In this document: positions 1 to 64,000 of the stretch, piece after piece
How positions within the stretch are numbered: the first letter of the stretch is position 1
How the letters are laid out: each line of letters starts with the position of its first letter
Source of the DNA: Candidatus Parcubacteria bacterium
GTDB lineage: Bacteria; Patescibacteriota; Minisyncoccia; Phycocordibacterales; PALSA-1337
Length of the DNA: 64,000 nucleotides
NCBI GenBank assembly: GCA_041158765.1
Contig: JBEBAU010000018.1
Span: 2,557 to 66,556 of the forward strand
Direction of reading: 5' to 3'
The notes under the pieces: model-generated
Told to the model about the DNA's origin: nothing
What the model saw: the letters and a program-made list of their open reading frames with translations, nothing else
Database searches by the model: none
Translations under genes and position numbers: made by a program

Positions 1-601
1 GGATTTGTTGAAAAAGATACAAGCACCAGCACGTCGCGTGTATGATTTGATTGCTGAACTTCTCAAAGAAGAAACAGGGAAGAATTGGACAAGAATAGAG
101 CTGGTGAATTTGATGAATAGTGAAATCGTTTCGTATCTTTCAGATCTTACTGTGCCTGATTTCGACAAGGTTGCACACAGAAATAGGTTTATTTTTTATA
201 GAAACCCTTCAGGGGATGCCATTGTGGAAGATCCAGCTATTATTAGTGATGTAGCAAAACTATTGCAATCGAATACTACAAAGCAGATCAAGGGAGCTAT
301 TGCATATCGAGGTAAGGTTGTGGGTAAGGTTAGTCTTGTGTTCAGTAGAGATGATCTCCACAAAATTAATGAAGGTTCTGTATTAGTTGCTCGTACAACA
401 ATGCCGGACTACATTCATGCAATGGAAAAGGCTGCTGCATTTGTCACTGATGAAGGTGGTATCACGTCTCACGCGGCTATTATTGCTCGCGAATTGAAGA
501 AACCTTGTATTGTGGGTACAACTAACTCCACAAAGGTCTTGAAAGACGGCGATATGGTGGAAGTGGATGCTGATAAGGGGGTTGTGAGAATCATTACATA
601 A
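1..601 (+). CDS. C-terminal fragment (5' end outside the window) of a PEP-utilizing-enzyme family phosphotransferase; the protein ends right after the phospho-histidine mobile domain
   Basis: Motif GGITSHAAIIARELKKPCIVG is the classic PEP-utilizing enzyme mobile (swivel His) domain; ORF is open to the window start; no PEP/pyruvate-binding barrel follows. Confidence 0.6.
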   Translation, partial: DLLKKIQAPARRVYDLIAELLKEETGKNWTRIELVNLMNSEIVSYLSDLTVPDFDKVAHRNRFIFYRNPSGDAIVEDPAIISDVAKLLQSNTTKQIKGAIAYRGKVVGKVSLVFSRDDLHKINEGSVLVARTTMPDYIHAMEKAAAFVTDEGGITSHAAIIARELKKPCIVGTTNSTKVLKDGDMVEVDADKGVVRIIT

Positions 602-792
602 ATTTGACAGTGTCGGGAATTGATTGCTACTATCGTCGAGTAGTTTTTGGTCTTCTCTATTTTTTTATGAAACATATTCACGCATATAGCGGGTCTGCTA
701 TGACCTTGGGGTATTTCTTTGGATTTACCTTGTATCTGGGACTCGGCCTCATAGTTGTTGGCGTCGTCACCGTGCTCTCTGATTTGCTCCCC

Positions 793-827
793 AAACCGCA
801 ACAAAAGTTGCGGTTTTTTATTTTTTT
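793..827. terminator. Rho-independent terminator hairpin (ccgcaac/gttgcgg, loop aaaa) flanked by an A-tract and a 13-nt T-tract; potentially bidirectional
   Basis: Seen in sequence: aaaccgcaacaaaagttgcggttttttattttttt, directly downstream of the minus-strand gene ending at 836. Confidence 0.6.
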
Positions 828-835
828 GAGATCGT

Positions 836-1249
836 TTATTTTCGATCAGATTTCTTGATTCGCTTATAGAGATGCTTCGATTCTTTTGTGAGAGCAAGGA
901 TACCAATGACCACGACGTATGTCGCTCGGACTTCGGCAGGAATTTCATAATGTTTTTCCAAAAAGATATTCACAATAAGCAAACCAAAGACAAGTAATGT
1001 CCATAAAATGACATAGAGCTCACCTGGGTGGAGAGTTTTGTGAGAGTCGTGCCAGCGTTTGAACTCCTTCTCTGCACTATAAATCGCAAGTGCAGAACCG
1101 TAGAGAACAGAGATAATAAGAATAATATTTTCGTGATCGAGTGCATTATCAGTGATGAAATCGTATACGATTGCAATAAAAAATACGATAGTCCAGAAGT
1201 TTGTGAGATGTCTCCAGATTGATTGGGTGAGAAGTGGTGCAGATTTCAT
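836..1249 (-). CDS. Hypothetical integral membrane protein (about 4 predicted TM helices)
   Basis: 137-aa ORF with strongly hydrophobic segments and a lysine-rich C-terminus; no recognisable family. Confidence 0.45.
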   Translation of the reverse strand: MKSAPLLTQSIWRHLTNFWTIVFFIAIVYDFITDNALDHENIILIISVLYGSALAIYSAEKEFKRWHDSHKTLHPGELYVILWTLLVFGLLIVNIFLEKHYEIPAEVRATYVVVIGILALTKESKHLYKRIKKSDRK

Positions 1250-1379
1250 TTTTTGTCAGATTTTCTCTTTTATTTCACTATAATTATAGCAAAAAGTTGT
1301 GCCTTGTGTCACCTATCTATTCGTGGTATTTTCTTCAACTGGTCAATGTAACAAGTTTTTTGGAGGTATATATGTGTCA

Positions 1380-1760
1380 CCTACGTCCTTCGTCCCGGGT
1401 ATACCGTCATAGCTCTCAAACTGGAGGCGTCCGTCACTTCCGTGCTCTCGAGCAACTGTGCGATCGGTTAGGCTATATTTTCACCCATCCGCTTCAGTGG
1501 TTGCTGGGCACAAAACCAGAGCAAAAGGCACCATCAAACAAGGCAGGTTCTCACTAAATCAGCCATGAACGATAAGCCGGATTCTAACGAAACCAGCTTT
1601 GATGCTGATGCTCGCCTTGCCGAAAGCAATATCCGCTGCGACTTGTTTGTCTTGGTGTTGAGCCTCGCAACTGTCGTTATTGGGTTTGGGTGGATTTGGA
1701 TCAGGCTTCCTCGGTAATTCAGGTCGTCATTTTGACGGCCTTTTTCTTTGGAAAGAGAGT
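1380..1760. other. GC-elevated apparently noncoding region; candidate structured ncRNA of unknown identity
   Basis: About 600 bp without a convincing ORF between two genes; GC is noticeably above the surrounding sequence; minus strand carries AGAAUCCGGCUUAUCG, resembling RNase P RNA CR-V (ACAGAAnCCGGCUUAUCG), but other RNase P conserved regions were not found. Confidence 0.2.
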
Positions 1761-1851
1761 TTTTTTGATAAAAAGGCCATGCTATTGACAGTTTTAATAG
1801 GTTACTGTAATATGACTTTACAAATACCATATAGGTTGATATAAATTATTT

Positions 1852-2901
1852 ATGACAACAACCCAATTCAAACCAAAAGTATCGACGAAGCGCCTCCTTA
1901 GTGTGCTTCCAGACCGAGCTCGTGATGTGCTCATAAATCGCTATGGATTGGGCAAGAGTTCTGAAAAAATGACTCTTGATGCTATTGGCAAACTCTACGG
2001 TATCACTCGAGAACGCGTTCGCCAGATCGAGAACTACGCTATCACTAATATTCGTAAGTCAGATGCATATAAGCAGGAGCGTGTTGTCTTTGCTGAAATG
2101 GAAGAAATGCTTCACTCACTCGGAGGTATTGTTGTTGAAGAAGATTTCCTCGGTTCTGTCTCAAAAGACGCTTCAACTCAGAATCATATTCATTTCCTCC
2201 TTGTTGTCGGAGATGGTTTCAAAAAGAATAAAGAAGATGATGAATTTAAGCACCGATGGCATGTGAATGAACAGCTTGCAAAGCAGGTTGAAGACTCACT
2301 TCGCAAATTGTACTCAGGTCTTTCAGATCAAGACCTCCTTCCTGAATCAGAAATGGTTGGCAAGTTCCTCGAACACCTCGAAGGTGTTGCTGAGAAGTAT
2401 AAGAATCAAGAAATTGTGAAGCGATGGCTCGGACTTTCGAAGCATATCGGTAAGAATGCAATTGGCGAATGGGGTGTTGCTCACTCACCGAATATTAAGA
2501 CCAAGGGTATGCGAGACTATGCATTCCTCGTTATTCGCAAGCATGGATCACCAATTCATTTCCGTGAAGTAGCGAAGCAGATCGGTCTTGTTTTCAAAAA
2601 GAAGGCTCACGTTGCAACTACACACAATGAACTTATCAAGGATCCACGATTCGTTCTCGTTGGTCGAGGACTCTATGCACTCGCAGAATGGGGATATATG
2701 TCAGGAGTTGTGAAGGATGTCATCAAGAAGATTATCGAGAAGCATGGTGCGCTCAGCAAGGATGAAATTATCGAGAAGGTTCTCAAGGAGCGATATGTGA
2801 AAGAGAACACCATCATGGTAAATCTCCAGAATCAGAAGCATTTCAAAAAGACAAAAGAGGGCAAGTACCATCTTTCAGAAGAAAAAGCACCAGCTGCATA
2901 G
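1852..2901 (+). CDS. Sigma-70 region 4-like HTH domain protein (N-terminal r4 HTH fused to an uncharacterised ~280-aa C-terminal domain)
   Basis: N-terminal LPDRARDVLINRYGL...TLDAIGKLYGITRERVRQIENYAITNIRK matches the sigma-70 region 4 signature; the remainder is unassigned. Confidence 0.6.
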   Translation: MTTTQFKPKVSTKRLLSVLPDRARDVLINRYGLGKSSEKMTLDAIGKLYGITRERVRQIENYAITNIRKSDAYKQERVVFAEMEEMLHSLGGIVVEEDFLGSVSKDASTQNHIHFLLVVGDGFKKNKEDDEFKHRWHVNEQLAKQVEDSLRKLYSGLSDQDLLPESEMVGKFLEHLEGVAEKYKNQEIVKRWLGLSKHIGKNAIGEWGVAHSPNIKTKGMRDYAFLVIRKHGSPIHFREVAKQIGLVFKKKAHVATTHNELIKDPRFVLVGRGLYALAEWGYMSGVVKDVIKKIIEKHGALSKDEIIEKVLKERYVKENTIMVNLQNQKHFKKTKEGKYHLSEEKAPAA

Positions 2902-2923
2902 GTAGACGCCTCCCAAGTTGGGG

Positions 2924-2964
2924 AAAAGCGCCGCCACATCTCAAATTGAGGTGGCGGCGCTTTT
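2924..2964 (+). terminator. Intrinsic terminator (gcgccgccac ... gtggcggcgc + TTTT)
   Basis: 10-bp perfect GC-rich stem with an A-tract before and a T-tract after, just downstream of the stop at 2901; forces the next gene to start at ATG 2988, not 2946. Confidence 0.7.
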
Positions 2965-2987
2965 CAATTGGTTGTATACTTTCAGAT

Positions 2988-4301
2988 ATGTTTGAGGAAG
3001 TAATTATATACGCCCCGATTTGGGGCTCAGCACTTATCGCTCTTGTGTTGGCTATTATCTTTTTGATGCCATCACTTGCGGCAGAGTATGGTGCTATCTT
3101 TTCTCAAGAACTCGCATTCTTCCTTATTACGATGCCGTACTGGTTGCCATTTTTTGGCGTCTTCGTTTTTTGGAGGACATGGGTCGTATATGTTCGTTCG
3201 AGATATCTCGCAAGTCTCAAATGGATACTACTCGAAATACGTCTTCCACAAGATGTGTTCAAATCTCCGCTTGCAATGGAGACATTCCTTATGGCGCTTC
3301 ATCAGACAGGAGGAGAGACAACATTCATTGATCGTTGGTGGAAAGGTCAGGTCCGTGCACATTGGTCACTTGAGATTATTTCAGTTGAAGGACAGATAAA
3401 ATTCATCATTTATACACAAGCCCGATACAAGACAATGGTCGAAGCTGCATTATATGCGCAGTACCCAGATATTGAAATACATGAAATTCCCGACTATACG
3501 AAGTCATTTCACTATGATCCAAAAGAGAATGATTTGTATGTTATTGATTACAAATTCAAGAATCCAAATCCATATCCAATAAAGACATATGTTGATTACG
3601 GTATTGATAGTGAACAAGTAGAAGAAGAGAACAAAATTGACCCAATCAATCACATGCTCGAATTCATGGGATCTCTTGGAGCACATCAGCAGTGTTGGTT
3701 TCAGATGATTATTCGAGCTCACAAAAAAGATCAGACAAAACCAGGTACTCTCTGGCAGAAAACAGACCTTTGGAAGGATGAAGCAAAGAAAGAAATTGAA
3801 AAAATCCGTGCTAGTTCAGTCCAAAAGACCGATGGTACTGTCGCAATCAAATTCCCAAACCCAACAAAAGGAGAACAGGAACGTATTGCTGCACTTGAAC
3901 GTGCGGTTTCGAAGCTTTCATTCGATGTCGGTCTTCGTTGTATATACATGGGTAAAAAAGAATTTTTTAATGGATCAAATATTAGCGCACAGCGAACTAT
4001 TCTCCGTGCATACAGTGCGCCACACCTCAATGAGCTCAAACCAACAGATTGGCTCGATGGTTTTGACTATCCTTGGCAGGATTTCAGAGATATGCGTAAA
4101 AAGCATAAGAAGCGTTTGGGACTCGAAGCATATAAGCGTCGCTCTTACTTCTATGCGCCAATTATTGGCAAAGAAAGACTTGTTATGTCAGTTGAAGAAA
4201 TTGCGTCAATCTTCCACTTGCCTGGTCAAGTTACTCAAACACCAAACCTTACACGTATTCCATCAAAGAAGGTCAAAGCTCCTTCAAATCTTCCAATATA
4301 A
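2988..4301 (+). CDS. Hypothetical membrane-anchored protein (two N-terminal TM helices plus a large soluble domain)
   Basis: Long ORF with protein-like composition; start moved to ATG 2988 because 2946-2964 lies in the upstream terminator; no family recognised. Confidence 0.5.
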   Translation: MFEEVIIYAPIWGSALIALVLAIIFLMPSLAAEYGAIFSQELAFFLITMPYWLPFFGVFVFWRTWVVYVRSRYLASLKWILLEIRLPQDVFKSPLAMETFLMALHQTGGETTFIDRWWKGQVRAHWSLEIISVEGQIKFIIYTQARYKTMVEAALYAQYPDIEIHEIPDYTKSFHYDPKENDLYVIDYKFKNPNPYPIKTYVDYGIDSEQVEEENKIDPINHMLEFMGSLGAHQQCWFQMIIRAHKKDQTKPGTLWQKTDLWKDEAKKEIEKIRASSVQKTDGTVAIKFPNPTKGEQERIAALERAVSKLSFDVGLRCIYMGKKEFFNGSNISAQRTILRAYSAPHLNELKPTDWLDGFDYPWQDFRDMRKKHKKRLGLEAYKRRSYFYAPIIGKERLVMSVEEIASIFHLPGQVTQTPNLTRIPSKKVKAPSNLPI

Positions 4302-4313
4302 CAATCTCACTAC

Positions 4314-5342
4314 ATGGATTTCCCAACACCAATTCCACCATTACCTCTGAATCAGGTAATTTCACAGAAAAAAGTATCGAAACTACTTATTGGTATCGTG
4401 GTCGCGGTTCTCGTGGTAATTCTATTGTTTGTCGCTGGTTTCTTTTTTTCAATGCCACCAAAGTCATTTGTTGTGGGTGATATTGTTACTGTTCCTAAGG
4501 CCACGACACTTTCAAAAGTTGCAGATATGTTAGATGAACGAGGACTTATACGGTCGAAAGATATGTTTAAAATCGCGGCGCTCATGGTCGGAGGTCGCAA
4601 TGGCGCTATGTCTGGAGATTATCTCTTCGATACGCCAGAAAGTGTTTGGACAATTGCATATCGAATTACGCATGCACAGCAGGGTATTGCACGAGTGAAA
4701 GTTACGTTTCCCGAAGGTTTCACTGTGAAAGAAATCGGTGCAACTTTGGTCAAAGCTATTCCAACATTTGATGAAAAAGGTTTTTTGGATGCAGCATCAA
4801 CTTCTGAGGGGTACTTATTCCCTGATACATATTATTTTTTTGGAAATGTTGATCCGGCTGAAGTCGTACGAGTGCTTCGCTCGGAATTTGATCGCAAGTA
4901 TGCTTCAGTTCGAAGTGATCCAGCAATCATGACTGGCAGTGTGTATGGCCGTTCAAAAAAAGACATTGTTACGATGGCGTCAATTGTTGAAAAGGAGGCC
5001 GTTGAGCAAACTGATCGAGAAATGGTTGCGGGAATTCTATGGAAGCGATTGGACAAAGGCATGCTTCTGCAAGTTGATCCGCCATTTCAGTATTTTCTTG
5101 GAAAAACAACATTTGATTTGACGTTTGATGATTTGAAAGTTGATTCACCATATAACACGTACCTTCACAAAGGATTACCACCAACACCAATAGATAATCC
5201 TGGCGTCGATGCATTACGAGCAACAATGCAAGCAAAATCGTCTCCATACTGGTTCTATCTTTCAGATAAAAAAGGGGGAATGCACTATGCTCGAACCTAT
5301 GATGAACACCTTACAAATAGAAGATTGTATCTTGGCAAATAG
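4314..5342 (+). CDS. mltG: Endolytic murein transglycosylase MltG (YceG-like)
   Basis: N-terminal TM anchor, YceG-like domain with the EGYLFPDTYYF motif and a conserved C-terminal region. Confidence 0.8.
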   Translation: MDFPTPIPPLPLNQVISQKKVSKLLIGIVVAVLVVILLFVAGFFFSMPPKSFVVGDIVTVPKATTLSKVADMLDERGLIRSKDMFKIAALMVGGRNGAMSGDYLFDTPESVWTIAYRITHAQQGIARVKVTFPEGFTVKEIGATLVKAIPTFDEKGFLDAASTSEGYLFPDTYYFFGNVDPAEVVRVLRSEFDRKYASVRSDPAIMTGSVYGRSKKDIVTMASIVEKEAVEQTDREMVAGILWKRLDKGMLLQVDPPFQYFLGKTTFDLTFDDLKVDSPYNTYLHKGLPPTPIDNPGVDALRATMQAKSSPYWFYLSDKKGGMHYARTYDEHLTNRRLYLGK

Positions 5343-5389
5343 TAGTGTGTGAAATTGTATTGCTGTCACGAAGATGGTATCGTTTGCGT

Positions 5390-6538
5390 GTGAAAAATAC
5401 ACAGCAAAAGAAGAAGGTATTCGTGGGAATGTCCGGAGGAGTTGATAGCTCGGTTTCTGCGGCATTGCTCAAACATGCCGGTTACGATGTAACTGGAGTG
5501 TTTATCAAGGTGTGGCAACCTGATTGGATTACCTGTACGTGGAGAGAAGATCGAATTGATGCAATGCGAGTAGCAGCAGTGCTCGGTATCAAATTCGTAA
5601 CGCTCGATCTCGAAGATGTGTATAAACGCGAGGTAGTTGATTATATGATTGCCGAATATCGTGCTGGGCGAACACCAAATCCCGATGTGATGTGTAATCG
5701 GTATGTGAAATTTGGTGGATTTTTTGATTGGGCAATGAAACAGGGTGCTGATTATGTTGCAACGGGACACTATGCACGAATTGTGAAAAAAGAGGGTGTT
5801 GTAGCTGGAAGTGGTGAAAATGCAGACAAAAGAAACGTGGCGATATATGAATTATGTGCAGGAGACGATCGAAACAAAGATCAGTCGTATTTTCTTTGGA
5901 CACTTGGGCAGCGCGAGCTTTCGCACACGCTGTTTCCTGTGGGTGCTATCGAAAAGCCAGCTGTGCGAAAGCTCGCGCATTCTTTCAAACTTCCAACTGC
6001 CACAAAAAAAGATAGCCAAGGCCTTTGTTTCATTGGAAAAATTGATATCAAAGATTTTCTTTCACGATATATTGAAACAAAGCCCGGTATGGTACTTGAT
6101 GAAAAAGGTGAAAAAATCGGCAGTCATGACGGTGCGGTGTTTTTTACGATGGGAGAGCGACACGGTTTCACTATTGATGCCAAGCACAAAACCCCCAATG
6201 ACAATCCGTATTATGTCGTTTCAAAAGATATTGAAAAAAATACCATAACTGTCGCTTCTGGAAAATCAGATACACAGACTTTCATACAAAAAGAGATTAC
6301 TCTTGAGCAAACGAATTGGAATACTGACATCATACCCGTAGCCACTGCCACATATTATGCTCGACCACGATATCGTGCAGCACTCGTACCAATTTCAATT
6401 CAAGATGCCAATAACACAAAAAAGACCACAAGAATTATTTTCACTGAACCACAACAAACACTTTCATCTGGACAATCACTCGTGATATACGCTGACGCTC
6501 AAGGAGAGGTGTGTATTGGTGGAGGAATCATTGCATAA
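5390..6538 (+). CDS. mnmA: tRNA-specific 2-thiouridylase MnmA
   Basis: PP-loop SGGVDSS, plus KVWQPDW and CFIGKIDIKDFL motifs; start placed at in-frame GTG 5390 (VKNTQQKKKVFVGMSGGVDSS); the ORF track's upstream ATG 5345 overlaps mltG. Confidence 0.85.
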   Translation: MKNTQQKKKVFVGMSGGVDSSVSAALLKHAGYDVTGVFIKVWQPDWITCTWREDRIDAMRVAAVLGIKFVTLDLEDVYKREVVDYMIAEYRAGRTPNPDVMCNRYVKFGGFFDWAMKQGADYVATGHYARIVKKEGVVAGSGENADKRNVAIYELCAGDDRNKDQSYFLWTLGQRELSHTLFPVGAIEKPAVRKLAHSFKLPTATKKDSQGLCFIGKIDIKDFLSRYIETKPGMVLDEKGEKIGSHDGAVFFTMGERHGFTIDAKHKTPNDNPYYVVSKDIEKNTITVASGKSDTQTFIQKEITLEQTNWNTDIIPVATATYYARPRYRAALVPISIQDANNTKKTTRIIFTEPQQTLSSGQSLVIYADAQGEVCIGGGIIA

Positions 6539-6570
6539 TTCTTGGTATACTGTTTGTCATGAATCACCTC

Positions 6571-7404
6571 ATGTACATTACCAAGGCTGATGGAGGCAAG
6601 GAGCTCTTCGAGGAAGAAAAGCTTGTTGATTCGCTTCGTCGTGTTGGTGGATCCGAAGAATTGATCGCATCGGTTGTGGAGAAGGTTGAAAGTGAAATGC
6701 GTGATGGTATGACGACTGGTGAAATTTATGCGCACGCCTTCGAGCTCCTACGACAGCGTTCAAGTCATGTTGCGGTGAAGTACTCGCTTCGCAGAGCACT
6801 TTCGGAACTTGGTCCAAATGGTTTTCCTTTTGAAAAATTTATTGCAGAAATATTTAAGACATGGGGATATCAGACACTTACTGATCAAACCGTCATGGGT
6901 TCTTGTGTACCACACGAAGTTGATATTGTTGCGTGGAATCCAGAGAAGCTAATCATGGTTGAAGCGAAGTTTCATAATGAATTCGGAATCAAATCTGATG
7001 TGAAAGTTGCACTCTATGTGAAAGCCCGCTTCGACGATATTAAGGGCGCGATATACGATTATGGAGGTATTAAGCGCGAAATGACCGAAGGCTGGCTTGT
7101 GACGAATACGAAGTTCACCGATCAAGCAATTCGGTATGGCGAATGCAAGGGTTTGAAAATGATTGGTTGGAACTATCCTGCACGTGGCAATCTCCAGCAG
7201 ATCATCGAAGGTTCAGGACTTCACCCGTTTACTTGTCTCTCAACTTTGAGTAATGTACATAAACGAGCACTTCTCGATCGAGGAATACTGCTCTGTCGTG
7301 ATATCAAAGCACAGCCGGCAATTTTGAAAGAGCTCGGTATGGATATGGCAAAAGCTAATGCAGTAATTGATGAAATAAATGAAGTGTGTGGTTTTCACGA
7401 ATAA
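6571..7404 (+). CDS. ATP-cone domain fused to an Mrr-like (PD-(D/E)XK) restriction-endonuclease domain
   Basis: N-terminal ITKADGGKELFEEEKLVDSLRRVG...EIYAHAFELLR resembles the NrdR-type ATP-cone; the central HEVDIVAWNPEKLIMVEAKFHNE resembles the Mrr_cat nuclease core; start chosen at MYITK (alternatives 6511 or 6559). Confidence 0.6.
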   Translation: MYITKADGGKELFEEEKLVDSLRRVGGSEELIASVVEKVESEMRDGMTTGEIYAHAFELLRQRSSHVAVKYSLRRALSELGPNGFPFEKFIAEIFKTWGYQTLTDQTVMGSCVPHEVDIVAWNPEKLIMVEAKFHNEFGIKSDVKVALYVKARFDDIKGAIYDYGGIKREMTEGWLVTNTKFTDQAIRYGECKGLKMIGWNYPARGNLQQIIEGSGLHPFTCLSTLSNVHKRALLDRGILLCRDIKAQPAILKELGMDMAKANAVIDEINEVCGFHE

Positions 7405-7420
7405 TAAATAGTAATTTCAC

Positions 7421-8647
7421 ATGAAAAAAACAGCATATAAGCCTCCACAAAAAATACTTGAAAAGTACGCAGATGTACTCGTGAATTTTGCTTTGGGTGG
7501 AGGAAAAGGAATAAAAAAGGGCGAGGTCGTGCGTATAACTGCAGAAGAATGTGCGAAACCGCTATTCCTTGAATTACGCAAGGCAGTGTGGCGTGCTGGT
7601 GGGCATGTGATTTCACATTATCTTCCAAGCAATGATGAAGAATACAATGTTGAAAAGGACTTTTTCGATCACGCATTGCAACATCAACTCGAATTTTTCC
7701 CTGAGCACTCACTTAAGGGTCTTATCAAGCAACTTGACCACACTATTTTCATCATTAGCGAAACAGACAAAAAGGCACTTGCAGGTGTTGATCCAAAAAA
7801 GATGATGCAAGTCGGACAAGCGATGAAGCCATTCATGGAATGGAGAAATGAAAAGGAGAATGCGGGCAAATTCACATGGACACTCGCACTCTACGGCACT
7901 GAAGCTATGGCAAAAGAGGCGGGGATGTCTCTCGAAGAATATTGGAAACAAATAATCAATGCATGCTATCTCAATGACGCTAATCCAATTGCTACTTGGA
8001 AGAAGGTCTACAAAAACCTCGAATCATATCGAAACAAGCTCAACAAAATGCAGTTTGATAAGTTCCATGTACAAGGTCCTGATGCAGATCTCTGGATTAG
8101 CTATGGTGAGAAGCGTGCATGGATGGGTGGCTCTGGTCGTAATGTGCCAAGCTTCGAACTTTTCACATCACCTGATTGTAGGGGAACTAACGGCTGGATT
8201 CGTTTCAATCAGCCCCTCTATCGCTACGGTAATCTTATTGAAGGTATTGAGCTTACATTCAAGGATGGTCATGTGGTGAAAGCTTCTGCCACAAAGAATG
8301 AAAAAGTCTTGAAACAAATGATCGCTACTGAGAACGCAGATATGGTTGGAGAGTTTTCTATGACAGACAAGCGGTTTTCAAAAATTACAAAGTTTATGGC
8401 CGAGACGCTTTTTGATGAAAATATCGGCGGGGAACACGGTAATACACATATTGCGCTCGGTAATGCATATCATGATTGTTATGCTGGAAATCCAGCGAAG
8501 GTTACCAAAAAACAGTGGCATAAGCTTGGCTACAATAATTCATCAGTGCATACAGATATGGTTTCAACTGCGCCACGCACCATCACCGCATATATGAAAG
8601 ATGGTTCAACGAAGGTGATATACAAGGATGGAATGTATGTTCTGTAG
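7421..8647 (+). CDS. Aminopeptidase of the M29 (AmpS/PepS) family
   Basis: Length and similarity to thermophilic metallo-aminopeptidase family M29 (FDENIGGEHGNTHIALG... region). Confidence 0.75.
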   Translation: MKKTAYKPPQKILEKYADVLVNFALGGGKGIKKGEVVRITAEECAKPLFLELRKAVWRAGGHVISHYLPSNDEEYNVEKDFFDHALQHQLEFFPEHSLKGLIKQLDHTIFIISETDKKALAGVDPKKMMQVGQAMKPFMEWRNEKENAGKFTWTLALYGTEAMAKEAGMSLEEYWKQIINACYLNDANPIATWKKVYKNLESYRNKLNKMQFDKFHVQGPDADLWISYGEKRAWMGGSGRNVPSFELFTSPDCRGTNGWIRFNQPLYRYGNLIEGIELTFKDGHVVKASATKNEKVLKQMIATENADMVGEFSMTDKRFSKITKFMAETLFDENIGGEHGNTHIALGNAYHDCYAGNPAKVTKKQWHKLGYNNSSVHTDMVSTAPRTITAYMKDGSTKVIYKDGMYVL

Positions 8648-8772
8648 CTTTTTTGTGAGGGATTGACAAAGCGCGATTTTTACGCTACTTTTTGATGCAT
8701 TGTAGTACCCGTGATGTGCCTGTAGCATGTTTCGGTTAGATTGAAAAAAACAACCTCCGCCACCAATTAGTT

Positions 8773-9135
8773 ATGATATTAGCCACACTCTATCACCCGA
8801 AGAGTTCTTTGGGTCCGCATCAAGCTGCGGTGATTTTGCAAACGTTCCCTGATCTTTTCCGGAACGCTGTGTATCAGGATCAGCCACAGAGCAATCGCGC
8901 TCGTAACAAAGTGTTTCTGGAAATTCGTGAATATTCTGGAAATGCAGTTACTCCGCGAATGCTGATCGTGATTGAAGTTGTGGGGCAGTTGGTCAGTAAC
9001 CACCCACTCTACAGCGAAGAGGGCTGCCGCGCTCTGAAGGATTCAATTTTGAAAAAAAATCCTGCAGCTCCCCAGAGTTTGAGCATTTTCGACTTCGACC
9101 TTGTCGTGAAATTCGCGTCCGGCATCGTTGCTTGA
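8773..9135 (+). CDS. Hypothetical small protein in a GC-elevated segment
   Basis: 120-aa ORF followed by a terminator; competing 74-aa ORF on the minus strand; coding status uncertain. Confidence 0.25.
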   Translation: MILATLYHPKSSLGPHQAAVILQTFPDLFRNAVYQDQPQSNRARNKVFLEIREYSGNAVTPRMLIVIEVVGQLVSNHPLYSEEGCRALKDSILKKNPAAPQSLSIFDFDLVVKFASGIVA

Positions 9136-9155
9136 ACTTTTCTTGTGCGACACAC

Positions 9156-9190
9156 CAAAGCCTTTCTTTTTGAAAGGCTTTTTATTTTTC
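9156..9190 (+). terminator. Intrinsic terminator (aaagccttt/aaaggcttt + T-tract)
   Basis: 9-bp stem then tttttattttt. Confidence 0.6.
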
Positions 9191-9250
9191 ACAATATATA
9201 GACACCGCCATAAACTCGAAAAAAAACCATAAATCTGTTATATTGCTCGC

Positions 9251-11137
9251 ATGGATACAAAGCTCAGCTCAGCCCAAATACGTTCACGATTCCTCGCTTT
9301 CTTCGAGAAGCGAGGGCATACAATCATACCTTCTGCATCTCTCGTTACGAGCGATGAAAAGGGTGTAACCAATCCTACACTTTTCAACACTGCTGGTATG
9401 CAACCGCTCATACCATATCTTCTTGGTAAGCCATATATTAAGGACGGCGCGACTGTCACTCGTCTTGCTGATTCACAGAAGTGCGTTCGTACTATTGATA
9501 TTGATGATATTGGTGATAAGACACATGCTACTTTTTTTGAAATGCTTGGTAATTGGTCTCTTGGTGATTATTTCAAAAAAGAGGCTATTGAATGGAGTTT
9601 TCAATTCTTAACTAATCCAGTTGATGCCCCGAAGGGTGATGCTGGTCTTGGTCTCAATCCAAACCGTCTTTACGTCAGTGTTTTCGAAGGTGATGCTGTT
9701 GCGCCACGTGATGAAGAAGCAGCTGAAATTTGGCGAGCTATTTTCAAAAAGAATGGTATTGATTTTGGTGGGGATACAACACAAGGTGAAGCTGGTCGCA
9801 TTTTCTATTTGCCTGCAAAAAATAATTGGTGGGAAGCTGGAGACAATGGTCCATGCGGTCCTGATACAGAGATGTTTTATGATGTTGAAAATACATTCGG
9901 TGGCAAGCTTCTCACGCACGCTGAGTATGTGAAGGCTGATGATGAGCGAACCGTGCTCGAGATTTGGAATGATGTATTCATGCAGTATGAAAAGAAGGAC
10001 GGCAAAGTCATCGGCAAACTTCCAAAGCCATCTGTTGATACAGGCGCCGGCCTTGAGCGTCTCACAATGACATTACAGGGTGTGGATAATATTTACGATA
10101 CGGATTTGTTGAAGCCCGTTATGGATCTCATGAAGAATCCAAATGCAGATATTCGTAATAAACGAATAGTTGCAGATCATCTTCGAGCAAGCGTTTTCAT
10201 GATTTCAGATGGTGTTATTCCATCAAATACTGATCGAGGATACATCCTCCGTCGTCTTATTCGTCGCGCGGTTATGAATACAACCGATAAGAAGCTTGAT
10301 GCACCACGAGTGAATGCATTCGTTACTACACTTGTGCAGATTTATGCCGATTCATATCCAGAACTTACGAATGGTGTTGAACAAATAAAAAAAGTTTTAC
10401 TTGAAGAGTGTGAAAAGTTTGCTAAGACACTCGAGCAAGGTATGAAAGAATTCGATAAGGTTACTCAGGGAGTGAGTGAAATTTCTGGTCCTGTTGCTCT
10501 TACACTTTCATCATCATTTGGTCTGCCAATCGATTCGATTGAAGAACTCGCAAAAAGTCATGGTAAAACTGTGAATATCGCAGAATATCTTACAGAATTC
10601 AAAAAACACCAAGACCTCTCTCGTGCGGGTGCAGAACAGAAGTTCAAGGGTGGTCTTGCTGATGCAAATGATCCGATGGTGCTTCGATATCATACAGCTA
10701 CGCACCTTCTTCATCAGGCACTTCACGATGTACTTGGCGAAGAATCAGGGGGTCAGAAGGGTTCGAATATCACCGCTGAGCGATTACGTTTTGATTTCAT
10801 GGGTATCAAGCTTACTGACGAGCAAAAGAAGCGAGTTGAGGATATTGTGAATGAAAAAATTGCCCTCAAATTACCAATGAATAAAGTGGTTCTTCCAAAG
10901 AGTGAGGCAGAGAAGACTGGTGCACGGCATTTCTTTGGTGAAAAGTACGGCGATGAAGTTTCAATTTATTTCATTGGTACTGATCTTGCTCATGCTTACT
11001 CAAAAGAGTTCTGTGGAGGTCCACACGTTACCAATACTGCTGATCTTGCAGGGCCTGAAGGCACGTGGAAATTCAAAATCCAAAAAGAAGAAGCTGTTTC
11101 ACAGGGTGTTCGACGTATCAAAGCTGTTTTGCAGTAA
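9251..11137 (+). CDS. alaS: Alanyl-tRNA synthetase, compact form lacking the C-Ala domain
   Basis: Class II AlaRS catalytic core at the N-terminus; editing-domain motifs HTATHLLHQALHDVLG and CGGPHV; only 628 aa. Confidence 0.85.
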   Translation: MDTKLSSAQIRSRFLAFFEKRGHTIIPSASLVTSDEKGVTNPTLFNTAGMQPLIPYLLGKPYIKDGATVTRLADSQKCVRTIDIDDIGDKTHATFFEMLGNWSLGDYFKKEAIEWSFQFLTNPVDAPKGDAGLGLNPNRLYVSVFEGDAVAPRDEEAAEIWRAIFKKNGIDFGGDTTQGEAGRIFYLPAKNNWWEAGDNGPCGPDTEMFYDVENTFGGKLLTHAEYVKADDERTVLEIWNDVFMQYEKKDGKVIGKLPKPSVDTGAGLERLTMTLQGVDNIYDTDLLKPVMDLMKNPNADIRNKRIVADHLRASVFMISDGVIPSNTDRGYILRRLIRRAVMNTTDKKLDAPRVNAFVTTLVQIYADSYPELTNGVEQIKKVLLEECEKFAKTLEQGMKEFDKVTQGVSEISGPVALTLSSSFGLPIDSIEELAKSHGKTVNIAEYLTEFKKHQDLSRAGAEQKFKGGLADANDPMVLRYHTATHLLHQALHDVLGEESGGQKGSNITAERLRFDFMGIKLTDEQKKRVEDIVNEKIALKLPMNKVVLPKSEAEKTGARHFFGEKYGDEVSIYFIGTDLAHAYSKEFCGGPHVTNTADLAGPEGTWKFKIQKEEAVSQGVRRIKAVLQ

Positions 11138-11209
11138 TATTGCTCATTGCACATTCGTATTGTTTGAATTATCACCACCTGTGATTCACGGCTGTGATAT
11201 ACTAGACGC

Positions 11210-12460
11210 ATGTCCTTCACATCACTTTTTCGCCATACAGAAAAAGCTACAGTAGAACAGGGTGCCGGTGCACTTTGGGCGCTTATCGACATTCAGAGTG
11301 GTCTTGTTCGAGGTTCTCTCGTACTTTTGAATCCGGGTAAGCCTTCACGTATTCTATATACAACACAACACCAGCTCCCACACAAAACAATTGCAAGTTC
11401 AGCGTATATTACCAAGATGATGCTGAAAGGCGTTTCTGAGGTTGCCGCAGAATTAAGCAAAAAAGGCTTCATCAGTGCTGATGTTGGTGGTACTGTGGAT
11501 TCTTCTGGACAGCAATTTGGATATCACGGCAATCTCGCTGGCGTGCATTACATTCTTTCATCTCCTTGGGTAATATCTCAGACAAAAACAGTAAAAATTG
11601 CATATGACAAACCAACAGTTATTACTCAAGCAACTGTTCAAGGGGTTATCGATCGAGCTCGTGCCGAACTTGAAGCGGGAGAATTTAATTTTGATGCAAT
11701 TTCAATTGAACAAAAAATATTTGAAGTGAAACTTAACGGCTATTCGGTCGGTAATTATGAAGGAAAGACAGCAAGTAATCTCGAAGTCTCTTGTGCGATT
11801 TCAGTAAGCTCAAATAAGATTCTTGAAAAGATTGCTACACACGCACAACGCTCGCTTCATACTAAGAGATTCCGATATCATTCAGCACTCTTACTTGAGT
11901 ATGCGGGTCTACGAAGTGTATTACGTGATCATCAAGAATACATGGTCATCCACGCTCATAGCGAATTAACCGACGTGGTGGTAGTGAGAGCTGGAATGTG
12001 CGCATTCCTTTCATCATTTCCATTCGGAATATTCACGGTGCTCCGCAAAATCGCAAGAACAACTCGCCAGACGGTATCTATTGCTGATTCAACACTCGCT
12101 TTGTATGACCATAGTAATGAAAGTTCCGGCTCTATTCCAAAAAGCCTTTCTCGAGAAGAACAGATTAGATTGGAACCAGTGATTTCTGCTATCGGCAAAG
12201 GATGGATTCACGATCTCCATGCTGCTCTTGCACATGCTGGAGAACGAATGGTTATTCCACGTTTGATTGTGCTTTCTGCACATAGTCATTTGTCGTTTTT
12301 CAAAAGCGAGCTCGAAAAGTCAGCTCCAGTAGGGTCTGCGCCAGCCATTTCAGCTTTGGAGCTTCCGGTGATAGAACCATTCGTGCAGTATGATCCGGGA
12401 CAAGTACGAAGTTTGCGAATGGGAATATATACGACAGCGATAGCAAACCTTGAAAATTAA
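11210..12460 (+). CDS. Hypothetical protein, possibly a divergent actin-like ATPase fold (FtsA/PilM/Ppx-GppA-like) with degenerate phosphate motifs
   Basis: N-terminal ALWALIDIQSGLVRGSLVLL and the later ADVGGTVDSS and VVVVRAGMCAF segments loosely resemble actin-fold phosphate/adenosine motifs; weak. Confidence 0.35.
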   Translation: MSFTSLFRHTEKATVEQGAGALWALIDIQSGLVRGSLVLLNPGKPSRILYTTQHQLPHKTIASSAYITKMMLKGVSEVAAELSKKGFISADVGGTVDSSGQQFGYHGNLAGVHYILSSPWVISQTKTVKIAYDKPTVITQATVQGVIDRARAELEAGEFNFDAISIEQKIFEVKLNGYSVGNYEGKTASNLEVSCAISVSSNKILEKIATHAQRSLHTKRFRYHSALLLEYAGLRSVLRDHQEYMVIHAHSELTDVVVVRAGMCAFLSSFPFGIFTVLRKIARTTRQTVSIADSTLALYDHSNESSGSIPKSLSREEQIRLEPVISAIGKGWIHDLHAALAHAGERMVIPRLIVLSAHSHLSFFKSELEKSAPVGSAPAISALELPVIEPFVQYDPGQVRSLRMGIYTTAIANLEN

Positions 12461-12474
12461 TTTAATATATTTTT

Positions 12475-13845
12475 ATGTCTGAAAAGAAGATGCCACAAGA
12501 TATGGTTCCAAATAATCGTCGATCGATACGTGATATCAAGGTGAAGCTTACACCTATGGATGAAAAGCCTTTGCCACGAGCCAAGGTGACTGTGAAGCCT
12601 CCGCCAGAAGTTAGAGCTGCACGACGAGCAAGTTCAAGTACAGCTTCTGGTTCTGTTTCAAAAAAGAGACATGAATCAAATCGAACTAAGATGGTATTGA
12701 TGTTTGGTATTTTGATATTGTGCATCGGTATTATTCTCGCAGCAATTTCACTTATTTTTTCAAGTGGAACTGTTGTAGTGAAACCTAAGGTGATTTCACT
12801 TGCAGTGAATACATCAGTATCCGCTCGACCGAATGCCGCGAATACCTCTGGTGGGCTTTCATACGAAGTTATTACTGCAACAAAAGACATGTACGCAACT
12901 ATTCCTTCAGTTCCTGGGCCGGCTATTCTCAAAAAAGCTACAGGAACAGTCACTCTATATAACAAATACTCTGCTACACCTCAAAAAATCGTCGCAGGTA
13001 CACGATTGAGCAATACGAAGGGTCTTATATATCGTACACAGACAGCGGTGACAATACCTGCAATGCGGGGAACAGGTAGCAAAGCCGTCGCAGGAAGTGT
13101 TGATGTGAAAGTTATTGCAGATCAAGCTGGTGCAAACTACAATGCGACACTCACAGACCTCACTGGTGATTTCAAAATTGTTGCATATAAGGGTACAACC
13201 AAATACACAACGATATTTGCGCGATCAAAGACCGACTTAGTTGGTGGATACTCAGGTGTAAGTACTGTTCCAGACAAAACTGCTCTTGCTACAACCCAAA
13301 AAGGTCTTTCACAAACACTCAAAGCACAACTTCTCGCAGATTCAAAGACATTGATACCAAAGGGTTATGTTTCATACAATGCCGCAGATCAGATTTCATA
13401 TACTATGATTGATCCAGTTGCGAAGGGTACAAGCAGTGCGTCTGTAGGTGTGAAGGCAACCTATTCAACATATATTTTCAAATCAGTTGATTTGGTTAAT
13501 ACATTTGCAAAAGATCAGGTCGCACAGTTTCCATCAGGAGGATTCACTATCGAGGGTCTTGATGCGCTCAATGTTCAAATTGCTTCTTCAACAGCAGCCG
13601 CTGGATTATCAGCTTCATCATCAAAACCAATTTCATTTGGTTTGAAAGGGGATATCCGTCTTGTCGGTATTGTACCTGTGGATAAGTTGAAGCAAGAGCT
13701 TGTAGGAATAGCCCTTTCCGACACTGCTGGAGTAATAAAACGCTATAGTACAATTGCGAGCGCCTATGCTAAAATATCTCCTGTCTGGATGCGTTCAATG
13801 CCTGATAGTCCAGAGCGTATTACCGTAGAAATTCAGTCAGAATAA
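12475..13845 (+). CDS. Hypothetical bitopic membrane protein (basic cytoplasmic N-terminus, one TM helix, large Thr/Ser/Ala-rich extracytoplasmic domain)
   Basis: TM segment MVLMFGILILCIGIILAAISLIF after a K/R-rich N-terminus; no family recognised. Confidence 0.45.
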   Translation: MSEKKMPQDMVPNNRRSIRDIKVKLTPMDEKPLPRAKVTVKPPPEVRAARRASSSTASGSVSKKRHESNRTKMVLMFGILILCIGIILAAISLIFSSGTVVVKPKVISLAVNTSVSARPNAANTSGGLSYEVITATKDMYATIPSVPGPAILKKATGTVTLYNKYSATPQKIVAGTRLSNTKGLIYRTQTAVTIPAMRGTGSKAVAGSVDVKVIADQAGANYNATLTDLTGDFKIVAYKGTTKYTTIFARSKTDLVGGYSGVSTVPDKTALATTQKGLSQTLKAQLLADSKTLIPKGYVSYNAADQISYTMIDPVAKGTSSASVGVKATYSTYIFKSVDLVNTFAKDQVAQFPSGGFTIEGLDALNVQIASSTAAAGLSASSSKPISFGLKGDIRLVGIVPVDKLKQELVGIALSDTAGVIKRYSTIASAYAKISPVWMRSMPDSPERITVEIQSE

Positions 13846-13896
13846 CCTCAAGTTGGGGTCAAAAAGGCAGCCAACACGGAAATCCCCGTGCTGGTA

Positions 13897-13925
13897 TTGA
13901 CTTTTTTTGTGCTTTCAGCTACTAT
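13897..13925 (+). promoter_or_regulatory. Sigma-70-like promoter TTGACT-17-TACTAT upstream of infA
   Basis: Seen in sequence; about 60 nt upstream of the infA ATG. Confidence 0.5.
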
Positions 13926-13984
13926 GGTTCGACGCGTTACGTTTGGTGTATCGCGATGTTCTCTAGTCTCTATTTCGAAAAACC

Positions 13985-14203
13985 TTGGCAAAAATTTCCG
14001 CAAATAATCTCACATTTGGAGTAGTTACAGAAGCGTTGCCTGATACGCTTTTCCGAGTGAAGCTTGATGGAAAAGATGATGTGGTGCTTGCATATCTCGC
14101 TGGCAAGATGCGCATGCATCGGATCAAGGTGCTTATCGGCGATCGAGTAGAGTTGGCACTTGACCCATACGGGGGACGTGCACGCGTCACCAAACGTTTG
14201 TAG
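13985..14203 (+). CDS. infA: Translation initiation factor IF-1
   Basis: 72-aa S1-like protein; TLFRVKLDGKDDVVLAYLAGKMRMHRIKVLIGDRVELAL matches IF-1. Confidence 0.9.
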   Translation: MAKISANNLTFGVVTEALPDTLFRVKLDGKDDVVLAYLAGKMRMHRIKVLIGDRVELALDPYGGRARVTKRL

Positions 14204-14262
14204 CAAAGAGTTAGACATGACCGCAGAAATACATTTCAAATCAAAAAAAGCAAAATAATATT

Positions 14263-14379
14263 ATGAAAGTAAAAGCATCAGTAAAAAAGATTTGTCCAAA
14301 GTGTAGCGTTGTTCGACGCAAGGGTTATGTATACATTATCTGCAAGGCAAATCCTCGCCACAAGCAGAGACAGGGCTAA
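14263..14379 (+). CDS. rpmJ: 50S ribosomal protein L36 (38 aa; below the ORF-track size cutoff)
   Basis: Translated by hand: [38 protein letters not shown], with the zinc-ribbon C-x2-C...C...H pattern of L36; lies between infA and rpsM as expected. Confidence 0.85.
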
Positions 14380-14412
14380 TACGAATTATTTCAATATCAT
14401 TATATTAATCAC

Positions 14413-14793
14413 ATGCGTATCCTCGGTATCACAATTCCAGACGGCAAGCGACTCGAAATAGCTCTCACAGCTCTTTATGGTATTGGCCGATCTCGTGCAC
14501 TACATATTCTCAAGGAAGCACAGGTTGATGTTGCTATCAAAGCAAAGGATGTAACAGTTGATCAGGAGAATGCTATTCGTAAAGTTATCGAAACATTCAG
14601 AATCGAAGGAGATTTGAAGCGAGAAGTTGCTTCGAATATTAAGCGTCTCAAGGACATCAAGTCATTCCGTGGAAGCCGACACGCACGACGTCTCCCAGCT
14701 CGAGGGCAGCGTACCAAGACCAACTCCCGAACTGTACGAGGTAACGTCCGAAAGACTATGGGATCTGGACGAAAGAAGGAGGAGAAGAAATAA
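14413..14793 (+). CDS. rpsM: 30S ribosomal protein S13
   Basis: MRILGITIPDGKRLEIALTALYGIGRSRA... canonical S13. Confidence 0.9.
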   Translation: MRILGITIPDGKRLEIALTALYGIGRSRALHILKEAQVDVAIKAKDVTVDQENAIRKVIETFRIEGDLKREVASNIKRLKDIKSFRGSRHARRLPARGQRTKTNSRTVRGNVRKTMGSGRKKEEKK

Positions 14794-14820
14794 GACTGAA
14801 CGAATATTAATATCATTATT

Positions 14821-15276
14821 ATGGCAGAGAAAAAAACTACAACAAAGAAAGAGGTCACAAAGAAGGATGCTCCAAAGGCAGAGCCTACTAAGGCTGCTAC
14901 TGCAGCACCAGCTACTTCGTCAAAGAAGCGGCTTGATTTTGGTGTTCTCTATGTTCAGTCTACATACAATAACACCAAGGTTCTTCTCACTGACGCAAAG
15001 GGCAATGCAATTATGGCTTCATCTGCGGGTGCTCTTGGTTTCAAGGGTGCAAAGAAGGGTACACCATTTGCTGCAGCTAAGGTTGGTGAAACTCTCGCTA
15101 TGAAGGCACAGCCAATGGGACTCAAGGAAATCGCTGTTGTAGTAAAAGGTACTGGATCAGGTCGCGAATCAGCAATTCGCGGCTTTATTTCTAAGGGTAT
15201 CATCATTACTAGCATCAAGGATGTAACCCCGGTTCCATTCAACGGCCCGAAGCCGAAGAAGCCGCGACGAGTATAA
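14821..15276 (+). CDS. rpsK: 30S ribosomal protein S11
   Basis: GVLYVQSTYNNTKVLLTDAKGNAIMASSAG...GTGSGRESAIRG canonical S11. Confidence 0.9.
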   Translation: MAEKKTTTKKEVTKKDAPKAEPTKAATAAPATSSKKRLDFGVLYVQSTYNNTKVLLTDAKGNAIMASSAGALGFKGAKKGTPFAAAKVGETLAMKAQPMGLKEIAVVVKGTGSGRESAIRGFISKGIIITSIKDVTPVPFNGPKPKKPRRV

Positions 15277-15305
15277 AGCCTTTCATTTAATTTTTTACCA
15301 TTCAT

Positions 15306-15923
15306 ATGATTATTGGACCACGATACAAAATAGCCCGCCGCCTCGGAGTGCCTGTCTTTGAAAAGACACAGACACAAAAGTTCGCAATGCGATCAGCTGC
15401 TCGCGATGGAGGAAAGGGTGCAGGCAAGGGCCGCCCAAAGGCAAAGTCTGATTTCGGTCTCGGACTTCTCGAGAAGCAGAAAGCTCGATACAGCTATGGT
15501 GTTACTTCAAAGCAGTTCGGTAATTACATTGCAAAGGCTGTTGAGAAGAAGGGTAACTCAGCTGAACTTCTCGTTCGTCTCCTCGAATCTCGTCTCGATA
15601 ACGTTGCTCTCCGTGCTGGATTTGCAACAACACGTGCCGCTGCACGACAGATGGTATCTCACGGTCATATTACAGTGAATGGTAAGCGCGTTACTATCCC
15701 TTCATACTCTGTTTCAGTTGGAGATATTATTTCTATTCGTGAAGGAAGCAAAAAGAAGGCTCTTTATAATACACTCGATGAGCGCCTCAAAGCAGTGAAG
15801 ATTCCTGCTTGGTTGAAACTCGATTTTGATAAGAAGGTTGTTACCGTTGACGGCCTTCCGTTCGCCCCAACTACCGAACTCCTGTTCAATCCGGGTGCAG
15901 TGCTCGAGTTTTATAGCCGTTAA
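15306..15923 (+). CDS. rpsD: 30S ribosomal protein S4
   Basis: RYKIARRLGV..., LESRLDNVALRAGFATTRAAARQMVSHGHITVNGKRV (S4 domain). Confidence 0.9.
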   Translation: MIIGPRYKIARRLGVPVFEKTQTQKFAMRSAARDGGKGAGKGRPKAKSDFGLGLLEKQKARYSYGVTSKQFGNYIAKAVEKKGNSAELLVRLLESRLDNVALRAGFATTRAAARQMVSHGHITVNGKRVTIPSYSVSVGDIISIREGSKKKALYNTLDERLKAVKIPAWLKLDFDKKVVTVDGLPFAPTTELLFNPGAVLEFYSR

Positions 15924-15949
15924 TTAGTAATAATTTTAATACAAAACAT

Positions 15950-16927
15950 ATGTCTAATTTCAACGTTGTATTGCCATCAAAGCCAAAGATCATCCGCGAG
16001 GAGGGTATGAATGGCGTGTATGAGATCGACGGTCTTTACCCAGGCTACGGACACACACTCGGTAACTCACTCCGACGTATTATTCTTTCATCTCTTCCTG
16101 GAGCTGCAGTAAGCAAGGTTAAGATCAAGGGTGTCGAACATGAATTTTCATCAATTGATGGCGTCAAGGAAGACGTTATTGCTATTCTTTTGAATTTGAA
16201 AAAGCTCCGTGTTCGTATCAATGGTGACGAAGCACAGGTTATTACCTTAAAAGCAAAGGGTGTTAAGTCTATCAAAGCAAAGGATATTGATGCTCCTTCT
16301 CAGGTTGAAATTCTTAATCCTGAACTCCACCTTATCGAACTCACTGACAAAGCTGCTGAGATTGATATGGAAATCACTGTAGTTAAGGGTCTTGGATATG
16401 TTGCTAAGGAAGTTCTCGAAAAGGACCGAGTTGATATCGGTACTATTTCACTCGATGCAACTTTCACTCCTATCCGAAAGGTGAATTATGAAGTTGAAAA
16501 CATGCGAGTTGGAGATCGAACTGATTTCAATCGTCTTCGCATCACTATCGAGACTGACGGTACACTCACTCCTAACGAAGCTCTCACGGAATCTATTGGT
16601 ATTATGATTAGCCAGCTTAAGGCTATTGTTGGTTTCAAGGAAGAAGAAGTTGTGAAATCAAAGAAGTCTGATAAGTCTTCTGACGATGAAGATGCTGCTT
16701 CAGAAGGAGCAACAAAGGAACTCGATGCTGATATGTTGAAGACACGCATTGATACTATTGGTCTTTCTCCTCGAACAATCAAGGCTCTTACTGCTGCAAA
16801 CATTCGCACAATCGGAGGCCTTTCACGAAAGAAGGAGGCTGATATCCTCGATGTCGAAGGTCTTGGCACAAAGGGTATTCAGGAAATCAAAAAGGTCCTT
16901 TCAACCTATGGTATTTCACTGAAATAA
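15950..16927 (+). CDS. rpoA: DNA-directed RNA polymerase alpha subunit
   Basis: N-terminal GHTLGNSLRRIILSSLPGAAV; C-terminal alpha-CTD after an acidic linker. Confidence 0.9.
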   Translation: MSNFNVVLPSKPKIIREEGMNGVYEIDGLYPGYGHTLGNSLRRIILSSLPGAAVSKVKIKGVEHEFSSIDGVKEDVIAILLNLKKLRVRINGDEAQVITLKAKGVKSIKAKDIDAPSQVEILNPELHLIELTDKAAEIDMEITVVKGLGYVAKEVLEKDRVDIGTISLDATFTPIRKVNYEVENMRVGDRTDFNRLRITIETDGTLTPNEALTESIGIMISQLKAIVGFKEEEVVKSKKSDKSSDDEDAASEGATKELDADMLKTRIDTIGLSPRTIKALTAANIRTIGGLSRKKEADILDVEGLGTKGIQEIKKVLSTYGISLK

Positions 16928-16954
16928 TATAGATAAGCATTAATAATCACTACC

Positions 16955-17305
16955 ATGAGACACCATTCATCAATACGAAAATTCGGCCGAGAGAAAGATC
17001 AGCGCAATGCGCTCATGAAGTCTCTTATGCGTAACCTTGTTAATGCCGAACAAATTATTACAACGTTGCCAAAAGCAAAGTCAATGCGACCAATGATTGA
17101 AAAGCTTGTTACCAAGGCAAAATCAGGTACTCTTGCAGACCGACGTCTTGTTATTGCTCGTATTGGTGGCGAGAAGGAGACAAAGAAACTTTTTGAAGTT
17201 ATTGCTCCAAAATACAAGACTCGTGCAGGTGGATACACTCGTATTGTTAAGCTTCCTCGTCGAAAGCTTGATGCGGCTGCTATGGCTGTCATTCAGTTCG
17301 TATAA
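16955..17305 (+). CDS. rplQ: 50S ribosomal protein L17
   Basis: MRHHSSIRKFGREKDQRNALMKSLMRNLV...TRAGGYTRIVKLPRR canonical L17. Confidence 0.9.
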   Translation: MRHHSSIRKFGREKDQRNALMKSLMRNLVNAEQIITTLPKAKSMRPMIEKLVTKAKSGTLADRRLVIARIGGEKETKKLFEVIAPKYKTRAGGYTRIVKLPRRKLDAAAMAVIQFV

Positions 17306-17326
17306 TAGACACATCAAGAAATTTTT

Positions 17327-17707
17327 ATGAAAACAACAACCGCAACAAACAATACTTCAGCAAATGTCATCACTATTGATGCTTCAGGTAAGCGTCTCGG
17401 TCGTGTTGCATCAGAAGCTGCAATGTATCTTCTTGGTAAAAAGGTTCCTACATTTGCTCGAAATCAGGTCGCTGATATTAAGGTAAACATTGTGAACTGT
17501 TCTCAGGCATATATTGATACCAAGAAAAAGGCTGACAAAGAATATGTAACATTCACTGGTTTCCGTGGAGGTATCAATACTGAGTCTCTTTCAGCTCTTA
17601 TTGCTCGAAAGGGTGTTTCTGAGCCTTTCCGACGAGCAGTATATCGAATGCTTCCAGGTAATTCGCTCCGAAAGAAGCGCATGATGAATCTAACTATCAG
17701 CGAATAA
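17327..17707 (+). CDS. rplM: 50S ribosomal protein L13
   Basis: IDASGKRLGRVASEAAMYLLGK... canonical L13. Confidence 0.9.
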   Translation: MKTTTATNNTSANVITIDASGKRLGRVASEAAMYLLGKKVPTFARNQVADIKVNIVNCSQAYIDTKKKADKEYVTFTGFRGGINTESLSALIARKGVSEPFRRAVYRMLPGNSLRKKRMMNLTISE

Positions 17708-17718
17708 TATCGACATTT

Positions 17719-18141
17719 ATGATGACAGCAACCAAAACAACTGAAAAGGGTGAACGATATATCGAAGCAATCGGCCGACGAAAGACCGCTATTGCACGAG
17801 TTCGTATTACACCAGCAACAAAGACAACATACTCTGTAAACGGCAAGGACCTCGAGAAGTATTTCACTATCAAGGAGCAGCTTCTTACAGCAATTGAAGC
17901 AATCAAAACATCAAAGCTTGCTGCTCAATTCAAGATTACTGTTGTTCTCAAGGGTGGTGGTATGAATGCTCAAGCAGATGCTATGCGACACGGTATGGCA
18001 CGTGCTTTCATCGAATACGATAAGCAACTCCGTGGATTGCTCAAGAAGGGAGGACTTCTCAAGCGAGATCCTCGAGCAAAGGAGCGCCGAAAGTTCGGTC
18101 TCAAGAAGGCCCGCAAGTCTCCTCAGTGGAGCAAGCGCTAA
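17719..18141 (+). CDS. rpsI: 30S ribosomal protein S9
   Basis: GRRKTAIARVRI...GGGMNAQADAMRHGMARA...RDPRAKERRKFGLKKARKSPQWSKR canonical S9. Confidence 0.9.
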   Translation: MMTATKTTEKGERYIEAIGRRKTAIARVRITPATKTTYSVNGKDLEKYFTIKEQLLTAIEAIKTSKLAAQFKITVVLKGGGMNAQADAMRHGMARAFIEYDKQLRGLLKKGGLLKRDPRAKERRKFGLKKARKSPQWSKR

Positions 18142-18252
18142 ATGCGCTTGCTCGGCCGGAGCTCGCGTAGGCGAGCGAGGCGGGGTCGCGAGATTTTTCA
18201 GCAGAAAAATACTCGTGACGCAAACGATAGTCCTGACGCAAGCGCTAAACTC

Positions 18253-18283
18253 AAACCCCGCCTATACTGGCGGGGTTTTTGTT
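18253..18283 (+). terminator. Intrinsic terminator (ccccgcc/ggcgggg, loop tatact, TTTTT)
   Basis: Seen in sequence about 110 nt after the rpsI stop; preceded by a GC-rich structured segment. Confidence 0.7.
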
Positions 18284-18338
18284 ATTGTGATAATGTGCGA
18301 TTTGGGATACCAAAATTGTTGTTTGTGAAAGGAAACCT

Positions 18339-18998
18339 ATGTCAAAAATTGTTTCAATTGCCGGTCCAAAGCACAGTTGGAAACGAACTATCGCTCTGCT
18401 TGTTGCAAAAAAGCTTGGGTATCGCTTGTTCGATCGAGCACTCCTGTATCGGGCTGCGGTTATTATTTGTCGGCAAGAGAATATTTTTGCTGATGAAGTT
18501 GATCGGGTTAATCGGTTTTTGCCCTATGCTGTTGGGAGAATTGATGTGCAGGAGGGAAATGTCTTCATCGACGGCCATAATGCAATGGCACGCATCAGTC
18601 CACCAAGGATTAATAGCGCAACCAAAAGAATGATGAAAAATCAGCAAGTTGCGTATGTGTTGGCGGATTTACAGAAGAAGTTTGCTGAAAACACTCCTGG
18701 ATTGGTTGCATATTGGGACGGTCATATCCAATGCGTATTCGACGAGCCGAAGCTGAGGGTGTTTCTCGATCGTAATGTGCAGGCTCGTGCAGAGTATTTT
18801 CATGCATACCTGATACGGTCTCGCATACACCGTCCATTCCCGCAGGTTCTCGAAGAACTCAAGTTGTCCGATTGCCAGTATCGAGAGCTTGGATATTATC
18901 CTGATGTTTCGCCACCAGGTGTTCATCGTCTTAATTGTAATGGAATAACGATCGATGCGATTGTCGAAAAGATCGTTGCTTTGGTGCGTTCAACCTAA
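18339..18998 (+). CDS. Cytidylate kinase-like protein with a degenerate P-loop (probable pseudo-kinase or highly divergent Cmk)
   Basis: Collinear with Cmk (IAGP..K.T...LG..L.D...LYR; VFLD; C-terminal region), but Walker A reads GPKHSWKRT instead of GPSGSGKGT and the LID DGRD is replaced by YWDGH. Confidence 0.55.
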   Translation: MSKIVSIAGPKHSWKRTIALLVAKKLGYRLFDRALLYRAAVIICRQENIFADEVDRVNRFLPYAVGRIDVQEGNVFIDGHNAMARISPPRINSATKRMMKNQQVAYVLADLQKKFAENTPGLVAYWDGHIQCVFDEPKLRVFLDRNVQARAEYFHAYLIRSRIHRPFPQVLEELKLSDCQYRELGYYPDVSPPGVHRLNCNGITIDAIVEKIVALVRST

Positions 18999-19027
18999 AC
19001 TACATTGATTTTCAATGTAGTTTTTTA
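18998..19027 (+). terminator. Intrinsic terminator (aactacattg/caatgtagtt + TTTTTT)
   Basis: 10-bp perfect stem overlapping the stop codon of the preceding gene. Confidence 0.6.
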
Positions 19028-19033
19028 TATAAA

Positions 19034-19061
19034 TTGCAAAATTTTTCTGCTTGAGTATACT
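19034..19061 (+). promoter_or_regulatory. Sigma-70-like promoter TTGCAA-16-TATACT upstream of grpE
   Basis: Seen in sequence about 20 nt upstream of ATG 19080. Confidence 0.45.
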
Positions 19062-19079
19062 AAGAAGACAAAAAATACT

Positions 19080-19691
19080 ATGAAATCTGATACTGAAGAA
19101 AATAAAAAAAATGATACAACTGAGGTAGATTCTGCCGAGGATATTTCATATGAAACTGGCGTCGAGGGAGACGTTGATGACTCTGTCGTAGCAGAAGAAT
19201 CTCTCCAAGAAACCGTGAAGAAGCTTCGTGCCAAGCTCGCAAAAGCTGTTGCAGAAAAACAGGAGTATCTCACTGGTTGGCAGAAGGACAAAGCAGAATT
19301 TCTAAATGCTCGTAAGCGTGACAAAGAATCAAGCGATATGATTGTGAAGTACGCTTCAGAGAATCTCGTGAATGAACTCATTCCTGTGCTCGATAGCTTC
19401 AATATGGCTATGGGAAACAAAGACGCTTGGGATAAAGTCGAGAAGAATTGGCGTACTGGTGTTGAGTATATTTTTGGACAGTTGAAAAAGACTCTCGAAG
19501 ATAATGGTCTCAAAGAAATTGATCCTATCGGTCAAAAATTCGATCCAGCTCGTGATGAAGCAATTAGTTTTGATCCTGTAGATGACGAAAAACAAGATCA
19601 CATTATCACCACCGTGATCCAAAAAGGCTATATGCTCAACGGCAAAGTTCTCAAAGCTCCAAAGGTAAAAGTAGGAGAATTCAAAAAATAA
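19080..19691 (+). CDS. grpE: Nucleotide exchange factor GrpE
   Basis: Acidic N-terminus, coiled coil with YLTGWQKDKAEFLNARKRDKE (the GrpE RLQAEFENYRKR motif), C-terminal beta domain; start moved to ATG 19080 from the track's 19005. Confidence 0.8.
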   Translation: MKSDTEENKKNDTTEVDSAEDISYETGVEGDVDDSVVAEESLQETVKKLRAKLAKAVAEKQEYLTGWQKDKAEFLNARKRDKESSDMIVKYASENLVNELIPVLDSFNMAMGNKDAWDKVEKNWRTGVEYIFGQLKKTLEDNGLKEIDPIGQKFDPARDEAISFDPVDDEKQDHIITTVIQKGYMLNGKVLKAPKVKVGEFKK

Positions 19692-19693
19692 AA

Positions 19694-19722
19694 ATCACCC
19701 GTGTAATTCAGAGGTGATTCTA
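19694..19722. terminator. Bidirectional hairpin (aatcacc ... ggtgatt) between convergent grpE and the minus-strand gene
   Basis: 7-bp stem in the 28-nt gap between two convergent stop codons. Confidence 0.45.
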
Positions 19723-20166
19723 GCCAGACTTTTTGGCTGCGACAGGACGATGGAGGAGTAATACGACTTCGCTTGCTGAGAGTTCGAAGACTGCTCCGAA
19801 CTTATGGCCCCAGAATTGCTTCCAAGGGAAACGCACAGGAATCTCTCCATTCAAATATCCCTTAGCATCAATCCACGCCCCCGGTTTTTTGAATGCCGGG
19901 TCGGGCCAGATCGTTGGCGCCGTAATCGGCTTGATTTGCCCAGCTGACATTTCTTCGCGGAATGCATTGAATTGCTCGACGGTATCGTATCCATTTACGA
20001 ACCAAGCATCACATCCTGGTTTTTTTAATAACACCCCCTCATCGTGCGGCACCAGATCAGTCCAATGATCAGATCCATGCAAAACAAGAAGCGTGCCATC
20101 AGGATGTCCTTCGATTACTTGAGCCAAGCTTCCGCCACGTATTGGGAATAGTGTGACTGTGTTCAT
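19720..20166 (-). CDS. Hypothetical protein (GC about 50%, above local background)
   Basis: 148-aa ORF, protein-like composition, no family recognised. Confidence 0.4.
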   Translation of the reverse strand: MNTVTLFPIRGGSLAQVIEGHPDGTLLVLHGSDHWTDLVPHDEGVLLKKPGCDAWFVNGYDTVEQFNAFREEMSAGQIKPITAPTIWPDPAFKKPGAWIDAKGYLNGEIPVRFPWKQFWGHKFGAVFELSASEVVLLLHRPVAAKKSG

Positions 20167-20268
20167 TTTTCGTTTTTTACTGTGCCATCATGACACATGC
20201 AATTTTGCTTGTTATAGCACCGAAATATCTCTTTTGCAACCAATTCTTTGTGATAAACTATACCCATT

Positions 20269-23244
20269 ATGGCGTCAAAATCTTTTTCAAAATCTGTCTT
20301 CAAAACCCGCTACGCACAGCTTAATCCGAAGCAAAAGAAGGCTGTAGATACCATAGATGGCCCTGTAATGGTCATTGCGGGCCCTGGAACAGGTAAGACG
20401 TCTATTCTTACACTTCGTATCGCAAACATCCTAGAAAGGACAGATACACCAGCGAATGGAATCCTCGCTATCACATACACTGACGCAGGTGTGAAAGCAA
20501 TGCGCATGAAGCTCAAAGAAATCATTGGCGATCAAGCTCATGATGTAAAAATTTTCACATTCCACGGCTTCGCTGCGGCAATGATTGCTGAATATCCAGA
20601 CCATTTCCTTCATCTTGGAGAAATGAAACAAATGACGGATATTGAACAAGAGTCATTAATTCGAAAGATTATTTCGGAGTCACGGTTTTCAGATTTGAGG
20701 CCGCTTGGTAAACCAGATGCATATGTTTCAACTATTATTCGATCTATTGATGAAACAAAACGCGAAGCACTAACACCTGAAATGGTAATTGCACATGCCG
20801 AAGCAGAGATAGAGCGAATTTCAAAAGACGAGGATTCTATTTCAACTCGAGGTGCAACAAAAGGCCTCTTGAAAGCAGATGCACGCGAAGCTATCGAGAA
20901 GTGCAAGCGAACGAAGCTCTTCGCTGGAGTATATGAATTATATGAAAAAGAGAAGCGGGAGATGAAAAAGATGGATTTCAATGATCTTATTATTGAAATA
21001 CTTACAGCATTTCGAAATGATGAATTATTGCTTCGATTGATTCAGGAACGATTCTTGTATATTCATGTTGATGAACATCAGGATACGAATGATGCACAGA
21101 ACTTCATTGTGGCACTTATTGCAGAGTTTTTTGAAACACCAAACGTATTCATTGTGGGAGATGAAAAGCAGGCTATCTATCGTTTCCAAGGTGCTTCCGT
21201 CGAAAACTTTTTGCGTATGCAAAAGCGTTGGCCTGCAATGGAGCTCATTTCACTTGATACGAATTATCGCTCACATCAGAGCATTCTCGATGCTTCATAT
21301 GCAATGATTGAACACAACTATGGTGATGAAAAAGAGCATGCTGAATTGCGAATTAGGCTAGAATCGGGGCTTGATGAAACAGCTCGGCCGATCGAGATCG
21401 TGACCGGAGAGAATGTCGCGGCGGCCGAGCTGTATATGGTCAAAGAGCTCCAGAATCTCACTGAGAAGGAACCCGAAGCGAGCGTAGCTATTATTGTGCG
21501 AAGAAATCGTGATCTTGATCGAGTAATTCGTCTTCTTGAGTCAAATAATGTCCCTGTTTCATCTGAGCGAAGTGTGGATATTTTTAATCATCCAATTGGT
21601 TCGCTCTTTTTCGAACTCATTACGTATCTTGCGGATTCAACACGAATAGATGCACTTGCAAAGACCGTAATGATGGGACTTTGGGATATCTCTTTTGAAG
21701 AAGGGGCGCTATTCGTGCGTAAACTTTCAAGTGGACAGTCAGGTGAAATCAGCGATAAGATTCCAGCTATTACTCGTCTTCGATCACGACTTATGTCTGA
21801 CGGGGCTGTTGCTTTCCTTATTCACTTGGCCGAGGAATCAGGTTTCATTAAGTTGGTTGCTACTGACCCTTCATATGTTCATGTGTGGCGAGGTATTGTT
21901 GCACTTGCCGAATCACTTACACGTGAAAGTGAAATTCGTGACCCAATGAAACTCATGCACGATATGCTTGCATATCGAACTTCTGCCGAGACTCGCACGG
22001 TCAAAGTCGCAGTGGGAGCACCGCATGTTGCGATACAAGCTATGACAGCTCACGGTAGCAAGGGTCTTGAATTTGATTACGTATTCATACCATATGCTAA
22101 TGAAGAGGGTTGGGTGGGACGATCTCGTGGTAATTCATTTGTATTACCAAAAAAGCAGACAGTAGATAGCGATATTCGCGATATTCGCCGGCTCTTTTAT
22201 GTTGCAGTGACACGTGCACGCAAACACGTGGTAATTCTTCCTGCACTCGAAGAATCTGATGGTAAAATTTTGACTCCAATTCGTTTCATATCAGAACTAG
22301 ATGAAAAGCATGTAGTTACAGCGACATTGCCGCGCATTGGTATTGAAAGCATACACACAGCTATCGAAGATCAGACTGGTGCTCATTCTGCCGAAATTGC
22401 TATTCAAAAAAAGCTTATTGATATGACTAAGCATGTGCTTGTTGAAAAGGGTCTTTCGGTGACCGCTCTCAATCACTTTCTTACATGTCCGAATCGATTT
22501 TTGTATCAGAGTATTTTGAAATTACCACAAGCCCCTTCAGTTCCTGCAGAAAAGGGAAATGCAATGCACTCCGCTATTGCTCGGGTATGGAATTCAGAGT
22601 CAAGACAAGAGAGTGGAGCCACCTCTAGAATCGAGAGCACACTTACCGAAGCCGTAGCTGAATATATGAGTGAATCTCTTCTCCCCGTGCTCGAAAAGGA
22701 CGCAGTAAAAAAAGAGCTTTTTGATTCTATTCCTGATGTTGCACGAGAATTGACTCCGCATTTTCATGTTTCAACATCTACTATGGGAATTTTTGTTGAA
22801 TCATGGGCTGAGACACTTTTCACCGGTTCATATGAAAAAACACCTATTCATATTCCACTTCACGGCAAGCTTGATGCCGTCATTGATACTGGTAGCTCAG
22901 TACAGGTGTTTGATTACAAAACTCGCCAAGCAATGTCGGTGAATGCAATTATGGGTGAAACAAAATCTTCAGATGGAAGTTATTTCCGCCAACTTATTTA
23001 TTATCAAATGCTCCTCCAGAATGATATTCGATGGAAGGGGAAGAAGATTGTTCCTTCACTTGTATTCGTTTCACCAGATGAAAAAGGCCGTTGCCCAATT
23101 GTTTCATTGCCAATTCAAGAAACTGATATTGCACGGGTAAAAGATGAAATACAAAAACTCATTGAGAGTGTCTGGAGTGGTGCTATTGCTCGCACAAAAT
23201 GTGACGATCAAAAGTGTGAGTGGTGCCCAATGCGCTCACTCTAA
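20269..23244 (+). CDS. UvrD/PcrA-family superfamily 1 helicase fused to a C-terminal PD-(D/E)XK Cas4/AddB-like nuclease domain with a 4-Cys cluster
   Basis: Walker A VIAGPGTGKTS and UvrD-type motifs in the N-terminal half; C-terminal ...VFDYKT... nuclease motif with Cys in LTCPNRF and KCDDQKCEWCP. Confidence 0.75.
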   Translation: MASKSFSKSVFKTRYAQLNPKQKKAVDTIDGPVMVIAGPGTGKTSILTLRIANILERTDTPANGILAITYTDAGVKAMRMKLKEIIGDQAHDVKIFTFHGFAAAMIAEYPDHFLHLGEMKQMTDIEQESLIRKIISESRFSDLRPLGKPDAYVSTIIRSIDETKREALTPEMVIAHAEAEIERISKDEDSISTRGATKGLLKADAREAIEKCKRTKLFAGVYELYEKEKREMKKMDFNDLIIEILTAFRNDELLLRLIQERFLYIHVDEHQDTNDAQNFIVALIAEFFETPNVFIVGDEKQAIYRFQGASVENFLRMQKRWPAMELISLDTNYRSHQSILDASYAMIEHNYGDEKEHAELRIRLESGLDETARPIEIVTGENVAAAELYMVKELQNLTEKEPEASVAIIVRRNRDLDRVIRLLESNNVPVSSERSVDIFNHPIGSLFFELITYLADSTRIDALAKTVMMGLWDISFEEGALFVRKLSSGQSGEISDKIPAITRLRSRLMSDGAVAFLIHLAEESGFIKLVATDPSYVHVWRGIVALAESLTRESEIRDPMKLMHDMLAYRTSAETRTVKVAVGAPHVAIQAMTAHGSKGLEFDYVFIPYANEEGWVGRSRGNSFVLPKKQTVDSDIRDIRRLFYVAVTRARKHVVILPALEESDGKILTPIRFISELDEKHVVTATLPRIGIESIHTAIEDQTGAHSAEIAIQKKLIDMTKHVLVEKGLSVTALNHFLTCPNRFLYQSILKLPQAPSVPAEKGNAMHSAIARVWNSESRQESGATSRIESTLTEAVAEYMSESLLPVLEKDAVKKELFDSIPDVARELTPHFHVSTSTMGIFVESWAETLFTGSYEKTPIHIPLHGKLDAVIDTGSSVQVFDYKTRQAMSVNAIMGETKSSDGSYFRQLIYYQMLLQNDIRWKGKKIVPSLVFVSPDEKGRCPIVSLPIQETDIARVKDEIQKLIESVWSGAIARTKCDDQKCEWCPMRSL

Positions 23245-23988
23245 CTATTGACCCAAAAGACCATCAAGAGCGTTCTTGAGGGTTGCGTATGACTGTGCGC
23301 CGTTTACAGGGATTTGTTTGCCATTTGCTGTGATAATGACGCTATAAGGAGTGCCTGAAACCCCAGCATTAATTCCTTCGAGATAATCTGCATCAACCTC
23401 TGCCTTGTTTTTGCCGCTGCTTAGGCATGTTTTGAATTCTGTTTTGTCGAGACCGGCGTACACTGCGATTTCGGGAAGTTGCGCAGGGTTGAGTCCTTCT
23501 GGTGTAGCGTTGGTAACTGAAGGTGTTATTGAATAGAGGCGATTCGCATATGCCCAAAACTTGTCATTACCACCAAGATCAGCTGCACATTCCATAGCCT
23601 GTGCTTCGGTGCCAGCGTTCTTATGAAGAATATTGCCGTTCTCATCTGCTTGATCAAGAGGGAAATGACGATACACCCAAGCTACATTTCCAGTTTTGCC
23701 ATACTCAGTCATAACCTGAAGCATTGTTGCGTGGAATATTTTGCAGAATGGACATGAAGCATCAGAGTATTCAACAATCTTTATTTTTGCATTTGGATTA
23801 CCCAAAATATGGTCGTCGCTCGTCACGGCTCTTACTTCTTGAATCTGTGAAGGAATTTGCTGTGCAGTAACTGCTGCAGGGACAGGCTTTTTTGTCCAAA
23901 TAACCGCACCTGCGATAATTGCACCAGCAACAATAATAGCAACAGGAATTGTGATAACTGATTGAGGTTTTGGTTGATTTGGTTCCAT
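23245..23988 (-). CDS. DsbA-family thiol:disulfide oxidoreductase, membrane-anchored
   Basis: N-terminal TM anchor then a thioredoxin-like domain with active site SCPFCK (CPFC). Confidence 0.75.
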   Translation of the reverse strand: MEPNQPKPQSVITIPVAIIVAGAIIAGAVIWTKKPVPAAVTAQQIPSQIQEVRAVTSDDHILGNPNAKIKIVEYSDASCPFCKIFHATMLQVMTEYGKTGNVAWVYRHFPLDQADENGNILHKNAGTEAQAMECAADLGGNDKFWAYANRLYSITPSVTNATPEGLNPAQLPEIAVYAGLDKTEFKTCLSSGKNKAEVDADYLEGINAGVSGTPYSVIITANGKQIPVNGAQSYATLKNALDGLLGQ

Positions 23989-24026
23989 ATTTTTATTAGG
24001 TTATGTGTTGATAGTATATCACGGAC

Positions 24027-24647
24027 CTAAAATGGCAATGTGAAAGTCATCGCCTCGCCCCCAGCTGTTTCCCAATGTGTTGTATCAAGCTTGATGTCTT
24101 TGATTGCATTACCGGGTCCAAAATCTCGATACTTTATGTGCTTATTTTTCAGAGCGTATTCATAGAGCTCTTTTGTAATTTTCACATCTTCGAGACAATA
24201 CTTGATGATTTTGTCTATTTCACCACTTTTCCACCATGCAATAGCTTCGAGACCATGACCAGACTTCTTTTTGCCTAGAGTTGCTTCGGCGAGTGTGTCG
24301 AGTTTGATGCGTTTGCCGAGAGAATTCCGTACTTCAACAAGGAGATCGAGACTCTTTATTTTTGAAAGGTCACCAGAGTAGTATTTGTTGAGCAGTGGTA
24401 TATCAAAATGTTCTCCATTGAACGTAATGAGCATATCCGCTTGTTCAATAATCGGCCAAAGCTTCGGTAAGTCCTCAACAAGATAGCTCGAGTATCCTGA
24501 ACCGGGTTCTGACGGAGCCTTGCCAGTGCCATCATCTGCAGCTGAATCGTGAATACACACAACAGATATATCAAGCGCTGAAGATTCGGTTGAACCGACT
24601 TCCTGAAAGGTGTTTCGTGTTTCAATATCAAAAGTAATTTTGCGCAT
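24027..24647 (-). CDS. DEDD-type 3'-5' exonuclease (RNase H-like fold; PolB-exonuclease-like, YprB-type)
   Basis: Exo I FDIET, Exo II FNGEHFDIPLL, Exo III YCLEDV motifs. Confidence 0.7.
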   Translation of the reverse strand: MRKITFDIETRNTFQEVGSTESSALDISVVCIHDSAADDGTGKAPSEPGSGYSSYLVEDLPKLWPIIEQADMLITFNGEHFDIPLLNKYYSGDLSKIKSLDLLVEVRNSLGKRIKLDTLAEATLGKKKSGHGLEAIAWWKSGEIDKIIKYCLEDVKITKELYEYALKNKHIKYRDFGPGNAIKDIKLDTTHWETAGGEAMTFTLPF

Positions 24648-24776
24648 ATAGTGTGGTGTTGAGTGTGTGTAGTTTGTATTGTGTGTCGCTGTATTGTACG
24701 GGAATGATACATGACGGGCAAGTTCGGTGTGGAATTACGTATTTGAGTGACTATATCGGTATGGTAGTATTATTGT

Positions 24777-27700
24777 ATGAAAATGTACTATAAATTGGTG
24801 TTTTTTATTGCAGTTTTTATTTTTATTCCACTAAGTAGTGCATCAGCACAGACAGCAATTGGATCAGTTGTCACTGCTCCAAACTGGGGCTGTAGTTCTA
24901 CAGATACAGCACATCCATTTATTACTCGAACAGATATCATTTACGATGTATATAATACACCACAGTCATTTTATCCTCTGACACAGTCTTGTGTTTCAGG
25001 TACACTACTCGTCTCATATTCTGATGTCTTAGATATAACTCTATACTCCACAACTACCATGGAGATATCCTGCGTCGAAAGTGTTGGTGGAGTCTGGACA
25101 AAAGGTACTATCAAGATTACCGGACCAGGTACATTCAATAACGACAAAAACCCAATAGTCTGTCCAGGATCAATTTGGCAAGGGGGAATTTTTGCTAATT
25201 CATTTATTTTGAAATCAAATGCTGTTGCTGCAACATCAACCCTTGTTTCAGCAACCGCTGCTTCATCGACACTCACACTTACGGGTACCGGCTTTAGTCC
25301 TACAGGAAACACCGTGGTTGTAACATCTTCTGCTGGAGTTTCAGTTACTATTCCTAATGTCTCAAGTATTTCAAGCACTTCGATGGTTGTTACTTTGCCA
25401 TCGGGTTACACAATTGCAGATACATATACCGTAAAGGTTTTGCCATCTGGCGGATCTCTATATAGCAATACTACGAGTTTCACAATTAGGTCAGTAGACA
25501 TTGCTGTTATCACAGTTACAGGAGCAATGTTGAGCGGTGCAATATGTAATTGGGTAGATACCAATATTACTGGGCCAAATAAACTACAGAAGACACTTTG
25601 TATTGCGCCTTTCATGAAAAGCACAGCTAAAGTTGTGAAGCAGATAAAAGATGCTACAGATGCTGCTCTCGCCGCAAATAAAAAAGTGATGATTGTAAGT
25701 CAGTGTATCGGATCACTTATAGCGTATAACGTTATCGCTCAGTATTACAAAACATATGTTGATAAGGGTCTTGTTGAAATTGTATACGTTGATCCTCCAT
25801 ACGGTGGTTCATTCGCGAATGCACTTTTTAGCCGAGTTTTCCCGGGACAATATGCACCACGCGCACAAGCAATTGCTGGTGGTATCAAATATGACTCTCG
25901 AATGATTGATTGGACACGAGGAGAAGGACTTCTACATTTGTTTACACACGATGCTTTCACCTATCCAAATTACGGAAAGAATTCAACGAATCTTGCCGCT
26001 TTGAGTAATGTGATCCAAAAAAAGGTCACGACTCTAGCTTCAACTAGCCCAACACCATTTTCACCACAGGGTGGAATTATGATTGCAAGTGCACCAGTTG
26101 TTTCTGGCGTGAGCGTGGATGGTGTGAATAGCGAGTCAATTACAACTGATCAAGATATAACGGTGAATGCTACGGGTCTTCAGGGTGATGGAAACTATAT
26201 CTATATTCAGAATAATGAAAATCCGCAGATTTATTACACAATATACGGATTGCTTCCTGCAGGCGCTGGAGATTCGCTTATTTTCAATCTTCCTCTCAAA
26301 CCAGAGCTGGGCTTCGATGTAACGCCAGGTTCATACTCATTGTTTGTTGGTGCGCGTGATAGCGATTTGAGTAATAGTTTTACAATCAATATTGCTTCTC
26401 CAAGACTCGGTATACCACCATCTGTTACAGATCTTCCAATGAATATGAAATCTGGGGACATGGTAAGTATTCAGGGTAGCGGATTTCAGCCAGCAGGGAA
26501 TCAGGTGCGTTTTGTACTCGTACCAAATCCAACACAGAGCGCTAACGTAATTGATTTGTGGAATGTACTGATAGATTTCTTTTTGAAAATAAAAAATAAA
26601 TTACTTACACTTGTTTTTGCCCAGACAATTTCAGGTGAATCTCTAGTTGGTTTTGTTCCTGATTATATTATTAGAGACATTCCAAGTAACGGCACTTCAC
26701 TTTCATTCTCTCTTCCTTCAGATATTCCGAGCGGAACATATCTTGTCTCTGTTGCGGGACCTGATACTAATTGGACACCGGGCACAGCAACAGTTATTAC
26801 TAACACCCGAGCAGGTCAGTCGGTAATTTATCAAACATCAGACAGCGTTGCCGCTCAAACAATATACGGATGTTATATCGGATATTCATTTGATTCCGCT
26901 ACCAATCCAAACGCATCTAAGGGATATTCAACTAATGCTTCTGACCTTTGTTATTACCAATACGGCGGTAATAAAGCTTCACAGATTGTGGGATATTCAT
27001 GTCCAACAGGATATACACTCAATAATGAAACGAAGATGTGTCTTTCAACTCAATCAGGCCCAATTACTATCGGACCAGTTGTGAAGGCGTACACATGTCC
27101 TTCAGGACACGGTATTGTTACATCGAATATCTGTGCATATTTTCCAACCGGACTTTGGTCAACAGCAAAAGCAACATATACTTGCCCGATCGGATATAGC
27201 ATTACCGGTAGTACGTGTACGGTAAGTGTTCCAACAGGATTAACGGCGGTTTCAAAAAGTATTGGAACAGTAGATCTTTCATGGAAAAATGTGAAAACGC
27301 TCTACGCTGATTCTCTTGTTCTAGAGCGCGCTACTAATGTTGCTGGTCCATTCACAACGATTGCAACATTGAGCACTTCAAGCCTCAAATATTCTGATAA
27401 GAATCTTTCTTCACAAGAGAAGTATTCATATCGAGTTCGCATCCTTCGAACTGATGGTTCATATTCAAATCCAACAAATACCGTTACAGTATCAACCAAG
27501 GCTGTCTCTGTTCCAGTAATTACTCTCGCCACAAAAGCCGGCACTTCAACAATAGCTTTGAAATTGGCTGGAAAAGACGCCCTTCTCGGATTTAATTTGT
27601 TTGGTGGTTCTACTGGGGTGATGGATTTCATCATCGCAACAACCTCAAAGACATATACAGTTCGTGATCTTGCTCCATCAACTAAATACTGTTTCGTTGC

Positions 27701-28028
27701 ACAGGCAATATTCAATGAATTGAGTGTTTCAACCTCATCAAAGGCTCTCTGCGCCACGACTGCAGCAGTTGCAACACCGGTGAATACAACACCAGCTACA
27801 ACCGCTACACCGGCTGCAAATACCGCTGCACCAACTACTGTGTCAGCCTCAGTTGGCGGATATACATGTCCAACAAATTACACATATGTGTCTGCAAGTT
27901 CAGGAATGGGTAATTGTCTTGCAACAATATTCTTCTCAGGTCCAGCACCAACACCTCCAATACCAACACCGATATACACATGCCCAAGCGGATATGTATT
28001 AGGAACTGGTGGAGTCTGCAGCAAATAA
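24777..28028 (+). CDS. Large (1083-aa) secreted cell-surface protein with a signal peptide, IPT/TIG-like and fibronectin-III-like domains and five copies of a short Cys motif (YTCPxGY...C)
   Basis: Signal peptide MKMYYKLVFFIAVFIFIPLSSASA; FN3-like VPTGLTAVSKSIGTVDLSWKN...YSYRVRIL; repeats GYSCPTGYTLNNETKMC, YTCPSGHGIVTSNIC, YTCPIGYSITGSTC, YTCPTNYTYVSASSGMGNC, YTCPSGYVLGTGGVC. Confidence 0.6.
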   Translation: MKMYYKLVFFIAVFIFIPLSSASAQTAIGSVVTAPNWGCSSTDTAHPFITRTDIIYDVYNTPQSFYPLTQSCVSGTLLVSYSDVLDITLYSTTTMEISCVESVGGVWTKGTIKITGPGTFNNDKNPIVCPGSIWQGGIFANSFILKSNAVAATSTLVSATAASSTLTLTGTGFSPTGNTVVVTSSAGVSVTIPNVSSISSTSMVVTLPSGYTIADTYTVKVLPSGGSLYSNTTSFTIRSVDIAVITVTGAMLSGAICNWVDTNITGPNKLQKTLCIAPFMKSTAKVVKQIKDATDAALAANKKVMIVSQCIGSLIAYNVIAQYYKTYVDKGLVEIVYVDPPYGGSFANALFSRVFPGQYAPRAQAIAGGIKYDSRMIDWTRGEGLLHLFTHDAFTYPNYGKNSTNLAALSNVIQKKVTTLASTSPTPFSPQGGIMIASAPVVSGVSVDGVNSESITTDQDITVNATGLQGDGNYIYIQNNENPQIYYTIYGLLPAGAGDSLIFNLPLKPELGFDVTPGSYSLFVGARDSDLSNSFTINIASPRLGIPPSVTDLPMNMKSGDMVSIQGSGFQPAGNQVRFVLVPNPTQSANVIDLWNVLIDFFLKIKNKLLTLVFAQTISGESLVGFVPDYIIRDIPSNGTSLSFSLPSDIPSGTYLVSVAGPDTNWTPGTATVITNTRAGQSVIYQTSDSVAAQTIYGCYIGYSFDSATNPNASKGYSTNASDLCYYQYGGNKASQIVGYSCPTGYTLNNETKMCLSTQSGPITIGPVVKAYTCPSGHGIVTSNICAYFPTGLWSTAKATYTCPIGYSITGSTCTVSVPTGLTAVSKSIGTVDLSWKNVKTLYADSLVLERATNVAGPFTTIATLSTSSLKYSDKNLSSQEKYSYRVRILRTDGSYSNPTNTVTVSTKAVSVPVITLATKAGTSTIALKLAGKDALLGFNLFGGSTGVMDFIIATTSKTYTVRDLAPSTKYCFVAQAIFNELSVSTSSKALCATTAAVATPVNTTPATTATPAANTAAPTTVSASVGGYTCPTNYTYVSASSGMGNCLATIFFSGPAPTPPIPTPIYTCPSGYVLGTGGVCSK

Positions 28029-28047
28029 TAACAGTTTTGAGAAAGAG

Positions 28048-29373
28048 TTAGAGTGAAAGAGAAGTCTCTACTCCAGAAACGAGCGTCTTGATCTTCAAGA
28101 TGCCGTTTTTTGTTTCTTCATCGCCAATGACGATGATATGTGGGACACCGCGCTTGTCTGCGGCTTTGATTTGATCGCCGATTTTGCGTCCAGAAATATC
28201 TACTGAAATTCGTGGTGAATTAATTCCTAATACTGTCTGTTCGCGGAGCTTTTTTGCGATAGCAAGTGCATAGTTTGTATTCTGTTCTCCAACAACAATA
28301 ATCATAATATCAGCAGGCGTAGATGCAGGGGGGAGTGAACCATATGTATCCATAAGATCAGATGCAATGACGTCTCCCATACCAAAACCAACAGCAGAGA
28401 CTTTGTCGCCACCAAACAAATCAAGGAGATCATCGTAGCGACCACCACCAGCAACAGATCGACGATTCTCTGGATTCTTGTCAAAAATTTCAAATACTAT
28501 ACCCGTATAGTAATCAGAACCACGTGTAAGTGTTTGATCAAAGACAGCATTGGTAATGCCAAGTTCCTCAAGCCCTGCGAGTACAGCTTTTATTTCACTA
28601 ATGCCTTCGTGTTCTTCGGTTGTTTGAGGGAGATTACTTGTGAATTCCTCGAAGTTTTTTGAATTGAGAATAGTAAGGAGCTTCGCGGTTTTTGTTTCAT
28701 CACCAAGTACTTCACTAATTGCGGTGACGAATACCTCCTTGGGCATCTTGTTCTTGCGATCGATTGCCTTCAAAAGTGCATTTGCTTTCACTTCATCAAG
28801 ACCGAATATATCACGACCGATATAGTTCATGACCTTGCGATTGTGAATACGAATTTCAAAATCAGTGTCTGTGAGACCAAGCTTGCGAGTAATATCGTAT
28901 GCGATTTGAATACATTCAATCTCAGCGGCGAGACTTGATACGCCGAAAATATCCATATTATATTGCCAAAATTCACGAAGACGACCGCGCTGAGGATTCT
29001 CATATCTGAAAAGGTTCGGTATCGAATACCAACGAAGAGGGTATACAAGTTCGCGCTTACGAGCAGCAACCATGCGGGCAACTGTCGGTGTCATTTCTGG
29101 TCGAAGCGTTACTTCACGGTCACCTCGATCGATAAAGGTATATGTCTGTTGATTGATGATTTCTTCGCCAGACTTAGCTCGATAGAGATCTGCTGGCTCA
29201 AGAACAGAAGCGTTGTATTCTTCATAGCCATACTTCTCACTCACACTGCGCCAAATATCAAAAATGTGCTTCTCAACAGCCATATCTGCCGGAAAGAAGT
29301 CTCGAACGCCTTTGTAGCTCTCGGTTGAGAGCTTGGGGTTAGCTTTTGCCTTGTGTTCATTCATGGGGTACAT
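28048..29373 (-). CDS. hisS: Histidyl-tRNA synthetase
   Basis: Class II core motifs (TYTFIDRGDREVTLRPEMT, FRYENPQRGRLREFWQ) and a C-terminal anticodon-binding domain; start trimmed to an internal Met (MYPMNEHK) to avoid overlap with truB. Confidence 0.85.
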   Translation of the reverse strand: MYPMNEHKAKANPKLSTESYKGVRDFFPADMAVEKHIFDIWRSVSEKYGYEEYNASVLEPADLYRAKSGEEIINQQTYTFIDRGDREVTLRPEMTPTVARMVAARKRELVYPLRWYSIPNLFRYENPQRGRLREFWQYNMDIFGVSSLAAEIECIQIAYDITRKLGLTDTDFEIRIHNRKVMNYIGRDIFGLDEVKANALLKAIDRKNKMPKEVFVTAISEVLGDETKTAKLLTILNSKNFEEFTSNLPQTTEEHEGISEIKAVLAGLEELGITNAVFDQTLTRGSDYYTGIVFEIFDKNPENRRSVAGGGRYDDLLDLFGGDKVSAVGFGMGDVIASDLMDTYGSLPPASTPADIMIIVVGEQNTNYALAIAKKLREQTVLGINSPRISVDISGRKIGDQIKAADKRGVPHIIVIGDEETKNGILKIKTLVSGVETSLSL

Positions 29374-29385
29374 TGTAGCTAATAT

Positions 29386-30258
29386 ATGCCAGACAAACAA
29401 GAAAAAAGCGCAGCGAAGGCTGTTTTGGCGCGCACAAGTCCCGTGATCGTCTTTCAGAAAAAGCTTGGCGAAACGCCGTTGGCCGCTCTTGAGCGTGCGC
29501 GTATTGAGTATGGAATTGCTGTAGATGTGCCCATGACATATGCAGGGAGGCTTGATCCGATGGCAGAAGGTGTGTTGTTGTTGCTTGTTGGGGAAGAGTG
29601 CAAGAAGAAGGGTGAGTATCTTGGACTCGATAAAGAGTATGAGGTAGAGATTGTTTTCGGGATCTCGACAGATACGTATGATATGCTCGGCTTGGCGGAG
29701 GCGCCTGACGGGCGCAACGGGTCATATATGCATACTGCAAAAATCGAACAGTTGATGGCTGTGGATTTTCAAAAATATGTTGGAAAGTTCTCGCAACCGT
29801 ATCCGGCTTTTTCTTCTAAGACTGTTGGTGGCGTGCAATTGCATACACTTGCGCGAGCGGGGGAGCTGCCAGATGAAAATGAAATGCCATCAAAAGATGT
29901 GGAAATATATTCTATTGAGGTGGTTGATGAAAAAACAAAAAATATGGACGGTGTGAAAGGTGTGGCGCAGGGGATTTCAGCTGAAAAGTTGCGTGAGCGA
30001 ATTATGAGTGGAATTGAGCTGGTGAAGGGGGATTTTCGGCAGGAGGAAATCATTAAACAGTGGGATTCAGTTTTTCGGACAGTTGAATTCGGTGGCAGTC
30101 AATTCAAGTGTCCGAATTTCCGAATTGTGCGTATACGTGTGAAATGTTCGAGCGGCACATATATGCGCTCTCTGGCTGAAAGAATCGGGCGAGAACTCGG
30201 TGTGGGTGGGTTTGCGCTTTCAATTAAAAGGCTTTCTGTGGGGTCGTTTCGTCTATAA
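29386..30258 (+). CDS. truB: tRNA pseudouridine(55) synthase TruB
   Basis: Catalytic motif AGRLDPMAEGVLLLLVG (TruB family); typical length. Confidence 0.85.
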   Translation: MPDKQEKSAAKAVLARTSPVIVFQKKLGETPLAALERARIEYGIAVDVPMTYAGRLDPMAEGVLLLLVGEECKKKGEYLGLDKEYEVEIVFGISTDTYDMLGLAEAPDGRNGSYMHTAKIEQLMAVDFQKYVGKFSQPYPAFSSKTVGGVQLHTLARAGELPDENEMPSKDVEIYSIEVVDEKTKNMDGVKGVAQGISAEKLRERIMSGIELVKGDFRQEEIIKQWDSVFRTVEFGGSQFKCPNFRIVRIRVKCSSGTYMRSLAERIGRELGVGGFALSIKRLSVGSFRL

Positions 30259-30292
30259 TTGTCGCGTTGTACCTCCGTGTTTTTAATGAAGG

Positions 30293-30320
30293 TTGCTTTA
30301 TTTCGTAGTTGTGGTATACT
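30293..30320 (+). promoter_or_regulatory. Promoter TTGCTT-16-TGgTATACT (extended -10) driving a short transcript upstream of the helicase gene
   Basis: Seen in sequence. Confidence 0.4.
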
Positions 30321-30396
30321 AGGATTACAAAAATGAAACGGTTTAGAATAGTTCAACCACAGAACTTCTCGTCGGAGAAGGCCGTTTGGGAAGAAT

Positions 30397-30423
30397 CGCC
30401 AGAAATGGCGGTTTTTCTTTTTT
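30397..30423 (+). terminator. Intrinsic terminator (cgcca gaaa tggcg + gtttttctttttt) closing a ~95-nt leader/sRNA
   Basis: Seen in sequence, about 70 nt upstream of the helicase ATG 30490. Confidence 0.5.
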
Positions 30424-30489
30424 ATGGCTGAAATAATATTTGTAGGCGATGTATTGATGTATCATTTAGTAGCGTATAATAGATTTTTT

Positions 30490-32361
30490 ATGAAAGACGA
30501 AACAAATAAAAAGCAGCAGCTCGAAAAAAAAGAACTTATCGATAAAAAGCAGCTGCTCAATGAGCTCAAAGCGAAAGTTGAAATAATTCGCGGGCATATC
30601 TCAGCTGAACAATTGAAAGTGCGAACGCTTGCCGAAAAGCCACTGAGCGAAATAAAATCTCTCAACCCTGAAGATCAGGTTGTGTATATGAATTTGCGAG
30701 CACAATCGGGGCAACGTCTCCAAGAGCTTGCTGATTTACTCGGAGCGCCGTTTTTTGTGCGATGCGATCTGACATATAAGAGAACAGGCAAAAATCGCGT
30801 GCGCTATTTCGCTAAGTATCATTTCACCGAAGATGATATCTATTCTTGGGTAACACCAGCCGCAACAATTCGTTTTGAAAAACCCGGACATATTCAGTAC
30901 AAATTACCAAATGGCGTGATCGAACAGGCTCTTATGACGCGCAAAGAACAATATATGATTGTTGATGGCAAGATCATTTTCTTTTCGGTTGAGACGATAG
31001 ATATGCCACGGGAGCTCATTCATCAAGAGCATTTTTCTACACGAAAAGGTGGCTTTTTGCTTCCTGAAATTGTTGCAGTGATGGAAAAAGCACAAGATAT
31101 GGTCATTCGCGCTCATCATGTCGGGCCATTTGTGATTTCTGGTCCTGCAGGTTCGGGCAAAACAACGCTAGCTCTCCATCGAGTTGCATATCTTGTGCAG
31201 GCTCCTGACACGGCGGTCCTCTATCCGAGAAGGTCGGTGATGGTTTTTGTTCAGGATAATGGTACGAAGGATTACTTTTCACATCTATTGCCAGAACTTG
31301 GTATTACAGATGTAGAGATAACCACATTTTTTGAGTGGGCATGCGCGATTCTGGATTTGGATTTGAGTCGAGATCAATATGTGCAACGACGAGGAAAGAA
31401 TGAGGTTGAGCAAGATATGCTCGAATTTGAGCGTTTGAAAAAACTGCGAGCAAAAGAAATTCCAAGTTGGAATGAGACAAAAGTTTTTTTGAAAAAGAGC
31501 GCCACGTTCGACCGTATTGATCTTACCGTTGCGCTTGTTTCGTATTTCAAACATCATAAAAAGTTCGAGACAAAACATCAGTATATGTCAGTTGAAAGGA
31601 ATGGTGAATTGAAGGAACGCACTCGCAAAACTCCAATTCAATATTCACTCCTCGTTGTTGATGAATTTCAGAATTATATGCCGGAGCAGCTTGAACTGCT
31701 CAATGCTTGCCTCGACTCCGAAACTCGTTCGGCTGTATATGTGGGGGATATGGCGCAGCAGATTCATGCGGGGACGCTGCGATCGTGGAATGATATTGGT
31801 ATTACCATATCAGGTGATCGCGAAGTTCGATTACAGAAAGTGTATCGAAATACCCGTCAAATTCTCGAATATATTCGTAAGCTTGGATATTCTGTTGAGA
31901 TTCCAGAGGGAATAAAAGATGGTCCGGAAGTTTCAGAAATTACTTTTTCTGAAAATGAAATAGGTGCTAGCCAAAATAGAGATGAAACCACAGAGACAAT
32001 TTCATATATACAAAAACTGCTTGAAAGTCGAGATGGCTTAATTGGCGTAATTGGAAAATCAGAGCAGGATATTTCAGAAATCAAAAAGTATTTTGAAAAT
32101 GGGGCAACGAAAAATCCACGAGTCCACGTCATGACGATGGCTCTCGCACAGGGAGTTGAATTCGATATTGTGTGTATCGTTGGTATGAAAAAAGATATGT
32201 TCTCAATTAGACATTCGCAAGATTTCATCAAACAAGCGCCCGAATTCATCGAGGAAAAGAAAAAGATTCAAAAAGATTTGCTCTATGTTGCGCTTACTCG
32301 AGCAATTAGTGAAATGCATGTGCTTGGTGGTGCACGATTGTCTGAAATTATACAAAAATAA
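30490..32361 (+). CDS. UvrD/Rep-family ATP-dependent DNA helicase, HelD (helicase IV)-like with a coiled-coil N-terminal domain
   Basis: Walker A ISGPAGSGKTTLALHRVAYL; motif II LLVVDEFQNY; C-terminal motifs; start at MKDETNKK with TATAAT 13 nt upstream. Confidence 0.7.
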   Translation: MKDETNKKQQLEKKELIDKKQLLNELKAKVEIIRGHISAEQLKVRTLAEKPLSEIKSLNPEDQVVYMNLRAQSGQRLQELADLLGAPFFVRCDLTYKRTGKNRVRYFAKYHFTEDDIYSWVTPAATIRFEKPGHIQYKLPNGVIEQALMTRKEQYMIVDGKIIFFSVETIDMPRELIHQEHFSTRKGGFLLPEIVAVMEKAQDMVIRAHHVGPFVISGPAGSGKTTLALHRVAYLVQAPDTAVLYPRRSVMVFVQDNGTKDYFSHLLPELGITDVEITTFFEWACAILDLDLSRDQYVQRRGKNEVEQDMLEFERLKKLRAKEIPSWNETKVFLKKSATFDRIDLTVALVSYFKHHKKFETKHQYMSVERNGELKERTRKTPIQYSLLVVDEFQNYMPEQLELLNACLDSETRSAVYVGDMAQQIHAGTLRSWNDIGITISGDREVRLQKVYRNTRQILEYIRKLGYSVEIPEGIKDGPEVSEITFSENEIGASQNRDETTETISYIQKLLESRDGLIGVIGKSEQDISEIKKYFENGATKNPRVHVMTMALAQGVEFDIVCIVGMKKDMFSIRHSQDFIKQAPEFIEEKKKIQKDLLYVALTRAISEMHVLGGARLSEIIQK

Positions 32362-32364
32362 AAA

Positions 32365-32391
32365 CCGCTAAGCTTGCGCTTGCGGTTGTGT
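32365..32391. terminator. Hairpin (aaccgc-t-aagc/gcttgcggtt) between convergent genes
   Basis: Seen in sequence. Confidence 0.4.
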
Positions 32392-32420
32392 GTGAATGTC
32401 ACGCGACTCTCGACTACCTG

Positions 32421-33050
32421 TCATCGCCATTCGGGCCGGAACAAAAATGTTCCAGTGAGTAGGATAAGAGATCCCTCGGGGGACCCGTCAGCATTCAGTC
32501 GGCTGTAATTCCATCGCCCATTCGCATTCGGCCCGTAATTTCGCCATAGCACTGCTTTTGCAGGCTTGCCAACATTATTCGTGATGGCGAGCTTGTTGAT
32601 TGGGTATGGACTGTCGTGTCCTGCAGAGAGCGAAATGGTTATCGCCGCATCGAGTGCGGGAAGTGTGCACTCAACGATATTCGTATCGCCGAACGACAGC
32701 ACCGAGCTTGGTGCGTTGTTCGGGTTTGCGTCAACCATGATTTTCGACGAGCGAAAATACTGGTTTTGGCTGTTATCGCCGGGGGAATTGTAAGTTCCCT
32801 GGAATGTGGTGCCGGCATTGGTGCCGTTATCCACAAGACCAACACAGTTCCATGTGAACATGTCACTGCTACCTTCAACCGCATAGGCGGAATAGGGTTG
32901 GCAGTTTGATGCGGTCAATGTGACGAACACACGGCCAGCATTCATACTGTCGGGTGTGATCCCGAGGATCGTAATTGTCTGCGCGGGGAGGGCGGACAGG
33001 GTAGCCATCACAAACAATGTGATATACAACCCATACTTTTTGGTTTTCAT
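32421..33050 (-). CDS. Hypothetical secreted protein with a signal peptide, in a GC-rich (about 55%) segment
   Basis: N-terminal MKTKKYGLYITLFVMATLSALPAQT signal; Asn/Gly/Ser-rich mature part; GC far above the window average. Confidence 0.45.
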   Translation of the reverse strand: MKTKKYGLYITLFVMATLSALPAQTITILGITPDSMNAGRVFVTLTASNCQPYSAYAVEGSSDMFTWNCVGLVDNGTNAGTTFQGTYNSPGDNSQNQYFRSSKIMVDANPNNAPSSVLSFGDTNIVECTLPALDAAITISLSAGHDSPYPINKLAITNNVGKPAKAVLWRNYGPNANGRWNYSRLNADGSPEGSLILLTGTFLFRPEWR

Positions 33051-33204
33051 TCGCGGTGTTTCTTTCGTGGTTGGGAGTTGAGGTTTGGAGACGCATTACG
33101 ATCGACGTGAGGCTTAGTGTCGACGCGAGATTGTAAAGGAACAAGGGTTTGTGCTTGCTCAGGTAATATTGTCTCACTTTTAGTGAACATTGTCAATACA
33201 GTGA

Positions 33205-33325
33205 TAAAAAGAATATCCACAAGCTTTGAGAGGGCTTTCGCAGGACATGAAGATGTCCGAGAATGAGCTAGAAAGTCAGCAGACTTTCATAGTGTACCTC
33301 GATAAGCTTGTGGATATTCTTTTTA
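33205..33325 (-). ncRNA. Candidate structured 3'-UTR element, copy 2 (22-bp perfect terminal inverted repeat plus two internal hairpins), transcribed with typA
   Basis: Arms taaaaagaatatccacaagctt (33205-33226) and the exact reverse complement (33304-33325); the right arm overlaps the typA stop codon; internal hairpins gaaagtc/gactttc (loop TGCTG) and ggacat/atgtcc with a UGC bulge; homologous to 37670-37786. Confidence 0.35.
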
Positions 33326-35128
33326 GAGATCTTTTCGCTTTGCTTTTGCGCGGTCGTTGTCGGTGAGGAATTTCTTGCGGAGGCGGACATTCTTTGGAGT
33401 GATTTCAAGATATTCATCTTCACGCATGGTTTCGAGTCCTCGTTCGATATCGAGATCCCAGTGAGGAGTGAGCATGATGTGTTCGTCGTTTCCAGATGAG
33501 CGCATATTGCTCATTGCTTTTGCTTTACATGGATTCACGTCCATATCATCACCCTTCGATGTATCACCAACAACCATACCCTCATAGACATCAGTTGTAG
33601 GACCAATGAAGAGGCGACCACGTTCCTGTAGATTCCAAAGTGCGAAAGCAAGAGCCTTGCCGGTCATCATTGATGTCATAGAACCAGTGCCGTGCTTTTC
33701 GATTTCACCTGCATACGCACGGAATTCAAGGAAACGACTTGAAAGAATACCTTCACCCTTGGTATCAATAACGAAAGCACCTCGATATCCAAGAAGACCT
33801 CGAGTAGGAATTTCAAAAACCATTCGAACCTGATTCTCTTTTGTTTTCATATCCACCATCTGTGCTTTGCGCTTGCCGAGCTTTTCGATAATAACTCCTG
33901 AAGCTGTTTCAGGTGCATCAATAGTGAGCTCTTCGTATGGCTCGCTCTTAATCATTTTGCCATTAGCATCAGCAATGTCTTTCACAATAACTTGTGGCTG
34001 AGAAACCTGAAGTTCATATCCTTCACGGCGCATGTTTTCGAGAAGAACAGCAATGTGAAGCTCTCCACGGCCGAAGACTTTGTAATATTCACTTGATGAA
34101 AAATCTACTTTGAGACCGACGTTGATCTCGAGCTCTTTTTCGAGACGTTCACGGATTTGGCGACCTGTTACGAATTTGCCTTCTTTGCCCGCAAAAGGAG
34201 AGTTGTTAACGAGGAAGTTGAGGGAAATAGTCGGTTCATCAATCTTAATTGTTGGCATTGCAACAGTCTCTTGATTGTCGGTGATAGTTTCACCAATGAA
34301 GATTTCAGGAAGACCTGCAACTACAGCAATGTCTCCTGCTGCGGCTTCTTTGACCTCAACACGCTGCTTACCGGTGAATGTAAACATCTTGGTGATTTTG
34401 CCTGCCATTGTTGAACCATCAACTCGCTTCACGAATACATTCTGACCGTCTCGAAGCATTCCGTCGTACACACGACAAACCGCAAGTCGTCCAAGGAAGT
34501 TATCGTATCCAAGATTGAAAACCTGAGCTTTGAGAGGAAGTGATGCTTGTTCTGGAGTGTTGGCTGGAGGAACGTGTGAAAGGATACAGTCGAGAAGAGG
34601 TTTGAGATCAGTTGCTTCATCAGACATCTTCATCTTTGCAACACCTTGTCGGCCAATAGCGTATACGGTAGGGAAATCAATCTGGCTGTCATTGGCACCG
34701 AGCTCCATGAAGAGTTCGAGCACTGCATCGTGAGTACCATTCACATCTGCAGCTGGCTTGTCGATCTTGTTGATAACAACGATTGGCTTCATACCAAGCT
34801 CGAGAGATTTCTTGAGTACAAAACGTGTCTGTGGCATTGGGCCTTCCTGTGCATCAACAATGAGGAGCACGTTGTCAATTGATCGAAGCACACGTTCTAC
34901 TTCTGAACCGAAGTCGGCGTGACCTGGAGTGTCAACGATGTTGATCTTGGTGCCCTTATATTCAACCGAAGTATTCTTCGCATAAATAGTAATACCGCGC
35001 TCTTGTTCGAGGGCGTTGCTGTCCATTGAACCTTCATCGGTATGACCACATTGAGTCATGATGGCATCGGTCAAGGTTGTCTTGCCGTGGTCCACGTGAG
35101 CGATGATTGCGATATTGCGAATTTCCAT
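33323..35128 (-). CDS. typA: Translational GTPase TypA/BipA
   Basis: G-domain [22 protein letters not shown]; EF-G-like domains; 601 aa. Confidence 0.9.
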
Positions 35129-35436
35129 AATATGTAAGCGAAAATTAATAAACGATTGATTGAAAATTGGTCGAAAGTTCTAGAGAAATTTGAGCCAAAT
35201 GAAAACGAGCCACAGGCTCAGTTAGGCTCCTATTAAAGCATAAATTGAGTGGGGAAGTCAACTAGTGTTCAAATAGCCTATTCCTTGCCTAAAAAGAAGT
35301 ATTGTATATAATAATCAACACATGAAAACAGCGCAGACAACCGCAAACAAGGCCTATCACTTTATTAAGGTCAATTTCCTTGCTTGGAATTCATATTCTA
35401 GGGTTGGTGTTTGCGATGTATCTCTCTCACGATAAA

Positions 35437-35480
35437 TCTCTGACACAAGCCCTGGAATGACCCAGGGCTTGTTTGTTGCA
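35437..35480 (+). promoter_or_regulatory. Two adjacent perfect hairpins (acaagccctgg/ccagggcttgt 11 bp; tttgttgc/gcaacaaa 8 bp) in the leader of the downstream gene
   Basis: Seen in sequence; no U-tract, so not a typical terminator. Confidence 0.3.
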
Positions 35481-35519
35481 TGGCGCAACAAAAAGTCTGT
35501 TCTTTACACAATCAAAAAT

Positions 35520-35879
35520 ATGAACTCAATCACTACCATATCTCGTGCGGATATTCGCCGTTCGAAATCAAATAATGAACCGTTTGTTGGTGCAGAAAAA
35601 CACGGCAGTGTCGGTTGGCTATCCACCACGCCAACTGAAGGCACTGGAGAAGTGTGGCACGAACTTCGGTGTTGGAGGAAAGAGGGATATGAATTTGGTT
35701 GGATTTCGGTTGAGGAGTTTGTTGAGCGCAAAAACAAAATCAAAAATGCGAATAGAACGTTTTATGCTACGCATCCAAACGAACTTCGCGGAAAGATTGA
35801 TTTGAAAAGGGGGAGAATTGGTGGATCACGTCGTGTTTCACAGTGGGATGTTTTTTTCTTTGCTTCGCCTGGGTGCTGA
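35520..35879 (+). CDS. Hypothetical protein (Trp-rich, basic)
   Basis: ORF with protein-like composition followed by a strong terminator; start may be 35457 (ATG inside the hairpin loop) or 35520. Confidence 0.4.
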   Translation: MNSITTISRADIRRSKSNNEPFVGAEKHGSVGWLSTTPTEGTGEVWHELRCWRKEGYEFGWISVEEFVERKNKIKNANRTFYATHPNELRGKIDLKRGRIGGSRRVSQWDVFFFASPGC

Positions 35880-35886
35880 TAAACCA

Positions 35887-35920
35887 AAAGGGTGTCACAT
35901 ATGACACCCTTTTTTATTTT
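35887..35920. terminator. Intrinsic terminator (aaagggtgtca cata tgacaccctttttt), bidirectional between convergent genes
   Basis: 11-bp stem with flanking A/T tracts. Confidence 0.65.
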
Positions 35921-35933
35921 TCTACTATGCGTG

Positions 35934-36518
35934 TTATTTTTGGAGATTTTTCAAATAATATGTCCAGCCTGGCTGCCATTTCCAAGGTTTTGTGACGGCA
36001 TTTTCGAGAGGTTCTTTGTTGATGAGATGGTCGAGTGCGTATTGTGTTGCGCGATGACCAATAATCATAACTTTTGGGCAGTTATTGGTATGAGTGCCCT
36101 GTTCGTCATATTCGGCGAGTAGTTCTTTCAAAAAAGATTTCATGCGTGCAGTGGTTTGTGAATAGCTTTCACCTTTTGAAAATTGCTCGGTGAGATGATG
36201 GGCTTTTTCAATTTCAAATTCTTTCACAGGCTTACCTGTCCAATCTGGCCCACAATCTATTTCATTCAAACGCTTGTCACGAATAACGGTAATATCGCCA
36301 GAACGAATACGCTCAGCAAAAGCAATATTCGCACTATTATATGAGCGCTTGAGATCTGAACAGAAGATTGCATCAAATTGACGATTGGCATATCGCACAC
36401 CCATTTCTGCTGATTGTTTTTCACCAAGTGGAGAGAGCCCAACATCATGCTGGCCAGAAAATAGTCCAGCTTCATTGTCGAATGTTGTTCCGTGGGCCTC
36501 AAACGTAATTTTGATCAT
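35934..36518 (-). CDS. Histidine phosphatase superfamily (phosphoglycerate mutase-like) protein
   Basis: N-terminal ITFEAHGTTFDNEAGLFSGQHDVGLSPLGEKQ aligns to the RHGE...G motif region (with Ala in place of the usual Arg); second His in IIGHRATQYAL. Confidence 0.6.
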   Translation of the reverse strand: MIKITFEAHGTTFDNEAGLFSGQHDVGLSPLGEKQSAEMGVRYANRQFDAIFCSDLKRSYNSANIAFAERIRSGDITVIRDKRLNEIDCGPDWTGKPVKEFEIEKAHHLTEQFSKGESYSQTTARMKSFLKELLAEYDEQGTHTNNCPKVMIIGHRATQYALDHLINKEPLENAVTKPWKWQPGWTYYLKNLQK

Positions 36519-36558
36519 ATAAGCATCCTAGCAGATTAATTGACACAACTCCAGCTCT

Positions 36559-37308
36559 GTGATTGAATCACGTAAACCCCATTGTCAAAAATTGTCCAAA
36601 ACGAAAGAGAATACTGTGAACGCATTATTACACCGGCTTCTGTGTGAATCGGCGATAAAATACATTTTTCTGATTTCTGGTCCGTCCGGAAGTGGGAAAA
36701 CAACCCTGTTTGATCTGTTGCTCGAAATCTATTCTGGTCAAATGACGCGAGCGATTACATGCACGACACGTGCGCCACGTTTGAAAACCGGAACTGATCC
36801 ACGAATTGCTCCGGTTATGGAAGTGGATGGCCAAGATTATTACTTCTACACGAGACGACGCTTCTTGGAAGAGGTGAAAAAAGGTTTTTTCATTGAACAC
36901 GCTATGGTGCATGGAAAACACTACGGCATTCTGCGAAAAGAAATCTTCACCCTCCTCGGGGAATCGAACCATGTGCTGTTGAACCTCGATGTTCAGGGTG
37001 CGAAGCGTGTTCGCACCAAGGTCGCAAAAACTGATCCAGTTATTGCTGCTCGTCTCGTGGACGTATTCCTTACGCCTCGGTCGCTCGCTGTGCTTGAAAA
37101 GCGGTTGAAAAATCGCAAAAGTGAAAGTCCTGCGCAGCGTCTGAAGCGACTTGAGTCGGTCGAGCGGGAAGTTGCCTGCTCGAAGGACTTCGCGCACTTG
37201 ATTGAAAGTGGCACCCCACAGGAGGATCTTGAGATGATGGAAGCGATCATGATTACCGAAATCATGAACCGCGAACGCCGCCGGACACCTTTCGAATTGA
37301 CGGATTAA
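36559..37308 (+). CDS. gmk: Guanylate kinase
   Basis: P-loop ISGPSGSGKTTL; TTRAPR...DGQDYYF guanylate kinase signature; true start may be downstream of 36559. Confidence 0.8.
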   Translation: MIESRKPHCQKLSKTKENTVNALLHRLLCESAIKYIFLISGPSGSGKTTLFDLLLEIYSGQMTRAITCTTRAPRLKTGTDPRIAPVMEVDGQDYYFYTRRRFLEEVKKGFFIEHAMVHGKHYGILRKEIFTLLGESNHVLLNLDVQGAKRVRTKVAKTDPVIAARLVDVFLTPRSLAVLEKRLKNRKSESPAQRLKRLESVEREVACSKDFAHLIESGTPQEDLEMMEAIMITEIMNRERRRTPFELTD

Positions 37309-37316
37309 GCTGTTGT

Positions 37317-37348
37317 AAGCCGTTTTGCTCACGCAAAACGGCTTTTTT
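37317..37348 (+). terminator. Intrinsic terminator (gccgttttgc/gcaaaacggc + TTTTTT)
   Basis: 10-bp stem, loop tcac, T-tract. Confidence 0.7.
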
Positions 37349-37359
37349 CTATGAGAATC

Positions 37360-37388
37360 TTGCAAAAGTGACGCCCGTCTGCTATAGT
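37360..37388 (+). promoter_or_regulatory. Promoter TTGCAA-17-TATAGT; -10 ends 7 nt before the rpmE ATG (leaderless transcript likely)
   Basis: Seen in sequence. Confidence 0.5.
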
Positions 37389-37395
37389 TTCTCGC

Positions 37396-37665
37396 ATGAA
37401 AAAAGACATCCATCCAAAGGACTATCGCCAGGTAATCTTCGTTGATAACTCAAACGGAGCGCAGTTTCTTATTTCTTCTACTATCAAGACAAAAGAAACC
37501 GCAAAGTGGACTGATGGTAAGGAGTACCCATCATATGGTCTCGAAATCACCAGCGCTTCACATCCATTCTATACGAATCAGGAGAAGTCACTCGATGCAG
37601 CTGGACGTGTTGAGAAGTTTAAGAGTCGACAATCAAAGTCTACTGCAGCAAAGAAGAAGGCGTAA
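37396..37665 (+). CDS. rpmE: 50S ribosomal protein L31 (type B, no zinc-binding Cys)
   Basis: [25 protein letters not shown]...[12 protein letters not shown] matches L31. Confidence 0.85.
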
Positions 37666-37669
37666 CGTA

Positions 37670-37786
37670 GAAAAAGAATTAAGTGTTTCTTTTAGGAAAC
37701 GCCGTCAAAATCTGCTGATTTTGCGGCTCGCTCTCGGATGTCAAACATCCTGCGAGAGTCCTAAAAGAAACACTTAATTCTTTTTC
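37670..37786 (+). ncRNA. Candidate structured 3'-UTR element, copy 1 (28-bp perfect terminal inverted repeat enclosing two hairpins), 4 nt after the rpmE stop
   Basis: Arms gaaaaagaattaagtgtttcttttagga (37670-37697) and the exact reverse complement (37759-37786); internal hairpins caaaatc/gattttg (loop TGCT) and ggatg/catcc + ctctc/gagag with a UGC bulge; homolog at 33205-33325. Confidence 0.35.
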
Positions 37787-37823
37787 ATATATACCTTATT
37801 CTTGATACAATAATCTAACGACT

Positions 37824-38825
37824 ATGGCACTTGATCTCGAAGCATTACGAAAAAATCACAAGACAGCGTATCTCGCTGAAATGTACGACAAACTGGTCAA
37901 AGACGAGCAGGAGATTTTCACTATGATTGCTGATGCAGAAAAAACTGGCGATGCAGGAATGAAAGAACTCGCACAACATGATCTCGTAAGTATTGCTGAA
38001 CAAAAAAGGGGTACCGAAGCTCAGATTAATGCCATTCTCGAATCAGAACGTGAGGAGATAGAGAATCCAACTGAACTTATTCTCGAAATTCGCGCAGGAG
38101 CGGGAGGTGATGAAGCTGCACTTTTTGCAGAAGAACTCGCAAACATGTACAAACTCTATGCTGAATCTCAAGCATGGTCATTCCGTGTTATTGAAGAGTC
38201 TCGTTCATCTGTTGGTGGGTACAAAGAAGCTTCTTTTGAAATAAAAGGAAAGGGTGTATATGAAGCACTTCGATATGAGACTGGGGTGCATCGAGTTCAG
38301 CGAGTTCCTGAAACAGAAAAGATGGGTCGAGTGCATACTTCTACGGTTACTGTTGCAATTTTGCCAATTCGTAAGAAGGTGAAATTTGAAATCAATCCAA
38401 GTGAAATTGAAATGGAATTTTCTCGTGCAGGAGGAAAGGGAGGACAAAACGTGAACAAGGTTGAGACAGCGGTGCGTCTTGTGCACCGACCAACTGGTAT
38501 TGATGTGCGAGCAACAGCAGAGCGTAGTCAAGCGAAGAACCGCGAGACAGCAATGAGTATCCTCATGGCCAAGCTCGAAGCACTCTACGAAGAACAAGAA
38601 GCGAAGAAATTCTCAGCGAACCGCAAGGGTCAGGTGGGTACCGGAGATCGATCAGAGAAAATTCGCACCTATAACTTCCCACAGGGTCGTGTTACCGACC
38701 ATCGTATTAAGGTGTCTTGGTACAGCATGGACAATATTTTTGCCGGCAAGATTCAGCCAATTATAGACGCTATATATAAGTATAAGGAGACAGGTATTGC
38801 TGGAAATGAGGATGATGCTGAGTGA
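37824..38825 (+). CDS. prfA: Peptide chain release factor 1
   Basis: GGQ motif ([17 protein letters not shown]) and P-E-T tripeptide ([17 protein letters not shown]) of the RF1 PxT type. Confidence 0.85.
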
Positions 38826-38912
38826 TTATAAGCAAAAATCTTAATAAGTAAGTTTGTGCCATTTTTATTATCTGATATACTGTTTATACAGTGGCCTTTG
38901 GGCTCCGAGATT

Positions 38913-38940
38913 CCCCGCTTCACGGCGGGGTTTCGTTTTG
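38913..38940. terminator. Hairpin ccccgc ttcacg gcgggg + tttcgtttt, overlapping the stop of the minus-strand toxin gene; bidirectional
   Basis: Seen in sequence downstream of prfA. Confidence 0.5.
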
Positions 38941-39345
38941 TATAACACCAAGCAGTATGAAGGATAATTTCGCTACTACTCGATAAAATGTGAGTACTTT
39001 GAGTCTAGAAATTTTACGAAGGAGGCGCTTGCTGCTAATAGTTCTAATTTGCGACAAGATGAGTTGTGAGGTGTCACCGGTGCTTTGAGTTGAAATCCGA
39101 TATTCACTATCAATAATCTTACTCGTGAAGGGGATTACCCACAGTATATCTTTGGTTACCTTTTTTAAGATAAGTACTGGCCGTTCAAAATTTTCATGTT
39201 TCCCGTCTTGTTCAGATCCTACGTTTACACCAAGTGCGCACCACCAGATTTCGCGTTCATGAAAGAAATCCTCGAATTTTTCAAGATCAAGTTTTTTTAT
39301 TCTCGTATTCCATGAGTCAAAATCTTTTATGTAGCTATTATTCAT
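38920..39345 (-). CDS. PemK/MazF-family (Kid-like) endoribonuclease toxin homolog, with no cognate antitoxin gene evident
   Basis: REIWWCALGVNVGSEQDGKHENFERPVLILKK...VIPFTSK aligns to the PemK/Kid core GEIWLVSLDPTAGHEQQGTRPVLIV...VVPVTS; the C-terminal region is also similar. Confidence 0.5.
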   Translation of the reverse strand: MNNSYIKDFDSWNTRIKKLDLEKFEDFFHEREIWWCALGVNVGSEQDGKHENFERPVLILKKVTKDILWVIPFTSKIIDSEYRISTQSTGDTSQLILSQIRTISSKRLLRKISRLKVLTFYRVVAKLSFILLGVIQNETPP

Positions 39346-39463
39346 ATCTTTACTGTAACAAATAGATATGAAATCTTAATAAAAAATAAAATTGACAAGA
39401 TAGTGATATCTGTGTTAATTTCATTGGGAACTGACGGCAAACCAACAACCAAATTGAAAAACT

Positions 39464-39931
39464 ATGAGCGTAATGACTGCTGTGGATCTCGTAATGAATC
39501 CCAATCGGCCGCTTCTGGAAGCGTTCCTCGCGAATAACTTCCTTAAATTCCGGATTAACCCACGACTTCTTGATGAATCCAAATTCCCTCGGAATCCAGA
39601 ATTGAAGGTGGATCGCTTAATGGCGCATTTCTTCCAGTCGCCCGCTGGCTGTATGCTCGACGAGCTTCCCAAGGAAATGGCCGAACAGATGATGATTCGT
39701 CCGCCTGATGATATTCGCGAAGTTATTGCTCTCGGGAAAATCCTCAAAAATAACTGTGACTATTGGATCTACGCGCCCAAGATTACGGGTTCGACTGATT
39801 TGTTTCTTCGGATCATGCGTCACGATGAGTGGGCGGGTTATGGCATGACGATTTCGCGGCTTCTTGACGCTGAAAAGAATCTCTGGGACCTCGACCAGAT
39901 CGGGTTCTCGAATACGGGCACCGGAGCGTAA
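39464..39931 (+). CDS. Hypothetical protein (GC-elevated)
   Basis: 155-aa ORF with balanced composition; the overlapping minus-strand ORF is Ser/Arg-rich antisense-like. Confidence 0.35.
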   Translation: MSVMTAVDLVMNPNRPLLEAFLANNFLKFRINPRLLDESKFPRNPELKVDRLMAHFFQSPAGCMLDELPKEMAEQMMIRPPDDIREVIALGKILKNNCDYWIYAPKITGSTDLFLRIMRHDEWAGYGMTISRLLDAEKNLWDLDQIGFSNTGTGA

Positions 39932-40037
39932 TTTTTACTACCTGCGTTTATCGCGGGTTTTTTCTTTTCTGGGGCTCAATATAGAGGGGAGGTTGCAAAA
40001 AAGCCCTGTATTTGGTACACTCTCCCCACATTATTTT

Positions 40038-40706
40038 ATGGAAAAAAAGATAGACAATATGTTCAAGGCCGGTGCACACTTTGCTTTTAGCAAGGCTCGC
40101 CGACACCCAACAGCAACGCCATACATTTTTGGCGTGAAGAATAAAGTAGAGATTTTTGATCTCGAAAAGACACATGCAATTCTCGACAAAGCACTCGCTT
40201 TTGTTTCATCTCTTGGAAAAGAAAAGAAGCCAATCCTTATTGTTGGAGGCAAATCAGAAGCTCGAAAGGCTGTTCGAGAAGCTGCAATGGCTCTTAATAT
40301 GCCATTTGTTGATGGACGATGGATTGGAGGTACCCTTACTAATTTCCCAGAAATTCGCCGCCGTGTTGAGAAGCTCGAGAAGCTTACTTCAGAACGAGAG
40401 AAGGGAGAACTTACCAAGTACACCAAGAAGGAGCGACTCCTTATTGATCGAGAGATTTCAAACCTCGAATATATGTTCTCAGGTATTGTTTCATTGAAAG
40501 GAATGCCAGCAGCTCTCATTGTTGTTGACCCAAAGAAAGAGCACATTGCTGTTAAGGAAGCTCAGGATAAGGGTATTCCTGTTATTGCTATTGCAGGATC
40601 AGATTGTAATCTCAATGAAGTTACATTCCCAATCATTGGTAATGATGCTTCACAGACAAGTATTGCATTCTTCGTGAATGAAATCGTAAAGGCATACAAA
40701 GCCTAG
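40038..40706 (+). CDS. rpsB: 30S ribosomal protein S2
   Basis: MEKKIDNMFKAGAHFAFSKARRHP...ILIVGGKSEARKAVREAA...WIGGTLTNF canonical S2; start moved from the track's TTG 39864 to ATG 40038. Confidence 0.9.
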   Translation: MEKKIDNMFKAGAHFAFSKARRHPTATPYIFGVKNKVEIFDLEKTHAILDKALAFVSSLGKEKKPILIVGGKSEARKAVREAAMALNMPFVDGRWIGGTLTNFPEIRRRVEKLEKLTSEREKGELTKYTKKERLLIDREISNLEYMFSGIVSLKGMPAALIVVDPKKEHIAVKEAQDKGIPVIAIAGSDCNLNEVTFPIIGNDASQTSIAFFVNEIVKAYKA

Positions 40707-40786
40707 CCTATAGTCCGGTAATCGGACTTTGTGGTACAATTACTACACGTTTTCTTGTTCCATTTTATTTCATATTTTCTATTTAT

Positions 40787-41380
40787 ATGGCAACTATTAC
40801 AACAGATCAGGTGAAGGCGCTTCGAGATCAGACAGGTATTTCAGTTATGCAGTGTCGTAAGGCTCTCGAAGAAGCTGCTGGAGACATGGATAAGGCTCTC
40901 GTTATTCTTCGTAAGAAGTCTGGTGAACTTGCAGCCAAGAAGGGTGACCGTACATTTGCTGCGGGTGCTATTCAGGCATATGTTCATGCTACAGGACGTG
41001 TTGGAGCAATGGTTGAGCTTGTATGTGAAACAGACTTCGTTTCAGGTAATGAAGAATTCAAGGCTCTTGCACGAGATATTGCTATGCATGTTACTGCTTC
41101 AAATCCAAAGTTTTTGAAAAAGGATGACATTGATGCAACTGCACGAGAGACTGCTAAGTCAGTTTTCATGGAGGAGGTCAAATCAAAGCCAGCTGCAATG
41201 CAAGAGAAGATTCTTGAGGGCAAGCTCGCTACATACTTCGGTGAAATGGTTCTCTTGAATCAGCCGTTTATTAAGAACCCAGAGCTTACTATCGAAGCTC
41301 TTATTCAGGCTGCTATCCAAAAATTCGGCGAGAAGATAGAGGTTGCTCGATTTACGCGCTTCGCGGTACTTGAGAAGTAG
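40787..41380 (+). CDS. tsf: Elongation factor Ts (short form)
   Basis: N-terminal UBA-like ITTDQVKALRDQTGISVMQCRKALEEAAGDMDKA and EF-Ts dimerisation domain; follows rpsB as usual. Confidence 0.85.
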   Translation: MATITTDQVKALRDQTGISVMQCRKALEEAAGDMDKALVILRKKSGELAAKKGDRTFAAGAIQAYVHATGRVGAMVELVCETDFVSGNEEFKALARDIAMHVTASNPKFLKKDDIDATARETAKSVFMEEVKSKPAAMQEKILEGKLATYFGEMVLLNQPFIKNPELTIEALIQAAIQKFGEKIEVARFTRFAVLEK

Positions 41381-41413
41381 CCAAGGCTCTGGTGTAGCCT
41401 ACGCACCACCACT

Positions 41414-41869
41414 ATGTTTGATTCAATGATACTTGTATTTTTCATCACACTCCTCGCAATCGTGGGGATGTTTGTATTGAAAGCAATTGAAATTCGCACA
41501 GGGAAGCAGTCAGTACTATCGAAGCTCGGTAAAAGCACCGATCAGCATGTACACAGTGCATATGATTCTGTTCGATACGTATTGAGTCATATGAATCGCA
41601 ATACTGCAGTGGCAGCTACTCAGTGGGTTGCAGTGCATGTATTGTCATGGCTCCGTGCTGTGTATATCAAGGCATATCACATTGCGCATCGACACCCACA
41701 TTCTAAGAAGGTTATTGATATGGTTCGTGGTAAGGGTGAGGTGAATCTCAATGGCGGTTCATCGTTTTTTTTGAAACAAATTGCGGGAGATAAGGCAACA
41801 GTTGTCGGTGCTGTCGCAGGGGACATGCCAGAGCCACGTCAGACAGTTGCTGAAATTGCAGAAAAATAG
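41414..41869 (+). CDS. Hypothetical protein with an N-terminal TM helix
   Basis: 151-aa ORF; no family recognised. Confidence 0.4.
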   Translation: MFDSMILVFFITLLAIVGMFVLKAIEIRTGKQSVLSKLGKSTDQHVHSAYDSVRYVLSHMNRNTAVAATQWVAVHVLSWLRAVYIKAYHIAHRHPHSKKVIDMVRGKGEVNLNGGSSFFLKQIAGDKATVVGAVAGDMPEPRQTVAEIAEK

Positions 41870-41878
41870 TAAGGTATA

Positions 41879-41906
41879 GGGGCGCACGAGTATACGTGCG
41901 CACTTT
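41879..41906 (+). terminator. Intrinsic terminator (gcgcac gagtatac gtgcgc + acttttg)
   Basis: Seen in sequence just upstream of the tRNA. Confidence 0.45.
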
Positions 41907-41918
41907 TGAAAAGTAAGT

Positions 41919-41994
41919 GCCATCTTAGCTCAGTTGGTAGAGCAACGCTTTTGTAAAGCGAAGGTCCCCAGTTCGAATCTGGGAGATGGCTCCA
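41919..41994 (+). tRNA. tRNA-Thr (anticodon UGU), CCA encoded
   Basis: Hand-folded cloverleaf: acceptor GCCATCT/AGATGGC, D-arm GCTC-AGTTGGTA-GAGC, anticodon arm ACGCT-TTTGTAA-AGCGA (U33, anticodon TGT, A37), T-arm CCCAG-TTCGAAT-CTGGG, discriminator T + CCA. Confidence 0.8.
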
Positions 41995-42014
41995 AGATTT
42001 GGTATAGTAGTTAC

Positions 42015-42749
42015 ATGAAAGGTCATCTTCATCCAATAACGCAGACTATCCGCGAACTCCAAACGATTTTTGCGGAGCTTGGTTTCAATGTGGCACAAGG
42101 TCCAGAACTCGAAACAGAATTCTATAACTTCGATGCACTCAATGTCCCGAAGGATCACCCAGCACGTGATATGCAGGATACATTTTGGATCAAACAAACA
42201 AAAGCAGATCGAGATGCAGGTGCTTCACGACAATTATTGCGAACACACACTTCTTCTGTTCAGATTCGATATATTCAAGAAAAGCTTGCTGCTCACATAA
42301 CGCCACCGTATCGAATTATTGTACCAGGCAAAGTTTTTCGTAATGAAGCAACTGATGCAAGTCACGAAGCGCAATTCTTTCAGATAGAAGGACTTTATGT
42401 TGATAAGAATGTATCACTTGCACAGCTCAAAGGTGTGCTTACTACAATGATGCAGAAGCTTTATGGAGAAGATGTAGCTATTCGATTCCGACCGAGCTTT
42501 TTCCCTTTCACTGAGCCTTCTGTTGAAGTAGATATGCTTTGGAAAAAGGGCGGTGAAGAGAAGTGGCTTGAAATGGGTGGAGCAGGTCTTGTTCATCCGA
42601 ATGTCTTGCGTGCCGCTGGTATTGATCCGAACGTTTGGTCGGGTTTTGCTTTTGGTTTTGGTCTTGATCGTCTGGTAATGCTCAAATACGGCATTGATGA
42701 TATTCGCTCTCTCTACAATGGTGATCTTCGTTTTGTGAATCAATTTTAA
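42015..42749 (+). CDS. pheS: Phenylalanyl-tRNA synthetase alpha subunit (short form, catalytic core only)
   Basis: Class II motifs (FRPSFFPFTEPS..., GAGLVHPNVL, GFAFGFGLDRLVM); start set to MKGHLHPITQ downstream of the tRNA (track start 41934 overlaps the tRNA). Confidence 0.85.
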   Translation: MKGHLHPITQTIRELQTIFAELGFNVAQGPELETEFYNFDALNVPKDHPARDMQDTFWIKQTKADRDAGASRQLLRTHTSSVQIRYIQEKLAAHITPPYRIIVPGKVFRNEATDASHEAQFFQIEGLYVDKNVSLAQLKGVLTTMMQKLYGEDVAIRFRPSFFPFTEPSVEVDMLWKKGGEEKWLEMGGAGLVHPNVLRAAGIDPNVWSGFAFGFGLDRLVMLKYGIDDIRSLYNGDLRFVNQF

Positions 42750-42764
42750 TTACAAGCACTATTT

Positions 42765-44738
42765 ATGAAACTTTCACATACATGGCTTCAGACTTTTTTT
42801 GAAAAACCAATTCCTACGGCTTCAGAGCTCGCGGATCTTTTCACATTTCATTCATTTGAAATTGAAGGTGTTGAAAATGGAGTTATTGATGCGAAGATAT
42901 TACCTGATCGTGCACATTTCTGTCTTTCACACAAAGGCATTGCTGAAGAAATCAGTGTACTTACTGGACAATCTCTCAAACCAAATCGAATTCCTCAAGC
43001 ACCGGCAGCAACACTAGATATTAAGCCGGTAGTTACCATTACTGATACAGCATTCTGTAATCGCTATAGCGCTCGATATGTTGAAAATATACATATTGGT
43101 CCGTCTTCGGAGTGGATAAGCTCAATGCTCACTGCGCTTGGACAGCGTTCAATTAATACTATTGTTGATGCTACTAATATCAATATGTTCGATATTGGTC
43201 AGCCATTACATGCATTTGATGCAGACAAAATCCGCGGCAACATTGTTGTTCGAGCAGCAAAAGACGGCGAAGAAATGCAGCTTCTTGATGCACGTGATCC
43301 CAATGACCGTTCACCGAATGCAAAAGTCTTACCAGGAGTTTTCATCAAACTCACCTCGAATGATTTCGTTATTGCTGATGATGAAGGTCCACTTGCAATT
43401 GCTGGAGTGAAGGGTGGTAAGCGTGCTGGTGTAACTGCTGAAACAAAACGACTCGTAATTGAGGCGGCTCATTTCAATCCTGCTTGTGTACGTCGCACAT
43501 CTACTCGTCTTAATCTTCGTAATGAATCATCGAAGCGTTTTGAAAATGAAATTACTCCAGAGCTTGCCGCAGAGGGCATGAATAATATGTGTGCACTTAT
43601 TGCCGAAATGTGTCCAGAGGCACGATTTGGTCCAGTTGTTGATATATATCCAGTGAAGCCAACACAGACGGTTATTGAGCTTGACCCAGCTTTTGTGAAT
43701 CAGCGTCTCGGTATTGATATTCCCGAAAAAGCGATGAAAGACATTCTCGGTCGAATGAGCATTGGTGTGGCAGGTGAAAAGTCTTGGTCACTTACTATTC
43801 CATTTCATCGTCTTGATCTTACTTGTCGAGAAGACATTGTAGAAGAAATTGGTCGTGTGTATGGATATGAAAAGATTGTGAACACTCCATTACCACAGGC
43901 GTCTCTATCTGGTGTTAATGTGGAATTCTATATCACTGAAAAAATAAAAAATACACTCGTCGGCGAAGCGGGCTTTTCTGAAGTAATGCTCTATACGCTT
44001 GTTCCAAAGGGCGATCTTGAAGTCGCATATCCACTTGCTTCTGATAAGGCATATTTGCGTACGACACTTACACCACTCATGTTGAAGTCACTCGAAAGCA
44101 ATGCTCGTAATGCTGATCTACTCGGGCTTGAAGCTGTGAAGCAGTTTGAAATTGGACATATTTTCACAAAGAATGGCGGTTCTCAGGAATACATTTCACT
44201 TGCAATTGGTGCTGTTCAAGTAAAAAAGGTGAAAGGAGTAAAGAGCGAAATGATTGTTGCGGAGGCTTTCAATACGCTTTCGAAGGCGCTCGGTCTAGCG
44301 AGTGGTTCAGAGCTCAAACCTATTATGAAAACAGAAGGGAATTGTGTTGTTGGAGAAGTTGTTCTTGATAGCGCACTGTTAGCTGCGATAAAAACAGGAG
44401 TATACACCGATCTCGGTTTCAACAAAGCAATTGATATTGTGTACAAACCATTTTCAGTATATCCATTCATCGTTCGAGATATTGCACTCTTTGTTTCGGG
44501 AGGTGAGACTGCCGATGATGTGAAAAAAGCGATTGTTGCGGTCGTGGAGACTGCTGCAGGCAAGCTTCTTGTGAAAGGTCCAGATCTGTTCGACTCATTC
44601 TCAAAAGATGGCAAAACTTCGTATGCATTTCGCATGATATTCCAATCTGCCGATAGAACACTTTCAATTGATGAAATTAATGCCGTCATGGATACAGTCT
44701 ACGGAGCAGTCAAAGCAAAGGGTTGGGAGGTTCGATAA
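42765..44738 (+). CDS. pheT: Phenylalanyl-tRNA synthetase beta subunit (compact, 657 aa)
   Basis: B3/B4, B5 and catalytic-like domains; C-terminal FDSV-like anticodon-binding domain; immediately follows pheS. Confidence 0.85.
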   Translation: MKLSHTWLQTFFEKPIPTASELADLFTFHSFEIEGVENGVIDAKILPDRAHFCLSHKGIAEEISVLTGQSLKPNRIPQAPAATLDIKPVVTITDTAFCNRYSARYVENIHIGPSSEWISSMLTALGQRSINTIVDATNINMFDIGQPLHAFDADKIRGNIVVRAAKDGEEMQLLDARDPNDRSPNAKVLPGVFIKLTSNDFVIADDEGPLAIAGVKGGKRAGVTAETKRLVIEAAHFNPACVRRTSTRLNLRNESSKRFENEITPELAAEGMNNMCALIAEMCPEARFGPVVDIYPVKPTQTVIELDPAFVNQRLGIDIPEKAMKDILGRMSIGVAGEKSWSLTIPFHRLDLTCREDIVEEIGRVYGYEKIVNTPLPQASLSGVNVEFYITEKIKNTLVGEAGFSEVMLYTLVPKGDLEVAYPLASDKAYLRTTLTPLMLKSLESNARNADLLGLEAVKQFEIGHIFTKNGGSQEYISLAIGAVQVKKVKGVKSEMIVAEAFNTLSKALGLASGSELKPIMKTEGNCVVGEVVLDSALLAAIKTGVYTDLGFNKAIDIVYKPFSVYPFIVRDIALFVSGGETADDVKKAIVAVVETAAGKLLVKGPDLFDSFSKDGKTSYAFRMIFQSADRTLSIDEINAVMDTVYGAVKAKGWEVR

Positions 44739-44824
44739 ATTTTATTATTTTTTGATAGGGATTTTATCTCGGATTGATATAGTAACTCTGTCGATATATT
44801 AGTAGTTAATTTTCAGGTGAAATT

Positions 44825-45058
44825 ATGCTATATTCAGTATCAATGAAGAGTAAAAAACTCCGTTTTGATGTCTTTTTTGAAAGTGGCTGGTATACAGCGT
44901 CATGTCTCGATGCGTTTATTGTTACGCAAGGGAAGACTTTCAAAGTGCTTGAGATGAATATTCGCGAGGCAGTTGAGTTGCATTTTGCTGATGAAATCAA
45001 AAAGAAGCTATTCAATCCAGTTATTTCCTTGAAGTACGTTTTGTCCGCGAATGCCTAA
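44825..45058 (+). CDS. hicB: HicB-family antitoxin (UPF0150 fold)
   Basis: FESGWYTASCLDAFIVTQGKTFKVLEMNIREAVELHF resembles the HicB/UPF0150 core; overlaps the downstream hicA by 8 nt. Confidence 0.55.
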   Translation: MLYSVSMKSKKLRFDVFFESGWYTASCLDAFIVTQGKTFKVLEMNIREAVELHFADEIKKKLFNPVISLKYVLSANA

Positions 45059-45281
45059 ATTAAAAGTCTTGTCGTCAAAGGACATTACAAAAATGTTCAG
45101 TGATTTTGGATTTGAGCACATTAATACAAAAGGAAGTCATATACACATGAGATACAGAGGTATATTAGCCACAATTCCTCTAAGTGCAGAGATACCAAAA
45201 GGCACACTCAAGGCAATATATAGACAGGCTGCAATTGTAATTCCAAAAGCTGAACTTGATGCAATGTTTTATACAAAATAG
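45051..45281 (+). CDS. hicA: HicA-family mRNA interferase toxin (YcfA-like)
   Basis: LKVLSSKDITKMFSDFGFEHINTKGSHIHMRY...IPLSAEIPKGTLKAIYRQAAI matches the HicA signature (GSH...G, GTL..I..QAG-like). Confidence 0.6.
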   Translation: MPKLKVLSSKDITKMFSDFGFEHINTKGSHIHMRYRGILATIPLSAEIPKGTLKAIYRQAAIVIPKAELDAMFYTK

Positions 45282-45345
45282 CGCCTTTTCACTGGTTGTT
45301 TAATTTGGTATACTATTGAGACAAAATAAACAATAATAGAGCGAT

Positions 45346-47532
45346 ATGGCTGCTGAAAAAGAATCCAAAAAGAAAGACGATTACGGTGCTGATAGTATTC
45401 AGGTGCTCGAAGGGCTTGAACCGGTACGCAAGCGTCCCGGAATGTATATCGGTACGACTGGTCCAGACGGTCTTCACCATTTGATTTGGGAAATTTTTGA
45501 TAACTCTCGCGACGAAGCGATGGGTGGTTTTGCTAATGATATCGAAGTAGCTATTCTTCCAGGTAATCGTATTCGTGTAGTTGATAACGGTCGAGGTATT
45601 CCCGTTGATATTCACAAGAAGACCAAGGTCTCAGCACTTGAAATGGTTATGACCGTTCTCCATGCCGGAGGCAAATTCGGCGGTGAGGATAGCGGTTACA
45701 AGGTCTCAGGAGGTCTTCACGGAGTGGGTGCATCCGTTGTGAATGCACTTTCAGTCTATACACAAGTTCTTGTTCACAAAGAGGGTGGACTCTATATGCA
45801 GGAATATGAGCAAGGTAAGCGCCGTGCTCAAGTGAAGAAGATCGCTTCAACAAAAGCTCACGGAACCATTGTGACATTCGAGCCAGATCCTATTATTTTC
45901 AAAGAGGGTGTTATCTTCGATTTCAATCGTGTGGTCAATCATATGCGCCAGCAAGCATATCTTGTACGCGGTCTACGTATTGGTGTTATTGATGCGCGTG
46001 AAGCAAAAGAGGGGGTTTTCAGCAAACCAAACAAAGACGGTCGTGTAGATCTCGATACTGACATTTATTATCTTCGTGATCTTGGACTCAATGTTCCTTC
46101 ACATACGTTTTATTTTGAAGGTGGTCTCGCTTCACTTGTGAAATTCAACAATCAGATTCTCAAGCCTATTCACAAAAACATTTTCTATATTGAAAAGAAA
46201 GTAGAGGGTGTTGAATCTGTCGAAGTAGCACTTCAGTACGCAGATGATATTTCATCTCGTATTCTTGGATTTGCAAACAATATCTATAACCCAGAAGGAG
46301 GAACACATATTACCGGTTTCAAGACAGCACTCACTCGAACACTCAATTCATACGCCAAGAAGAATAATCTTGCTAAGGACGGTGAAGACAATTTCACTGG
46401 AGATGATGTTCTAGAAGGTCTCACTGCTGTTGTCTCTGTGAAGCTTCGTGAAATTCAATTCGAAGGTCAGACGAAGGCAAAGCTCGGTTCAGTCGAGGCA
46501 CAGTCTGCTGTTGCTACGGTTTTTGGAGAAGCATTCTCGGCTTTCCTAGAAGAGAATCCAGATGATGCCAAAGCAATGATTAGCAAGGTTATCCTTGCAA
46601 TGAAAGCACGCAAGGCAGCAAAAGCCGCAAAGGACTCAGTGCTTCGCAAGGGCGCACTTGAAGGCATGACACTTCCTGGTAAGCTTGCTGACTGTCAATC
46701 AAATGACGCTTCTGAATCAGAACTCTTCATTGTGGAGGGAGACTCTGCGGGAGGTACTGCAAAGACCGGTCGTGATCGACGAATTCAAGCGATCTTGCCG
46801 CTTCGAGGCAAAATTCTCAACATCGAACGTGCTCGACTTGATCGAATGCTCGGTTCTGAACAGATTAAGAATCTCGTGCTCGCATTCGGTACTGCAATTG
46901 GAGACACATTTGATATTAGTAAGCTCCGATATCACAAAATTATTCTAGCAACAGATGCCGACGTTGACGGAGCTCACATTCGCACATTGATTCTTACGCT
47001 TTTGTACCGATATTTCAAACCGCTTATTGAAGGAGGGTATGTATACATTGCTCAACCACCACTTTATAAGGTGAAGCGAGGCAAAGAGCTCCTCTATTAT
47101 TATTCTGAAGAAGAGAAGGTGAAAGCCCTCGGAAAGGAGATTGATAGCCTAAATGATATTTCAGGTATAGATGAAAGCGCAGTTGCGTACGATGATTCAC
47201 GCGAGCGCCTCCTCGATCGTGCTGGTGCCGACACTACTGTGGAGGCGCTCGACGGCGCTTCTGACACACTCTTTGGTGATGCGGCGACCGATGCGAAGGG
47301 TAAGAAGGGCAGCGGTAAGATTTCAATTCAACGATACAAGGGTCTCGGAGAAATGAATGCTGATGAGCTCTGGGAAACAACCATGGATCCAGAACGTCGC
47401 ATCCTTCGCCAAGTTACAATTGAAGATGCTCAGGATGCGGATAAGGTTTTTGATATGCTCATGGGAACTGACGTTCCTGCCCGCAAAATGTTCATCCAAT
47501 CTAATGCCAAGAAGGCATCTATTGATATCTAA
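45346..47532 (+). CDS. gyrB: DNA gyrase subunit B
   Basis: GHKL ATPase (EGLEPVRKRPGMYIGTT, HAGGKFGG), transducer and Toprim (LFIVEGDSAGG) domains and a GyrB C-terminus. Confidence 0.9.
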   Translation: MAAEKESKKKDDYGADSIQVLEGLEPVRKRPGMYIGTTGPDGLHHLIWEIFDNSRDEAMGGFANDIEVAILPGNRIRVVDNGRGIPVDIHKKTKVSALEMVMTVLHAGGKFGGEDSGYKVSGGLHGVGASVVNALSVYTQVLVHKEGGLYMQEYEQGKRRAQVKKIASTKAHGTIVTFEPDPIIFKEGVIFDFNRVVNHMRQQAYLVRGLRIGVIDAREAKEGVFSKPNKDGRVDLDTDIYYLRDLGLNVPSHTFYFEGGLASLVKFNNQILKPIHKNIFYIEKKVEGVESVEVALQYADDISSRILGFANNIYNPEGGTHITGFKTALTRTLNSYAKKNNLAKDGEDNFTGDDVLEGLTAVVSVKLREIQFEGQTKAKLGSVEAQSAVATVFGEAFSAFLEENPDDAKAMISKVILAMKARKAAKAAKDSVLRKGALEGMTLPGKLADCQSNDASESELFIVEGDSAGGTAKTGRDRRIQAILPLRGKILNIERARLDRMLGSEQIKNLVLAFGTAIGDTFDISKLRYHKIILATDADVDGAHIRTLILTLLYRYFKPLIEGGYVYIAQPPLYKVKRGKELLYYYSEEEKVKALGKEIDSLNDISGIDESAVAYDDSRERLLDRAGADTTVEALDGASDTLFGDAATDAKGKKGSGKISIQRYKGLGEMNADELWETTMDPERRILRQVTIEDAQDADKVFDMLMGTDVPARKMFIQSNAKKASIDI

Positions 47533-47565
47533 TTAGCAAGAATCCCCGCAGTGCAACTTAGAGAG

Positions 47566-47600
47566 GTATTTACGGCTCTATTGAGCCGTATTTGCATAAA
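47566..47600 (+). terminator. Terminator hairpin acggctc tatt gagccgt + tttgcataaaaaa; 16-nt core repeated in inverted orientation at 61906-61921
   Basis: Seen in sequence after gyrB. Confidence 0.45.
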
Positions 47601-47645
47601 AAACCGAGTATCCTGGCTTTGTAAGGGTATTCCACTCGAGACCCC

Positions 47646-47674
47646 TTGACTTTTTCCGAGATATGATATACAAT
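47646..47674 (+). promoter_or_regulatory. Near-consensus sigma-70 promoter TTGACT-17-TACAAT
   Basis: Seen in sequence 27 nt upstream of ATG 47701. Confidence 0.55.
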
Positions 47675-47700
47675 GGTCCCATACTATTTATTCAAAAAAC

Positions 47701-49134
47701 ATGCATTATTCAACCACAAAAACCAATATCGTGAAGTACCTTGCGGTGGCCGCTTTTGTGGCTATAGCAGGTTTCTCTCTATTTTCACCAGCAAAAGCTC
47801 AAGCGGGATTTGATCCTGTTCAGCTTATTGACCCATTCTGTCTTTGGAGTGGTTGTGGTGATGAACCTACTAAGGTAGTTAAGAAAACTATCATCAATAG
47901 TAACGTTAATAGCCCAGGTGGCGTAGTTACTGGTAACACAGCAGTTACTGGCGGACATACAACTACCGGTACTCCAGTAGTTGTTACTACTACTCCAGTT
48001 TATACCTATAACTATCCTTCAACTTCATATACAAGTCCGCTTAATGCTACTTGTTATGCATCTCCTACGTCTGTGTATGTTGGCGGTACTTCTGTGTGGA
48101 GCGTTTCTGCTTACGGAGGTAACGGCGCATATTACTATAGCTGGTCAGGTACTGACGGTCTTTCAGGAAATGGTCGAAGCATATACATGACCTACAATAA
48201 TACTGGTACCAAAAATGCGACAGTCACTGTCACATCAGGTAATCAGACTATTTCAATTAACTGTAATGCTTCTGTAATCGTATATGATAATGGAAATAAT
48301 TATAACTATAACAATGGCTATAATTACAACTATAATTCTAACTATTACAATAACGGTTATTACAATACTCCGCTTACCGTTTCATGTGTTGCGAATACTT
48401 CATTCGCTCCAGTTGGACGACTCGTTCAGTGGACTGCGACAGCTTCTGGTGGTTATAACACCAATAGCTATGCTGGTAACTATTCGTATCGATGGACTGG
48501 TACTGACGGTATCAACGGCAGCGGTCAAACTCTCGGCGTAAACTACGGCGGTCCTGGTACTAAGTACGCTTCAGTTACTGTATACATGGGCGGACAATCA
48601 GTTACTCAGAATTGTTCAGGAAGCGTTACTGTTGGTATCGAAAATAACCAGAACTACAACAACTACAATAATGGAAATCTCGAAATCGCATGTTTTGCTG
48701 ATGCAGATCGTGTACGTATCGGAACTCCAGTAACTTGGGGCGTTGAAGCAACTGGTGGAAACGGATCAAACTATGCATATTCATGGACAGGTTCTGAAGG
48801 TCTCTCTGGTTCTCAGCGTTCAGCTGTGACCACATACAGTACTGCTGGCATCAAGAATGCTACAGTTACAGTGACTTCAGGTGGTGTTTCAGCATCAAAG
48901 CTCTGTGGTAATGCTGTAACCGTTGTTACTGCTCCACGAGCGAATACCACAACTACAAATGGTAATCAGAATACCAATGCAACATCAAGTGATAATAGCT
49001 CACTCACAGGTTCAGCCTTCTTCTCACTTTCAAATGTTCCTTGGGGCTGGGTTGCTATCCTCACCATTCTCGTTCTTCTCGCAATGGTTGTATACCTCAT
49101 CGTTACTCGAAACGAACCAGTTATCAAAGCATAA
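47701..49134 (+). CDS. Cell-surface protein with a signal peptide, three tandem ~95-aa repeats separated by Asn/Tyr-rich low-complexity linkers, and a C-terminal TM anchor
   Basis: Repeats share C.A.P.SV.VGG...W.V.A.GG...Y.YSW.GTDG..G.G......Y...G.K.ATVTVTSG......C; linkers NGNNYNYNNGYNYNYNSNYYNNGYYN and NNQNYNNYNNGN; C-terminal WVAILTILVLLAMVVYLIV. Confidence 0.55.
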   Translation: MHYSTTKTNIVKYLAVAAFVAIAGFSLFSPAKAQAGFDPVQLIDPFCLWSGCGDEPTKVVKKTIINSNVNSPGGVVTGNTAVTGGHTTTGTPVVVTTTPVYTYNYPSTSYTSPLNATCYASPTSVYVGGTSVWSVSAYGGNGAYYYSWSGTDGLSGNGRSIYMTYNNTGTKNATVTVTSGNQTISINCNASVIVYDNGNNYNYNNGYNYNYNSNYYNNGYYNTPLTVSCVANTSFAPVGRLVQWTATASGGYNTNSYAGNYSYRWTGTDGINGSGQTLGVNYGGPGTKYASVTVYMGGQSVTQNCSGSVTVGIENNQNYNNYNNGNLEIACFADADRVRIGTPVTWGVEATGGNGSNYAYSWTGSEGLSGSQRSAVTTYSTAGIKNATVTVTSGGVSASKLCGNAVTVVTAPRANTTTTNGNQNTNATSSDNSSLTGSAFFSLSNVPWGWVAILTILVLLAMVVYLIVTRNEPVIKA

Positions 49135-49167
49135 TTGAAATATACGGCACCTATTGCCGAATATGAA

Positions 49168-49198
49168 AACAAAAACCGTCCCTATATGGGGCGGTTTT
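49168..49198 (+). terminator. Intrinsic terminator (aaaccgtccc tatat ggggcggttttt)
   Basis: Stem with one G-U pair followed by TTTTT. Confidence 0.6.
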
Positions 49199-49230
49199 TG
49201 TTATACTAGACATATAGATACGATTTATTC

Positions 49231-49971
49231 ATGAAAGAATTATTGCAACAATCAGAAGCGGGCAAGCTACATCACGCATATTGTCTCTTGCATTCAGGGG
49301 ATGCAATAGGAATGTGTGAAAGACTCACGGCTTTTTTTGTGGAGGGTCTCGGTGTTGCTGTCGTTGCAAATCCTGATTTTCACCATATTGAAGTTGATTC
49401 ATTTTCAATTGATGATAGTAGAAAGGTGAAAATGATTCATACGTCGAAGCCAATGACTGAAGATGGCAAGAAGATCTTTTTGATACAAGCAAATGGGATT
49501 ACGAATGAAGCTCAAAATGCTTTGCTCAAAATCTTCGAAGAACCGCAGGAACACATTCATTTTTTTGTTGTTGTTCCTGCGGGCACACTCCTGTTGCCGA
49601 CATTACGTTCGAGAATGATGGTTATTGAGGGCGGTGATGCGGAGGAAGTCGCTGGGGTTAGTGGCGTCGGTGGCGCTGGTCGAGCTGCTGGGGTTAATGG
49701 CGCCACCGAAGCAACAGCATTTTTGGAAATGCCAATCAAACAACGTATTGCTTTTGTTGATGATATTGCAGCGAGAGTAAGTGATGAAAAATCAGTAAAA
49801 CAAGACGCTGTGAACTTCCTGAATGGACTTGAAAGGGCTCTTGCGAAGCGCGATATACGCTCACAAAAAACTCGCACAGCACTCGACGCGGTAGTGCGCG
49901 CGCGAGAATACGCGCGCGATAGATCACCGTCATTGAAGCAGCTCCTTGAATATGTTGCTCTCTCAGTATAA
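49231..49971 (+). CDS. holB: DNA polymerase III delta-prime (HolB-like) clamp-loader subunit with a Gly/Ala-rich insertion
   Basis: HAYCLLHSGD, ALLKIFEEPQEHIHFFVVVP, LPTLRSRMMVI motifs of clamp-loader delta-prime; GC-rich insertion GGDAEEVAGVSGVGGAGRAAGVNGATEA. Confidence 0.6.
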   Translation: MKELLQQSEAGKLHHAYCLLHSGDAIGMCERLTAFFVEGLGVAVVANPDFHHIEVDSFSIDDSRKVKMIHTSKPMTEDGKKIFLIQANGITNEAQNALLKIFEEPQEHIHFFVVVPAGTLLLPTLRSRMMVIEGGDAEEVAGVSGVGGAGRAAGVNGATEATAFLEMPIKQRIAFVDDIAARVSDEKSVKQDAVNFLNGLERALAKRDIRSQKTRTALDAVVRAREYARDRSPSLKQLLEYVALSV

Positions 49972-49983
49972 AATAGAGTATCT

Positions 49984-50535
49984 ATGGCATATGACTTTTC
50001 AAAATTAAAAAAGAGCATTGGCGGAGCAGAAGAATGGCTCAAGAAGGAGTTTTCTGGTATTCGAACAGGACAGGCATCCCCAGCACTTCTTGATGGAGTG
50101 AAGGTAGAGAGCTACGGTGCACAGCTTCCAATATCACAGGTTGCTGGTGTAACCACAGAAGGTCCTCGCACTATTCGTATTGTTCCGTGGGATGTATCTC
50201 AGATGAAGGACATTGAGAAGGCTATTACTGTTGCCAATCTCGGTGTTTCTGTTGGTACGGATGACAAAGGCCTCCGTGTGAATTTCCCCGAACTTACTTC
50301 AGAACGACGTACAGTTATTACTAAGCTTGCAAAAGAGAAGCTCGAAGAAGCGAAGAAGCAGATACGTAATCACCGCGATGATTTCATGAAAGACTTGCAA
50401 GCAAAAGAAAAAGAGGGAGGTCTCGGCAAAGACGATGTATTCCGTTACAAGGGTGATGGTCAGAAAATGGTTGATGCAGCGAACAAAGCGCTCGACGACG
50501 CTTTCGCAAAAAAGGAGAAAGAAATTCTAAGCTAA
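49984..50535 (+). CDS. frr: Ribosome recycling factor
   Basis: Canonical RRF (GIRTGQASPALLDGVKVESYG...LTSERRTVITKLAKEKLEEAKKQIRNHR). Confidence 0.9.
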   Translation: MAYDFSKLKKSIGGAEEWLKKEFSGIRTGQASPALLDGVKVESYGAQLPISQVAGVTTEGPRTIRIVPWDVSQMKDIEKAITVANLGVSVGTDDKGLRVNFPELTSERRTVITKLAKEKLEEAKKQIRNHRDDFMKDLQAKEKEGGLGKDDVFRYKGDGQKMVDAANKALDDAFAKKEKEILS

Positions 50536-50538
50536 TAT

Positions 50539-51678
50539 TTGATGACCGTTATTATATTTTTGATAGTTCTCGCAGTGCTCATATTTGTGCATGAGCTCGG
50601 GCATTTTCTTGCAGCGCGATTCTTCGGTATTCGTGTTGATGCTTTTGCTATTGGATTTGGTCCAAAGATCTTTTCAAAAAAAGTCATATCAAAAAAGCAC
50701 GGTGAAACAACATACGCTCTCAATCTCATTCCATTTGGTGGCTATGTGAAGATTTTTGGTGAAAGCCCGGATGCTGATTCTATGAATGGCCCAGATGCAA
50801 ATCGTAGTTTTATTAACAAGTCTCGTTTTGCGCAAGCCATCGTGCTTATTGCTGGAGTGGTTTTCAACTTTGTATTCGCTTGGATACTTTTCACCGGACT
50901 TTTTATGGTTGGTTTCCCAGCATCTACCGAAAGCTATCCGCAGTACAAGGACAGAATCCATGATGATCGAACCGTAATCGTTGCACTCGATGCTATGTCT
51001 CCTGCAGTAATTGCTGGTCTCAAGGAAGGAGATATTCTTACTGATAGTTCAGGTAATCTCATCACCATGAGCACATTTCAGAAGAGTATTGCAGAAAGTG
51101 CTGGAAAGCCTGTGGTTATTTCATATAAACGTGCATACAATAATGCTATTGCAATAACACCAGTTCAATCAGCAACAGTAACTCCAGTAACTGGCATTAT
51201 TCCAAGTGATCCACAGAAGTATGCTATTGGTGTAGGGCTTTCTCAGGCGGGTACGCTCGAACTTCCGATACATCTCGCTGTTCTAGAAGCAGGGCGATAT
51301 GTTGTGCATATCATAGAGCAGACAGTTATCGGTCTGTACACCCTTATCGTCACTTCATTGCAGGGTAAGGGCTCACTCTCTGACGTAACAGGTCCTATCG
51401 GCATTGCAGGGCTTGTGGGAGATGCGGCGAAGCTCGGTGCAATATACCTCATTGCTTTCACTGCATTAATCTCTATCAATCTCGGTGTAATCAATCTCAT
51501 ACCATTCCCAGCACTTGATGGGGGACGACTTCTCTTCGTTGTGATTGAATCTATCACTCGCCGCCGAATCAAGCCTTCGGTTACGAATACCGTGAATACT
51601 ATTGGTTTCAGCCTTCTTATCCTACTCATGATCGTGATCACATTTCATGATATTGCTATCAAATGGTTTGTGAAATAG
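50539..51678 (+). CDS. rseP: RIP metalloprotease RseP (site-2 protease, M50 family)
   Basis: HELGHFLAARFFGI HExxH in TM1, PDZ region, C-terminal LDGG motif (PALDGGRLLF). Confidence 0.8.
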   Translation: MMTVIIFLIVLAVLIFVHELGHFLAARFFGIRVDAFAIGFGPKIFSKKVISKKHGETTYALNLIPFGGYVKIFGESPDADSMNGPDANRSFINKSRFAQAIVLIAGVVFNFVFAWILFTGLFMVGFPASTESYPQYKDRIHDDRTVIVALDAMSPAVIAGLKEGDILTDSSGNLITMSTFQKSIAESAGKPVVISYKRAYNNAIAITPVQSATVTPVTGIIPSDPQKYAIGVGLSQAGTLELPIHLAVLEAGRYVVHIIEQTVIGLYTLIVTSLQGKGSLSDVTGPIGIAGLVGDAAKLGAIYLIAFTALISINLGVINLIPFPALDGGRLLFVVIESITRRRIKPSVTNTVNTIGFSLLILLMIVITFHDIAIKWFVK

Positions 51679-51688
51679 AATAAATCAT

Positions 51689-52969
51689 ATGCGACAAACA
51701 ACCCTCTTCACCAAAACCCGCAAAGAAGCTCCAAAAGATGAAGTTTCAAAAAATGCTGACTTATTGATTCGAGCAGGCTTCATTCACAAAGAAATGGCCG
51801 GCGTCTATTCGTATTTGCCACTCGGTCTTCGAGTTCTTAATAAAATCTGCGATATTATCCGAGAGGAAATGGGTGCTATTGGCGCTCAAGAGCTTCATCT
51901 TACTGCACTTCAGGATAAGAAGGTTTGGGAAACAAGCGGCCGCTGGGATGATGCTGTTGTTGATAATTGGTTCAAAACAAAGCTCAAGAATGATACCGAA
52001 CTCGGTCTCGGTTTCACTCATGAAGAGCAACTTACGAATCTCATGAAAGATTATATTCGTTCAGTGCATGATTTGCCGGTGTATGCGTATCAAATACAGA
52101 CGAAGTTCCGCAATGAAACTCGAGCCAAGTCTGGCATTATGCGTGGACGAGAGTTTTTGATGAAAGACATGTACTCTTTCTCGAAAGATGTTGCTTCACA
52201 CGAGGCTTTTTATGAAAAATCAAAAGGCGCATACAAGCGTGTGTATGAGCGAATTGGTCTAGGTGATAAAACATTCATTACCACTGCGCTTGGTGGTTCA
52301 TTTTCAAAATTCTCACACGAATTTCAAACAGTTACTGACGCTGGAGAAGACCTTATCTATGTTCATGAAGGCAAAGGTATTGCGGTGAACAAGGAGGTGC
52401 TTGATGATGCTACTGCTGCACAATCTATTCTCGCAGAGCTCGGTATTGCTCGTGAAGAGTTGGTTGAGAAAAAGGCGATAGAGGTTGGAAATATTTTTCC
52501 ACTCGGTACACGATTCTCAGATGCATTCGAACTCAACTATCAAGATACTGATGGCACCAAAAAGCCGGTGGTCATGGGTTCATATGGTATCGGTCCAAGT
52601 CGTCTTATTGGAACAATTGCAGAGGTGCTTTCTGATGCGAATGGTCTTGTGTGGCCGAAGGAAGTAGCACCATTTCAAGCGCATCTCATTGTACTTCATG
52701 ACAAAGACGGCAAGGAGGGTAAGGTGGCAAAAGCTGCAGATGCGCTCTACGATAAGCTCACTCAAGCAGGTATTGAGGCTCTTTATGATGATCGTGATGC
52801 CAAGACTCGCGCTGGAGAAAAGTTCGCCGACAGTGATCTTATCGGTATTCCAATTCGTATTATTATGAGTGAAAAGACTCTCGCGGAAGATATGGTAGAA
52901 GTGAAGATTCGTGCTACAGGAGAAGTTCGCAAGGTGCCAAGTTGTGATGTGCTCGCTTTGTTCGTATAG
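51689..52969 (+). CDS. proS: Prolyl-tRNA synthetase (short type without an editing insertion)
   Basis: Class II motifs; LIRAGFIHKEMAGVYSYLPLGLRVL, FRNETRAKSGIMRGREFLMKDMYSF; C-terminal anticodon-binding domain. Confidence 0.85.
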   Translation: MRQTTLFTKTRKEAPKDEVSKNADLLIRAGFIHKEMAGVYSYLPLGLRVLNKICDIIREEMGAIGAQELHLTALQDKKVWETSGRWDDAVVDNWFKTKLKNDTELGLGFTHEEQLTNLMKDYIRSVHDLPVYAYQIQTKFRNETRAKSGIMRGREFLMKDMYSFSKDVASHEAFYEKSKGAYKRVYERIGLGDKTFITTALGGSFSKFSHEFQTVTDAGEDLIYVHEGKGIAVNKEVLDDATAAQSILAELGIAREELVEKKAIEVGNIFPLGTRFSDAFELNYQDTDGTKKPVVMGSYGIGPSRLIGTIAEVLSDANGLVWPKEVAPFQAHLIVLHDKDGKEGKVAKAADALYDKLTQAGIEALYDDRDAKTRAGEKFADSDLIGIPIRIIMSEKTLAEDMVEVKIRATGEVRKVPSCDVLALFV

Positions 52970-52985
52970 GTTTTTTCACAAAAAA

Positions 52986-54014
52986 ATGAAAATAGTATTT
53001 TTTGAAACAAATGACTCTGACAAGGAATACCTCAAAAAAGGTTTGACTGGAAGTGGTGCAGTTCTTTCTTTCATTCCCGAAATCCTTACGCTTGATAGTT
53101 GTAAAGATGTAGCAGATGCTGAAATTATTTCGGTTTTTGTGAATTCTCTTGTTACAAAAGAGATTATTGATGCTTTGCCGCAATTGAAACTCATCACAAC
53201 TCGCTCAACTGGCTTCGATCATATCGATGTTGCATATGCCAAATCAAAGGGCATTGTCGTTTCAGCAGTTCCTGCGTATGGCTCACGCACTGTTGCTGAA
53301 TTTGCTTTCACATTGATTCTTGCACTTTCACGCAAACTCATTCCTTCATACTCTGGATTGAGAATGAATAATAGTTTCGATATGTCGAGTCTCGAAGGAT
53401 TTGATCTTGCAGGGAAGACGATTGGTGTTGTTGGTACAGGGAAGATTGGCAAGAATGCAATACGTATTGCTCGGGGTTTCGACATGAATGTGCTCGCATA
53501 TGATATGTTTCCTGATCAGGCTTTTGCGCAACAGAATTCTGTTACTTATGTTGATCTTGCCGAGCTTCTCGCAAAATCAGATATCGTAACTCTACATGCT
53601 CCATATACCAAGGTCACACATCATCTCATCAATAAACAGAATGTGAAAAGTATGAAAAAAGGTGCACTCCTTGTGAATACCGCCCGAGGAGAATTGATTG
53701 AAACGGACGCGCTCGTATGGGCACTCAATGAAGGTATTATTGCGGGTGCAGGTCTTGATGTTCTTGAAGGAGAACGATATATGAAAAATGAGATGAAAAA
53801 TCTCGCAAATGATATCGTTGAGCCAATGGAAGATGCTCAAGGAATGAAAATTATTGCTGAAAACGAAGCACTCATTCATCATCCACGAGTGATTGTTACT
53901 CCGCACGTTGCGTTTTTTTCAAAAGAAGCAAAAGAAGAAATATTGAAAACTACGGTTGAAAATATTGCTGGTTTTTCAAAAGGTGCCGCTACAAATCTTG
54001 TGCAGATTTCATAA
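52986..54014 (+). CDS. D-isomer-specific 2-hydroxyacid dehydrogenase (D-lactate/hydroxyacid dehydrogenase family)
   Basis: NAD-binding GVVGTGKIGKNAIRIARGFDMNV and catalytic region NTARGELIETDAL...AGLDVLEGE...HPRVIVTPHVAF; start moved to ATG 52986 (MKIVFFE). Confidence 0.75.
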   Translation: MKIVFFETNDSDKEYLKKGLTGSGAVLSFIPEILTLDSCKDVADAEIISVFVNSLVTKEIIDALPQLKLITTRSTGFDHIDVAYAKSKGIVVSAVPAYGSRTVAEFAFTLILALSRKLIPSYSGLRMNNSFDMSSLEGFDLAGKTIGVVGTGKIGKNAIRIARGFDMNVLAYDMFPDQAFAQQNSVTYVDLAELLAKSDIVTLHAPYTKVTHHLINKQNVKSMKKGALLVNTARGELIETDALVWALNEGIIAGAGLDVLEGERYMKNEMKNLANDIVEPMEDAQGMKIIAENEALIHHPRVIVTPHVAFFSKEAKEEILKTTVENIAGFSKGAATNLVQIS

Positions 54015-54034
54015 AAAATAAAAAACCGCTTTGT

Positions 54035-54505
54035 TTATTGCGGTATTGTATGGGGTTGTGTTTGTTCAATGTGTCCACCCTCGTTTATGAATCGCTTGAA
54101 ATCAATTCGGCGCATACTTACCGTATTAGTGCAGTCAAATCGAGATTCTTGGTAGATGAGCGATGTATTGGGTTGAAAACAAATTGGCAACCTATCTGTC
54201 AGCACGCTGCATAAAAGCATCATAACAAAAGTGAAGCCCAAGAAGAGCCACTGTTTTGACTTGGGCTTTTTGTTGGTAAGGATATTGGACAGACTCCAAA
54301 TCATACAACCAATAATGCATAGCGCGGCAGCAAATGATACAAAAAAGGCCAGTAATGCCCACCAATTGGTCGAATTAAAACCAAGAAAAGTCGCATCAGA
54401 AACTTCGTGCAAGGGGAATGGGAATGATTGCATATGAGACAAGGTTGAGGGTTTTATTGATTGTGATAGGCCAAAAGGCCGAGCAATTTGTTTTTGATAG
54501 TACAT
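54035..54505 (-). CDS. Hypothetical membrane protein
   Basis: 156-aa ORF with several hydrophobic helices; no family recognised. Confidence 0.4.
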   Translation of the reverse strand: MYYQKQIARPFGLSQSIKPSTLSHMQSFPFPLHEVSDATFLGFNSTNWWALLAFFVSFAAALCIIGCMIWSLSNILTNKKPKSKQWLFLGFTFVMMLLCSVLTDRLPICFQPNTSLIYQESRFDCTNTVSMRRIDFKRFINEGGHIEQTQPHTIPQ

Positions 54506-54552
54506 GATTATTGAGGTATGTCAATGCTAGTCACACGGTATTTTGTTGTAGT

Positions 54553-54572
54553 ATTGCCGTATATACGGCAAT
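54553..54572. promoter_or_regulatory. Perfect 20-bp palindrome ATTGCCGTATATACGGCAAT ending 3 nt before the mreB start codon; candidate operator or RBS-occluding hairpin
   Basis: Seen in sequence; it is its own exact reverse complement. Confidence 0.3.
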
Positions 54573-54575
54573 TTT

Positions 54576-55637
54576 ATGGCTTTAACCCTTAAAGAAAAGA
54601 TATACGCATATCTTTCCAATGATATTGGAATTGATCTAGGAACAGCTAATACGCTGGTGTATTTGCGTGGTCACGGTATTGTCGTGAACGAGCCTTCTGT
54701 CGTTGCTATTAATCAAAAAACCGGTCGTGTTGTTGCTGTAGGAAATGCAGCAAAGGATATGCTCGGTCGAACACCCGCGCACATTGTTGCAGTGCGTCCA
54801 CTTGTTGATGGAGTTATTTCAGATTTCGAAGTAACTGAAGAAATGATTGCATATCTTGTGAAGAAAGCTGAGGAGTATTCAAAAAAGATGCTCGGTCCTC
54901 GTGTTGTTGTTGGAGTTCCTTCTGGAGTTACTAACGTCGAGATTCGTGCAGTGCGTGATGCTACTCGTAATGCAGGAGCACGAGAGGTCTATATCGTTGA
55001 AGAGCCTATGGCAGGTGCTATTGGTATCCGTCTCCCAATTCACGATCCAATTGGTAGCATGATTATTGATATTGGTGGAGGTACGACTGATATTGCAGTG
55101 ATTTCGCTCGGAGGTATTGTTCGATCAAAAAACCTCAAGATTGCAGGAGATAAACTTAATAATGACATCATTTCATATATTCGAAATGAATTCAAAATTC
55201 TCATTGGTGAAAAAACAGCCGAATATATCAAGATGACTGTCGGCACTGTTATTGCGGGTGAACCAATGGAAACAACCATTCGTGGTCGAGACCTCATTAC
55301 TGGTTTGCCTCGAGAGGTGGTTATTACTGATTCTGATATTCGTGAAGCAATGGCGCAATCAATTGATATTCTTGTTGATGCAACAAAAGAAGTGCTTGAA
55401 ACAACACCACCTGAAATTCTTGCCGACATTATGCGCATTGGTATTTATCTTGTTGGTGGAGGAGCACTGATAAAAGGCCTTGATCGTCTTATTTCGGATA
55501 CCATAAAAATTCCTGTGCACATCTCTGAAGATCCACTTACTGCAATAGCTCGTGGAACCGGAATTATTCTCGAAGACCTTGATGTATACGAGGATGTTCT
55601 CATCCAAAACGAAGATGAATTACCAGCTCAAAAATAG
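54576..55637 (+). CDS. mreB: Rod shape-determining protein MreB
   Basis: Actin-like: DIGIDLGTANTLVY, DIGGGTTDIAVISLGG, GIYLVGGGALIKGLD. Confidence 0.9.
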   Translation: MALTLKEKIYAYLSNDIGIDLGTANTLVYLRGHGIVVNEPSVVAINQKTGRVVAVGNAAKDMLGRTPAHIVAVRPLVDGVISDFEVTEEMIAYLVKKAEEYSKKMLGPRVVVGVPSGVTNVEIRAVRDATRNAGAREVYIVEEPMAGAIGIRLPIHDPIGSMIIDIGGGTTDIAVISLGGIVRSKNLKIAGDKLNNDIISYIRNEFKILIGEKTAEYIKMTVGTVIAGEPMETTIRGRDLITGLPREVVITDSDIREAMAQSIDILVDATKEVLETTPPEILADIMRIGIYLVGGGALIKGLDRLISDTIKIPVHISEDPLTAIARGTGIILEDLDVYEDVLIQNEDELPAQK

Positions 55638-55647
55638 TGGTAGGGGA

Positions 55648-56430
55648 ATGGGCGGCGGCGCGCGAAGCGCTGCACGCCGCCGCAACAGTTCGCTCGCTTT
55701 TGTAATCGGGTTAATTGTTACGGTTGTGCTCGTTATCATGTTGATATTTGCTCCAGCGCGTCTCGCAAGCCTCCTTACTCCAATTACATGGCCATTTCGT
55801 GCTACTGTATCTGGTCTTGATACACTTTTTTCAACACGAACAGGCCTCATGAAAGAGAATGACATGCTTTCACAAAGACTCGAAGCACTTATTTCAGCAG
55901 AAGCACAAATCTCTGAACTTACTCAAGAAAATACCGAACTCAAAGAATTACTCGGACGTACTGTCGTAAAGAATCCGATACTCGCAACAATTATACGTAA
56001 TTCACAGGGGACACCGTACGACACAATGATCGTTGATGTTGGAACAGAACAGGGAATTACTGTTGGTTCGCTTGTGTATGCTCTCGGTAGTGTTCCAATT
56101 GGAAAAGTGATTGAAGTCCATGATACGTTTTCAAAAGTCTCACTTTTTTCATATGCAGGTCAAAAATTCGATGTAATTCTCGGTAAAAAGAATATTACTG
56201 CAACAGCAACTGCTCGCGGGGGAAGTACATTTGAAATTACGCTACCTCGAGATACTGAAATCGTTGAAGGAGATCCGGTAAGTATTCCAAGCATTATTCC
56301 GGGTGTATTCGGCACTGTCGCTTCGATCATCCTTTCACCCTCACAAGCCTTTTCTACAATAGTATTTACTATGCCAGTAAACATACGTGAACTTCGTTGG
56401 GTTGAAATTGAACCAAATGCCTTTCAATAA
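55648..56430 (+). CDS. mreC: Rod shape-determining protein MreC
   Basis: N-terminal TM, coiled coil (LSQRLEALISAEAQISELTQENTELKEL), beta-rich C-terminal domain; directly follows mreB. Confidence 0.75.
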   Translation: MGGGARSAARRRNSSLAFVIGLIVTVVLVIMLIFAPARLASLLTPITWPFRATVSGLDTLFSTRTGLMKENDMLSQRLEALISAEAQISELTQENTELKELLGRTVVKNPILATIIRNSQGTPYDTMIVDVGTEQGITVGSLVYALGSVPIGKVIEVHDTFSKVSLFSYAGQKFDVILGKKNITATATARGGSTFEITLPRDTEIVEGDPVSIPSIIPGVFGTVASIILSPSQAFSTIVFTMPVNIRELRWVEIEPNAFQ

Positions 56431-56698
56431 AAATCAGTACATTCGAATTATTTCTGACATTGCGCTCTGTGCGTGCATTGTATTTGGCCCGTGGTGGCTT
56501 ATGGTAATCGGTCTTATTGTTGCAACAGTATATTTTGAAAATTATTTTGAAATAATACTATTTGGTGTACTTATTGATGCGCTCTACGGTACCGGTGCAT
56601 CTAGCATATTCCATGTACCTATTGCATATACCGTATTTGCGATAACTATGTTTCTACTTTCAATACCACTTCGAAAACGCATTCGTGCTACTATATAA
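56417..56698 (+). CDS. mreD: Probable rod shape-determining protein MreD (small polytopic membrane protein)
   Basis: About 94-aa all-hydrophobic protein immediately after mreC and before PBP2; assigned by position and topology. Confidence 0.45.
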   Translation: MPFNKNQYIRIISDIALCACIVFGPWWLMVIGLIVATVYFENYFEIILFGVLIDALYGTGASSIFHVPIAYTVFAITMFLLSIPLRKRIRATI

Positions 56699-56714
56699 AC
56701 CCTAGAATAGGTTT

Positions 56715-58409
56715 ATGATACGTAAATTAAAGAGATTATTTCAAGGAAAAAAGCGCATACATCATGAGATAGATCCTGATGAGATTTTTCTTGATTCTCA
56801 TAATATTCCACATTTTGACACTGATCAATTTGAGGGAAGAATCGATAAACCGATATCACAAACAACACTCTTCGTAACACTCGGCTTTTTCATATTAATT
56901 ATGGTGGTGTATCTTGGACGAGCTTGGAATCTGCAGATTACTCAAGGTGAGGTTTATAATAAAAAAAGCGAAAATAACCGTCTTCGCCATACACCGATTT
57001 TTGCTGCGCGTGGAGTTATTTATGATCGTAATGCAGATGAACTCGCATGGAATGAACCATCTGATGACCCAGATGTTTCTCATCGGAAATACGCTGATAT
57101 GCCAGGCCTCGCTCATGTGCTTGGATATGTTCAGTATCCAACGAAGGATAGTGCCGGCTTCTATTATCGAGAAGATTTCGAAGGTATTGATGGTATTGAA
57201 AAATACTTCAACACTGATTTGCGGGGTAAAAATGGCTTGAAGCTTATTGAAGAAGATGCTCGTGGCAAAGTCCAATCTCAAAATACGATTCAACCTCCAA
57301 AAGAAGGAAATAATGTGACGCTTTCAATAGATGCACGAGTGCAAAGTGAATTGCACACTGCTATTGCTGATGTTGCTCGTAATGTGGGCTTCGCTGGAGG
57401 TGCTGGCGTTATTATGGATGTTCATACAGGTGAAATTATTGCATATACAAGTTATCCGGAATTTAGTTCTGAGGTCATGTCTTCAAAGACTGATAAGGCT
57501 CTTGTGAAGCGATATCTTACTGATACAAACCGTCCGCTCTTCGATCGAGTGATTGATGGTCTCTATACTCCTGGATCAATTGTGAAGCCGTACGTAGCAC
57601 TCGGCGCTCTTCATGAAAAAATCATTGATCCAACGACTAATATCGTTGGCACAGCATATATTGCAATCCAAAATCAATACGATCCAACACAACAAACACT
57701 GTTCCGAGATTGGAAAGTACATGGACTTGTAGATATGCGCAAAGCACTCGCTGTATCATCTGACGTATACTTCTATGAAGTTGGAGGAGGGTATAAGGAT
57801 CAAAAAGGCCTCGGTATTACTAAGCTCGATCAGTATTTCAGTCTTTTTGGTTTTGGTGATCATATTGACGACTCATTTTTCACTGGAAGTGCAGGGGTAA
57901 TTCCAACTCCGGCATGGAAAGCGTCGCGTTTCAATGGTGAATCATGGAGACTTGGAGATACCTATCACACTGCAATTGGACAATATTCATTCCAAGTGAC
58001 GGCAATACAAGTTGTACGTGCAGTCGCAGCTCTAGCAAATGGTGGATCATTGATAAACCCAACAATACTGAAAGACACTCAGGGAAGTTTGGTTCGAAAG
58101 ATAGAGATTGCTCCTGCGGATTTCCAAGTTGTTCGTGAGGGTATGCGCAAGGGTGTACTTGATGGTACCGGTACATCACTTAATGTGCCATATGTGCAGG
58201 TTGCTTCAAAGTCTGGTACCGCAGAGCTTGGAGTCACTAAGGAGAATGTGAATTCATGGATGACGGGATTTTTTCCATATGAAAATCCTCGATATGCATT
58301 TGCAGTAGTTATGGAGCGAGGTTCTCGTCATAATTTGATTGGAGCTGGAGCAGTTATGCGAGAAACGCTTGATTGGATGAATGTGCATACACCTGAGTAT
58401 TTCAAATAG
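56715..58409 (+). CDS. mrdA: Penicillin-binding protein 2 (class B transpeptidase)
   Basis: N-terminal TM plus dimerisation domain; transpeptidase motifs SIVK (SxxK), SSD (SxN variant), KSGT (KTG variant); follows mreBCD. Confidence 0.8.
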   Translation: MIRKLKRLFQGKKRIHHEIDPDEIFLDSHNIPHFDTDQFEGRIDKPISQTTLFVTLGFFILIMVVYLGRAWNLQITQGEVYNKKSENNRLRHTPIFAARGVIYDRNADELAWNEPSDDPDVSHRKYADMPGLAHVLGYVQYPTKDSAGFYYREDFEGIDGIEKYFNTDLRGKNGLKLIEEDARGKVQSQNTIQPPKEGNNVTLSIDARVQSELHTAIADVARNVGFAGGAGVIMDVHTGEIIAYTSYPEFSSEVMSSKTDKALVKRYLTDTNRPLFDRVIDGLYTPGSIVKPYVALGALHEKIIDPTTNIVGTAYIAIQNQYDPTQQTLFRDWKVHGLVDMRKALAVSSDVYFYEVGGGYKDQKGLGITKLDQYFSLFGFGDHIDDSFFTGSAGVIPTPAWKASRFNGESWRLGDTYHTAIGQYSFQVTAIQVVRAVAALANGGSLINPTILKDTQGSLVRKIEIAPADFQVVREGMRKGVLDGTGTSLNVPYVQVASKSGTAELGVTKENVNSWMTGFFPYENPRYAFAVVMERGSRHNLIGAGAVMRETLDWMNVHTPEYFK

Positions 58410-58500
58410 TATAAGCTACACGAAGGTTGATTGCTCCAAAGGCTATTTTGTGCTATGATAGTGACACATTACTTTAACCGATTTTTTCTATATTTTTTCT

Positions 58501-58968
58501 ATGAACGACGAAAAACAGTACCTTACGAAAGAGAAATTTCAGGAATTTACAAAAGAACTCGAGCAACTCCGAACAGTGAAGCGTAAAGAAGTTGCAGAGC
58601 ATCTCGAATACGCTAAGAAGCTTGGAGATCTATCCGAAAATGCCGAATACCAAGAAGCTCGTGAAGAGCAGGCAGAAGTCGAAGATCGCATTAGCCACCT
58701 TGAACAGGTTTTGAAGCAGGCTGTTATTCTTGATAATCAGCGTGGTGACGTTGTTTCAATTGGTGCAACTGTTACTATCCAGAAGACTGGCGAATCAGAG
58801 AAGAAGACATATAAGATTGTCGGTTCAGAAGAAGCAGATATGGCGCAAGGCAAGGTTTCAAATCAATCTCCACTCGGCGTCGCACTCCTCGGCAAAAAGA
58901 AGGGTGATGCATTCTCATTCAAGACTCCAAAAGGCGTAGTTACCTATACACTTATTACTATTGAATAA
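58501..58968 (+). CDS. greA: Transcription elongation factor GreA
   Basis: N-terminal coiled coil with acidic tip (GDLSENAEYQEAREEQ) and a C-terminal FKBP-like domain. Confidence 0.85.
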   Translation: MNDEKQYLTKEKFQEFTKELEQLRTVKRKEVAEHLEYAKKLGDLSENAEYQEAREEQAEVEDRISHLEQVLKQAVILDNQRGDVVSIGATVTIQKTGESEKKTYKIVGSEEADMAQGKVSNQSPLGVALLGKKKGDAFSFKTPKGVVTYTLITIE

Positions 58969-60459
58969 ATGGAAGAGCTCCGTTCAATTCGCATAGCAAA
59001 ACTAGAACTGCTCAAAAAAGCAGGTATGGATCCGTATCCAGCAAAGGTTCCAAGAGATTTTTGTTTGAAAGATGCAAAAGCAGATTTTGCTCAATATGAA
59101 GAAGGGGGCAAAGGTGCTCATGCTGGCAAAAAAGTCTCACTCGTTGGTCGCATCATGGCAATTCGCGGACAAGGAGCGATTATGTTCGTGGTACTTGATG
59201 ATGGTAAGGGTAAGTTTCAGGCGGTTTTCAAAAAAGACGCTTTCGAAGCTGCGGGAACTTCAGCACTCTTCGAATTATTTACTACGGGTATTGATATTGG
59301 TGATTTTATTTCAGTAACAGGAACTTTTTTCACAACACAACGAGGTGAACAGAGTATTCTTGTGACGAGCTGGACAATTGCATCAAAAGCTCTGCTTCCA
59401 TTGCCAGAAAAGTGGCACGGTATTCAAGATGCGGATGAACGATATCGTAAGCGTTATCTTGATTTCGTAATGAATCCAGAGTTGCGAGACATGATTATAA
59501 AAAAGGCCAAGTTCTGGTCTATTACTCGACGAATTCTCGGAGAACATGGTTTTCTCGAAGTTGAAACCCCAACACTCGAAGTAACCACAGGTGGGGCAGA
59601 AGCAACACCATTCAAAACACATCACAATGATTATGATTTGCCTGTCTATCTTCGTATTTCAGTTGGAGAATTGTGGCAGAAGCGTTTGATGGCTGGAGGA
59701 TTTCAAAAAACATTTGAAATTGGTCGCGTCTATCGCAATGAAGGTTCAAGCCCAGATCATCTACAGGAATTTACGAATATGGAATTTTATTGGGCATATG
59801 CTGATTACAAAGACGGCATGAAGCTTGTCGTTGAACTTTATCGAGCACTTGCGGAAGAGGTCTTCGGTACTACGAAGTTTACTACACGAGGACATACATT
59901 CGATCTTGCAGATGAATGGGTTACTGTTGATTATGTTGCTGAAATTACCAAGCAGACTGGTATTGATGTCACTGTTGCAACCGAGAAGGAGATGAAAAAG
60001 AAGCTTGATGAACTCAATGTGAAATACGATGGTGATAATAAAGAGCGACTTACTGATACACTCTGGAAATATTGCCGCAAAAACATCGCTGGTCCTGCAT
60101 TCCTCGTGAATCATCCACTCATCGTTGCGCCACTTGCAAAACCAGTTAATGAAGGAGATGGCAAGCCACCTCGAACGGTACAAATGTTCCAGCCACTTAT
60201 CGCAGGAAGCGAAGTTGGTCGAGGATATTCAGAACTTAATGATCCGATTGATCAACAGCAGCGTTTTGATGCGCAGGCAAAACTCATTGCAGCGGGGGAT
60301 ACAGAAGCAATGATGCCAGATCATGAATTCGTCGAGATGCTCGAACATGGAATGCCACCGACATGCGGTTTTGGTTTTGGAGAGCGACTCTTCGCTATTC
60401 TTGCAGAAAAGCCTATTCGAGAGACACAAGCGTTCCCACTCATGCGCCCAAAGGCGTAA
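58969..60459 (+). CDS. lysS: Lysyl-tRNA synthetase (class II)
   Basis: N-terminal OB anticodon-binding domain plus class II core (FLEVETPTL, YRNEGSSPDHLQEFTNMEFYWAY, GFGFGERLF). Confidence 0.9.
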   Translation: MEELRSIRIAKLELLKKAGMDPYPAKVPRDFCLKDAKADFAQYEEGGKGAHAGKKVSLVGRIMAIRGQGAIMFVVLDDGKGKFQAVFKKDAFEAAGTSALFELFTTGIDIGDFISVTGTFFTTQRGEQSILVTSWTIASKALLPLPEKWHGIQDADERYRKRYLDFVMNPELRDMIIKKAKFWSITRRILGEHGFLEVETPTLEVTTGGAEATPFKTHHNDYDLPVYLRISVGELWQKRLMAGGFQKTFEIGRVYRNEGSSPDHLQEFTNMEFYWAYADYKDGMKLVVELYRALAEEVFGTTKFTTRGHTFDLADEWVTVDYVAEITKQTGIDVTVATEKEMKKKLDELNVKYDGDNKERLTDTLWKYCRKNIAGPAFLVNHPLIVAPLAKPVNEGDGKPPRTVQMFQPLIAGSEVGRGYSELNDPIDQQQRFDAQAKLIAAGDTEAMMPDHEFVEMLEHGMPPTCGFGFGERLFAILAEKPIRETQAFPLMRPKA

Positions 60460-60630
60460 TCTATTAGGTCAGCAAACGGCATTATATACAGAGAAGTCCA
60501 TAATACAGGGCTTATTGCCTATTTTGTTGACTTTTTATTGAAAATATGTTAGTTTAATTGCATGGCTTTTCATGCAAAAAGGCTGAAAAAGTGAGTAATT
60601 TCAAGCTGAAATTGACTCAAAATCGACAAT

Positions 60631-60650
60631 CAAACCAAACCAAACCAAAC
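60631..60650 (+). repeat. Pentanucleotide tandem repeat (CAAAC)x4 in the 5' UTR of the oxidoreductase gene
   Basis: Seen in sequence: caaaccaaaccaaaccaaac, 18 nt upstream of ATG 60669. Confidence 0.8.
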
Positions 60651-60668
60651 TGAACGAAAGACAAAAGA

Positions 60669-61874
60669 ATGAAAAAAATCCGAATCGCACTCATTGGGTG
60701 CGCCGGCCACTTTGGCCGTATCTGGCTCCGCAACCTCTTCACTCTGCAGGGTTACCTGGGCTGCGAGCTGGTTGTCTGCTGTGACGGCAACGTTGCAGCA
60801 TTCGATGAACTCCGTGGAATGTATCCCAGCGTGAAGTTCATGTCGTCTGAACAGTATGATCTCGTGCTTGGCATGTGTGATGCTGTTGTGATTGCGACGC
60901 CTCCGGCGACGCATTTCAAACTTGCAATGAAAGCATTGCAAGCACACAAAGACGTGCTGGTTGAAAAACCACTTGCTTATAGCCCGTCTGAGTGCGAACT
61001 CCTCACGGAATTTGCTGAGAAGCAAGGTTGCATTGTGATGTCCGGTCTGACGTATCTGTATTCTGCAGCATTTCATGCTATCAAGAATATTATTGATACG
61101 AATCAAATAGGCAAAGTCATCCATATTGATTCTCGGCGTGAAAGCTTCGGCCGATACAGTGGTGATAACCATGTCACGCAAGACCTGGGACCTCATGATC
61201 TTTCCATGATTCTCGCGGTTATGGGGGAAATGCCACTTGCGGTCAGCTGCACTGGTCATCAGGACCAGCTTACGGGTCACTACGTTCGCACGAACACGCA
61301 CCTCACCTTCAGTGGCGGTCGAAGTGCGAGCATTATCAGTAGCTGGATTTCAGCCAACATTAAGGTTCGCAAAACCGAGTTCTTTGGAGAAATTGGTGTT
61401 ACGACGTTTGATGATTCACGTGCCAACAACAACGGCAAAGTTGTGTTGCATTCTGGGTTGCGTGTGACGAAAGCGTCACCGAATACTGCACCAGGTGGAC
61501 ATCCCTTCGTGTATCACGCCGGTGCGGCTGAGAAGATGATCGAAGTGGCGGGCGGAGAAAATATTACGAACGAAGCGCGTCACTTTGTCGATTGTATTAA
61601 ACATCGGGAAGTCCCGATATCGGCAGGGGAAGCTGGTGTTGATGTGGCACACATTTTGTTTGCCGCAGAACAATCGCTCGAAATGCATAAGACAATTGGT
61701 CTGCCTCCCGGTATCGCTGGTCGGCACATTGATACGCGTCACCGGAAGCTCGGTCAGCGAACTTCTGCACCTGTGCCTACGTCGCCGGCAGCAGTGCCTG
61801 CCGTGGGACACATTGCAGTCACCAGCAGCGGTGAGCACGACGTGCTCAATGTTCCGGTGAAGGTGCTTCGTTAA
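60669..61874 (+). CDS. Gfo/Idh/MocA-family NAD(P)-dependent oxidoreductase with a Pro/Ala-rich C-terminal tail; GC-rich (about 55%), probably horizontally acquired
   Basis: Rossmann IALIGCAGHFG and EKP motif (VLVEKPLAYS); GC and codon usage clearly differ from neighbours; long antisense ORFs on the minus strand are GC artefacts. Confidence 0.7.
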   Translation: MKKIRIALIGCAGHFGRIWLRNLFTLQGYLGCELVVCCDGNVAAFDELRGMYPSVKFMSSEQYDLVLGMCDAVVIATPPATHFKLAMKALQAHKDVLVEKPLAYSPSECELLTEFAEKQGCIVMSGLTYLYSAAFHAIKNIIDTNQIGKVIHIDSRRESFGRYSGDNHVTQDLGPHDLSMILAVMGEMPLAVSCTGHQDQLTGHYVRTNTHLTFSGGRSASIISSWISANIKVRKTEFFGEIGVTTFDDSRANNNGKVVLHSGLRVTKASPNTAPGGHPFVYHAGAAEKMIEVAGGENITNEARHFVDCIKHREVPISAGEAGVDVAHILFAAEQSLEMHKTIGLPPGIAGRHIDTRHRKLGQRTSAPVPTSPAAVPAVGHIAVTSSGEHDVLNVPVKVLR

Positions 61875-61896
61875 TTGGTGATGGTTGTTGTTACAC

Positions 61897-61945
61897 ATCG
61901 CATAGGGCTCAATAGAGCCGTGTGCGATTTTTATTTTGTTGTAAT
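61897..61945 (+). terminator. Terminator hairpin (tcgca...ggctc aata gagcc...tgcga + ttttatttt) containing the inverted copy of the 16-nt motif seen after gyrB
   Basis: Seen in sequence. Confidence 0.5.
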
Positions 61946-62000
61946 TTTCACTCTCAATTTTTCAGATATTTATCCACAGATTTGGTGGGATTTTTTATTG

Positions 62001-62051
62001 TGAAGTGGTATGGAGTGGTATATAATACTAGCTAAGTGGGAAGAAGTGGTA
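62001..62051 (+). promoter_or_regulatory. Putative MraZ operator/promoter: four direct repeats rAAGTGGkA (62003, 62013, 62034, 62044) flanking a TATAAT box (62021-62026)
   Basis: Seen in sequence; 10-bp spacing within each pair; resembles the AAAGTG[G/T] MraZ boxes described upstream of mraZ in other bacteria. Confidence 0.35.
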
Positions 62052-62077
62052 AACACAAAAACTTCTCACGAAAACAT

Positions 62078-62515
62078 ATGCTTATCGGTGAATATATTCA
62101 CACCATTGATGACAAGAATCGCCTTTCACTTCCAGCGAAGTTTCGCCAGGAAATGGGGAAGAAGGTTGTTGTGACGCCGGGACTTGATACATGTCTCTTC
62201 GTCTTCACATTGAAGGAATGGGAAAAATTTTCGAGTAAGCTTGCTGAGTCATCAATGCTCCAAGCTGACACCCGAAGTTTCAATCGATATATTCTCGGAG
62301 GAGCTGTTGAAGCAGAAGTAGATTCGATCGGACGAATTCTCGTCCCAGATTTTCTACGAGTACGTGCTGGATTGTCGACAACAAAGGTCGCTGTCATTGG
62401 CGTACAGAGTAGAGTGGAAATTTGGAACGAGAAGTCGTGGATTGAATACAAGAAAGTTGTTGAAAAGCAGGCGGATACGCTTGCCGAAAAACTGGGTCAG
62501 GTTGGAATACTCTAG
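62078..62515 (+). CDS. mraZ: Transcriptional regulator MraZ
   Basis: Duplicated MraZ domain with two DxxxR motifs (TIDDKNRLSLP; VDSIGRILVP); start at MLIGEYIH. Confidence 0.85.
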   Translation: MLIGEYIHTIDDKNRLSLPAKFRQEMGKKVVVTPGLDTCLFVFTLKEWEKFSSKLAESSMLQADTRSFNRYILGGAVEAEVDSIGRILVPDFLRVRAGLSTTKVAVIGVQSRVEIWNEKSWIEYKKVVEKQADTLAEKLGQVGIL

Positions 62516-62538
62516 GGGTAGGGCTCCAATCCTAACAC

Positions 62539-63501
62539 TTGTATATGACCACACGATTTCTCCACAAGACAGTACTTTTACACGAGTCTATCAACGGACT
62601 CAATATCCAACCGGGAGATATATATCTCGACGGAACATTGGGTAGCGGTGGCCATGCACTACAAGCTGTGAAAACAGCTGGCAAGGTCACGGTAATCGGC
62701 CTCGACCAAGATCAGGATGCACTTGCTCGAGCAGGAGAGCGACTTGGACTTCCAAAAGAAGCCACAACGCTCACTCATGCAACAGCGCATGGAGATGTAA
62801 CGATCATACTTCGTCAGGCCAATTATCGTGATCTGGACACAGTGCTTGGTAGTTTGAAGATTGCGCAGGTGAATCGCATCATGCTTGATCTCGGACTTTC
62901 ATCGGATCAATTCGAAACATCAAATCGTGGATTTAGTTTCAAAGATAATGAGCCATTGCTCATGACTTTCAACAAAAATCCCCACGGCACACTCGGCATG
63001 CTCACCGCAAAAGAAATTGTGAATGAGTGGGCAGAGGAAACCTTGGCAGATGTGATTTACGGATACGGCGAAGAGCGCTACGCACGACGAATTGCAAAGG
63101 CAATTGTCGAGGCTCGCGCAATTCACCCAATTCGTTCAACGCAAGAGCTCGTCGAGATCGTGAAGAAGGCGACACCGTTCACTTATCATCACGGCAAGAT
63201 TCATCCAGCAACACGGACATTTCAAGCGCTCCGTATTGCAGTGAATGATGAGCTCAATGCACTCAAGGACGGTCTCAAAAAAGGCTTTGAGCACCTAGCT
63301 CCGGGAGGCAGAATGGCAATTATTTCATTCCACAGTCTTGAAGACAGAATCGTAAAGCATTTTTATAAAGAAGTAGAGTTCTTGGGTGAAATCAGACAAG
63401 CACGAATCATTACAAAGAAGCCGATAACTCCAGGAGCAGAAGAATTAAAAGAGAATCCTCGTTCACGAAGCGCAAAACTTAGAATCATCGAAAAAATATA
63501 G
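62539..63501 (+). CDS. rsmH: 16S rRNA (cytosine1402-N4)-methyltransferase RsmH (MraW)
   Basis: SAM-binding DGTLGSGGHA; the C-terminal region matches RsmH; follows mraZ. Confidence 0.85.
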   Translation: MYMTTRFLHKTVLLHESINGLNIQPGDIYLDGTLGSGGHALQAVKTAGKVTVIGLDQDQDALARAGERLGLPKEATTLTHATAHGDVTIILRQANYRDLDTVLGSLKIAQVNRIMLDLGLSSDQFETSNRGFSFKDNEPLLMTFNKNPHGTLGMLTAKEIVNEWAEETLADVIYGYGEERYARRIAKAIVEARAIHPIRSTQELVEIVKKATPFTYHHGKIHPATRTFQALRIAVNDELNALKDGLKKGFEHLAPGGRMAIISFHSLEDRIVKHFYKEVEFLGEIRQARIITKKPITPGAEELKENPRSRSAKLRIIEKI

Positions 63502-63511
63502 CAACACAAAA

Positions 63512-63838
63512 ATGACACAAGCACTTACACAACAAGCACGACGAATCATGAATTACCGAGAAGCGATTTTCTTCATTCTCGTTGCATTTTTTGGAATGTC
63601 ACTTTGTTGGTATGTGTATTCAGTTCGAGCTGCTATTGTGAACGTAGTTGAGCGAGAATCAATCATAAAGGAGATTCAGAAGAAGAGCACTGCTGTTGCT
63701 GAGCTTGAATCAACGTATTTCAGCCTAAAAAATGCTGTGAATATTGAACTCGCACACAAGGATGGTTTCCGAGATACTCCAATCAGTATGTTTATTTCAA
63801 AAAAGACTCCTGCTACAGCACTTAGCTTCAACAAATGA
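63512..63838 (+). CDS. ftsL: Probable cell division protein FtsL (single TM plus coiled coil)
   Basis: 108-aa bitopic protein between rsmH and the PBP gene, as in dcw clusters. Confidence 0.5.
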   Translation: MTQALTQQARRIMNYREAIFFILVAFFGMSLCWYVYSVRAAIVNVVERESIIKEIQKKSTAVAELESTYFSLKNAVNIELAHKDGFRDTPISMFISKKTPATALSFNK

Positions 63839-64000
63839 AGTCTTTGGCAACAACTCGTATTAGAATTCTGCTCGGCATAGTCGCAGCTGTTGCGGGTGTA
63901 CTTATTCTGAAATTATATTCAGTGCAAATTGTGCACGGTGATGAGTATGCCAAAAAAGCAGATATGCAGTATGTGAAGCCGAATACGGTGCTTTTTGATC
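63835..64000 (+). CDS. ftsI: Penicillin-binding protein (FtsI-like), N-terminal fragment running off the window end
   Basis: MKSLATTRIRILLGIVAAVAGVLILKLYSVQIVHGDEYAKKA is a typical class B PBP N-terminus; the ATG overlaps the ftsL stop. Confidence 0.55.
   Translation, partial: MKSLATTRIRILLGIVAAVAGVLILKLYSVQIVHGDEYAKKADMQYVKPNTVLFD

Follow-up and report, generated by a model that had tools for sequence, protein, structure and literature searches.

An ATP-cone joined to a PD-(D/E)XK nuclease core: a candidate adenine-nucleotide-gated housekeeping endonuclease of Paceibacteria

In a 64-kb window (the whole stretch of Candidatus Parcubacteria DNA analysed here), one gene belongs to a family that hard-wires the ATP-cone, a nucleotide sensor studied by experiment so far almost only in ribonucleotide reductases and NrdR, to an intact PD-(D/E)XK nuclease by an invariant linker (Table 1). 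In Paceibacteria this gene belongs to the core set, is inherited vertically and keeps its place in a fixed block of housekeeping genes. Our best reading, to which we give an even chance of being right, is that the protein is an adenine-nucleotide-gated housekeeping endonuclease that would feed nucleic-acid turnover and nucleotide salvage. The domain architecture is already catalogued, while its function and operon link are uncharacterised, and our literature search found no paper on the ATP-cone/nuclease fusion or on the gene cassette in which it occurs in other lineages.

Table 1. Features of the ATP-cone nuclease gene and its surroundings, in window coordinates
Feature	Position	Residues	Strand	Description	Basis
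ATP-cone/PD-(D/E)XK/AF1548-C gene	6559..7404	281 aa	+	Complete, stop included; ATG at 6559, TAA at 7402-7404	Open reading frame and sequence
ATP-cone	6571..6798	5-80	+	Beta-hairpin, then helical bundle	Pfam PF03477; NrdR comparison
Linker L81-S-E-L-G-P-x-G-F-P-F-E92	6799..6834	81-92	+	Last cone helix to first nuclease helix	Alignment conservation
PD-(D/E)XK core	6823..7155	89-199	+		Pfam, invariant triad, model, 1Y88
AF1548-like helical tail	7165..7401	203-281	+		PF22357 below cutoff, 1Y88 alignment, isolated-domain model
Putative co-transcribed housekeeping block	1852..9135		+		Short gaps, bracketing signals, Paceibacteria gene order

The start codon at 6559 is favoured over an upstream GTG at 6511, which overlaps mnmA, because homologues begin at the same MNHL...ITKADG; a database protein that is 100% identical (P0001) is likewise assigned to 'Candidatus Parcubacteria bacterium'. 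The gene lies between those for MnmA (5345-6538) and an M29 aminopeptidase (7421-8647), with flanking gaps of 2-20 bp, and no methyltransferase was found among the scanned genes of the window, so the coordinates and gene scan bear out the setting described in an earlier note on this DNA, namely a gene between mnmA and an aminopeptidase with no methyltransferase partner. The putative block runs from a Sigma70_r4/HARE-HTH protein through DUF8128, YceG/MltG, MnmA, the ATP-cone nuclease and the M29 aminopeptidase to a small ORF; it is flanked by a promoter-like site (1785-1813) and a terminator-like hairpin (9157-9181), both of them consensus matches only, and alaS begins after it at 9251. The order alaS-ruvX-mltG is found in Firmicutes. 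This order suggested the idea that the nuclease gene displaced RuvX/YqgF; no YqgF match was present among the window ORFs scanned.

The N-terminal domain is an ATP-cone by profile and by structure. The Pfam model PF03477 scores 28.8 bits against a gathering cutoff of 25.8, and the family profile matches E. coli NrdR with a probability of 87% (E=4e-6, hhalign); this profile-profile comparison replaced a PDB search with the cone alone as a single sequence, which was uninformative and returned only designed helical-repeat proteins. In the AlphaFold2 model, strands at residues 6-8 and 14-16 are followed by helices at 19-28, 33-46, 53-67 and 69-82, giving the N-terminal beta-hairpin capping a four-helix bundle that is expected of the fold, and the model superposes on the NrdR cones 9fvr, 9fxk and 7p37 with an rmsd of 1.8-2.1 A over 81-85 residues (Foldseek). 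Residues I7, K9, E15, K21 and Y75 align to E. coli NrdR V51, K53, E59, K65 and Y131; V51, K53, K65 and Y131 contact ATP/dATP, and E59 is likewise a conserved nucleotide-contact residue (PMC12176259). In two diverse alignments, A2 and A4 (35 and 88 homologues), K9 does not vary in A4 and reaches 90% conservation or more in A2; K21 and Y75 reach that level in each alignment, and the conservation of E15 is confined to Paceibacteria. Residue 10 is Ala, where E. coli NrdR has Ser54 and many ATP-cones carry Arg.

The fold and the counterparts of V51, K53, K65 and Y131 are thus shared with the cones of NrdR, NrdA, NrdD and NrdB, and by analogy the cone of this family is expected to bind adenine nucleotides, the binding being expected, as in NrdR and the reductases, to govern how the attached module oligomerises or how active it is. 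The difference is in the output, where a nuclease takes the place of the Zn-ribbon DNA binder or the reductase, and no link to nrd genes appeared in any neighbourhood examined.

A full-length AlphaFold2 model, a check that the earlier note had proposed, is confident (pLDDT 91.2, pTM 0.85), including the geometry between cone and nuclease, and resembles both the NrdR cones and the archaeal protein AF1548 (1Y88). In the linker, neither alignment shows any variation at G85 and F91, whereas P86, G88 and E92 are fixed in A4 only, with conservation in A2 of at least 90% (E92 among them) or somewhat looser; residues 81-92 probably act as an allosteric relay. The nuclease core matches Mrr_cat (PF04471) with 27.5 bits against a cutoff of 21, so that both Pfam domains named in the earlier note, the ATP-cone and an Mrr-like PD-(D/E)XK nuclease, lie above their gathering cutoffs; no NCBIfam model fits the family. 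Secondary structure in the modelled core follows the alpha-beta-beta-beta-alpha-beta order of the PD-(D/E)XK fold, with E92 on helix 1, C116-V-x-H119-E120-x-D122 on strand 2, E135-x-K137-F-H-N on strand 3 and T182-N183-T184-x-F-T on strand 4. The motif VDIVAWNPEKLIMVEAKFHNE (residues 121-141) contains D122, E135 and K137, which form the D...(D/E)xK triad. Among homologues down to ~35% identity, these three do not vary in either A2 or A4, and E92, H119 and E120 do not vary in A4 and reach 90% conservation or more in A2. The catalytic triad that the earlier note had asked to be confirmed is in place. Two of the cysteines, C116 and C196, do not vary in A4, C246 and C277 reach at least 90% conservation in that alignment, and C226 varies in the broadest set; an Fe-S or four-cysteine cluster was considered for these five residues but not adopted.

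This conservation bears on a quite different reading, that of a non-catalytic, nucleotide-sensing DNA-binding regulator like NrdR, in which the nuclease fold and the helix-hairpin-helix (HhH) tail would only bind DNA. NrdR, the only characterised stand-alone ATP-cone protein, is a nucleotide-controlled repressor, and inactive restriction-endonuclease folds used for binding do exist, with NA-iREase1 a weak Pfam match here (E=0.21). However, the invariance of D122, E135 and K137 and the near-invariance of H119 and E120 argue that catalysis is probably retained, and no conserved target operon is evident, so we regard a regulator as extremely improbable. A nucleotide-gated nuclease would, by analogy with the known cones, still be the most sensible mechanism.

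The C-terminal tail and the solved cone-less relative 1Y88 were overlooked in the earlier note, although its two domains stand. AF1548-like_C (PF22357) matches residues 237-276 with 17 bits, below its cutoff of 23.9, and is recorded for many homologues. Modelled alone (pLDDT 78), the tail has 1Y88 as its top match, followed by RadA/RAD51 N-terminal domains, Y-family polymerase thumbs, BAF and the RNAP alpha CTD, HhH-fold matches with TM values of 0.53-0.62 and non-significant E-values. From sequence and model, the tail is probably a helix-hairpin-helix/SAM-like module for non-specific nucleic-acid binding. AF1548 of Archaeoglobus fulgidus is homologous across both the nuclease and the C-terminal domains (residues 94-278, E=2.6e-31, phmmer), and its structure superposes on our model with a TM of 0.76, 34% identity in the structural alignment and E=1e-14 (Foldseek). 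Its predicted D...ExK triad is the same as the one found here (PMC1821046). It differs in being a 199-aa chain, matched from residue 23, that lacks an ATP-cone, and, as a structural-genomics protein of no known function, it gives the fold but not the mechanism.

The family is large and widely spread. Grouped at 50% identity, it counts no fewer than 1,192 clusters at E<=1e-3, 458 of them at E<=1e-30, and its members are mostly full-length proteins of ~280 aa among the matches listed. More than 590 species carry it (GTDB genomes). Cultivable carriers include Fluviicola and Pontibacter, the Pontibacter actiniarum homologue being WP_237151220. By profile protein search, cluster names and a plasmid collection, from which the taxonomic breadth was taken, it is seen in Patescibacteria, Bacteroidota, Chlamydiota and Dependentiae, and in one 'Cyanobacteriota' and one 'Nitrososphaera' MAG; in a genome scan with alignment A3, the best 80 loci were all from Patescibacteria.

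Within Paceibacteria, the gene order is conserved as sigma-like protein, DUF8128, YceG, MnmA, nuclease, peptidase and AlaRS. Upstream of the nuclease gene, MnmA was found at 65 of 69 loci, YceG at 59 and DUF8128 at 56, and downstream AlaRS was found at 54 of 70. The nuclease gene is conserved at the level of AlaRS and MnmA: compared with the window proteins, homologues of the nuclease have a median identity of 56.6%, those of AlaRS 56.6%, those of MnmA 54.7% and those of YceG 43.2%. At one Parcubacteria locus, the nuclease gene adjoins an RNase_H_2/exonuclease gene and a PDDEXK_1 gene.

The setting speaks against a standalone effector of phage defence or abortive infection, a restriction nuclease of type IV-like kind that would be triggered by infection-altered ATP/dATP pools; the earlier note had named such a defence role first, and we consider it very unlikely. 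Defence proteins commonly join a sensor to a PD-(D/E)XK nuclease, and the gene has no methyltransferase partner, as would be the case for type IV or abortive-infection systems. The core is weakly similar to Can2, Card1-like VC1899, Cdn1, MspJI, AspBHI and the ZorD nuclease, and two family members bear an in-frame PemK-like toxin extension. Defence genes, however, are typically patchy, fast-evolving and placed in islands, and this locus is fixed in a housekeeping operon of Paceibacteria with AlaRS- and MnmA-like conservation. PADLOC-DB v2, queried with the window protein and four relatives together with their partners, returned nothing above threshold; the best matches (E of ~1e-4 to 2e-3, 13-21 bits) cover the nuclease core only, partial hits being PDC-S02 (E=0.002), ZorD (E=0.005) and, for the relatives, CARF_PDDEXK (~1e-4), and the loci hold no partner genes of a known system. 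No relatives were found by tblastn in 50,697 phage records or in two scans of IMG/VR, and among 72,556 plasmids only 2 have a family member. On the sub-threshold PADLOC result and the blanks in phage records and IMG/VR, the defence role was rejected. A survey of homologue neighbourhoods, another check that had been proposed, recovered nucleotide-catabolic and stress genes as recurrent partners, and neither methyltransferases nor known defence genes. The domain call behind the earlier interpretation holds, but the defence role attached to it is not supported.

Comparison with known nucleases leads the same way. The core is of the same Mrr_cat family as the Mrr and type IV enzymes, and the nuclease domains of MspJI and AspBHI are weakly similar in structure; the present protein nevertheless has an ATP-cone where type IV enzymes have an N-terminal recognition domain, with no Mrr_N-type modified-DNA reader found in a Pfam scan and no winged-helix or SRA-like reader, and its gene is syntenic with housekeeping genes, outside defence islands and nearly absent from mobile elements. 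CARF-PD-(D/E)XK effectors (Can2, Card1, Cdn1 and VC1899-like proteins) share the logic of a nucleotide sensor joined to a nuclease, although the weak similarity is limited to the core. They belong to type III CRISPR, whereas the ATP-cone nuclease has no CRISPR association, and the ligand of its sensor would be a housekeeping adenine nucleotide and not a cyclic oligoadenylate.

Outside the CPR, the neighbours are of another kind. At 48 informative loci, each with at least 3.5 kb of downstream sequence, the genes downstream on the same strand encode a beta-CASP metallo-beta-lactamase (MBL) protein at 31, an AMP phosphorylase-like protein at 16 and a Prs-like protein at 14; the MBL partner is missing from about a third of these loci. 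When the neighbouring ORFs were clustered without bias, the MBL gene appeared at 40 of 83 loci, 33 times at position +1. Grouped at 70% identity or more, the MBL-linked loci fall into 23 clusters, and their median pairwise identity is 53%. The MBL partner has Lactamase_B, Beta-Casp and RMMBL domains and is closest to the Cas14 and aCPSF1 RNases, below the cutoffs of their models. An AMPpase-type phosphorylase gene adjoins the family gene at 16-18 bacterial loci. On Criblamydia and Pontibacter plasmids (RefSeq), the series is annotated as an ATP-cone protein, an MBL hydrolase, a thymidine-phosphorylase-family protein and a ribose-phosphate pyrophosphokinase; the Pontibacter phosphorylase passes ARCH_P_rylase and fails the AMP_phos equivalog cutoff.

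An archaeal MAG ties the family gene to a known route. At this locus (L090), genes for an IF-2B-family protein (R15P isomerase), RuBisCO and AMP phosphorylase, the three genes of the AMP/pentose-bisphosphate pathway, lie directly upstream of the nuclease gene, and the phosphorylase scores above the NCBIfam AMP_phos equivalog cutoff (595 vs 535). The pathway is an established nucleotide-catabolic route of archaea and CPR bacteria; it consumes nucleoside monophosphates (NMPs), and those derived from RNA are substrates of AMP phosphorylase (PMC5113843). The pathway as described contains no nuclease, and in the bacterial cassette a Prs-like protein replaces the isomerase and RuBisCO.

These partners invite the reading of an RNA-processing or decay endonuclease for tRNA, rRNA or mRNA, tied to translation and in Paceibacteria co-expressed with mnmA, alaS and leuS, through which ATP charge would tune RNA turnover or ribosome degradation. 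The tight synteny and probable co-transcription with MnmA, near AlaRS and LeuS, fit such a role in Paceibacteria, as do, elsewhere, the RMMBL 'RNA specificity' domain of the beta-CASP partner and the use of RNA-derived NMPs by AMP phosphorylase. However, the synteny with translation genes is limited to one class and may be historical, and no RNA-binding domain was detected in the Pfam scan of the protein. DNA is the usual target of HhH-type domains and of Mrr-type cores. We think a dedicated RNA-decay enzyme quite unlikely, and it overlaps our best reading, whose substrate is RNA or DNA. The clues to substrate conflict: the HhH-like tail suggests DNA, and the beta-CASP partner looks RNA-directed.

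DNA is the substrate in another reading, a nucleotide-pool-gated repair or recombination nuclease (a Holliday-junction or branched-DNA resolvase, or an enzyme of replication restart or damage) that is coupled to dATP/ATP and kept as a housekeeping function in reduced genomes. A regulated DNA-damage nuclease had been the second suggestion of the earlier note. The classical role of ATP-cones is dATP sensing in the control of DNA precursors, the core is of Mrr/Hjc type, and the tail has its non-significant resemblance to RadA/RAD51 N-terminal domains, polymerase thumbs and the RNAP alpha CTD. In Paceibacteria the gene behaves as a core gene under strong purifying selection, which would also be consistent with repair, as would the RNase_H_2/exonuclease and PDDEXK_1 neighbours mentioned above. 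JGI homologues are named 'Holliday junction resolvase-like predicted endonuclease', but these names are automated annotation. The partners outside the CPR are beta-CASP RNase-like, AMP-phosphorylase-type and Prs-like enzymes and not recombination or repair proteins, and genes for RecA, RuvAB, ligase or polymerase do not recur among the neighbours. Overall, a repair nuclease seems to us unlikely.

For the gated housekeeping endonuclease that we prefer, the following mechanism can be proposed. On the model of the ribonucleotide reductase and NrdR cones, the cone would bind ATP, dATP or ADP and switch the nuclease on or off through the invariant linker, through nucleotide-dependent oligomerisation, or both; the direction of the switch is a guess, with high ATP inhibiting and a low ATP charge releasing the enzyme. 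The neighbourhoods suggest that the endonuclease would open RNA or DNA to yield nucleoside monophosphates for salvage or energy. In many non-CPR lineages, its gene is the first of a cassette; the genes after it encode an exo/endonuclease resembling beta-CASP RNases, an NMP/AMP phosphorylase of archaeal type and a PRPP-synthetase-like enzyme, and these cassettes often lie in islands with stress and low-energy genes. In Paceibacteria, including the window, it is a stand-alone core gene of a conserved, putatively co-transcribed housekeeping block: at none of the 70 Paceibacteria loci does a beta-CASP, phosphorylase or Prs gene adjoin it on the same strand, and none lies within the 64 kb. Because the partners are not adjacent there, the salvage role proposed for Paceibacteria is transferred by analogy from distant relatives of 40-50% identity. 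A stand-alone core nuclease fits organisms obliged to scavenge nucleotides.

More tentatively, and with more doubt than belief on our side, the nuclease may be the energy-charge-gated entry enzyme of a widespread, undescribed module of nucleic-acid catabolism, kept as a core gene in Paceibacteria. The module would run from the endonuclease to a beta-CASP RNase, an NMP/AMP phosphorylase and then either a Prs-like enzyme or R15P isomerase with RuBisCO, and with it bacteria and archaea would burn or recycle their own or scavenged RNA and DNA as ATP falls.

If the cone gates cleavage, ATP/dATP allostery would extend to nucleic-acid degradation, and the missing upstream source of NMPs for the AMP/pentose-bisphosphate pathway would be supplied. 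It would be the first demonstration that an ATP-cone controls a process beyond ribonucleotide reduction, and it would explain why a 'restriction endonuclease' is kept in the core of the reduced genomes of Paceibacteria, bacteria believed to rely on scavenged nucleotides. Automated names for the family include 'restriction endonuclease', 'ATPase' and 'Holliday junction resolvase', and defence-island screens keyed to Mrr_cat could miscount it.

Other neighbours outside the CPR include P-type ATPase, Usp, AAA_28 and metal-efflux genes, which point to a general stress context only. In content, the family-gene islands resemble, as an analogy only, the low-oxygen lxa locus of B. cenocepacia, which holds Usp genes, a P-type ATPase, acetate kinase and a metal-dependent RNase; published accounts of that locus do not mention an ATP-cone nuclease. 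The Criblamydia plasmid cassette is bordered by genes for phosphoketolase, glgP and acetate kinase.

The ATP-cone nuclease gene of the window is an intact open reading frame of 281 codons, from ATG to TAA. Because its homologues begin at the same MNHL(I/V)xITKADG motif, we take its start to be 6559 and not the upstream GTG at 6511, which overlaps mnmA. An earlier note had proposed an ATP-cone fused to an Mrr-type nuclease and wedged between mnmA and an aminopeptidase, and it was right on both counts: the two Pfam profiles score above their gathering cutoffs, and the two genes flank the nuclease at gaps of 2–20 bp. The motif it quoted corresponds to aa 121–141. A third, AF1548-like C-terminal domain had been missed. 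Every feature tested was present, which places the protein in the ATP-cone and Mrr_cat/PD-(D/E)XK superfamilies and in the AF1548-like family.

Positions of the ATP-cone nuclease, its domains and other features of the window
Feature	Position	Remark
ATP-cone nuclease	window 6559–7404 (+)
ATP-cone, PF03477	aa 5–80	Pfam 28.8 bits, gathering cutoff 25.8
Mrr_cat, PF04471	aa 89–199	Pfam 27.5 bits, gathering cutoff 21
AF1548-like_C, PF22357	aa 237–276	Pfam 17 bits, under gathering cutoff 23.9
Promoter-like site	window 1785–1813	consensus match only
Sigma70_r4 + HARE-HTH protein	window 1852–2901	uncharacterised
DUF8128 protein	window 2946–4301	uncharacterised
MnmA	window 5345–6538
M29 aminopeptidase	window 7421–8647
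Terminator-like hairpin	window 9157–9181	strong; consensus match only
416-aa protein	window 11210–12460	directly after alaS; no Pfam match
456-aa protein	window 12475–13845	weak Baseplate_J-like match
AddA-like protein	window 20269–23244	991 aa; UvrD helicase and C-terminal PDDEXK_1 nuclease domains
1083-aa ORF	window 24777–28028	no significant Pfam domain; marginal fibronectin-III-like match only

The structural-genomics protein AF1548 (PDB 1Y88) is homologous to aa 94–278 (E=2.6e-31), and the GOS paper predicted for it a D/E/K nuclease of the restriction type (PMC1821046). With 88 homologues as input, AlphaFold2 gave a confident model (pLDDT 91.2, pTM 0.85); in Foldseek its C-terminal two-thirds match 1Y88 (E=1e-14, TM 0.76), and its N-terminus superposes on the ATP-cones of NrdR and ribonucleotide reductases (RNR) at an rmsd of 1.8–2.1 Å over 81–85 residues. 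Across two sets of homologues (35 at 35–68% identity and 88 at 36–76% identity), the catalytic triad D122, E135 and K137 is invariant, and a non-catalytic regulator seems very unlikely. In the same sets E92, H119, E120 and T182-N183-T184 vary little or not at all, and the almost invariant linker L-G-P-x-G-F-P-F-E between cone and nuclease suggests that the two may be tightly coupled mechanically. Five cysteines are conserved too: all 88 diverse sequences have C116 and C196, C246 and C277 reach at least 90% conservation, and C226 hardly varies in narrower sets. Three of the five are kept in AF1548, and the cysteines could form a metal, Fe-S or redox site that bridges nuclease core and C-terminal domain.

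Profile–profile comparison of the family with E. coli NrdR (probability 87%, E=4e-6) aligns I7, K9, E15, K21 and Y75 with V51, K53, E59, K65 and Y131, respectively, which in NrdR contact the inner ATP and outer dATP (PMC12176259). The residue after the Lys is Ser in E. coli NrdR and Ala/Ser in the family. In sum, the protein has three domains, its catalytic triad is intact and its cone keeps the predicted nucleotide-contact residues. By analogy with RNR and NrdR, the cone would bind adenine nucleotides and gate the nuclease; like Can2 and Card1, the protein would then be a ligand-gated PD-(D/E)XK nuclease, but with an NrdR-type sensor instead. Modelled in isolation (pLDDT 78), the C-terminal domain best matches AF1548, followed by helix-hairpin-helix modules at TM 0.53–0.62 with non-significant E-values (the RadA/RAD51 N-terminal domain, polymerase kappa and iota thumbs, BAF and the RNAP alpha CTD). 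A role of this domain in nucleic-acid binding can reasonably, if weakly, be predicted. A gated nuclease of DNA repair or recombination is an unlikely alternative.

The family is large and widespread, with at least 4,459 matches at 90% clustering. An exhaustive HMMER search gave 1,192 clusters at 50% identity, 458 of them with E<=1e-30, and the members listed are mostly ~280 aa and matched over nearly their full length. The identical protein comes from a 'Candidatus Parcubacteria' MAG, and among more than 590 species matches in GTDB genomes the best 80 are all Patescibacteria. A profile search, cluster names and a plasmid collection add carriers in Bacteroidota (Fluviicola, Spirosomataceae, Flavobacteriales, Pontibacter), Chlamydiota (Criblamydia), Dependentiae, a 'Cyanobacteriota' MAG and a 'Nitrososphaera sp.' MAG. 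Since annotators have already named members 'ATP cone domain-containing protein', 'restriction endonuclease', 'ATPase' or 'Holliday junction resolvase-like', the architecture is already catalogued, and the fusion itself is already in databases. Full-text literature searches found no paper on the ATP-cone/Mrr_cat fusion; its function and its core-gene status in Paceibacteria appear undescribed in the searchable literature. MAG CAZQAQ01 has two copies on separate contigs, 54% and 67% identical to the protein of the window, reflecting either paralogy or bin contamination. On two Taylorbacteria-like contigs, the family protein (P0020, 447 aa; P0059, 444 aa; locus L010 1076–1909) has an in-frame N-terminal extension of ~165 aa with a PemK/MazF-type toxin domain (PF02452) that stops directly at the canonical MNHLITITKADG start; the two may be genuinely fused, or an inserted toxin gene may be read through.

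In Paceibacteria, gene order is fixed among homologues at 51–72% identity: (leuS), a Sigma70_r4/HARE-HTH protein, DUF8128, YceG, MnmA, the ATP-cone nuclease, a peptidase (M29 or M3) and AlaRS. Counts drawn from 80 genome loci place MnmA upstream on the same strand in 65/69, YceG upstream in 59/69, DUF8128 upstream in 56/69 and AlaRS downstream in 54/70. Median identity to the window proteins in the same genomes is 56.6% for the nuclease, 54.7% for MnmA, 56.6% for AlaRS, 43.2% for YceG and 42.8% for DUF8128. The promoter-like site and the hairpin delimit a putative seven-gene unit, and the remainder of the window encodes core machinery (rpsD, rpoA, hisS, truB, bipA, release factor, rpsB, pheT, gyrB and an AddA-like helicase-nuclease). 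The family has no relatives among 50,697 phage records or in IMG/VR, and its gene is on 2 of 72,556 plasmids. A PADLOC scan of the protein gave sub-threshold matches only, on the nuclease core, with no system matched, and a survey of three ORFs on each side at 83 homologue loci revealed neither a recurrent methyltransferase nor a recurrent known defence gene. Given the fixed synteny, the MnmA/AlaRS-like conservation, the core-machinery window, the absence from phage records and IMG/VR, the scarcity on plasmids and the sub-threshold PADLOC result, the ATP-cone nuclease behaves in Paceibacteria as a vertically inherited core, housekeeping gene and not as a defence gene. The standalone defence or abortive-infection effector put forward in the earlier note is at odds with these observations, and we consider such a role very improbable. 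An Mrr-type type IV restriction enzyme was rejected as well, as the protein lacks a reader domain for modified DNA and its gene does not behave in genomes like one of defence.

Gene context outside Paceibacteria is the main lead to function. Two RefSeq-annotated plasmid copies, from Criblamydia and Pontibacter, share one cassette of ATP-cone protein, metallo-beta-lactamase (MBL)-fold hydrolase, thymidine-phosphorylase-family protein and ribose-phosphate pyrophosphokinase. In Criblamydia, genes for phosphoketolase, glycogen phosphorylase and acetate kinase lie around the cassette; on this plasmid (NZ_LK031773, 4749–21567) the same-strand run is phosphoketolase, glycogen phosphorylase, ATP-cone nuclease, MBL hydrolase, AMPpase-type phosphorylase, Prs-like enzyme and acetate kinase, the four-gene core recurring on Pontibacter plasmid NZ_CP021236, and it looks like a self-contained module from polymers to ATP via substrate-level phosphorylation. 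In Fluviicola and the 'Cyanobacteriota' MAG, the next gene encodes a Lactamase_B/Beta-Casp/RMMBL protein (Pfam), and in the archaeal MAG the family gene follows, on the same strand, IF-2B-family (R15P-isomerase-like), RuBisCO and AMP phosphorylase genes, the last above the NCBIfam AMP_phos equivalog cutoff (595 vs 535). The bacterial cassette phosphorylase is above cutoff for the ARCH_P_rylase and PRK04350 models, though not for AMP_phos. NMP catabolism through AMP phosphorylase, R15P isomerase and RuBisCO is an established route in archaea and candidate phyla radiation (CPR) bacteria (PMC5113843).

A metagenome scan seeded with non-CPR members yielded 80 loci. Where at least 3.5 kb of downstream sequence was available (48 loci), a same-strand beta-CASP gene lies downstream in 31, an AMPpase-type phosphorylase in 16 and a Prs-like gene in 14, and none of the three lies upstream; where at least 1.5 kb was available (60 loci), 27 have the beta-CASP gene within 600 bp. 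Unbiased clustering of the neighbours at the 83 loci recovered beta-CASP MBL proteins (40 loci, 33 at position +1), P-type cation ATPases (22), AMPpase-like proteins (17), tandem Usp (14), AAA_28 small NTPases (10), Prs-like proteins (10), GAPDH-like proteins (5) and 2-hydroxyacid dehydrogenases (5). The 40 loci with a linked MBL gene form 23 clusters at >=70% identity, with a median pairwise identity of 53%, so the nuclease–MBL linkage is old and maintained. The beta-CASP partner (Pontibacter plasmid locus L092, 2829–4193) is nearest in NCBIfam to the RNases Cas14 (376 bits, cutoff 800), the beta-CASP nuclease of type VII CRISPR, and aCPSF1 (271 bits, cutoff 580); being below both cutoffs, it belongs to a distinct, unnamed beta-CASP subfamily. 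In other phyla the family gene is in operonic linkage with genes for a beta-CASP nuclease and an NMP phosphorylase, and the cassette of ATP-cone nuclease, beta-CASP enzyme, AMPpase-type phosphorylase and Prs-like enzyme appears undescribed in the searchable literature. The surrounding islands carry Usp, P-type ATPase, acetate kinase and CRP/PAS regulators; their likeness to low-oxygen persistence loci, for instance B. cenocepacia lxa with its own metal-dependent RNase (PMC3721108), is offered as an analogy only.

We propose that the ATP-cone nuclease would initiate the breakdown of nucleic acids, DNA or RNA, to NMPs, for salvage or energy, and in Paceibacteria would serve nucleotide scavenging or turnover. 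A housekeeping, nucleotide-gated turnover or salvage nuclease has, in our estimate, roughly an even chance of being correct. The main weakness of the salvage reading, however, is that beta-CASP, phosphorylase or Prs partners adjoin the gene in 0/70 loci of the window's lineage, a count of adjacency only. An RNA-processing variant, which overlaps with this turnover or salvage role, is improbable.

In a more distant Parcubacteria lineage, at a locus (L176, 1348–5251) from a relative of Parcubacteria GW2011_GWA1_47_8, mnmA is missing; an RNase_H_2/exonuclease gene, a PDDEXK_1 nuclease gene and a 130-aa ORF without Pfam match lie upstream, and MgtC, EamA and AlaRS downstream, AlaRS being the sole linkage that persists. 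Within the window, the Sigma70_r4/HARE-HTH and DUF8128 proteins upstream of the nuclease are both syntenic with it in most Paceibacteria loci; the latter matched nothing in our Pfam scan, but at the identical locus it carries a PF26449 record. The adjacent 416-aa and 456-aa proteins recur after alaS in two homologue loci (L002, L004), as a phage-baseplate-like element within the core block. The AddA-like protein is the second PD-(D/E)XK nuclease of the window, unrelated to the ATP-cone nuclease, and the 1083-aa ORF may encode a large surface protein.

Follow-up and report, generated by a model that had tools for sequence, protein, structure and literature searches.

An undescribed Parcubacteria family of large secreted proteins with a hydrolase-fold domain, and the position of one member beside a conserved dsbA gene

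A 64,000-nucleotide stretch of DNA from a Candidatus Parcubacteria bacterium, referred to here as the window, raises the question of whether a disulfide-forming enzyme can be dedicated to a single exported protein. Three neighbouring open reading frames (ORFs) were verified: a DsbA-like thioredoxin-fold oxidoreductase of 247 aa (positions 23245–23988, minus strand), an RNase-H-fold 3'-5' exonuclease of 206 aa (24027–24647, minus strand), located upstream of dsbA, and a secreted multi-domain protein of 1083 aa (24777–28028, plus strand). The initial annotation of the window described the same ORFs, and its spacing of 0.8 kb between dsbA and the large gene across the exonuclease gene holds. Its strands required correction: the large gene lies on the plus strand, opposite to dsbA and the exonuclease gene on the minus strand, and the genes are therefore divergent and not co-transcribed. 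It was also proposed that the DsbA-like protein is a dedicated oxidative-folding catalyst of the large protein and that this relationship keeps the genes together. If true, a minimal cell would possess a private folding catalyst; the comparative data lend this no support.

The sequence of the DsbA-like protein places it in DSBA / Thioredoxin_4, with Pfam matches to Thioredoxin_4 (4e-23; 82.8 bits, cut-off 23.2) and DSBA (4e-18; 66.2 bits, cut-off 25.6). The CPFC active-site motif read from the translation (C79-P-F-C82; 23743–23754, minus strand) aligns with the CPFC of the disulfide isomerase 4n30, which is the closest solved structure in the PDB (9e-11). The cis-Pro loop 'SGTP' aligns with 'TATP' of 4n30, and two additional cysteines align with cysteines of 4n30. 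The single N-terminal hydrophobic segment (residues ~11–31; 23896–23958, minus strand) is a putative transmembrane anchor, with Kyte-Doolittle values of up to 2.6 in 19-residue windows, a heuristic rather than a topology predictor. These features agree with the earlier description of a membrane-anchored CPFC thioredoxin-fold protein. Membrane-anchored DsbA-type oxidoreductases occur in monoderm bacteria, for example BdbD of B. subtilis and actinobacterial MdbA. The protein from the window, closest in sequence to 4n30, probably resembles this type in its thioredoxin fold with a helical insertion, CPxC active site, Thr-Pro loop preceding the last strand, and putative N-terminal membrane anchor. 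It differs in that no redox partner, DsbB or VKOR, is present among the ten window ORFs scanned, and its activity is a prediction. The ORF between the two genes is consistent with a 3'-5' exonuclease, as annotated initially, since its Pfam matches to RNase_H_2 (3e-11) and DNA_pol_B_exo2 (PolB-exo-like, 3e-6) agree.

The comparison of gene order explains why the large gene adjoins dsbA. In 22 related Paceibacteria genomes, the genes form a conserved block, hisS-exo-dsbA(-helicase), from which the large gene is absent and in which hisS abuts or overlaps exo directly. In the window, the histidyl-tRNA synthetase gene hisS (28048–29400, minus strand), assigned by Pfam annotation on L001 and by synteny, follows the large gene. 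The large gene is thus an insertion in opposite orientation that breaks the co-directional hisS-exo-dsbA string, and it adjoins dsbA because it was inserted there. No phage relationship was found. The adjacency of the large gene and dsbA is positional, not functional.

Substrate-dedicated DsbA paralogues encoded beside their clients are represented by DsbL-AssT of uropathogenic E. coli and SrgA-PefA of Salmonella, pairs that are co-inherited and in which the DsbA is an extra paralogue. The locus in the window is similar in that a DsbA-like gene is positioned less than 1 kb from the gene of an exported protein with disulfides, which are here predicted and number about ten. In contrast to those pairs, the DsbA of the window is the conserved syntenic copy, client-free in the 22 relatives, and the relatives of the client occur without DsbA. 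The exonuclease gene separates the two genes, which are transcribed in opposite directions. Orthologues of the DsbA-like protein (40–63% identity) were collected from 80 Patescibacteria loci, and neither the repeat motif nor a family member of the large protein was found within 10 kb of any of them (0/80; 1.23 Mb). Conversely, eight other family members had neighbouring DNA that could be examined, and seven of them have no DsbA in their vicinity. DsbA orthologues (110 confirmed in one scan) are also far commoner than the family, which has 48 representatives. The exception is L085, a lineage that is not a sister of the window genome, in which exo likewise sits between hisS and dsbA and the family member P0011 occupies the same slot in the same order and orientation (dsbA-exo-P0011-hisS). 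Given L085, there may be a non-random link between the family and the dsbA-exo locus. L007 and L019, as nearest neighbours of the two carriers, retain hisS-exo-dsbA without the large gene. The co-occurrence expected of a dedicated pair therefore fails, and we regard that proposal as highly improbable.

The dsbA of this locus is conserved and has a housekeeping role, general rather than dedicated, and the hisS-exo-dsbA interval is a variable slot in which exported or membrane proteins differ by lineage. For oxidation of the cysteine pairs of the large protein, the membrane-anchored DsbA, whose activity is predicted, is the obvious candidate. After Sec export, it would oxidise the 20 paired cysteines as it would those of other exported cysteine-containing proteins. 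The window encodes further exported ORFs of this kind, for example at 47701–49134.

The large protein is identical to an NCBI entry named 'hypothetical protein RIT04_267, Candidatus Parcubacteria bacterium', and all its features are encoded on the plus strand. It begins with a predicted signal peptide (residues 1–24, ...SSASA/QT; 24777–24848), deduced from an N-terminal hydrophobic window and an AxA motif seen in the sequence. The assignment of the signal peptide and topology, made from hydropathy only, agrees with the secretion proposed initially. The following small beta-rich domain contains four cysteines (39, 72, 99, and 129; 24849–25226), is common to P0046, P0036, P0041, and P0011, and has no match in Pfam. 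Ig domain 1 (residues ~155–238; 25239–25490), with the motif TGTGFSPTGNTVVV, is matched in P0004, P0006, and P0008, and is probably IPT/TIG-like by analogy with Ig domain 2. It is followed by a compact alpha/beta-hydrolase domain (residues 240–425; 25494–26051), which had been missed in the initial annotation. Ig domain 2 (residues 440–541; 26094–26399) is IPT/TIG-like at the family level: 21 of the 25 family copies match Pfam TIG (PF01833, best 2.6e-6), with the window copy below the threshold, and the family profile matches the IPT proteins 7k44 and 5e7g. Ig domain 3 (residues 545–682; 26409–26822) was delineated from the family alignment as IPT/TIG-like with a conserved insertion.

The C-terminal part of the protein starts with a first block of four cysteine mini-repeats (C699-C725, C742-C755, C774-C786, and C803-C814; 26865–27218), identified by motif search and family conservation. 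FN3 domain 1 (residues 817–905; 27225–27491) matches the Fn3-like PDB entry 3mpc (E 7.8e-6) and the relatives P0002 and P0003, which match the large protein via FN3 only. FN3 domain 2 (residues 910–996; 27504–27764), with the C972-C992 pair, matches 7jgt (E 0.006), whereas its Pfam matches to Interfer-bind and fn3 are below the cut-off. A Thr/Pro/Ala linker leads to a second, terminal block of two mini-repeats (C1031-C1047 and C1069-C1081; 27861–28019), found by motif search and by comparison with P0005, the C-terminus of which is likewise a mini-repeat (...IYSCPSGYTLNTVTATCSKH). The Ig-like and FN3-like modules named initially are probably present. The label 'surface protein' is not established, because the large protein does not have a C-terminal anchor.

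The motif Y[ST]CPx[GN][YH] occurs five times in the large protein (residues 740, 772, 801, 1029, and 1067), each time with a second cysteine 11–16 residues past the first, and a sixth, degenerate copy, YGCYIGY...C, spans residues 697–725. The count expected from composition is 1e-4, at least one copy appeared in 1 of 20,000 shuffles, and a six-frame search did not find the motif elsewhere in the window; the five repeats counted previously are therefore real. The consensus is T-x-[TS]-Y-S-C-P-[ST]-G-Y-T-L-x(3-6)-C. In 18 family proteins the loose motif has 83 matches, and the second cysteine is kept in 60 of 63 strict motif cores; both cysteines are invariant in an alignment of 50 repeats. Single-sequence AF2 drew each mini-repeat of the first block as a beta-hairpin with low confidence (pLDDT 36). 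Of the earlier proposal that the repeats are disulfide modules, the conserved intramodule cysteine pairs are upheld but a confident structure is not, so the disulfides are deduced from conservation and resemblance.

The lack of a confident structure and of significant matches to known disulfide modules would also fit cysteines that are free, metal-binding, or incidental to a Tyr/Gly/Pro-rich beta-hairpin repeat. We consider this very unlikely given the conservation of both cysteines. Each repeat contains just two cysteines and no histidine, too few for a metal site. In addition, the protein is exported, a membrane-anchored DsbA is encoded in the genome, and all other cysteines except C310 are also near a partner, the 21 cysteines of the protein comprising ten sequence-local pairs and C310. 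The mini-repeats most likely form single-disulfide hairpins and appear to constitute a new two-cysteine hairpin repeat. A single disulfide would close each beta-hairpin, much as in the final hairpin of EGF or furin-like repeats, and each repeat may serve as a rigid, protease-resistant spacer within a stalk.

The mini-repeat core C-P-x-G-Y-x-L-x(n)-C, its cysteine spacing of mostly 10–12, and its predicted beta-hairpin resemble the C-terminal hairpin of EGF (cEGF, FXa_inhibition) and the furin-like repeats of the insulin receptor (CPSGYTMNSSNLLC) and R-spondin. The mini-repeat matched cEGF, FXa_inhibition (last 15 positions), Sushi, and the insulin-receptor Cys-rich module below thresholds, and its likeness to EGF and furin-like modules did not reach significance (E 0.13 or worse with an 18-position profile). 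The window protein does not match an EGF-like or cEGF profile at E<=0.1, and P0011 scores below thresholds (cEGF 14 bits vs 26.6; FXa_inhibition 21.7 vs 33.4). Unlike EGF, with its six cysteines and three disulfides, the mini-repeat has two cysteines per unit, a tyrosine at the position of EGF's fourth cysteine, no N-terminal EGF subdomain, and Thr/Ser/Pro-rich spacers between units. Since all of these matches are below family thresholds, they indicate resemblance and not membership.

The hydrolase domain has an alpha/beta-hydrolase core fold. Pfam models of this fold (Abhydrolase_6, PGAP1, Lipase_3, or LCAT) are matched by 25 of 27 relatives, and the AF2 model has a pLDDT of 91; the window copy matches none of the Pfam families. 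The relative P0005 reaches 29.1 bits for Abhydrolase_6 (cut-off 26.3). The relatives have the classical GHSxG-Asp-His arrangement. In the putative triad C310-D339-H391 of the window protein, all 27 aligned sequences keep D339 and H391, whereas position 310, a near-invariant serine in the family, is a cysteine encoded by TGT (25704–25706). The nucleophile elbow Sm-x-Ser-x-Sm is absent, and S-Q-C-I-G replaces the G/A-H-S-x-G of the relatives; a second cysteine variant, GHCMG, is present in P0027. The window gene thus shows a naturally occurring exchange of Ser for Cys at the nucleophile position. Because the elbow has lost its G and H and the domain has no Pfam match, the window enzyme may be inactive. 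C310 would remain reduced, serving as a thiol nucleophile or surviving as the relic of a dead enzyme. Dienelactone hydrolase 1din is also a Cys-His-Asp alpha/beta-hydrolase, but it is cytoplasmic and has no specific sequence relationship with the domain, in which the cysteine is a recent substitution inside a serine family. The fold neighbours are small lipases and esterases, such as rumen lipase Lip_vut5 (6nkg), monoacylglycerol lipases, and Legionella phospholipase PlaB (6zth). At 6–16% identity to the domain, they point to an ester or lipid as the most likely substrate class of the family. It differs from them in its very compact size (about 185 aa), the lack of an evident lid, the Cys that this gene has in place of Ser, and its location between IPT domains within a secreted protein of more than 1000 aa.

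An exhaustive HMMER search of 1.84 billion proteins identified 48 relatives (cluster representatives; E down to 1e-61), which share residues ~235–690 of the large protein. The hydrolase domain and its flanking IPT domains make up the core that the family conserves. The large ORF evolves fast and belongs to an undescribed Paceibacteria (Parcubacteria) family whose proteins are large and secreted. The analysis defines this uncurated family, built around a compact lipase/esterase-like domain; its hairpin repeat and its amphipathic motif, which is unusual, are defined as well. Its members would be extracellular degradative enzymes on Ig/FN3 stalks. All observations are jointly best explained, with fair probability, by an undescribed secreted lipase/esterase-like family with disulfide-hairpin stalks, of which the window member is linked to a housekeeping dsbA by position.

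It is possible, though unlikely, that the protein is a non-enzymatic adhesin, in which the hydrolase domain is a dead scaffold or binding module and attachment to a host cell depends on the Ig, FN3, and Cys-hairpin modules. The degraded elbow, the missing Pfam match, the absence of the HExxH domain carried by many relatives, and the several adhesin-typical Ig-like, FN3, and EGF-like modules fit such a function. The adhesin role suggested initially accounts for the binding modules but is incomplete, as what the family conserves at its core is a hydrolase domain. Patescibacteria have no lipid synthesis, and their route of lipid uptake or breakdown is not known (PMC11665869), which makes secreted lipase-like enzymes candidates of interest. 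A more speculative and rather improbable extension of the lipase/esterase reading is that Paceibacteria harvest lipids or esters outside the cell by means of this family, which would supply the machinery so far missing. Stalks of Ig/FN3/disulfide-hairpin modules would then carry lipase-like enzymes, many with a fused HExxH domain, and the Trp/Phe-rich amphipathic motif ASVWDAIxxWFGxLFGF would tether them to a membrane, the window gene being a thiol-nucleophile variant. In the family alignment, the corresponding amphipathic/hydrophobic insertion of Ig domain 3 ends in AQT (residues ~586–620, ...ANVIDLWNVLIDFFLKIKNKLLTLVFAQT...; 26532–26636). Relatives keep it as NTASVWDAFxxFIKSLFGFNKASAQT, and many of them end in a related motif. 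The motif occurs both as an IPT insertion and as a C-terminal tail, and may therefore act as a signal for anchoring or sorting that is specific to the lineage.

The large secreted protein is encoded by an open reading frame of 1083 amino acids located at 24777-28028 on the plus strand. The corresponding database entry begins at the second ATG, at 24783 (MYYKL..., 1081 aa), and the longest reading frame begins two codons earlier, at 24777 (MKMYYKL..., 1083 aa). The N-terminus contains a hydrophobic signal that ends with SSASA/QT, and neither a second transmembrane segment nor a recognisable C-terminal anchor was found from sequence and hydropathy. The protein contains 21 cysteines. Twenty of them are arranged as ten sequence-local pairs (39/72, 99/129, 257/275, 699/725, 742/755, 774/786, 803/814, 972/992, 1031/1047, and 1069/1081), and Cys310 is the only one that lacks a nearby partner.

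The family to which the protein belongs was recovered solely by exhaustive HMMER search and not by word-indexed search. The word-indexed search with the whole protein returned only the identical NCBI entry P0001 ('hypothetical protein RIT04_267, Candidatus Parcubacteria bacterium') and matches limited to FN3 domains. The same type of search with the 141-residue repeat region returned zero matches, missing even P0001, and that with the hydrolase alignment returned one protein. The exhaustive HMMER search with residues 1-700 identified 48 relatives, with E-values down to 1e-61, and in a metagenome scan with the family alignment A2 three of 16 loci were true family loci. Many members of the family are 900-2000 residues long, shorter relatives match single domains, and the core common to the family corresponds to approximately residues 235-690. 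No curated model in the libraries searched matched the family. It is composed of known folds (alpha/beta-hydrolase, IPT/TIG, and FN3) and two elements that match no curated family above threshold: a two-cysteine hairpin repeat and a Trp/Phe-rich amphipathic motif. A phage or mobile origin was considered and rejected: neither 50,697 phage records nor IMG/VR contained a match, and the composition shows no anomaly. Many members carry a HExxH...DEY motif (e.g. HESGHALAKLSDEY) N-terminal to the hydrolase domain (P0006, P0010, P0012, P0013, P0017, P0020, P0022, P0024, P0028, P0043, P0044, and P0049), and the sequence of this region suggests a fused zinc metallopeptidase. An M64-like peptidase identity is not claimed, since P0006, the sole HExGH-bearing relative scanned, gave no Pfam match at E<=0.05. 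The window protein does not have this domain.

The first part of the core is a compact alpha/beta-hydrolase, as evidenced by the Pfam matches of relatives, a predicted structure, and structural similarity. In the alignment A1 of this part (27 sequences), Asp (D339) and His (H391) are invariant, and Ser is near-invariant within the motif V-L-V-V-G-H-S-L-G. Abhydrolase_6 is matched by 25 of the 27 sequences, many of which also match PE-PPE, LIDHydrolase, PGAP1, Lipase_3, or LCAT. The AlphaFold2 model calculated from A1 is confident (pLDDT 91.2, pTM 0.89), and Foldseek places the Legionella phospholipase PlaB at the top of its matches (E 4e-4, TM 0.46). The elbow of the window protein has the sequence S-Q-C-I-G, and therefore the nucleophile serine is replaced by Cys310 (codon TGT, 25704-25706). 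Cys310 may be either the thiol nucleophile of a working enzyme or the mark of a pseudo-enzyme. A working enzyme is favoured by the retention of the Asp and His, by the substitution of the serine by cysteine and not by a non-nucleophile, and by the independent replacement in a second family member, P0027, in which the elbow around residue 379 is G-H-C-M-G. Decay is favoured by the loss of the elbow G and H from the window protein, and by the window copy of the domain matching none of the Pfam models.

The hydrolase is followed by IPT/TIG-like domains. Pfam TIG is matched by 21 of 25 family copies, and the family profile matches the IPT proteins 7k44 and 5e7g. Two FN3 domains are positioned downstream of the first repeat block. 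The third IPT domain contains a conserved insertion of 30-50 residues, which in the window is encoded at 26532-26636 (residues ~586-620). The insertion is formed by an amphipathic segment rich in Trp and Phe and, after it, A-x-A-Q (motif peptide ANVIDLWNVLIDFFLKIKNKLLTLVFAQT, with an internal A-x-A/Q site; NTASVWDAFxxFIKSLFGFNKASAQT in relatives), and its sequence resembles that of an internal signal peptide that has a signal-peptidase site. P0011, P0021, P0022, P0023, P0025, P0030, P0039, and P0044, but not the window protein, have a closely similar motif, ASVWDAIxxWFGxLFGF, at their extreme C-terminus. The amphipathic motif may have a lineage-specific role in anchoring, sorting, or processing.

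The five Cys-pair repeats described in the initial annotation are present. The motif Y[ST]CPx[GN][YH] occurs in five copies, each followed by a second cysteine, and a degenerate sixth unit is located at residues 697-725. This is far above chance: 1e-4 copies are expected from the composition of the protein, a single copy appeared in only one of 20,000 shuffles, and the motif is absent from the rest of the window in all six reading frames. Loose matches to the motif total 83, distributed over 18 family proteins. The repeat has the consensus T-x-[TS]-Y-S-C-P-[ST]-G-Y-T-L-x-x...C, mostly with 10-12 residues between the cysteines. In 60 of 63 strict cores the second cysteine is kept 8-18 residues downstream, and both cysteines and the glycine are invariant in an alignment of 50 repeats. 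The window protein ends with ...IYTCPSGYVLGTGGVCSK, and P0005, its nearest relative in overall architecture, with ...IYSCPSGYTLNTVTATCSKH.

The window protein does not match any curated family in its repeats. The repeat region of P0011 gave exclusively sub-threshold matches, to Sushi, FXa_inhibition (positions 22-36 of 36), cEGF (positions 5-20 of 24), and DUF4215. Similarly, the search with the repeat profile gave non-significant matches (E 0.13 or worse) to the insulin-receptor Cys-rich module CPSGYTMNSSNLLC, fibrillin cbEGF, and R-spondin furin-like repeats. The single-sequence AlphaFold2 prediction of residues 680-1083 draws every repeat as a two-strand hairpin, with a pLDDT of 36 that makes it unusable for disulfide geometry. 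We infer that in each repeat unit a single disulfide closes a beta-hairpin. Such a unit would be the analogue of the final hairpin in EGF or furin-like repeats, while falling outside those families.

The genes for the DsbA-like protein and the exonuclease, which together with the large gene were noted in the initial annotation, are present at the positions reported there, but they are on the strand opposite to that of the large gene. The DsbA-like protein (247 aa, 23245-23988, minus strand), identified by translation of the reading frame and Pfam, matches Thioredoxin_4 (4e-23) and DSBA (4e-18), both far over the cut-offs. It has the active site C79-P-F-C82 and a single hydrophobic segment, which is N-terminal. 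Among solved structures its closest match is the disulfide isomerase 4n30, with which the CPFC, a Thr-Pro loop, and two more cysteines align. The protein is an ordinary member of its own family. According to Pfam, the exonuclease (206 aa, 24027-24647, minus strand) is a PolB-exo-like protein with an RNase-H fold. A UvrD/PD-(D/E)XK helicase-nuclease gene (20269-23244, plus strand) converges on dsbA with zero intergenic bases (23244/23245), and the large gene and hisS are convergent with a gap of 19 bp (28028/28048). Neither of these two convergent pairs has a convincing terminator between its genes. In a promoter and terminator scan of 23100-28200, promoter-like sites were not above chance (13, compared to 14.1 in shuffles). 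None of the ten membrane reading frames of the window that were scanned is a VKOR or DsbB candidate. Two DsbA homologues are located on separate contigs (L024 and L036) of one Parcubacteria MAG, SURF_53 (QZIY01), and therefore some relatives possess more than one DsbA-type enzyme.

The DsbA-like protein and the large protein had been proposed to form a dedicated oxidative-folding pair. Dedicated DsbA-client pairs are defined by co-inheritance, which the pair from the window lacks. A scan for DsbA over 185,579 species-representative genomes provided 80 loci, with flanks of up to 10 kb on each side; all but two, which have proteobacterial titles, are from Patescibacteria or unclassified-bacterium MAGs. 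A tblastn search of the large protein against the 80 loci found nothing at E<=1e-3, and the same search detects family members in the loci L082-L089 and L103-L107 at 1e-15 to 1e-107. The 1.23 Mb of DsbA loci contain six occurrences of the repeat motif, all in short non-coding frames, so that none of the 80 loci encodes a family member or a protein with the motif. From the side of the family, nine genomic contexts were taken up, eight of which, not including that of P0021, had DNA to check. DsbA is near one of these eight members. It is absent from the available flanks of the other seven: P0005 and P0009, which adjoin RuvX, a tRNA-binding protein gene, and a VTT-domain gene, and P0004, P0022, P0023, P0039, and P0044, which sit at other places. 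DsbA loci without the family and family loci mostly without DsbA indicate that DsbA is a conserved housekeeping gene. The large protein is likely a client of DsbA biochemically, although not an exclusive one. The comparisons do not support a dedicated pairing. Literature searches on Parcubacteria with DsbA or disulfides, and on CPR bacteria with cysteine-rich surface proteins, yielded no relevant work.

The exception among the family members is P0011, a divergent relative with 28% identity from a second lineage that is not sister to that of the window. Its locus (L085 8530-14527, JGI Ga0495369_0000437) has the order dsbA(-), exo(-), P0011(+), hisS(-), which is exactly that of the window. The order hisS-exo-dsbA is complete in 22 of the DsbA loci, and none of them contains the large gene. 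The three genes are adjacent in most of these loci, with an occasional 4-bp overlap between hisS and exo, and the helicase gene usually adjoins dsbA. In a neighbour-joining tree of HisRS, exo, and DsbA, the window is placed beside L007 and the P0011 locus beside L019. Because neither of these neighbours has the large gene, the shared slot reflects either an ancestral gene that was lost several times, or a single site at which insertion or recombination recurred. The intervals around exo in other relatives are occupied by an SPFH-like gene, ZIP and UppP-like transporters, an ABC transporter, pilin-like genes, and a 917-residue secreted protein. The exo region is a variable slot inside the conserved hisS-exo-dsbA string. 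Examples of its cargo among loci L002-L072 are L020 6385-9138, L015 8522-9340, and L051 8151-8657, and they include type IV pilin-like genes (FTLIELLVVISIIG).

Most likely, the large protein is exported via the Sec system and its ten local cysteine pairs are oxidised by the general, membrane-anchored DsbA. The hairpin repeats would form rigid spacers alongside the IPT and FN3 modules, and the hydrolase domain would attack an ester or a lipid outside the cell. Patescibacteria do not have lipid biosynthesis, and no mechanism of lipid uptake or breakdown has been identified in them (PMC11665869; PMC7242380). Therefore, the secreted lipase-like family is a reasonable, albeit unproven, candidate.

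The window holds other exported cysteine-containing reading frames. The one at 47701-49134 (plus strand, 477 aa) has N-terminal signal-like and C-terminal hydrophobic segments, eight cysteines, and a weak match to PKD. Its product is likely a further exported disulfide protein, and thus a potential substrate of DsbA. Another reading frame, at 6511-7404 (plus strand, 297 aa), is an unusual fusion of an ATP-cone domain and an Mrr_cat restriction-endonuclease domain.

Follow-up and report, generated by a model that had tools for sequence, protein, structure and literature searches.

The 121-base hairpin located directly 3' of typA (33205-33325, - strand) in the analysed window, that is, the whole stretch of 64,000 nucleotides, is a member of a real, unannotated family of structured repeats, of which about 45 copies occur in Parcubacteria/Paceibacteria and other CPR genomes. 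Judging from its anatomy, the element is best read as a terminator palindrome in which a three-way-junction module would replace the loop. The fuller interpretation adopted here, at slightly less than even confidence, describes a two-layer structured palindrome with an outer layer of terminator form and an inner three-way-junction module, which would be REP-like rather than specific to the mRNA strand.

Structure of the copies in the window

The element following typA (copy 2) and its surroundings comprise the following features:

33323..35128, - strand: typA/BipA gene, 601 aa (Pfam GTP_EFTU, BipA_C)
33304..33325, - strand: 5' outer arm, UAAAAAGAAUAUCCACAAGCUU, carrying the A-tract
33230..33300, - strand: inner stem closing the junction, GAGG (33300-33297) / CCUC (33233-33230), with hairpins A and B inside
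33292-33268, - strand: hairpin A, CUA-U-GAAAGUC-UGCU-GACUUUC-UAG
33263-33237, - strand: hairpin B, UUC-UC-GGACAU-CUUC-AUGUCC-UGC-GAA
33205..33226, - strand: 3' outer arm, AAGCUUGUGGAUAUUCUUUUUA, with the U-run at its end
33168..33196, - strand: promoter-like site (TTGACA, 17 nt, TG-GACAAT), beginning 9 nt past the element

The outer stem, which encloses the two hairpins, consists of 22 perfect base pairs (22/22 complementary), and its first three bases are the stop codon TAA of the 601-aa ORF (33325-33323). Both the perfect inverted repeat and the use of the stop codon had been pointed out in a preliminary description of this DNA, and both are correct. In hairpin A, the bulged U (33289) separates a 3-bp stem from a 7-bp stem, which is capped by the tetraloop UGCU (33281-33278). 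The linker CUCA connects hairpin A to hairpin B, in which a lower stem (UUC/GAA), an internal loop of UC (33260-33259) facing UGC (33242-33240), an upper stem (GGACAU/AUGUCC) and a variable loop (CUUC) follow one another. The whole folds as a three-way junction of -54.1 kcal/mol (z = -10.2), and none of 200 shuffled sequences folds as well. The promoter-like site is followed by an ORF of 209 aa (32421..33050).

Two further copies are present in the window:

37670..37786, + strand: copy 1, between rpmE (37396..37665) and prfA (37824..)
37701-37727, + strand: hairpin A of copy 1, GCCG-U-CAAAAUC-UGCU-GAUUUUG-CGGC
37731-37756, + strand: hairpin B of copy 1, CUC-UC-GGAUG-UCAAA-CAUCC-UGC-GAG
37784..37811, + strand: promoter-like site for prfA, immediately past copy 1; its -10 is of the extended type (TGaTACAAT)
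18144..18246, - strand: copy 3, in the spacer after rpsI and inverted relative to rpsI
18131-18142 and 18238-18249, + strand: 12-nt perfect direct repeat GCAAGCGCUAAA, bracketing copy 3

The arms of copy 1, beginning GAAAAAGAAU, are complementary at 28/28 positions and enclose the same three-way junction as in copy 2 (-64.8 kcal/mol, z = -11.8; 0/200 shuffles as good). The hairpins of the two copies thus agree in position and in unpaired bases, as had been proposed earlier. Two details of that proposal have to be modified: the conserved loop of hairpin A, given as UGCUG, is a UGCU tetraloop closed by a C-G pair, and the equally conserved UGC is one side of a 2x3 internal loop rather than a bulge. 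The 3' arms of both copies end in UUCUUUUU. Copy 3, which had been overlooked, contains a module at 18152-18216 scoring 41 bits, with the internal loop UC/UCC, inside an outer stem of GCGCUUGC (18245-18238) and GCAAGCGC (18151-18144); a canonical terminator is placed past it on the + strand, at about 18262-18290. The copies within the source genome differ from each other by many compensated changes.

Covariation and membership of the family

Of the family, 32 copies (CPR genomes and the window) were found by a pattern scan and two covariance models, and seven further copies were recovered through protein-anchored loci, for which no DNA pattern was used. Its elements are mostly 95-135 nt long, with a density of about one per 20 kb. 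The conserved part is a three-way junction of about 60-75 nt, with the following characteristic features: (i) a hairpin A whose U-N-C-U tetraloop, the form seen across the unbiased homologues, stands 7 bp above a bulged U; (ii) a UC-rich linker between the hairpins; (iii) a hairpin B with a 2x3 internal loop of 5'-UC and 5'-U(G/C)C; (iv) a pair flanking this loop, N1-N3', which covaries between C-G, U-A and A-U. Nomurabacteria-type copies, L015 and copy 3 have the motif CGTC 5' of hairpin A; it is absent from copy 2, L024, L043 and others.

Covariance models built from homologues recognise copies 1 and 2 with 55-60 bits (E about 1e-12), which upholds the view that the typA element is the second member of one family. 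In alignment A4, 97.4% of cells are paired and double changes occur at 13/17 pairs; the corresponding values for the pattern-unbiased alignment A5 are 98.2% and 15/17, with a covariation score of 0.92 vs 0.25 in shuffles. The observed values are attained in 0/500 shuffles, and in slid-alignment controls 31-57% of cells are paired. Covarying stems combined with fixed loops, bulged U and internal loop are now documented in about 45 homologues instead of two. The homologues lie past the stop codons of rpmE, rpsI, rpsT, rpmA, rplB, prfA, adk, smpB and other genes, so that the expectation of finding them behind stop codons, among them those of translation-related genes, is borne out.

A scan of the whole window against Rfam 15 at gathering thresholds detected tRNA only, and E-value scans of copies 1 and 2 gave spurious miRNA and snoRNA hairpin matches far under the thresholds, with no match to the ribozyme models. 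Neither Rfam 15 nor the searched literature on CPR repeats and structured RNAs contains a description of the family. Several known classes were considered and rejected on reading of the sequence. For a kink-turn, which has tandem G.A pairs beside a 3-nt bulge, the strand facing UGC reads UC, not GA, in either orientation; for a hammerhead, with its CUGANGA...GAAA core, CUGCUGA sits in a hairpin loop without A6; twister, SRP, 5S, Y RNA and tRNA-like folds do not fit. An integron attC site (R''/R' core sites RYYYAAC...GTTRRRY, with a cassette array and an integrase close by) was discarded as well, the ends reading AAAAAGAAU...AUUCUUUUU and the neighbours being the core genes typA, rpmE, prfA and rpsI. 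A phage origin was suggested by one pattern match, on the 2-kb viral contig L120, which fails the covariance model. The hairpins found after typA in L102, with CUGCUG/CAGCAG loops, differ from the family in architecture.

The putative terminator layer

Copies 1 and 2 display the anatomy of predicted intrinsic terminators: a stable hairpin that leads into a U-run and lies between a stop codon and the promoter-like site of the next gene. The motif TGnTAnAAT is present also after the orthologous rpmE-prfA copies of L121, L123 and L124. Relatives carry plain terminators at the site of copy 2 after typA (L116, L076 and L121) and after rpmE (L014). The plain terminators of the clade are perfect palindromes of 20-23 bp extending into the end of the ORF. 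The arms of copies 1 and 2 are, as previously noted, unlike each other and yet perfectly complementary; since such perfection is the normal look of terminators in this clade, it is not special to the element.

In sense copies, A occupies on average 5.9 of the 8 upstream positions and T 5.8 of the 8 downstream ones, and comparable values hold for inverted and for convergent copies; across 30 copies the lengths of the A-run and the U-run have no relation to the direction of the host gene. The U-run is base-paired with the A-tract and not free. Four of the 30 copies have the opposite polarity, with the U-run in the 5' arm, and therefore cannot be terminators. Some inverted copies (copy 3 of the window, L128 copy 2 and L129) adjoin a separate canonical terminator and are thus not needed for termination.

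Orientation and strand symmetry

In 29/30 copies a stop codon precedes the element; relative to the gene with this stop, 18 copies are sense and 12 inverted. Of the 30, four to five have convergent neighbours, and no more than one occupies a divergent spacer. The earlier observation that the elements are oriented with the upstream transcript is accurate for copies 1 and 2 and does not extend to the family, to which the inverted copy 3 and its orthologue in L129 (Taylorbacteria) also belong. Orientation is fixed per locus, being sense in 7/7 rpmE copies and inverted in 2/2 rpsI copies. Flipping of the module by recombination between the arms is unneeded as an explanation of the mixed orientation, given that orientation is constant within each orthologous set.

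It is unlikely that the element is a cis-acting structured RNA belonging to the 3' UTR or the terminator of the gene before it and under selection on the mRNA strand, such as a module for protein binding or processing that sets mRNA stability or read-through; on this view the inverted copies would lack a function or serve a second one. The strong covariation and conserved unpaired bases, the 18/30 copies in sense, the host genes rich in translation genes, and the rpmE-prfA copy, sense in 7/7 genomes over deep divergence and closer to its orthologues than to paralogues, speak for this view. The 12/30 inverted copies, however, score as well as the sense ones (78 bits for L050, 79 bits for L039a), and the inverted rpsI copy is itself conserved in L129 with compensatory changes. 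Nor is there any G-U excess on either element strand (53 G-U pairs on the sense strand vs 54 on the antisense strand) or, in a hand tally by host-gene orientation, on the mRNA strand; even the all-sense rpmE orthologues are essentially without G-U. The original claim that RNA structure is selected in the upstream gene's transcript thus does not hold for the family as a whole.

A strand test by folding energies and G-U counts likewise gave no asymmetry. In the module helices 1/420 cells is G-U, vs 61/1071 (5.7%) in tRNA stems of the same loci (p = 2.6e-8); this lack is common to the plain terminators read in the clade, which are also without G-U, and is not by itself proof of recognition at the DNA level. 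Since the module occurs in either orientation to genes, it is not simply an mRNA signal, and as its helices are Watson-Crick on both strands, the conserved thing would be a fold available to either strand. Given this strand symmetry and an orientation fixed by locus and independent of the gene, covariation alone is no proof of function at the mRNA level.

Arms, gain and persistence

The element is absent after typA in 49 orthologous loci, comprising 48 metagenomic ones (411 kb, 57-90% identical) and that of L121, a Taylorbacteria genome related at 86%. The expected conservation of the typA copy in relatives is not seen at these loci, and the copy is probably a comparatively recent, lineage-specific gain of the source lineage. 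The arrangement rpmE-element-prfA, in sense, is found in the window, L121-L124 (prfA 74-86% identical), L013 and L051, all of these copies being orthologous to copy 1; their arms are unrelated between species and their module is conserved. An RNA function at the rpmE locus would likewise be compatible with a copy that has kept one orientation across such distant genomes. In L125-L128 rpmE adjoins prfA directly. L128 contains an inserted ORF bracketed by two inverted copies; a Pfam scan of unannotated flanking ORFs, this one included, found nothing.

At 18131-18142 the repeat GCAAGCGCUAAA spans the final S-K-R codons of rpsI together with its stop, and an inverted copy of the repeat forms the arm at 18144-18151, which indicates that the arms of copy 3 were copied from the flanking gene end. 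The stop codon inside the arm of copy 2 was likewise counted for flank-copied arms.

A classical non-autonomous MITE, intergenic and purely selfish, with its own terminal inverted repeats and a transposase encoded elsewhere, is distinctly unlikely. The family is indeed multi-copy, patchy and present in both orientations, near-identical copies occur within a genome (L051a/b, L043/L064), and direct repeats flank copy 3 (12 nt) and L128 copy 2 (11 nt); at the other 36/38 copies, however, no flanking direct repeat exceeds the shuffle level. The arms differ between all copies, orthologous ones included, so that no family-wide terminal repeats exist. Copies 1 and 2 have the terminal AAAAAGAAU in common, which had been taken for the element terminus; this A-tract is the only sequence common to their arms and matches the ancestral terminator A-tract of element-free relatives, which have TAAGAAAAAG... 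or TAAAAAGAAAG... at the typA site, and it is better read as belonging to the local terminator. Moreover, orthologous copies persist with compensatory changes at prfA divergence down to 56-74%, which is unexpected for decaying selfish insertions. No transposase or RAYT-like gene was found by domain scans and Pfam calls among the genes of the loci examined (8-21 kb each).

Independent small-RNA genes, each with its own promoter and a trans-acting product, are improbable. An own promoter would free orientation from the neighbours, in line with an orientation fixed per locus and independent of neighbouring genes, and the L129 copy, lying between two bidirectional terminators, is insulated from flanking transcription. 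Yet there is no conserved promoter upstream of the module; copy 3, read on its own strand, starts 5 nt past a terminator hairpin and is not followed by a U-run; and a gene roughly every 20 kb, with an outer stem of its own at each copy, does not resemble the sRNA families known so far.

Chance resemblance between two ordinary terminator hairpins, for which it speaks that the two palindromes are flanked by A and U as the genome's other terminators are, has a negligible probability in view of the covariance-model scores of both copies and the covariation in about 45 homologues, which no shuffle attains.

Proposed mechanism

According to the two-layer reading, the outer layer is a long, near-perfect A-tract...U-tract palindrome in the form of the clade's intrinsic, bidirectional-type terminators, which starts at or beside a stop codon and is followed by the promoter of the next gene. 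The anatomy of copy 2 suggests that the whole hairpin ends typA transcription in cis and leaves a very stable 3' end, and that the next gene may restart from its own promoter 9 nt downstream. We infer, partly from direct observation, that the module is a dispersed, duplicating unit which settles in terminator hairpins, facing either way; it would then stay fixed at a locus for long periods, in this resembling REP/BIME-type repeats. The arms may be rebuilt from the sequence flanking each copy, with template-switch or palindrome-extension events as the probable route, and such rebuilding would explain why they differ per locus yet stay perfect.

More speculatively, and rather doubtfully, the module might be the recognition element of a machinery that places or maintains modules specifically in the apical loops of CPR terminator palindromes and acts on folded single-stranded nucleic acid of either strand. 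If true, this would define a new "terminator-loop" class of elements, separate from REPs, from MITEs and from riboswitch-like terminator tips; it could be a mobile DNA that homes to terminators or a ribonucleoprotein platform of a new kind.

Comparison with known systems

The closest analogue would be a REP-like structured repeat used as a terminator. REP/BIME/REPIN sequences are dispersed intergenic palindromes of Proteobacteria and other phyla, found mostly past the ends of coding regions, in spacers of unidirectional or convergent ORFs, and oriented either way; they are simple hairpins of 20-40 bp with a GTAG or CGTC head and a high copy number, fold in DNA or RNA, and have proposed roles in termination and stabilisation of mRNA 3' ends, the GTAG type being frequently accompanied by a gene for a RAYT transposase (Di Nocera et al. 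2013, PMC3733652). The present family shares with them the hairpin folding, the lineage-specific and patchy distribution, and the intergenic position, mostly downstream of ORFs in unidirectional or convergent spacers and in both orientations. The differences relate to the unit, which here is a three-way junction of about 60-75 nt set within a palindrome that is long and variable, to CGTC, found 5' of hairpin A in some copies only, to the density of about one per 20 kb, to the many compensated changes between copies of the source genome, and to the lack of a RAYT gene in the 8-21-kb loci.

With intrinsic terminators the family has in common its position between a stop codon and the promoter that follows, as well as the A-tract, stable stem and U-tract. 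Plain terminators, in contrast, have loops of 2-6 nt without a conserved apex, whereas the family has a conserved, covarying two-hairpin module as the loop, and a few of its copies have the wrong A/U polarity or lie beside a separate terminator. Ligand-controlled terminator motifs are found upstream of a defined gene class and in one orientation; the family, unlike them, follows unrelated genes in both orientations and with several copies per genome. The structured MITEs found in mRNAs, namely Correia of Neisseria, RUP/BOX of pneumococci and ERIC of enterobacteria, are intergenic long-hairpin repeats of about 100-150 nt, which can carry terminator or processing functions. They possess conserved terminal inverted repeats and defined target duplications, whereas in the present family the termini are variable and only the centre is conserved.

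CPR/Patescibacteria represent a large share of bacterial diversity and, to our knowledge, almost nothing is known of their non-coding elements. With its strong covariation and its location at the ends of ribosomal and translation genes, the family is a good candidate for Rfam. Arms rebuilt from the flanks, with the stop and last codons, may serve the study of how palindromes are created and kept perfect, and the family offers a handle on how minimal CPR genomes end and insulate their transcription units.

Structure of the elements after typA and rpmE

The preliminary description of the element located after typA (copy 2; 33205-33325, minus strand) matches the sequence exactly. A variable outer palindrome (the arms) encloses a conserved three-way junction of about 60-75 nt (the module). 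The features of this copy and of the one after rpmE (copy 1) are as follows.

33323..35128, minus: typA/BipA open reading frame, 601 aa, with Pfam domains; its TAA stop forms the first three bases of copy 2
33325-33304 with 33226-33205, minus: outer inverted repeat of copy 2, 22 bp, perfect
inside the arms, minus: inner stem of copy 2, 4 bp, GAGG/CCUC
33292-33268, minus: hairpin A of copy 2; 3-bp stem, bulged U, 7-bp stem, loop UGCU
between hairpins A and B, minus: linker of copy 2, CUCA
33263-33237, minus: hairpin B of copy 2, the last part inside the arms
37670-37786, plus: copy 1, after rpmE, with 28-bp perfect arms

Copies 2 and 1 fold into an identical three-way junction, with folding z-scores of -10.2 and -11.8, respectively, and Rfam 15 scans returned no family for either.

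Family members and conserved core

An exact-pattern scan over one genome per species yielded 69 stretches. About 25 possess the full architecture, every one from CPR lineages (Nomurabacteria, Paceibacterota, Doudnabacteria and MAGs labelled Saccharibacteria); the remaining ones were rejected as chance matches in high-GC genomes. A search of the pattern-scan loci with the covariance model R1 provided additional, more divergent copies, and the same search of the window revealed a third one (copy 3; module 18152-18216, minus strand) in the spacer after rpsI; the second model, R2, gives it 41 bits. The spacer preceding the ORF 60669..61874 contains a weak model match (60565-60620, minus strand; 15.5 bits, E about 0.05), which has a hairpin similar to hairpin A (GAG-U-CAAUUUC...) and may be either a degenerate copy or chance.

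Because the loop bases were preset by the search pattern itself, further copies were gathered via protein-anchored loci. This unbiased set has the following characteristics: (i) hairpin A with a bulged U and a U-N-C-U tetraloop, closed by C-G or G-C; (ii) a (G)CUC linker between the hairpins; (iii) hairpin B with a 2x3 internal loop, 5'-UC / 5'-U(G/C)C, flanked by a lower stem whose closing pair is C-G and an upper stem whose first pair is G-C. The bases originally read as a "UGC bulge" are indeed conserved, but their register was slightly off: the 2x3 internal loop fits the covariation and is preferred because the N1-N3' pair, represented by C-G (13), U-A (9) and A-U (1), covaries only in that register.

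The proposal that the stems covary while the loop bases stay fixed was upheld by two structural alignments of the collected homologues. In the pattern-anchored alignment A4 (32 copies, 25 distinct), 97.4% of cells are paired and double changes occur in 13 of 17 pairs; none of 500 shuffles matches the observed value on any of the five measures, and slid controls pair 40-54% of cells. Alignment A5 (10 copies, unbiased ones included) has 98.2% of cells paired and double changes in 15 of 17 pairs, with slid controls at 31-47%. Its shuffles reach the observed values in 0/500 cases for cells paired, cells with double changes and covariation score (0.92 vs 0.25 in shuffles), and in 1/500 and 8/500 for the counts of pairs and pair types; all ten pairs of hairpin A covary. 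The element family is real, new, widely distributed and structured, and no description of it was found in Rfam 15 or the searched literature.

Genomic setting

Each of the three window copies comes after a translation gene: rpmE for copy 1, typA for copy 2 and, for copy 3, rpsI at the end of rpoA-rplQ-rplM-rpsI. Other host genes are rpsT, rpmA/rplI, rplB, smpB, prfA (three times) and adk-map (three times), with more sites in the spacer upstream of secE and at relA/spoT, parB, polA, dnaB and two class-V aminotransferases. Both copy 1 and copy 2 have, within a few bases downstream, a promoter-like site whose -10 is extended, and TGnTAnAAT is also present after the orthologous rpmE copies L121, L123 and L124 (L numbers denote compared loci from other genomes or metagenomes).

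Several loci without the element carry plain terminators instead: after typA, TAAGAAAAAGCCCCGC-aacctc-GCGGGGCTTTTT in L116, a similar one in L076 and a perfect palindrome with 20-bp arms in L121 (5530-5577, minus strand); after rpmE, AAAAAACGCCC-tttaa-AGGCGTTTTTT in L014. The plain terminators of this clade are long, perfect, A/U-flanked palindromes able to take in the stop codon and last codons. That of L129 (10418-10463, 23-bp arms) reaches the last codons and stop of the upstream gene, and its 3' arm is an inverted copy of that gene's end; the window has 12-bp examples. As these terminators share the same palindrome form at the same sites, the element is best described as a terminator palindrome with the module replacing its loop. 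The shared AAAAAGAAU, initially taken for the element terminus, then reads as a local A-tract.

The compared sequences place the element at terminator positions, where it would serve the upstream gene as a terminator and as the hairpin of its 3' end. The A/U polarity is wrong for a terminator in 4 of 30 copies, a separate terminator stands beside some inverted copies, and a canonical one follows copy 3 on the plus strand (about 18262-18290). Two adjacent hairpins with loops CAGCAG and CUGCUG, downstream of a typA orthologue (L102, 1570-1700), were rejected as family members, having no fit to the model. A long plus-strand ORF (5345..6538) also contains a perfect inverted repeat, with 17-bp arms 34 nt apart (5911-5927 / 5962-5978).

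Orientation and strand symmetry

Orientation with the transcript of the preceding gene, as proposed for copies 1 and 2, holds for those two and fails for the family, in which 18 copies are sense and 12 inverted relative to the gene whose stop precedes them. Two spacers, that of adk-map in L039 (3688-3935) and that separating a DUF541 gene from secE in L044 (869-1135), each contain a convergent pair of adjacent copies, one sense and one inverted, of different subtypes. Within each orthologous set orientation is constant: the rpmE-prfA copy has the sense orientation in L121-L124 (prfA 86, 83, 81 and 74% identical, respectively) and in L013 and L051 (56-58%), as it does in the window, and the rpsI copy is inverted both in the window and in its Taylorbacteria orthologue (L129, about 10455-10560). 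Orientation is fixed per locus yet independent of the host gene. Copy 1 is closer to its orthologues (CGCCGUC...CGGCUCG) than to its paralogue copy 2, so its history is probably one of vertical descent and not of homogenisation between copies.

The best surviving rival explanation, an RNA element read on the mRNA strand, would suit the rpmE copy taken alone. Across the family, G-U pairs have no strand bias (53/1512 in the sense fold vs 54/1520 in the antisense fold), and in the module they occupy 1/420 cells vs 61/1071 in tRNA stems of the same loci (Fisher p = 2.6e-8). Module conservation is strand-symmetric and Watson-Crick only. As the plain terminators read in this clade likewise lack G-U, its scarcity may reflect how palindromes evolve here rather than DNA recognition. 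Numerous G-U pairs on the module sense strand (8-10 vs 0-1 on the other strand) are confined to the copies of L005/L047, a higher-GC "bacterium" MAG pair, yet these copies are inverted relative to smpB.

Origin of the arms, gain and loss

18144-18246, minus: copy 3, in the spacer after rpsI and inverted relative to it; internal loop UC/UCC
18131-18142 and 18238-18249, plus: 12-nt perfect direct repeat GCAAGCGCTAAA, bracketing copy 3

No other 12-nt direct repeat spaced by 60-140 nt occurs anywhere in the window. The first copy of this repeat codes for S-K-R and the stop at the end of rpsI, and one arm of copy 3 is an inverted version of it. Two alternative hairpins are possible, as GCGCTTGC (18144-18151) is able to pair with each of the two repeats. 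By this sequence evidence the arms of copy 3 were demonstrably copied from the flank. Copy 2 has the typA stop codon inside its arm. Between orthologous copies the arms are unrelated in sequence yet remain near-perfect palindromes, and the within-genome paralogues L051a/b and L043/L064 combine identical cores with compensated arm substitutions, even a compensated one-pair insertion. The arms appear, from such comparisons, to be derived from flanking sequence; on general knowledge of quasi-palindrome mutagenesis, template switching may repeatedly extend or correct these palindromes.

The presence of the element is patchy. It is absent from 48 metagenomic typA loci (411 kb scanned) and from the typA locus of Taylorbacteria, a MAG of which is the nearest named relative of the window genome (86%), so the typA copy would most simply be a gain in the window's lineage. 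The prfA and rpsI proteins encoded in the window have identical counterparts in an NCBI MAG named "Candidatus Parcubacteria bacterium". Between rpmE and prfA it is present in some lineages, and in L125-L128 the genes abut, 0-24 nt apart; L130 and L131 have no rpsI copy. In L128, an inserted 339-aa ORF without Pfam match separates prfA from rpsB and is bracketed by two inverted copies (11015-11069, plus; 12472-12526, minus); an 11-nt direct repeat, TTTAATTTGCA, flanks the second of these. Each relative examined (L121, L124-L128) has a different set of genes between prfA and rpsB, and in the window a PemK/MazF-type toxin gene (38920-39345, minus) is convergent with prfA. Among the rivals, a classical MITE ranks second, an independent sRNA gene third and chance last.

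In behaviour the family comes closest to REP/BIME elements, although it lacks their defining features. No transposase was seen among the loci examined. By that analogy, the module would be a dispersed unit of REP type, whose folded single strand would be recognised by a putative factor.
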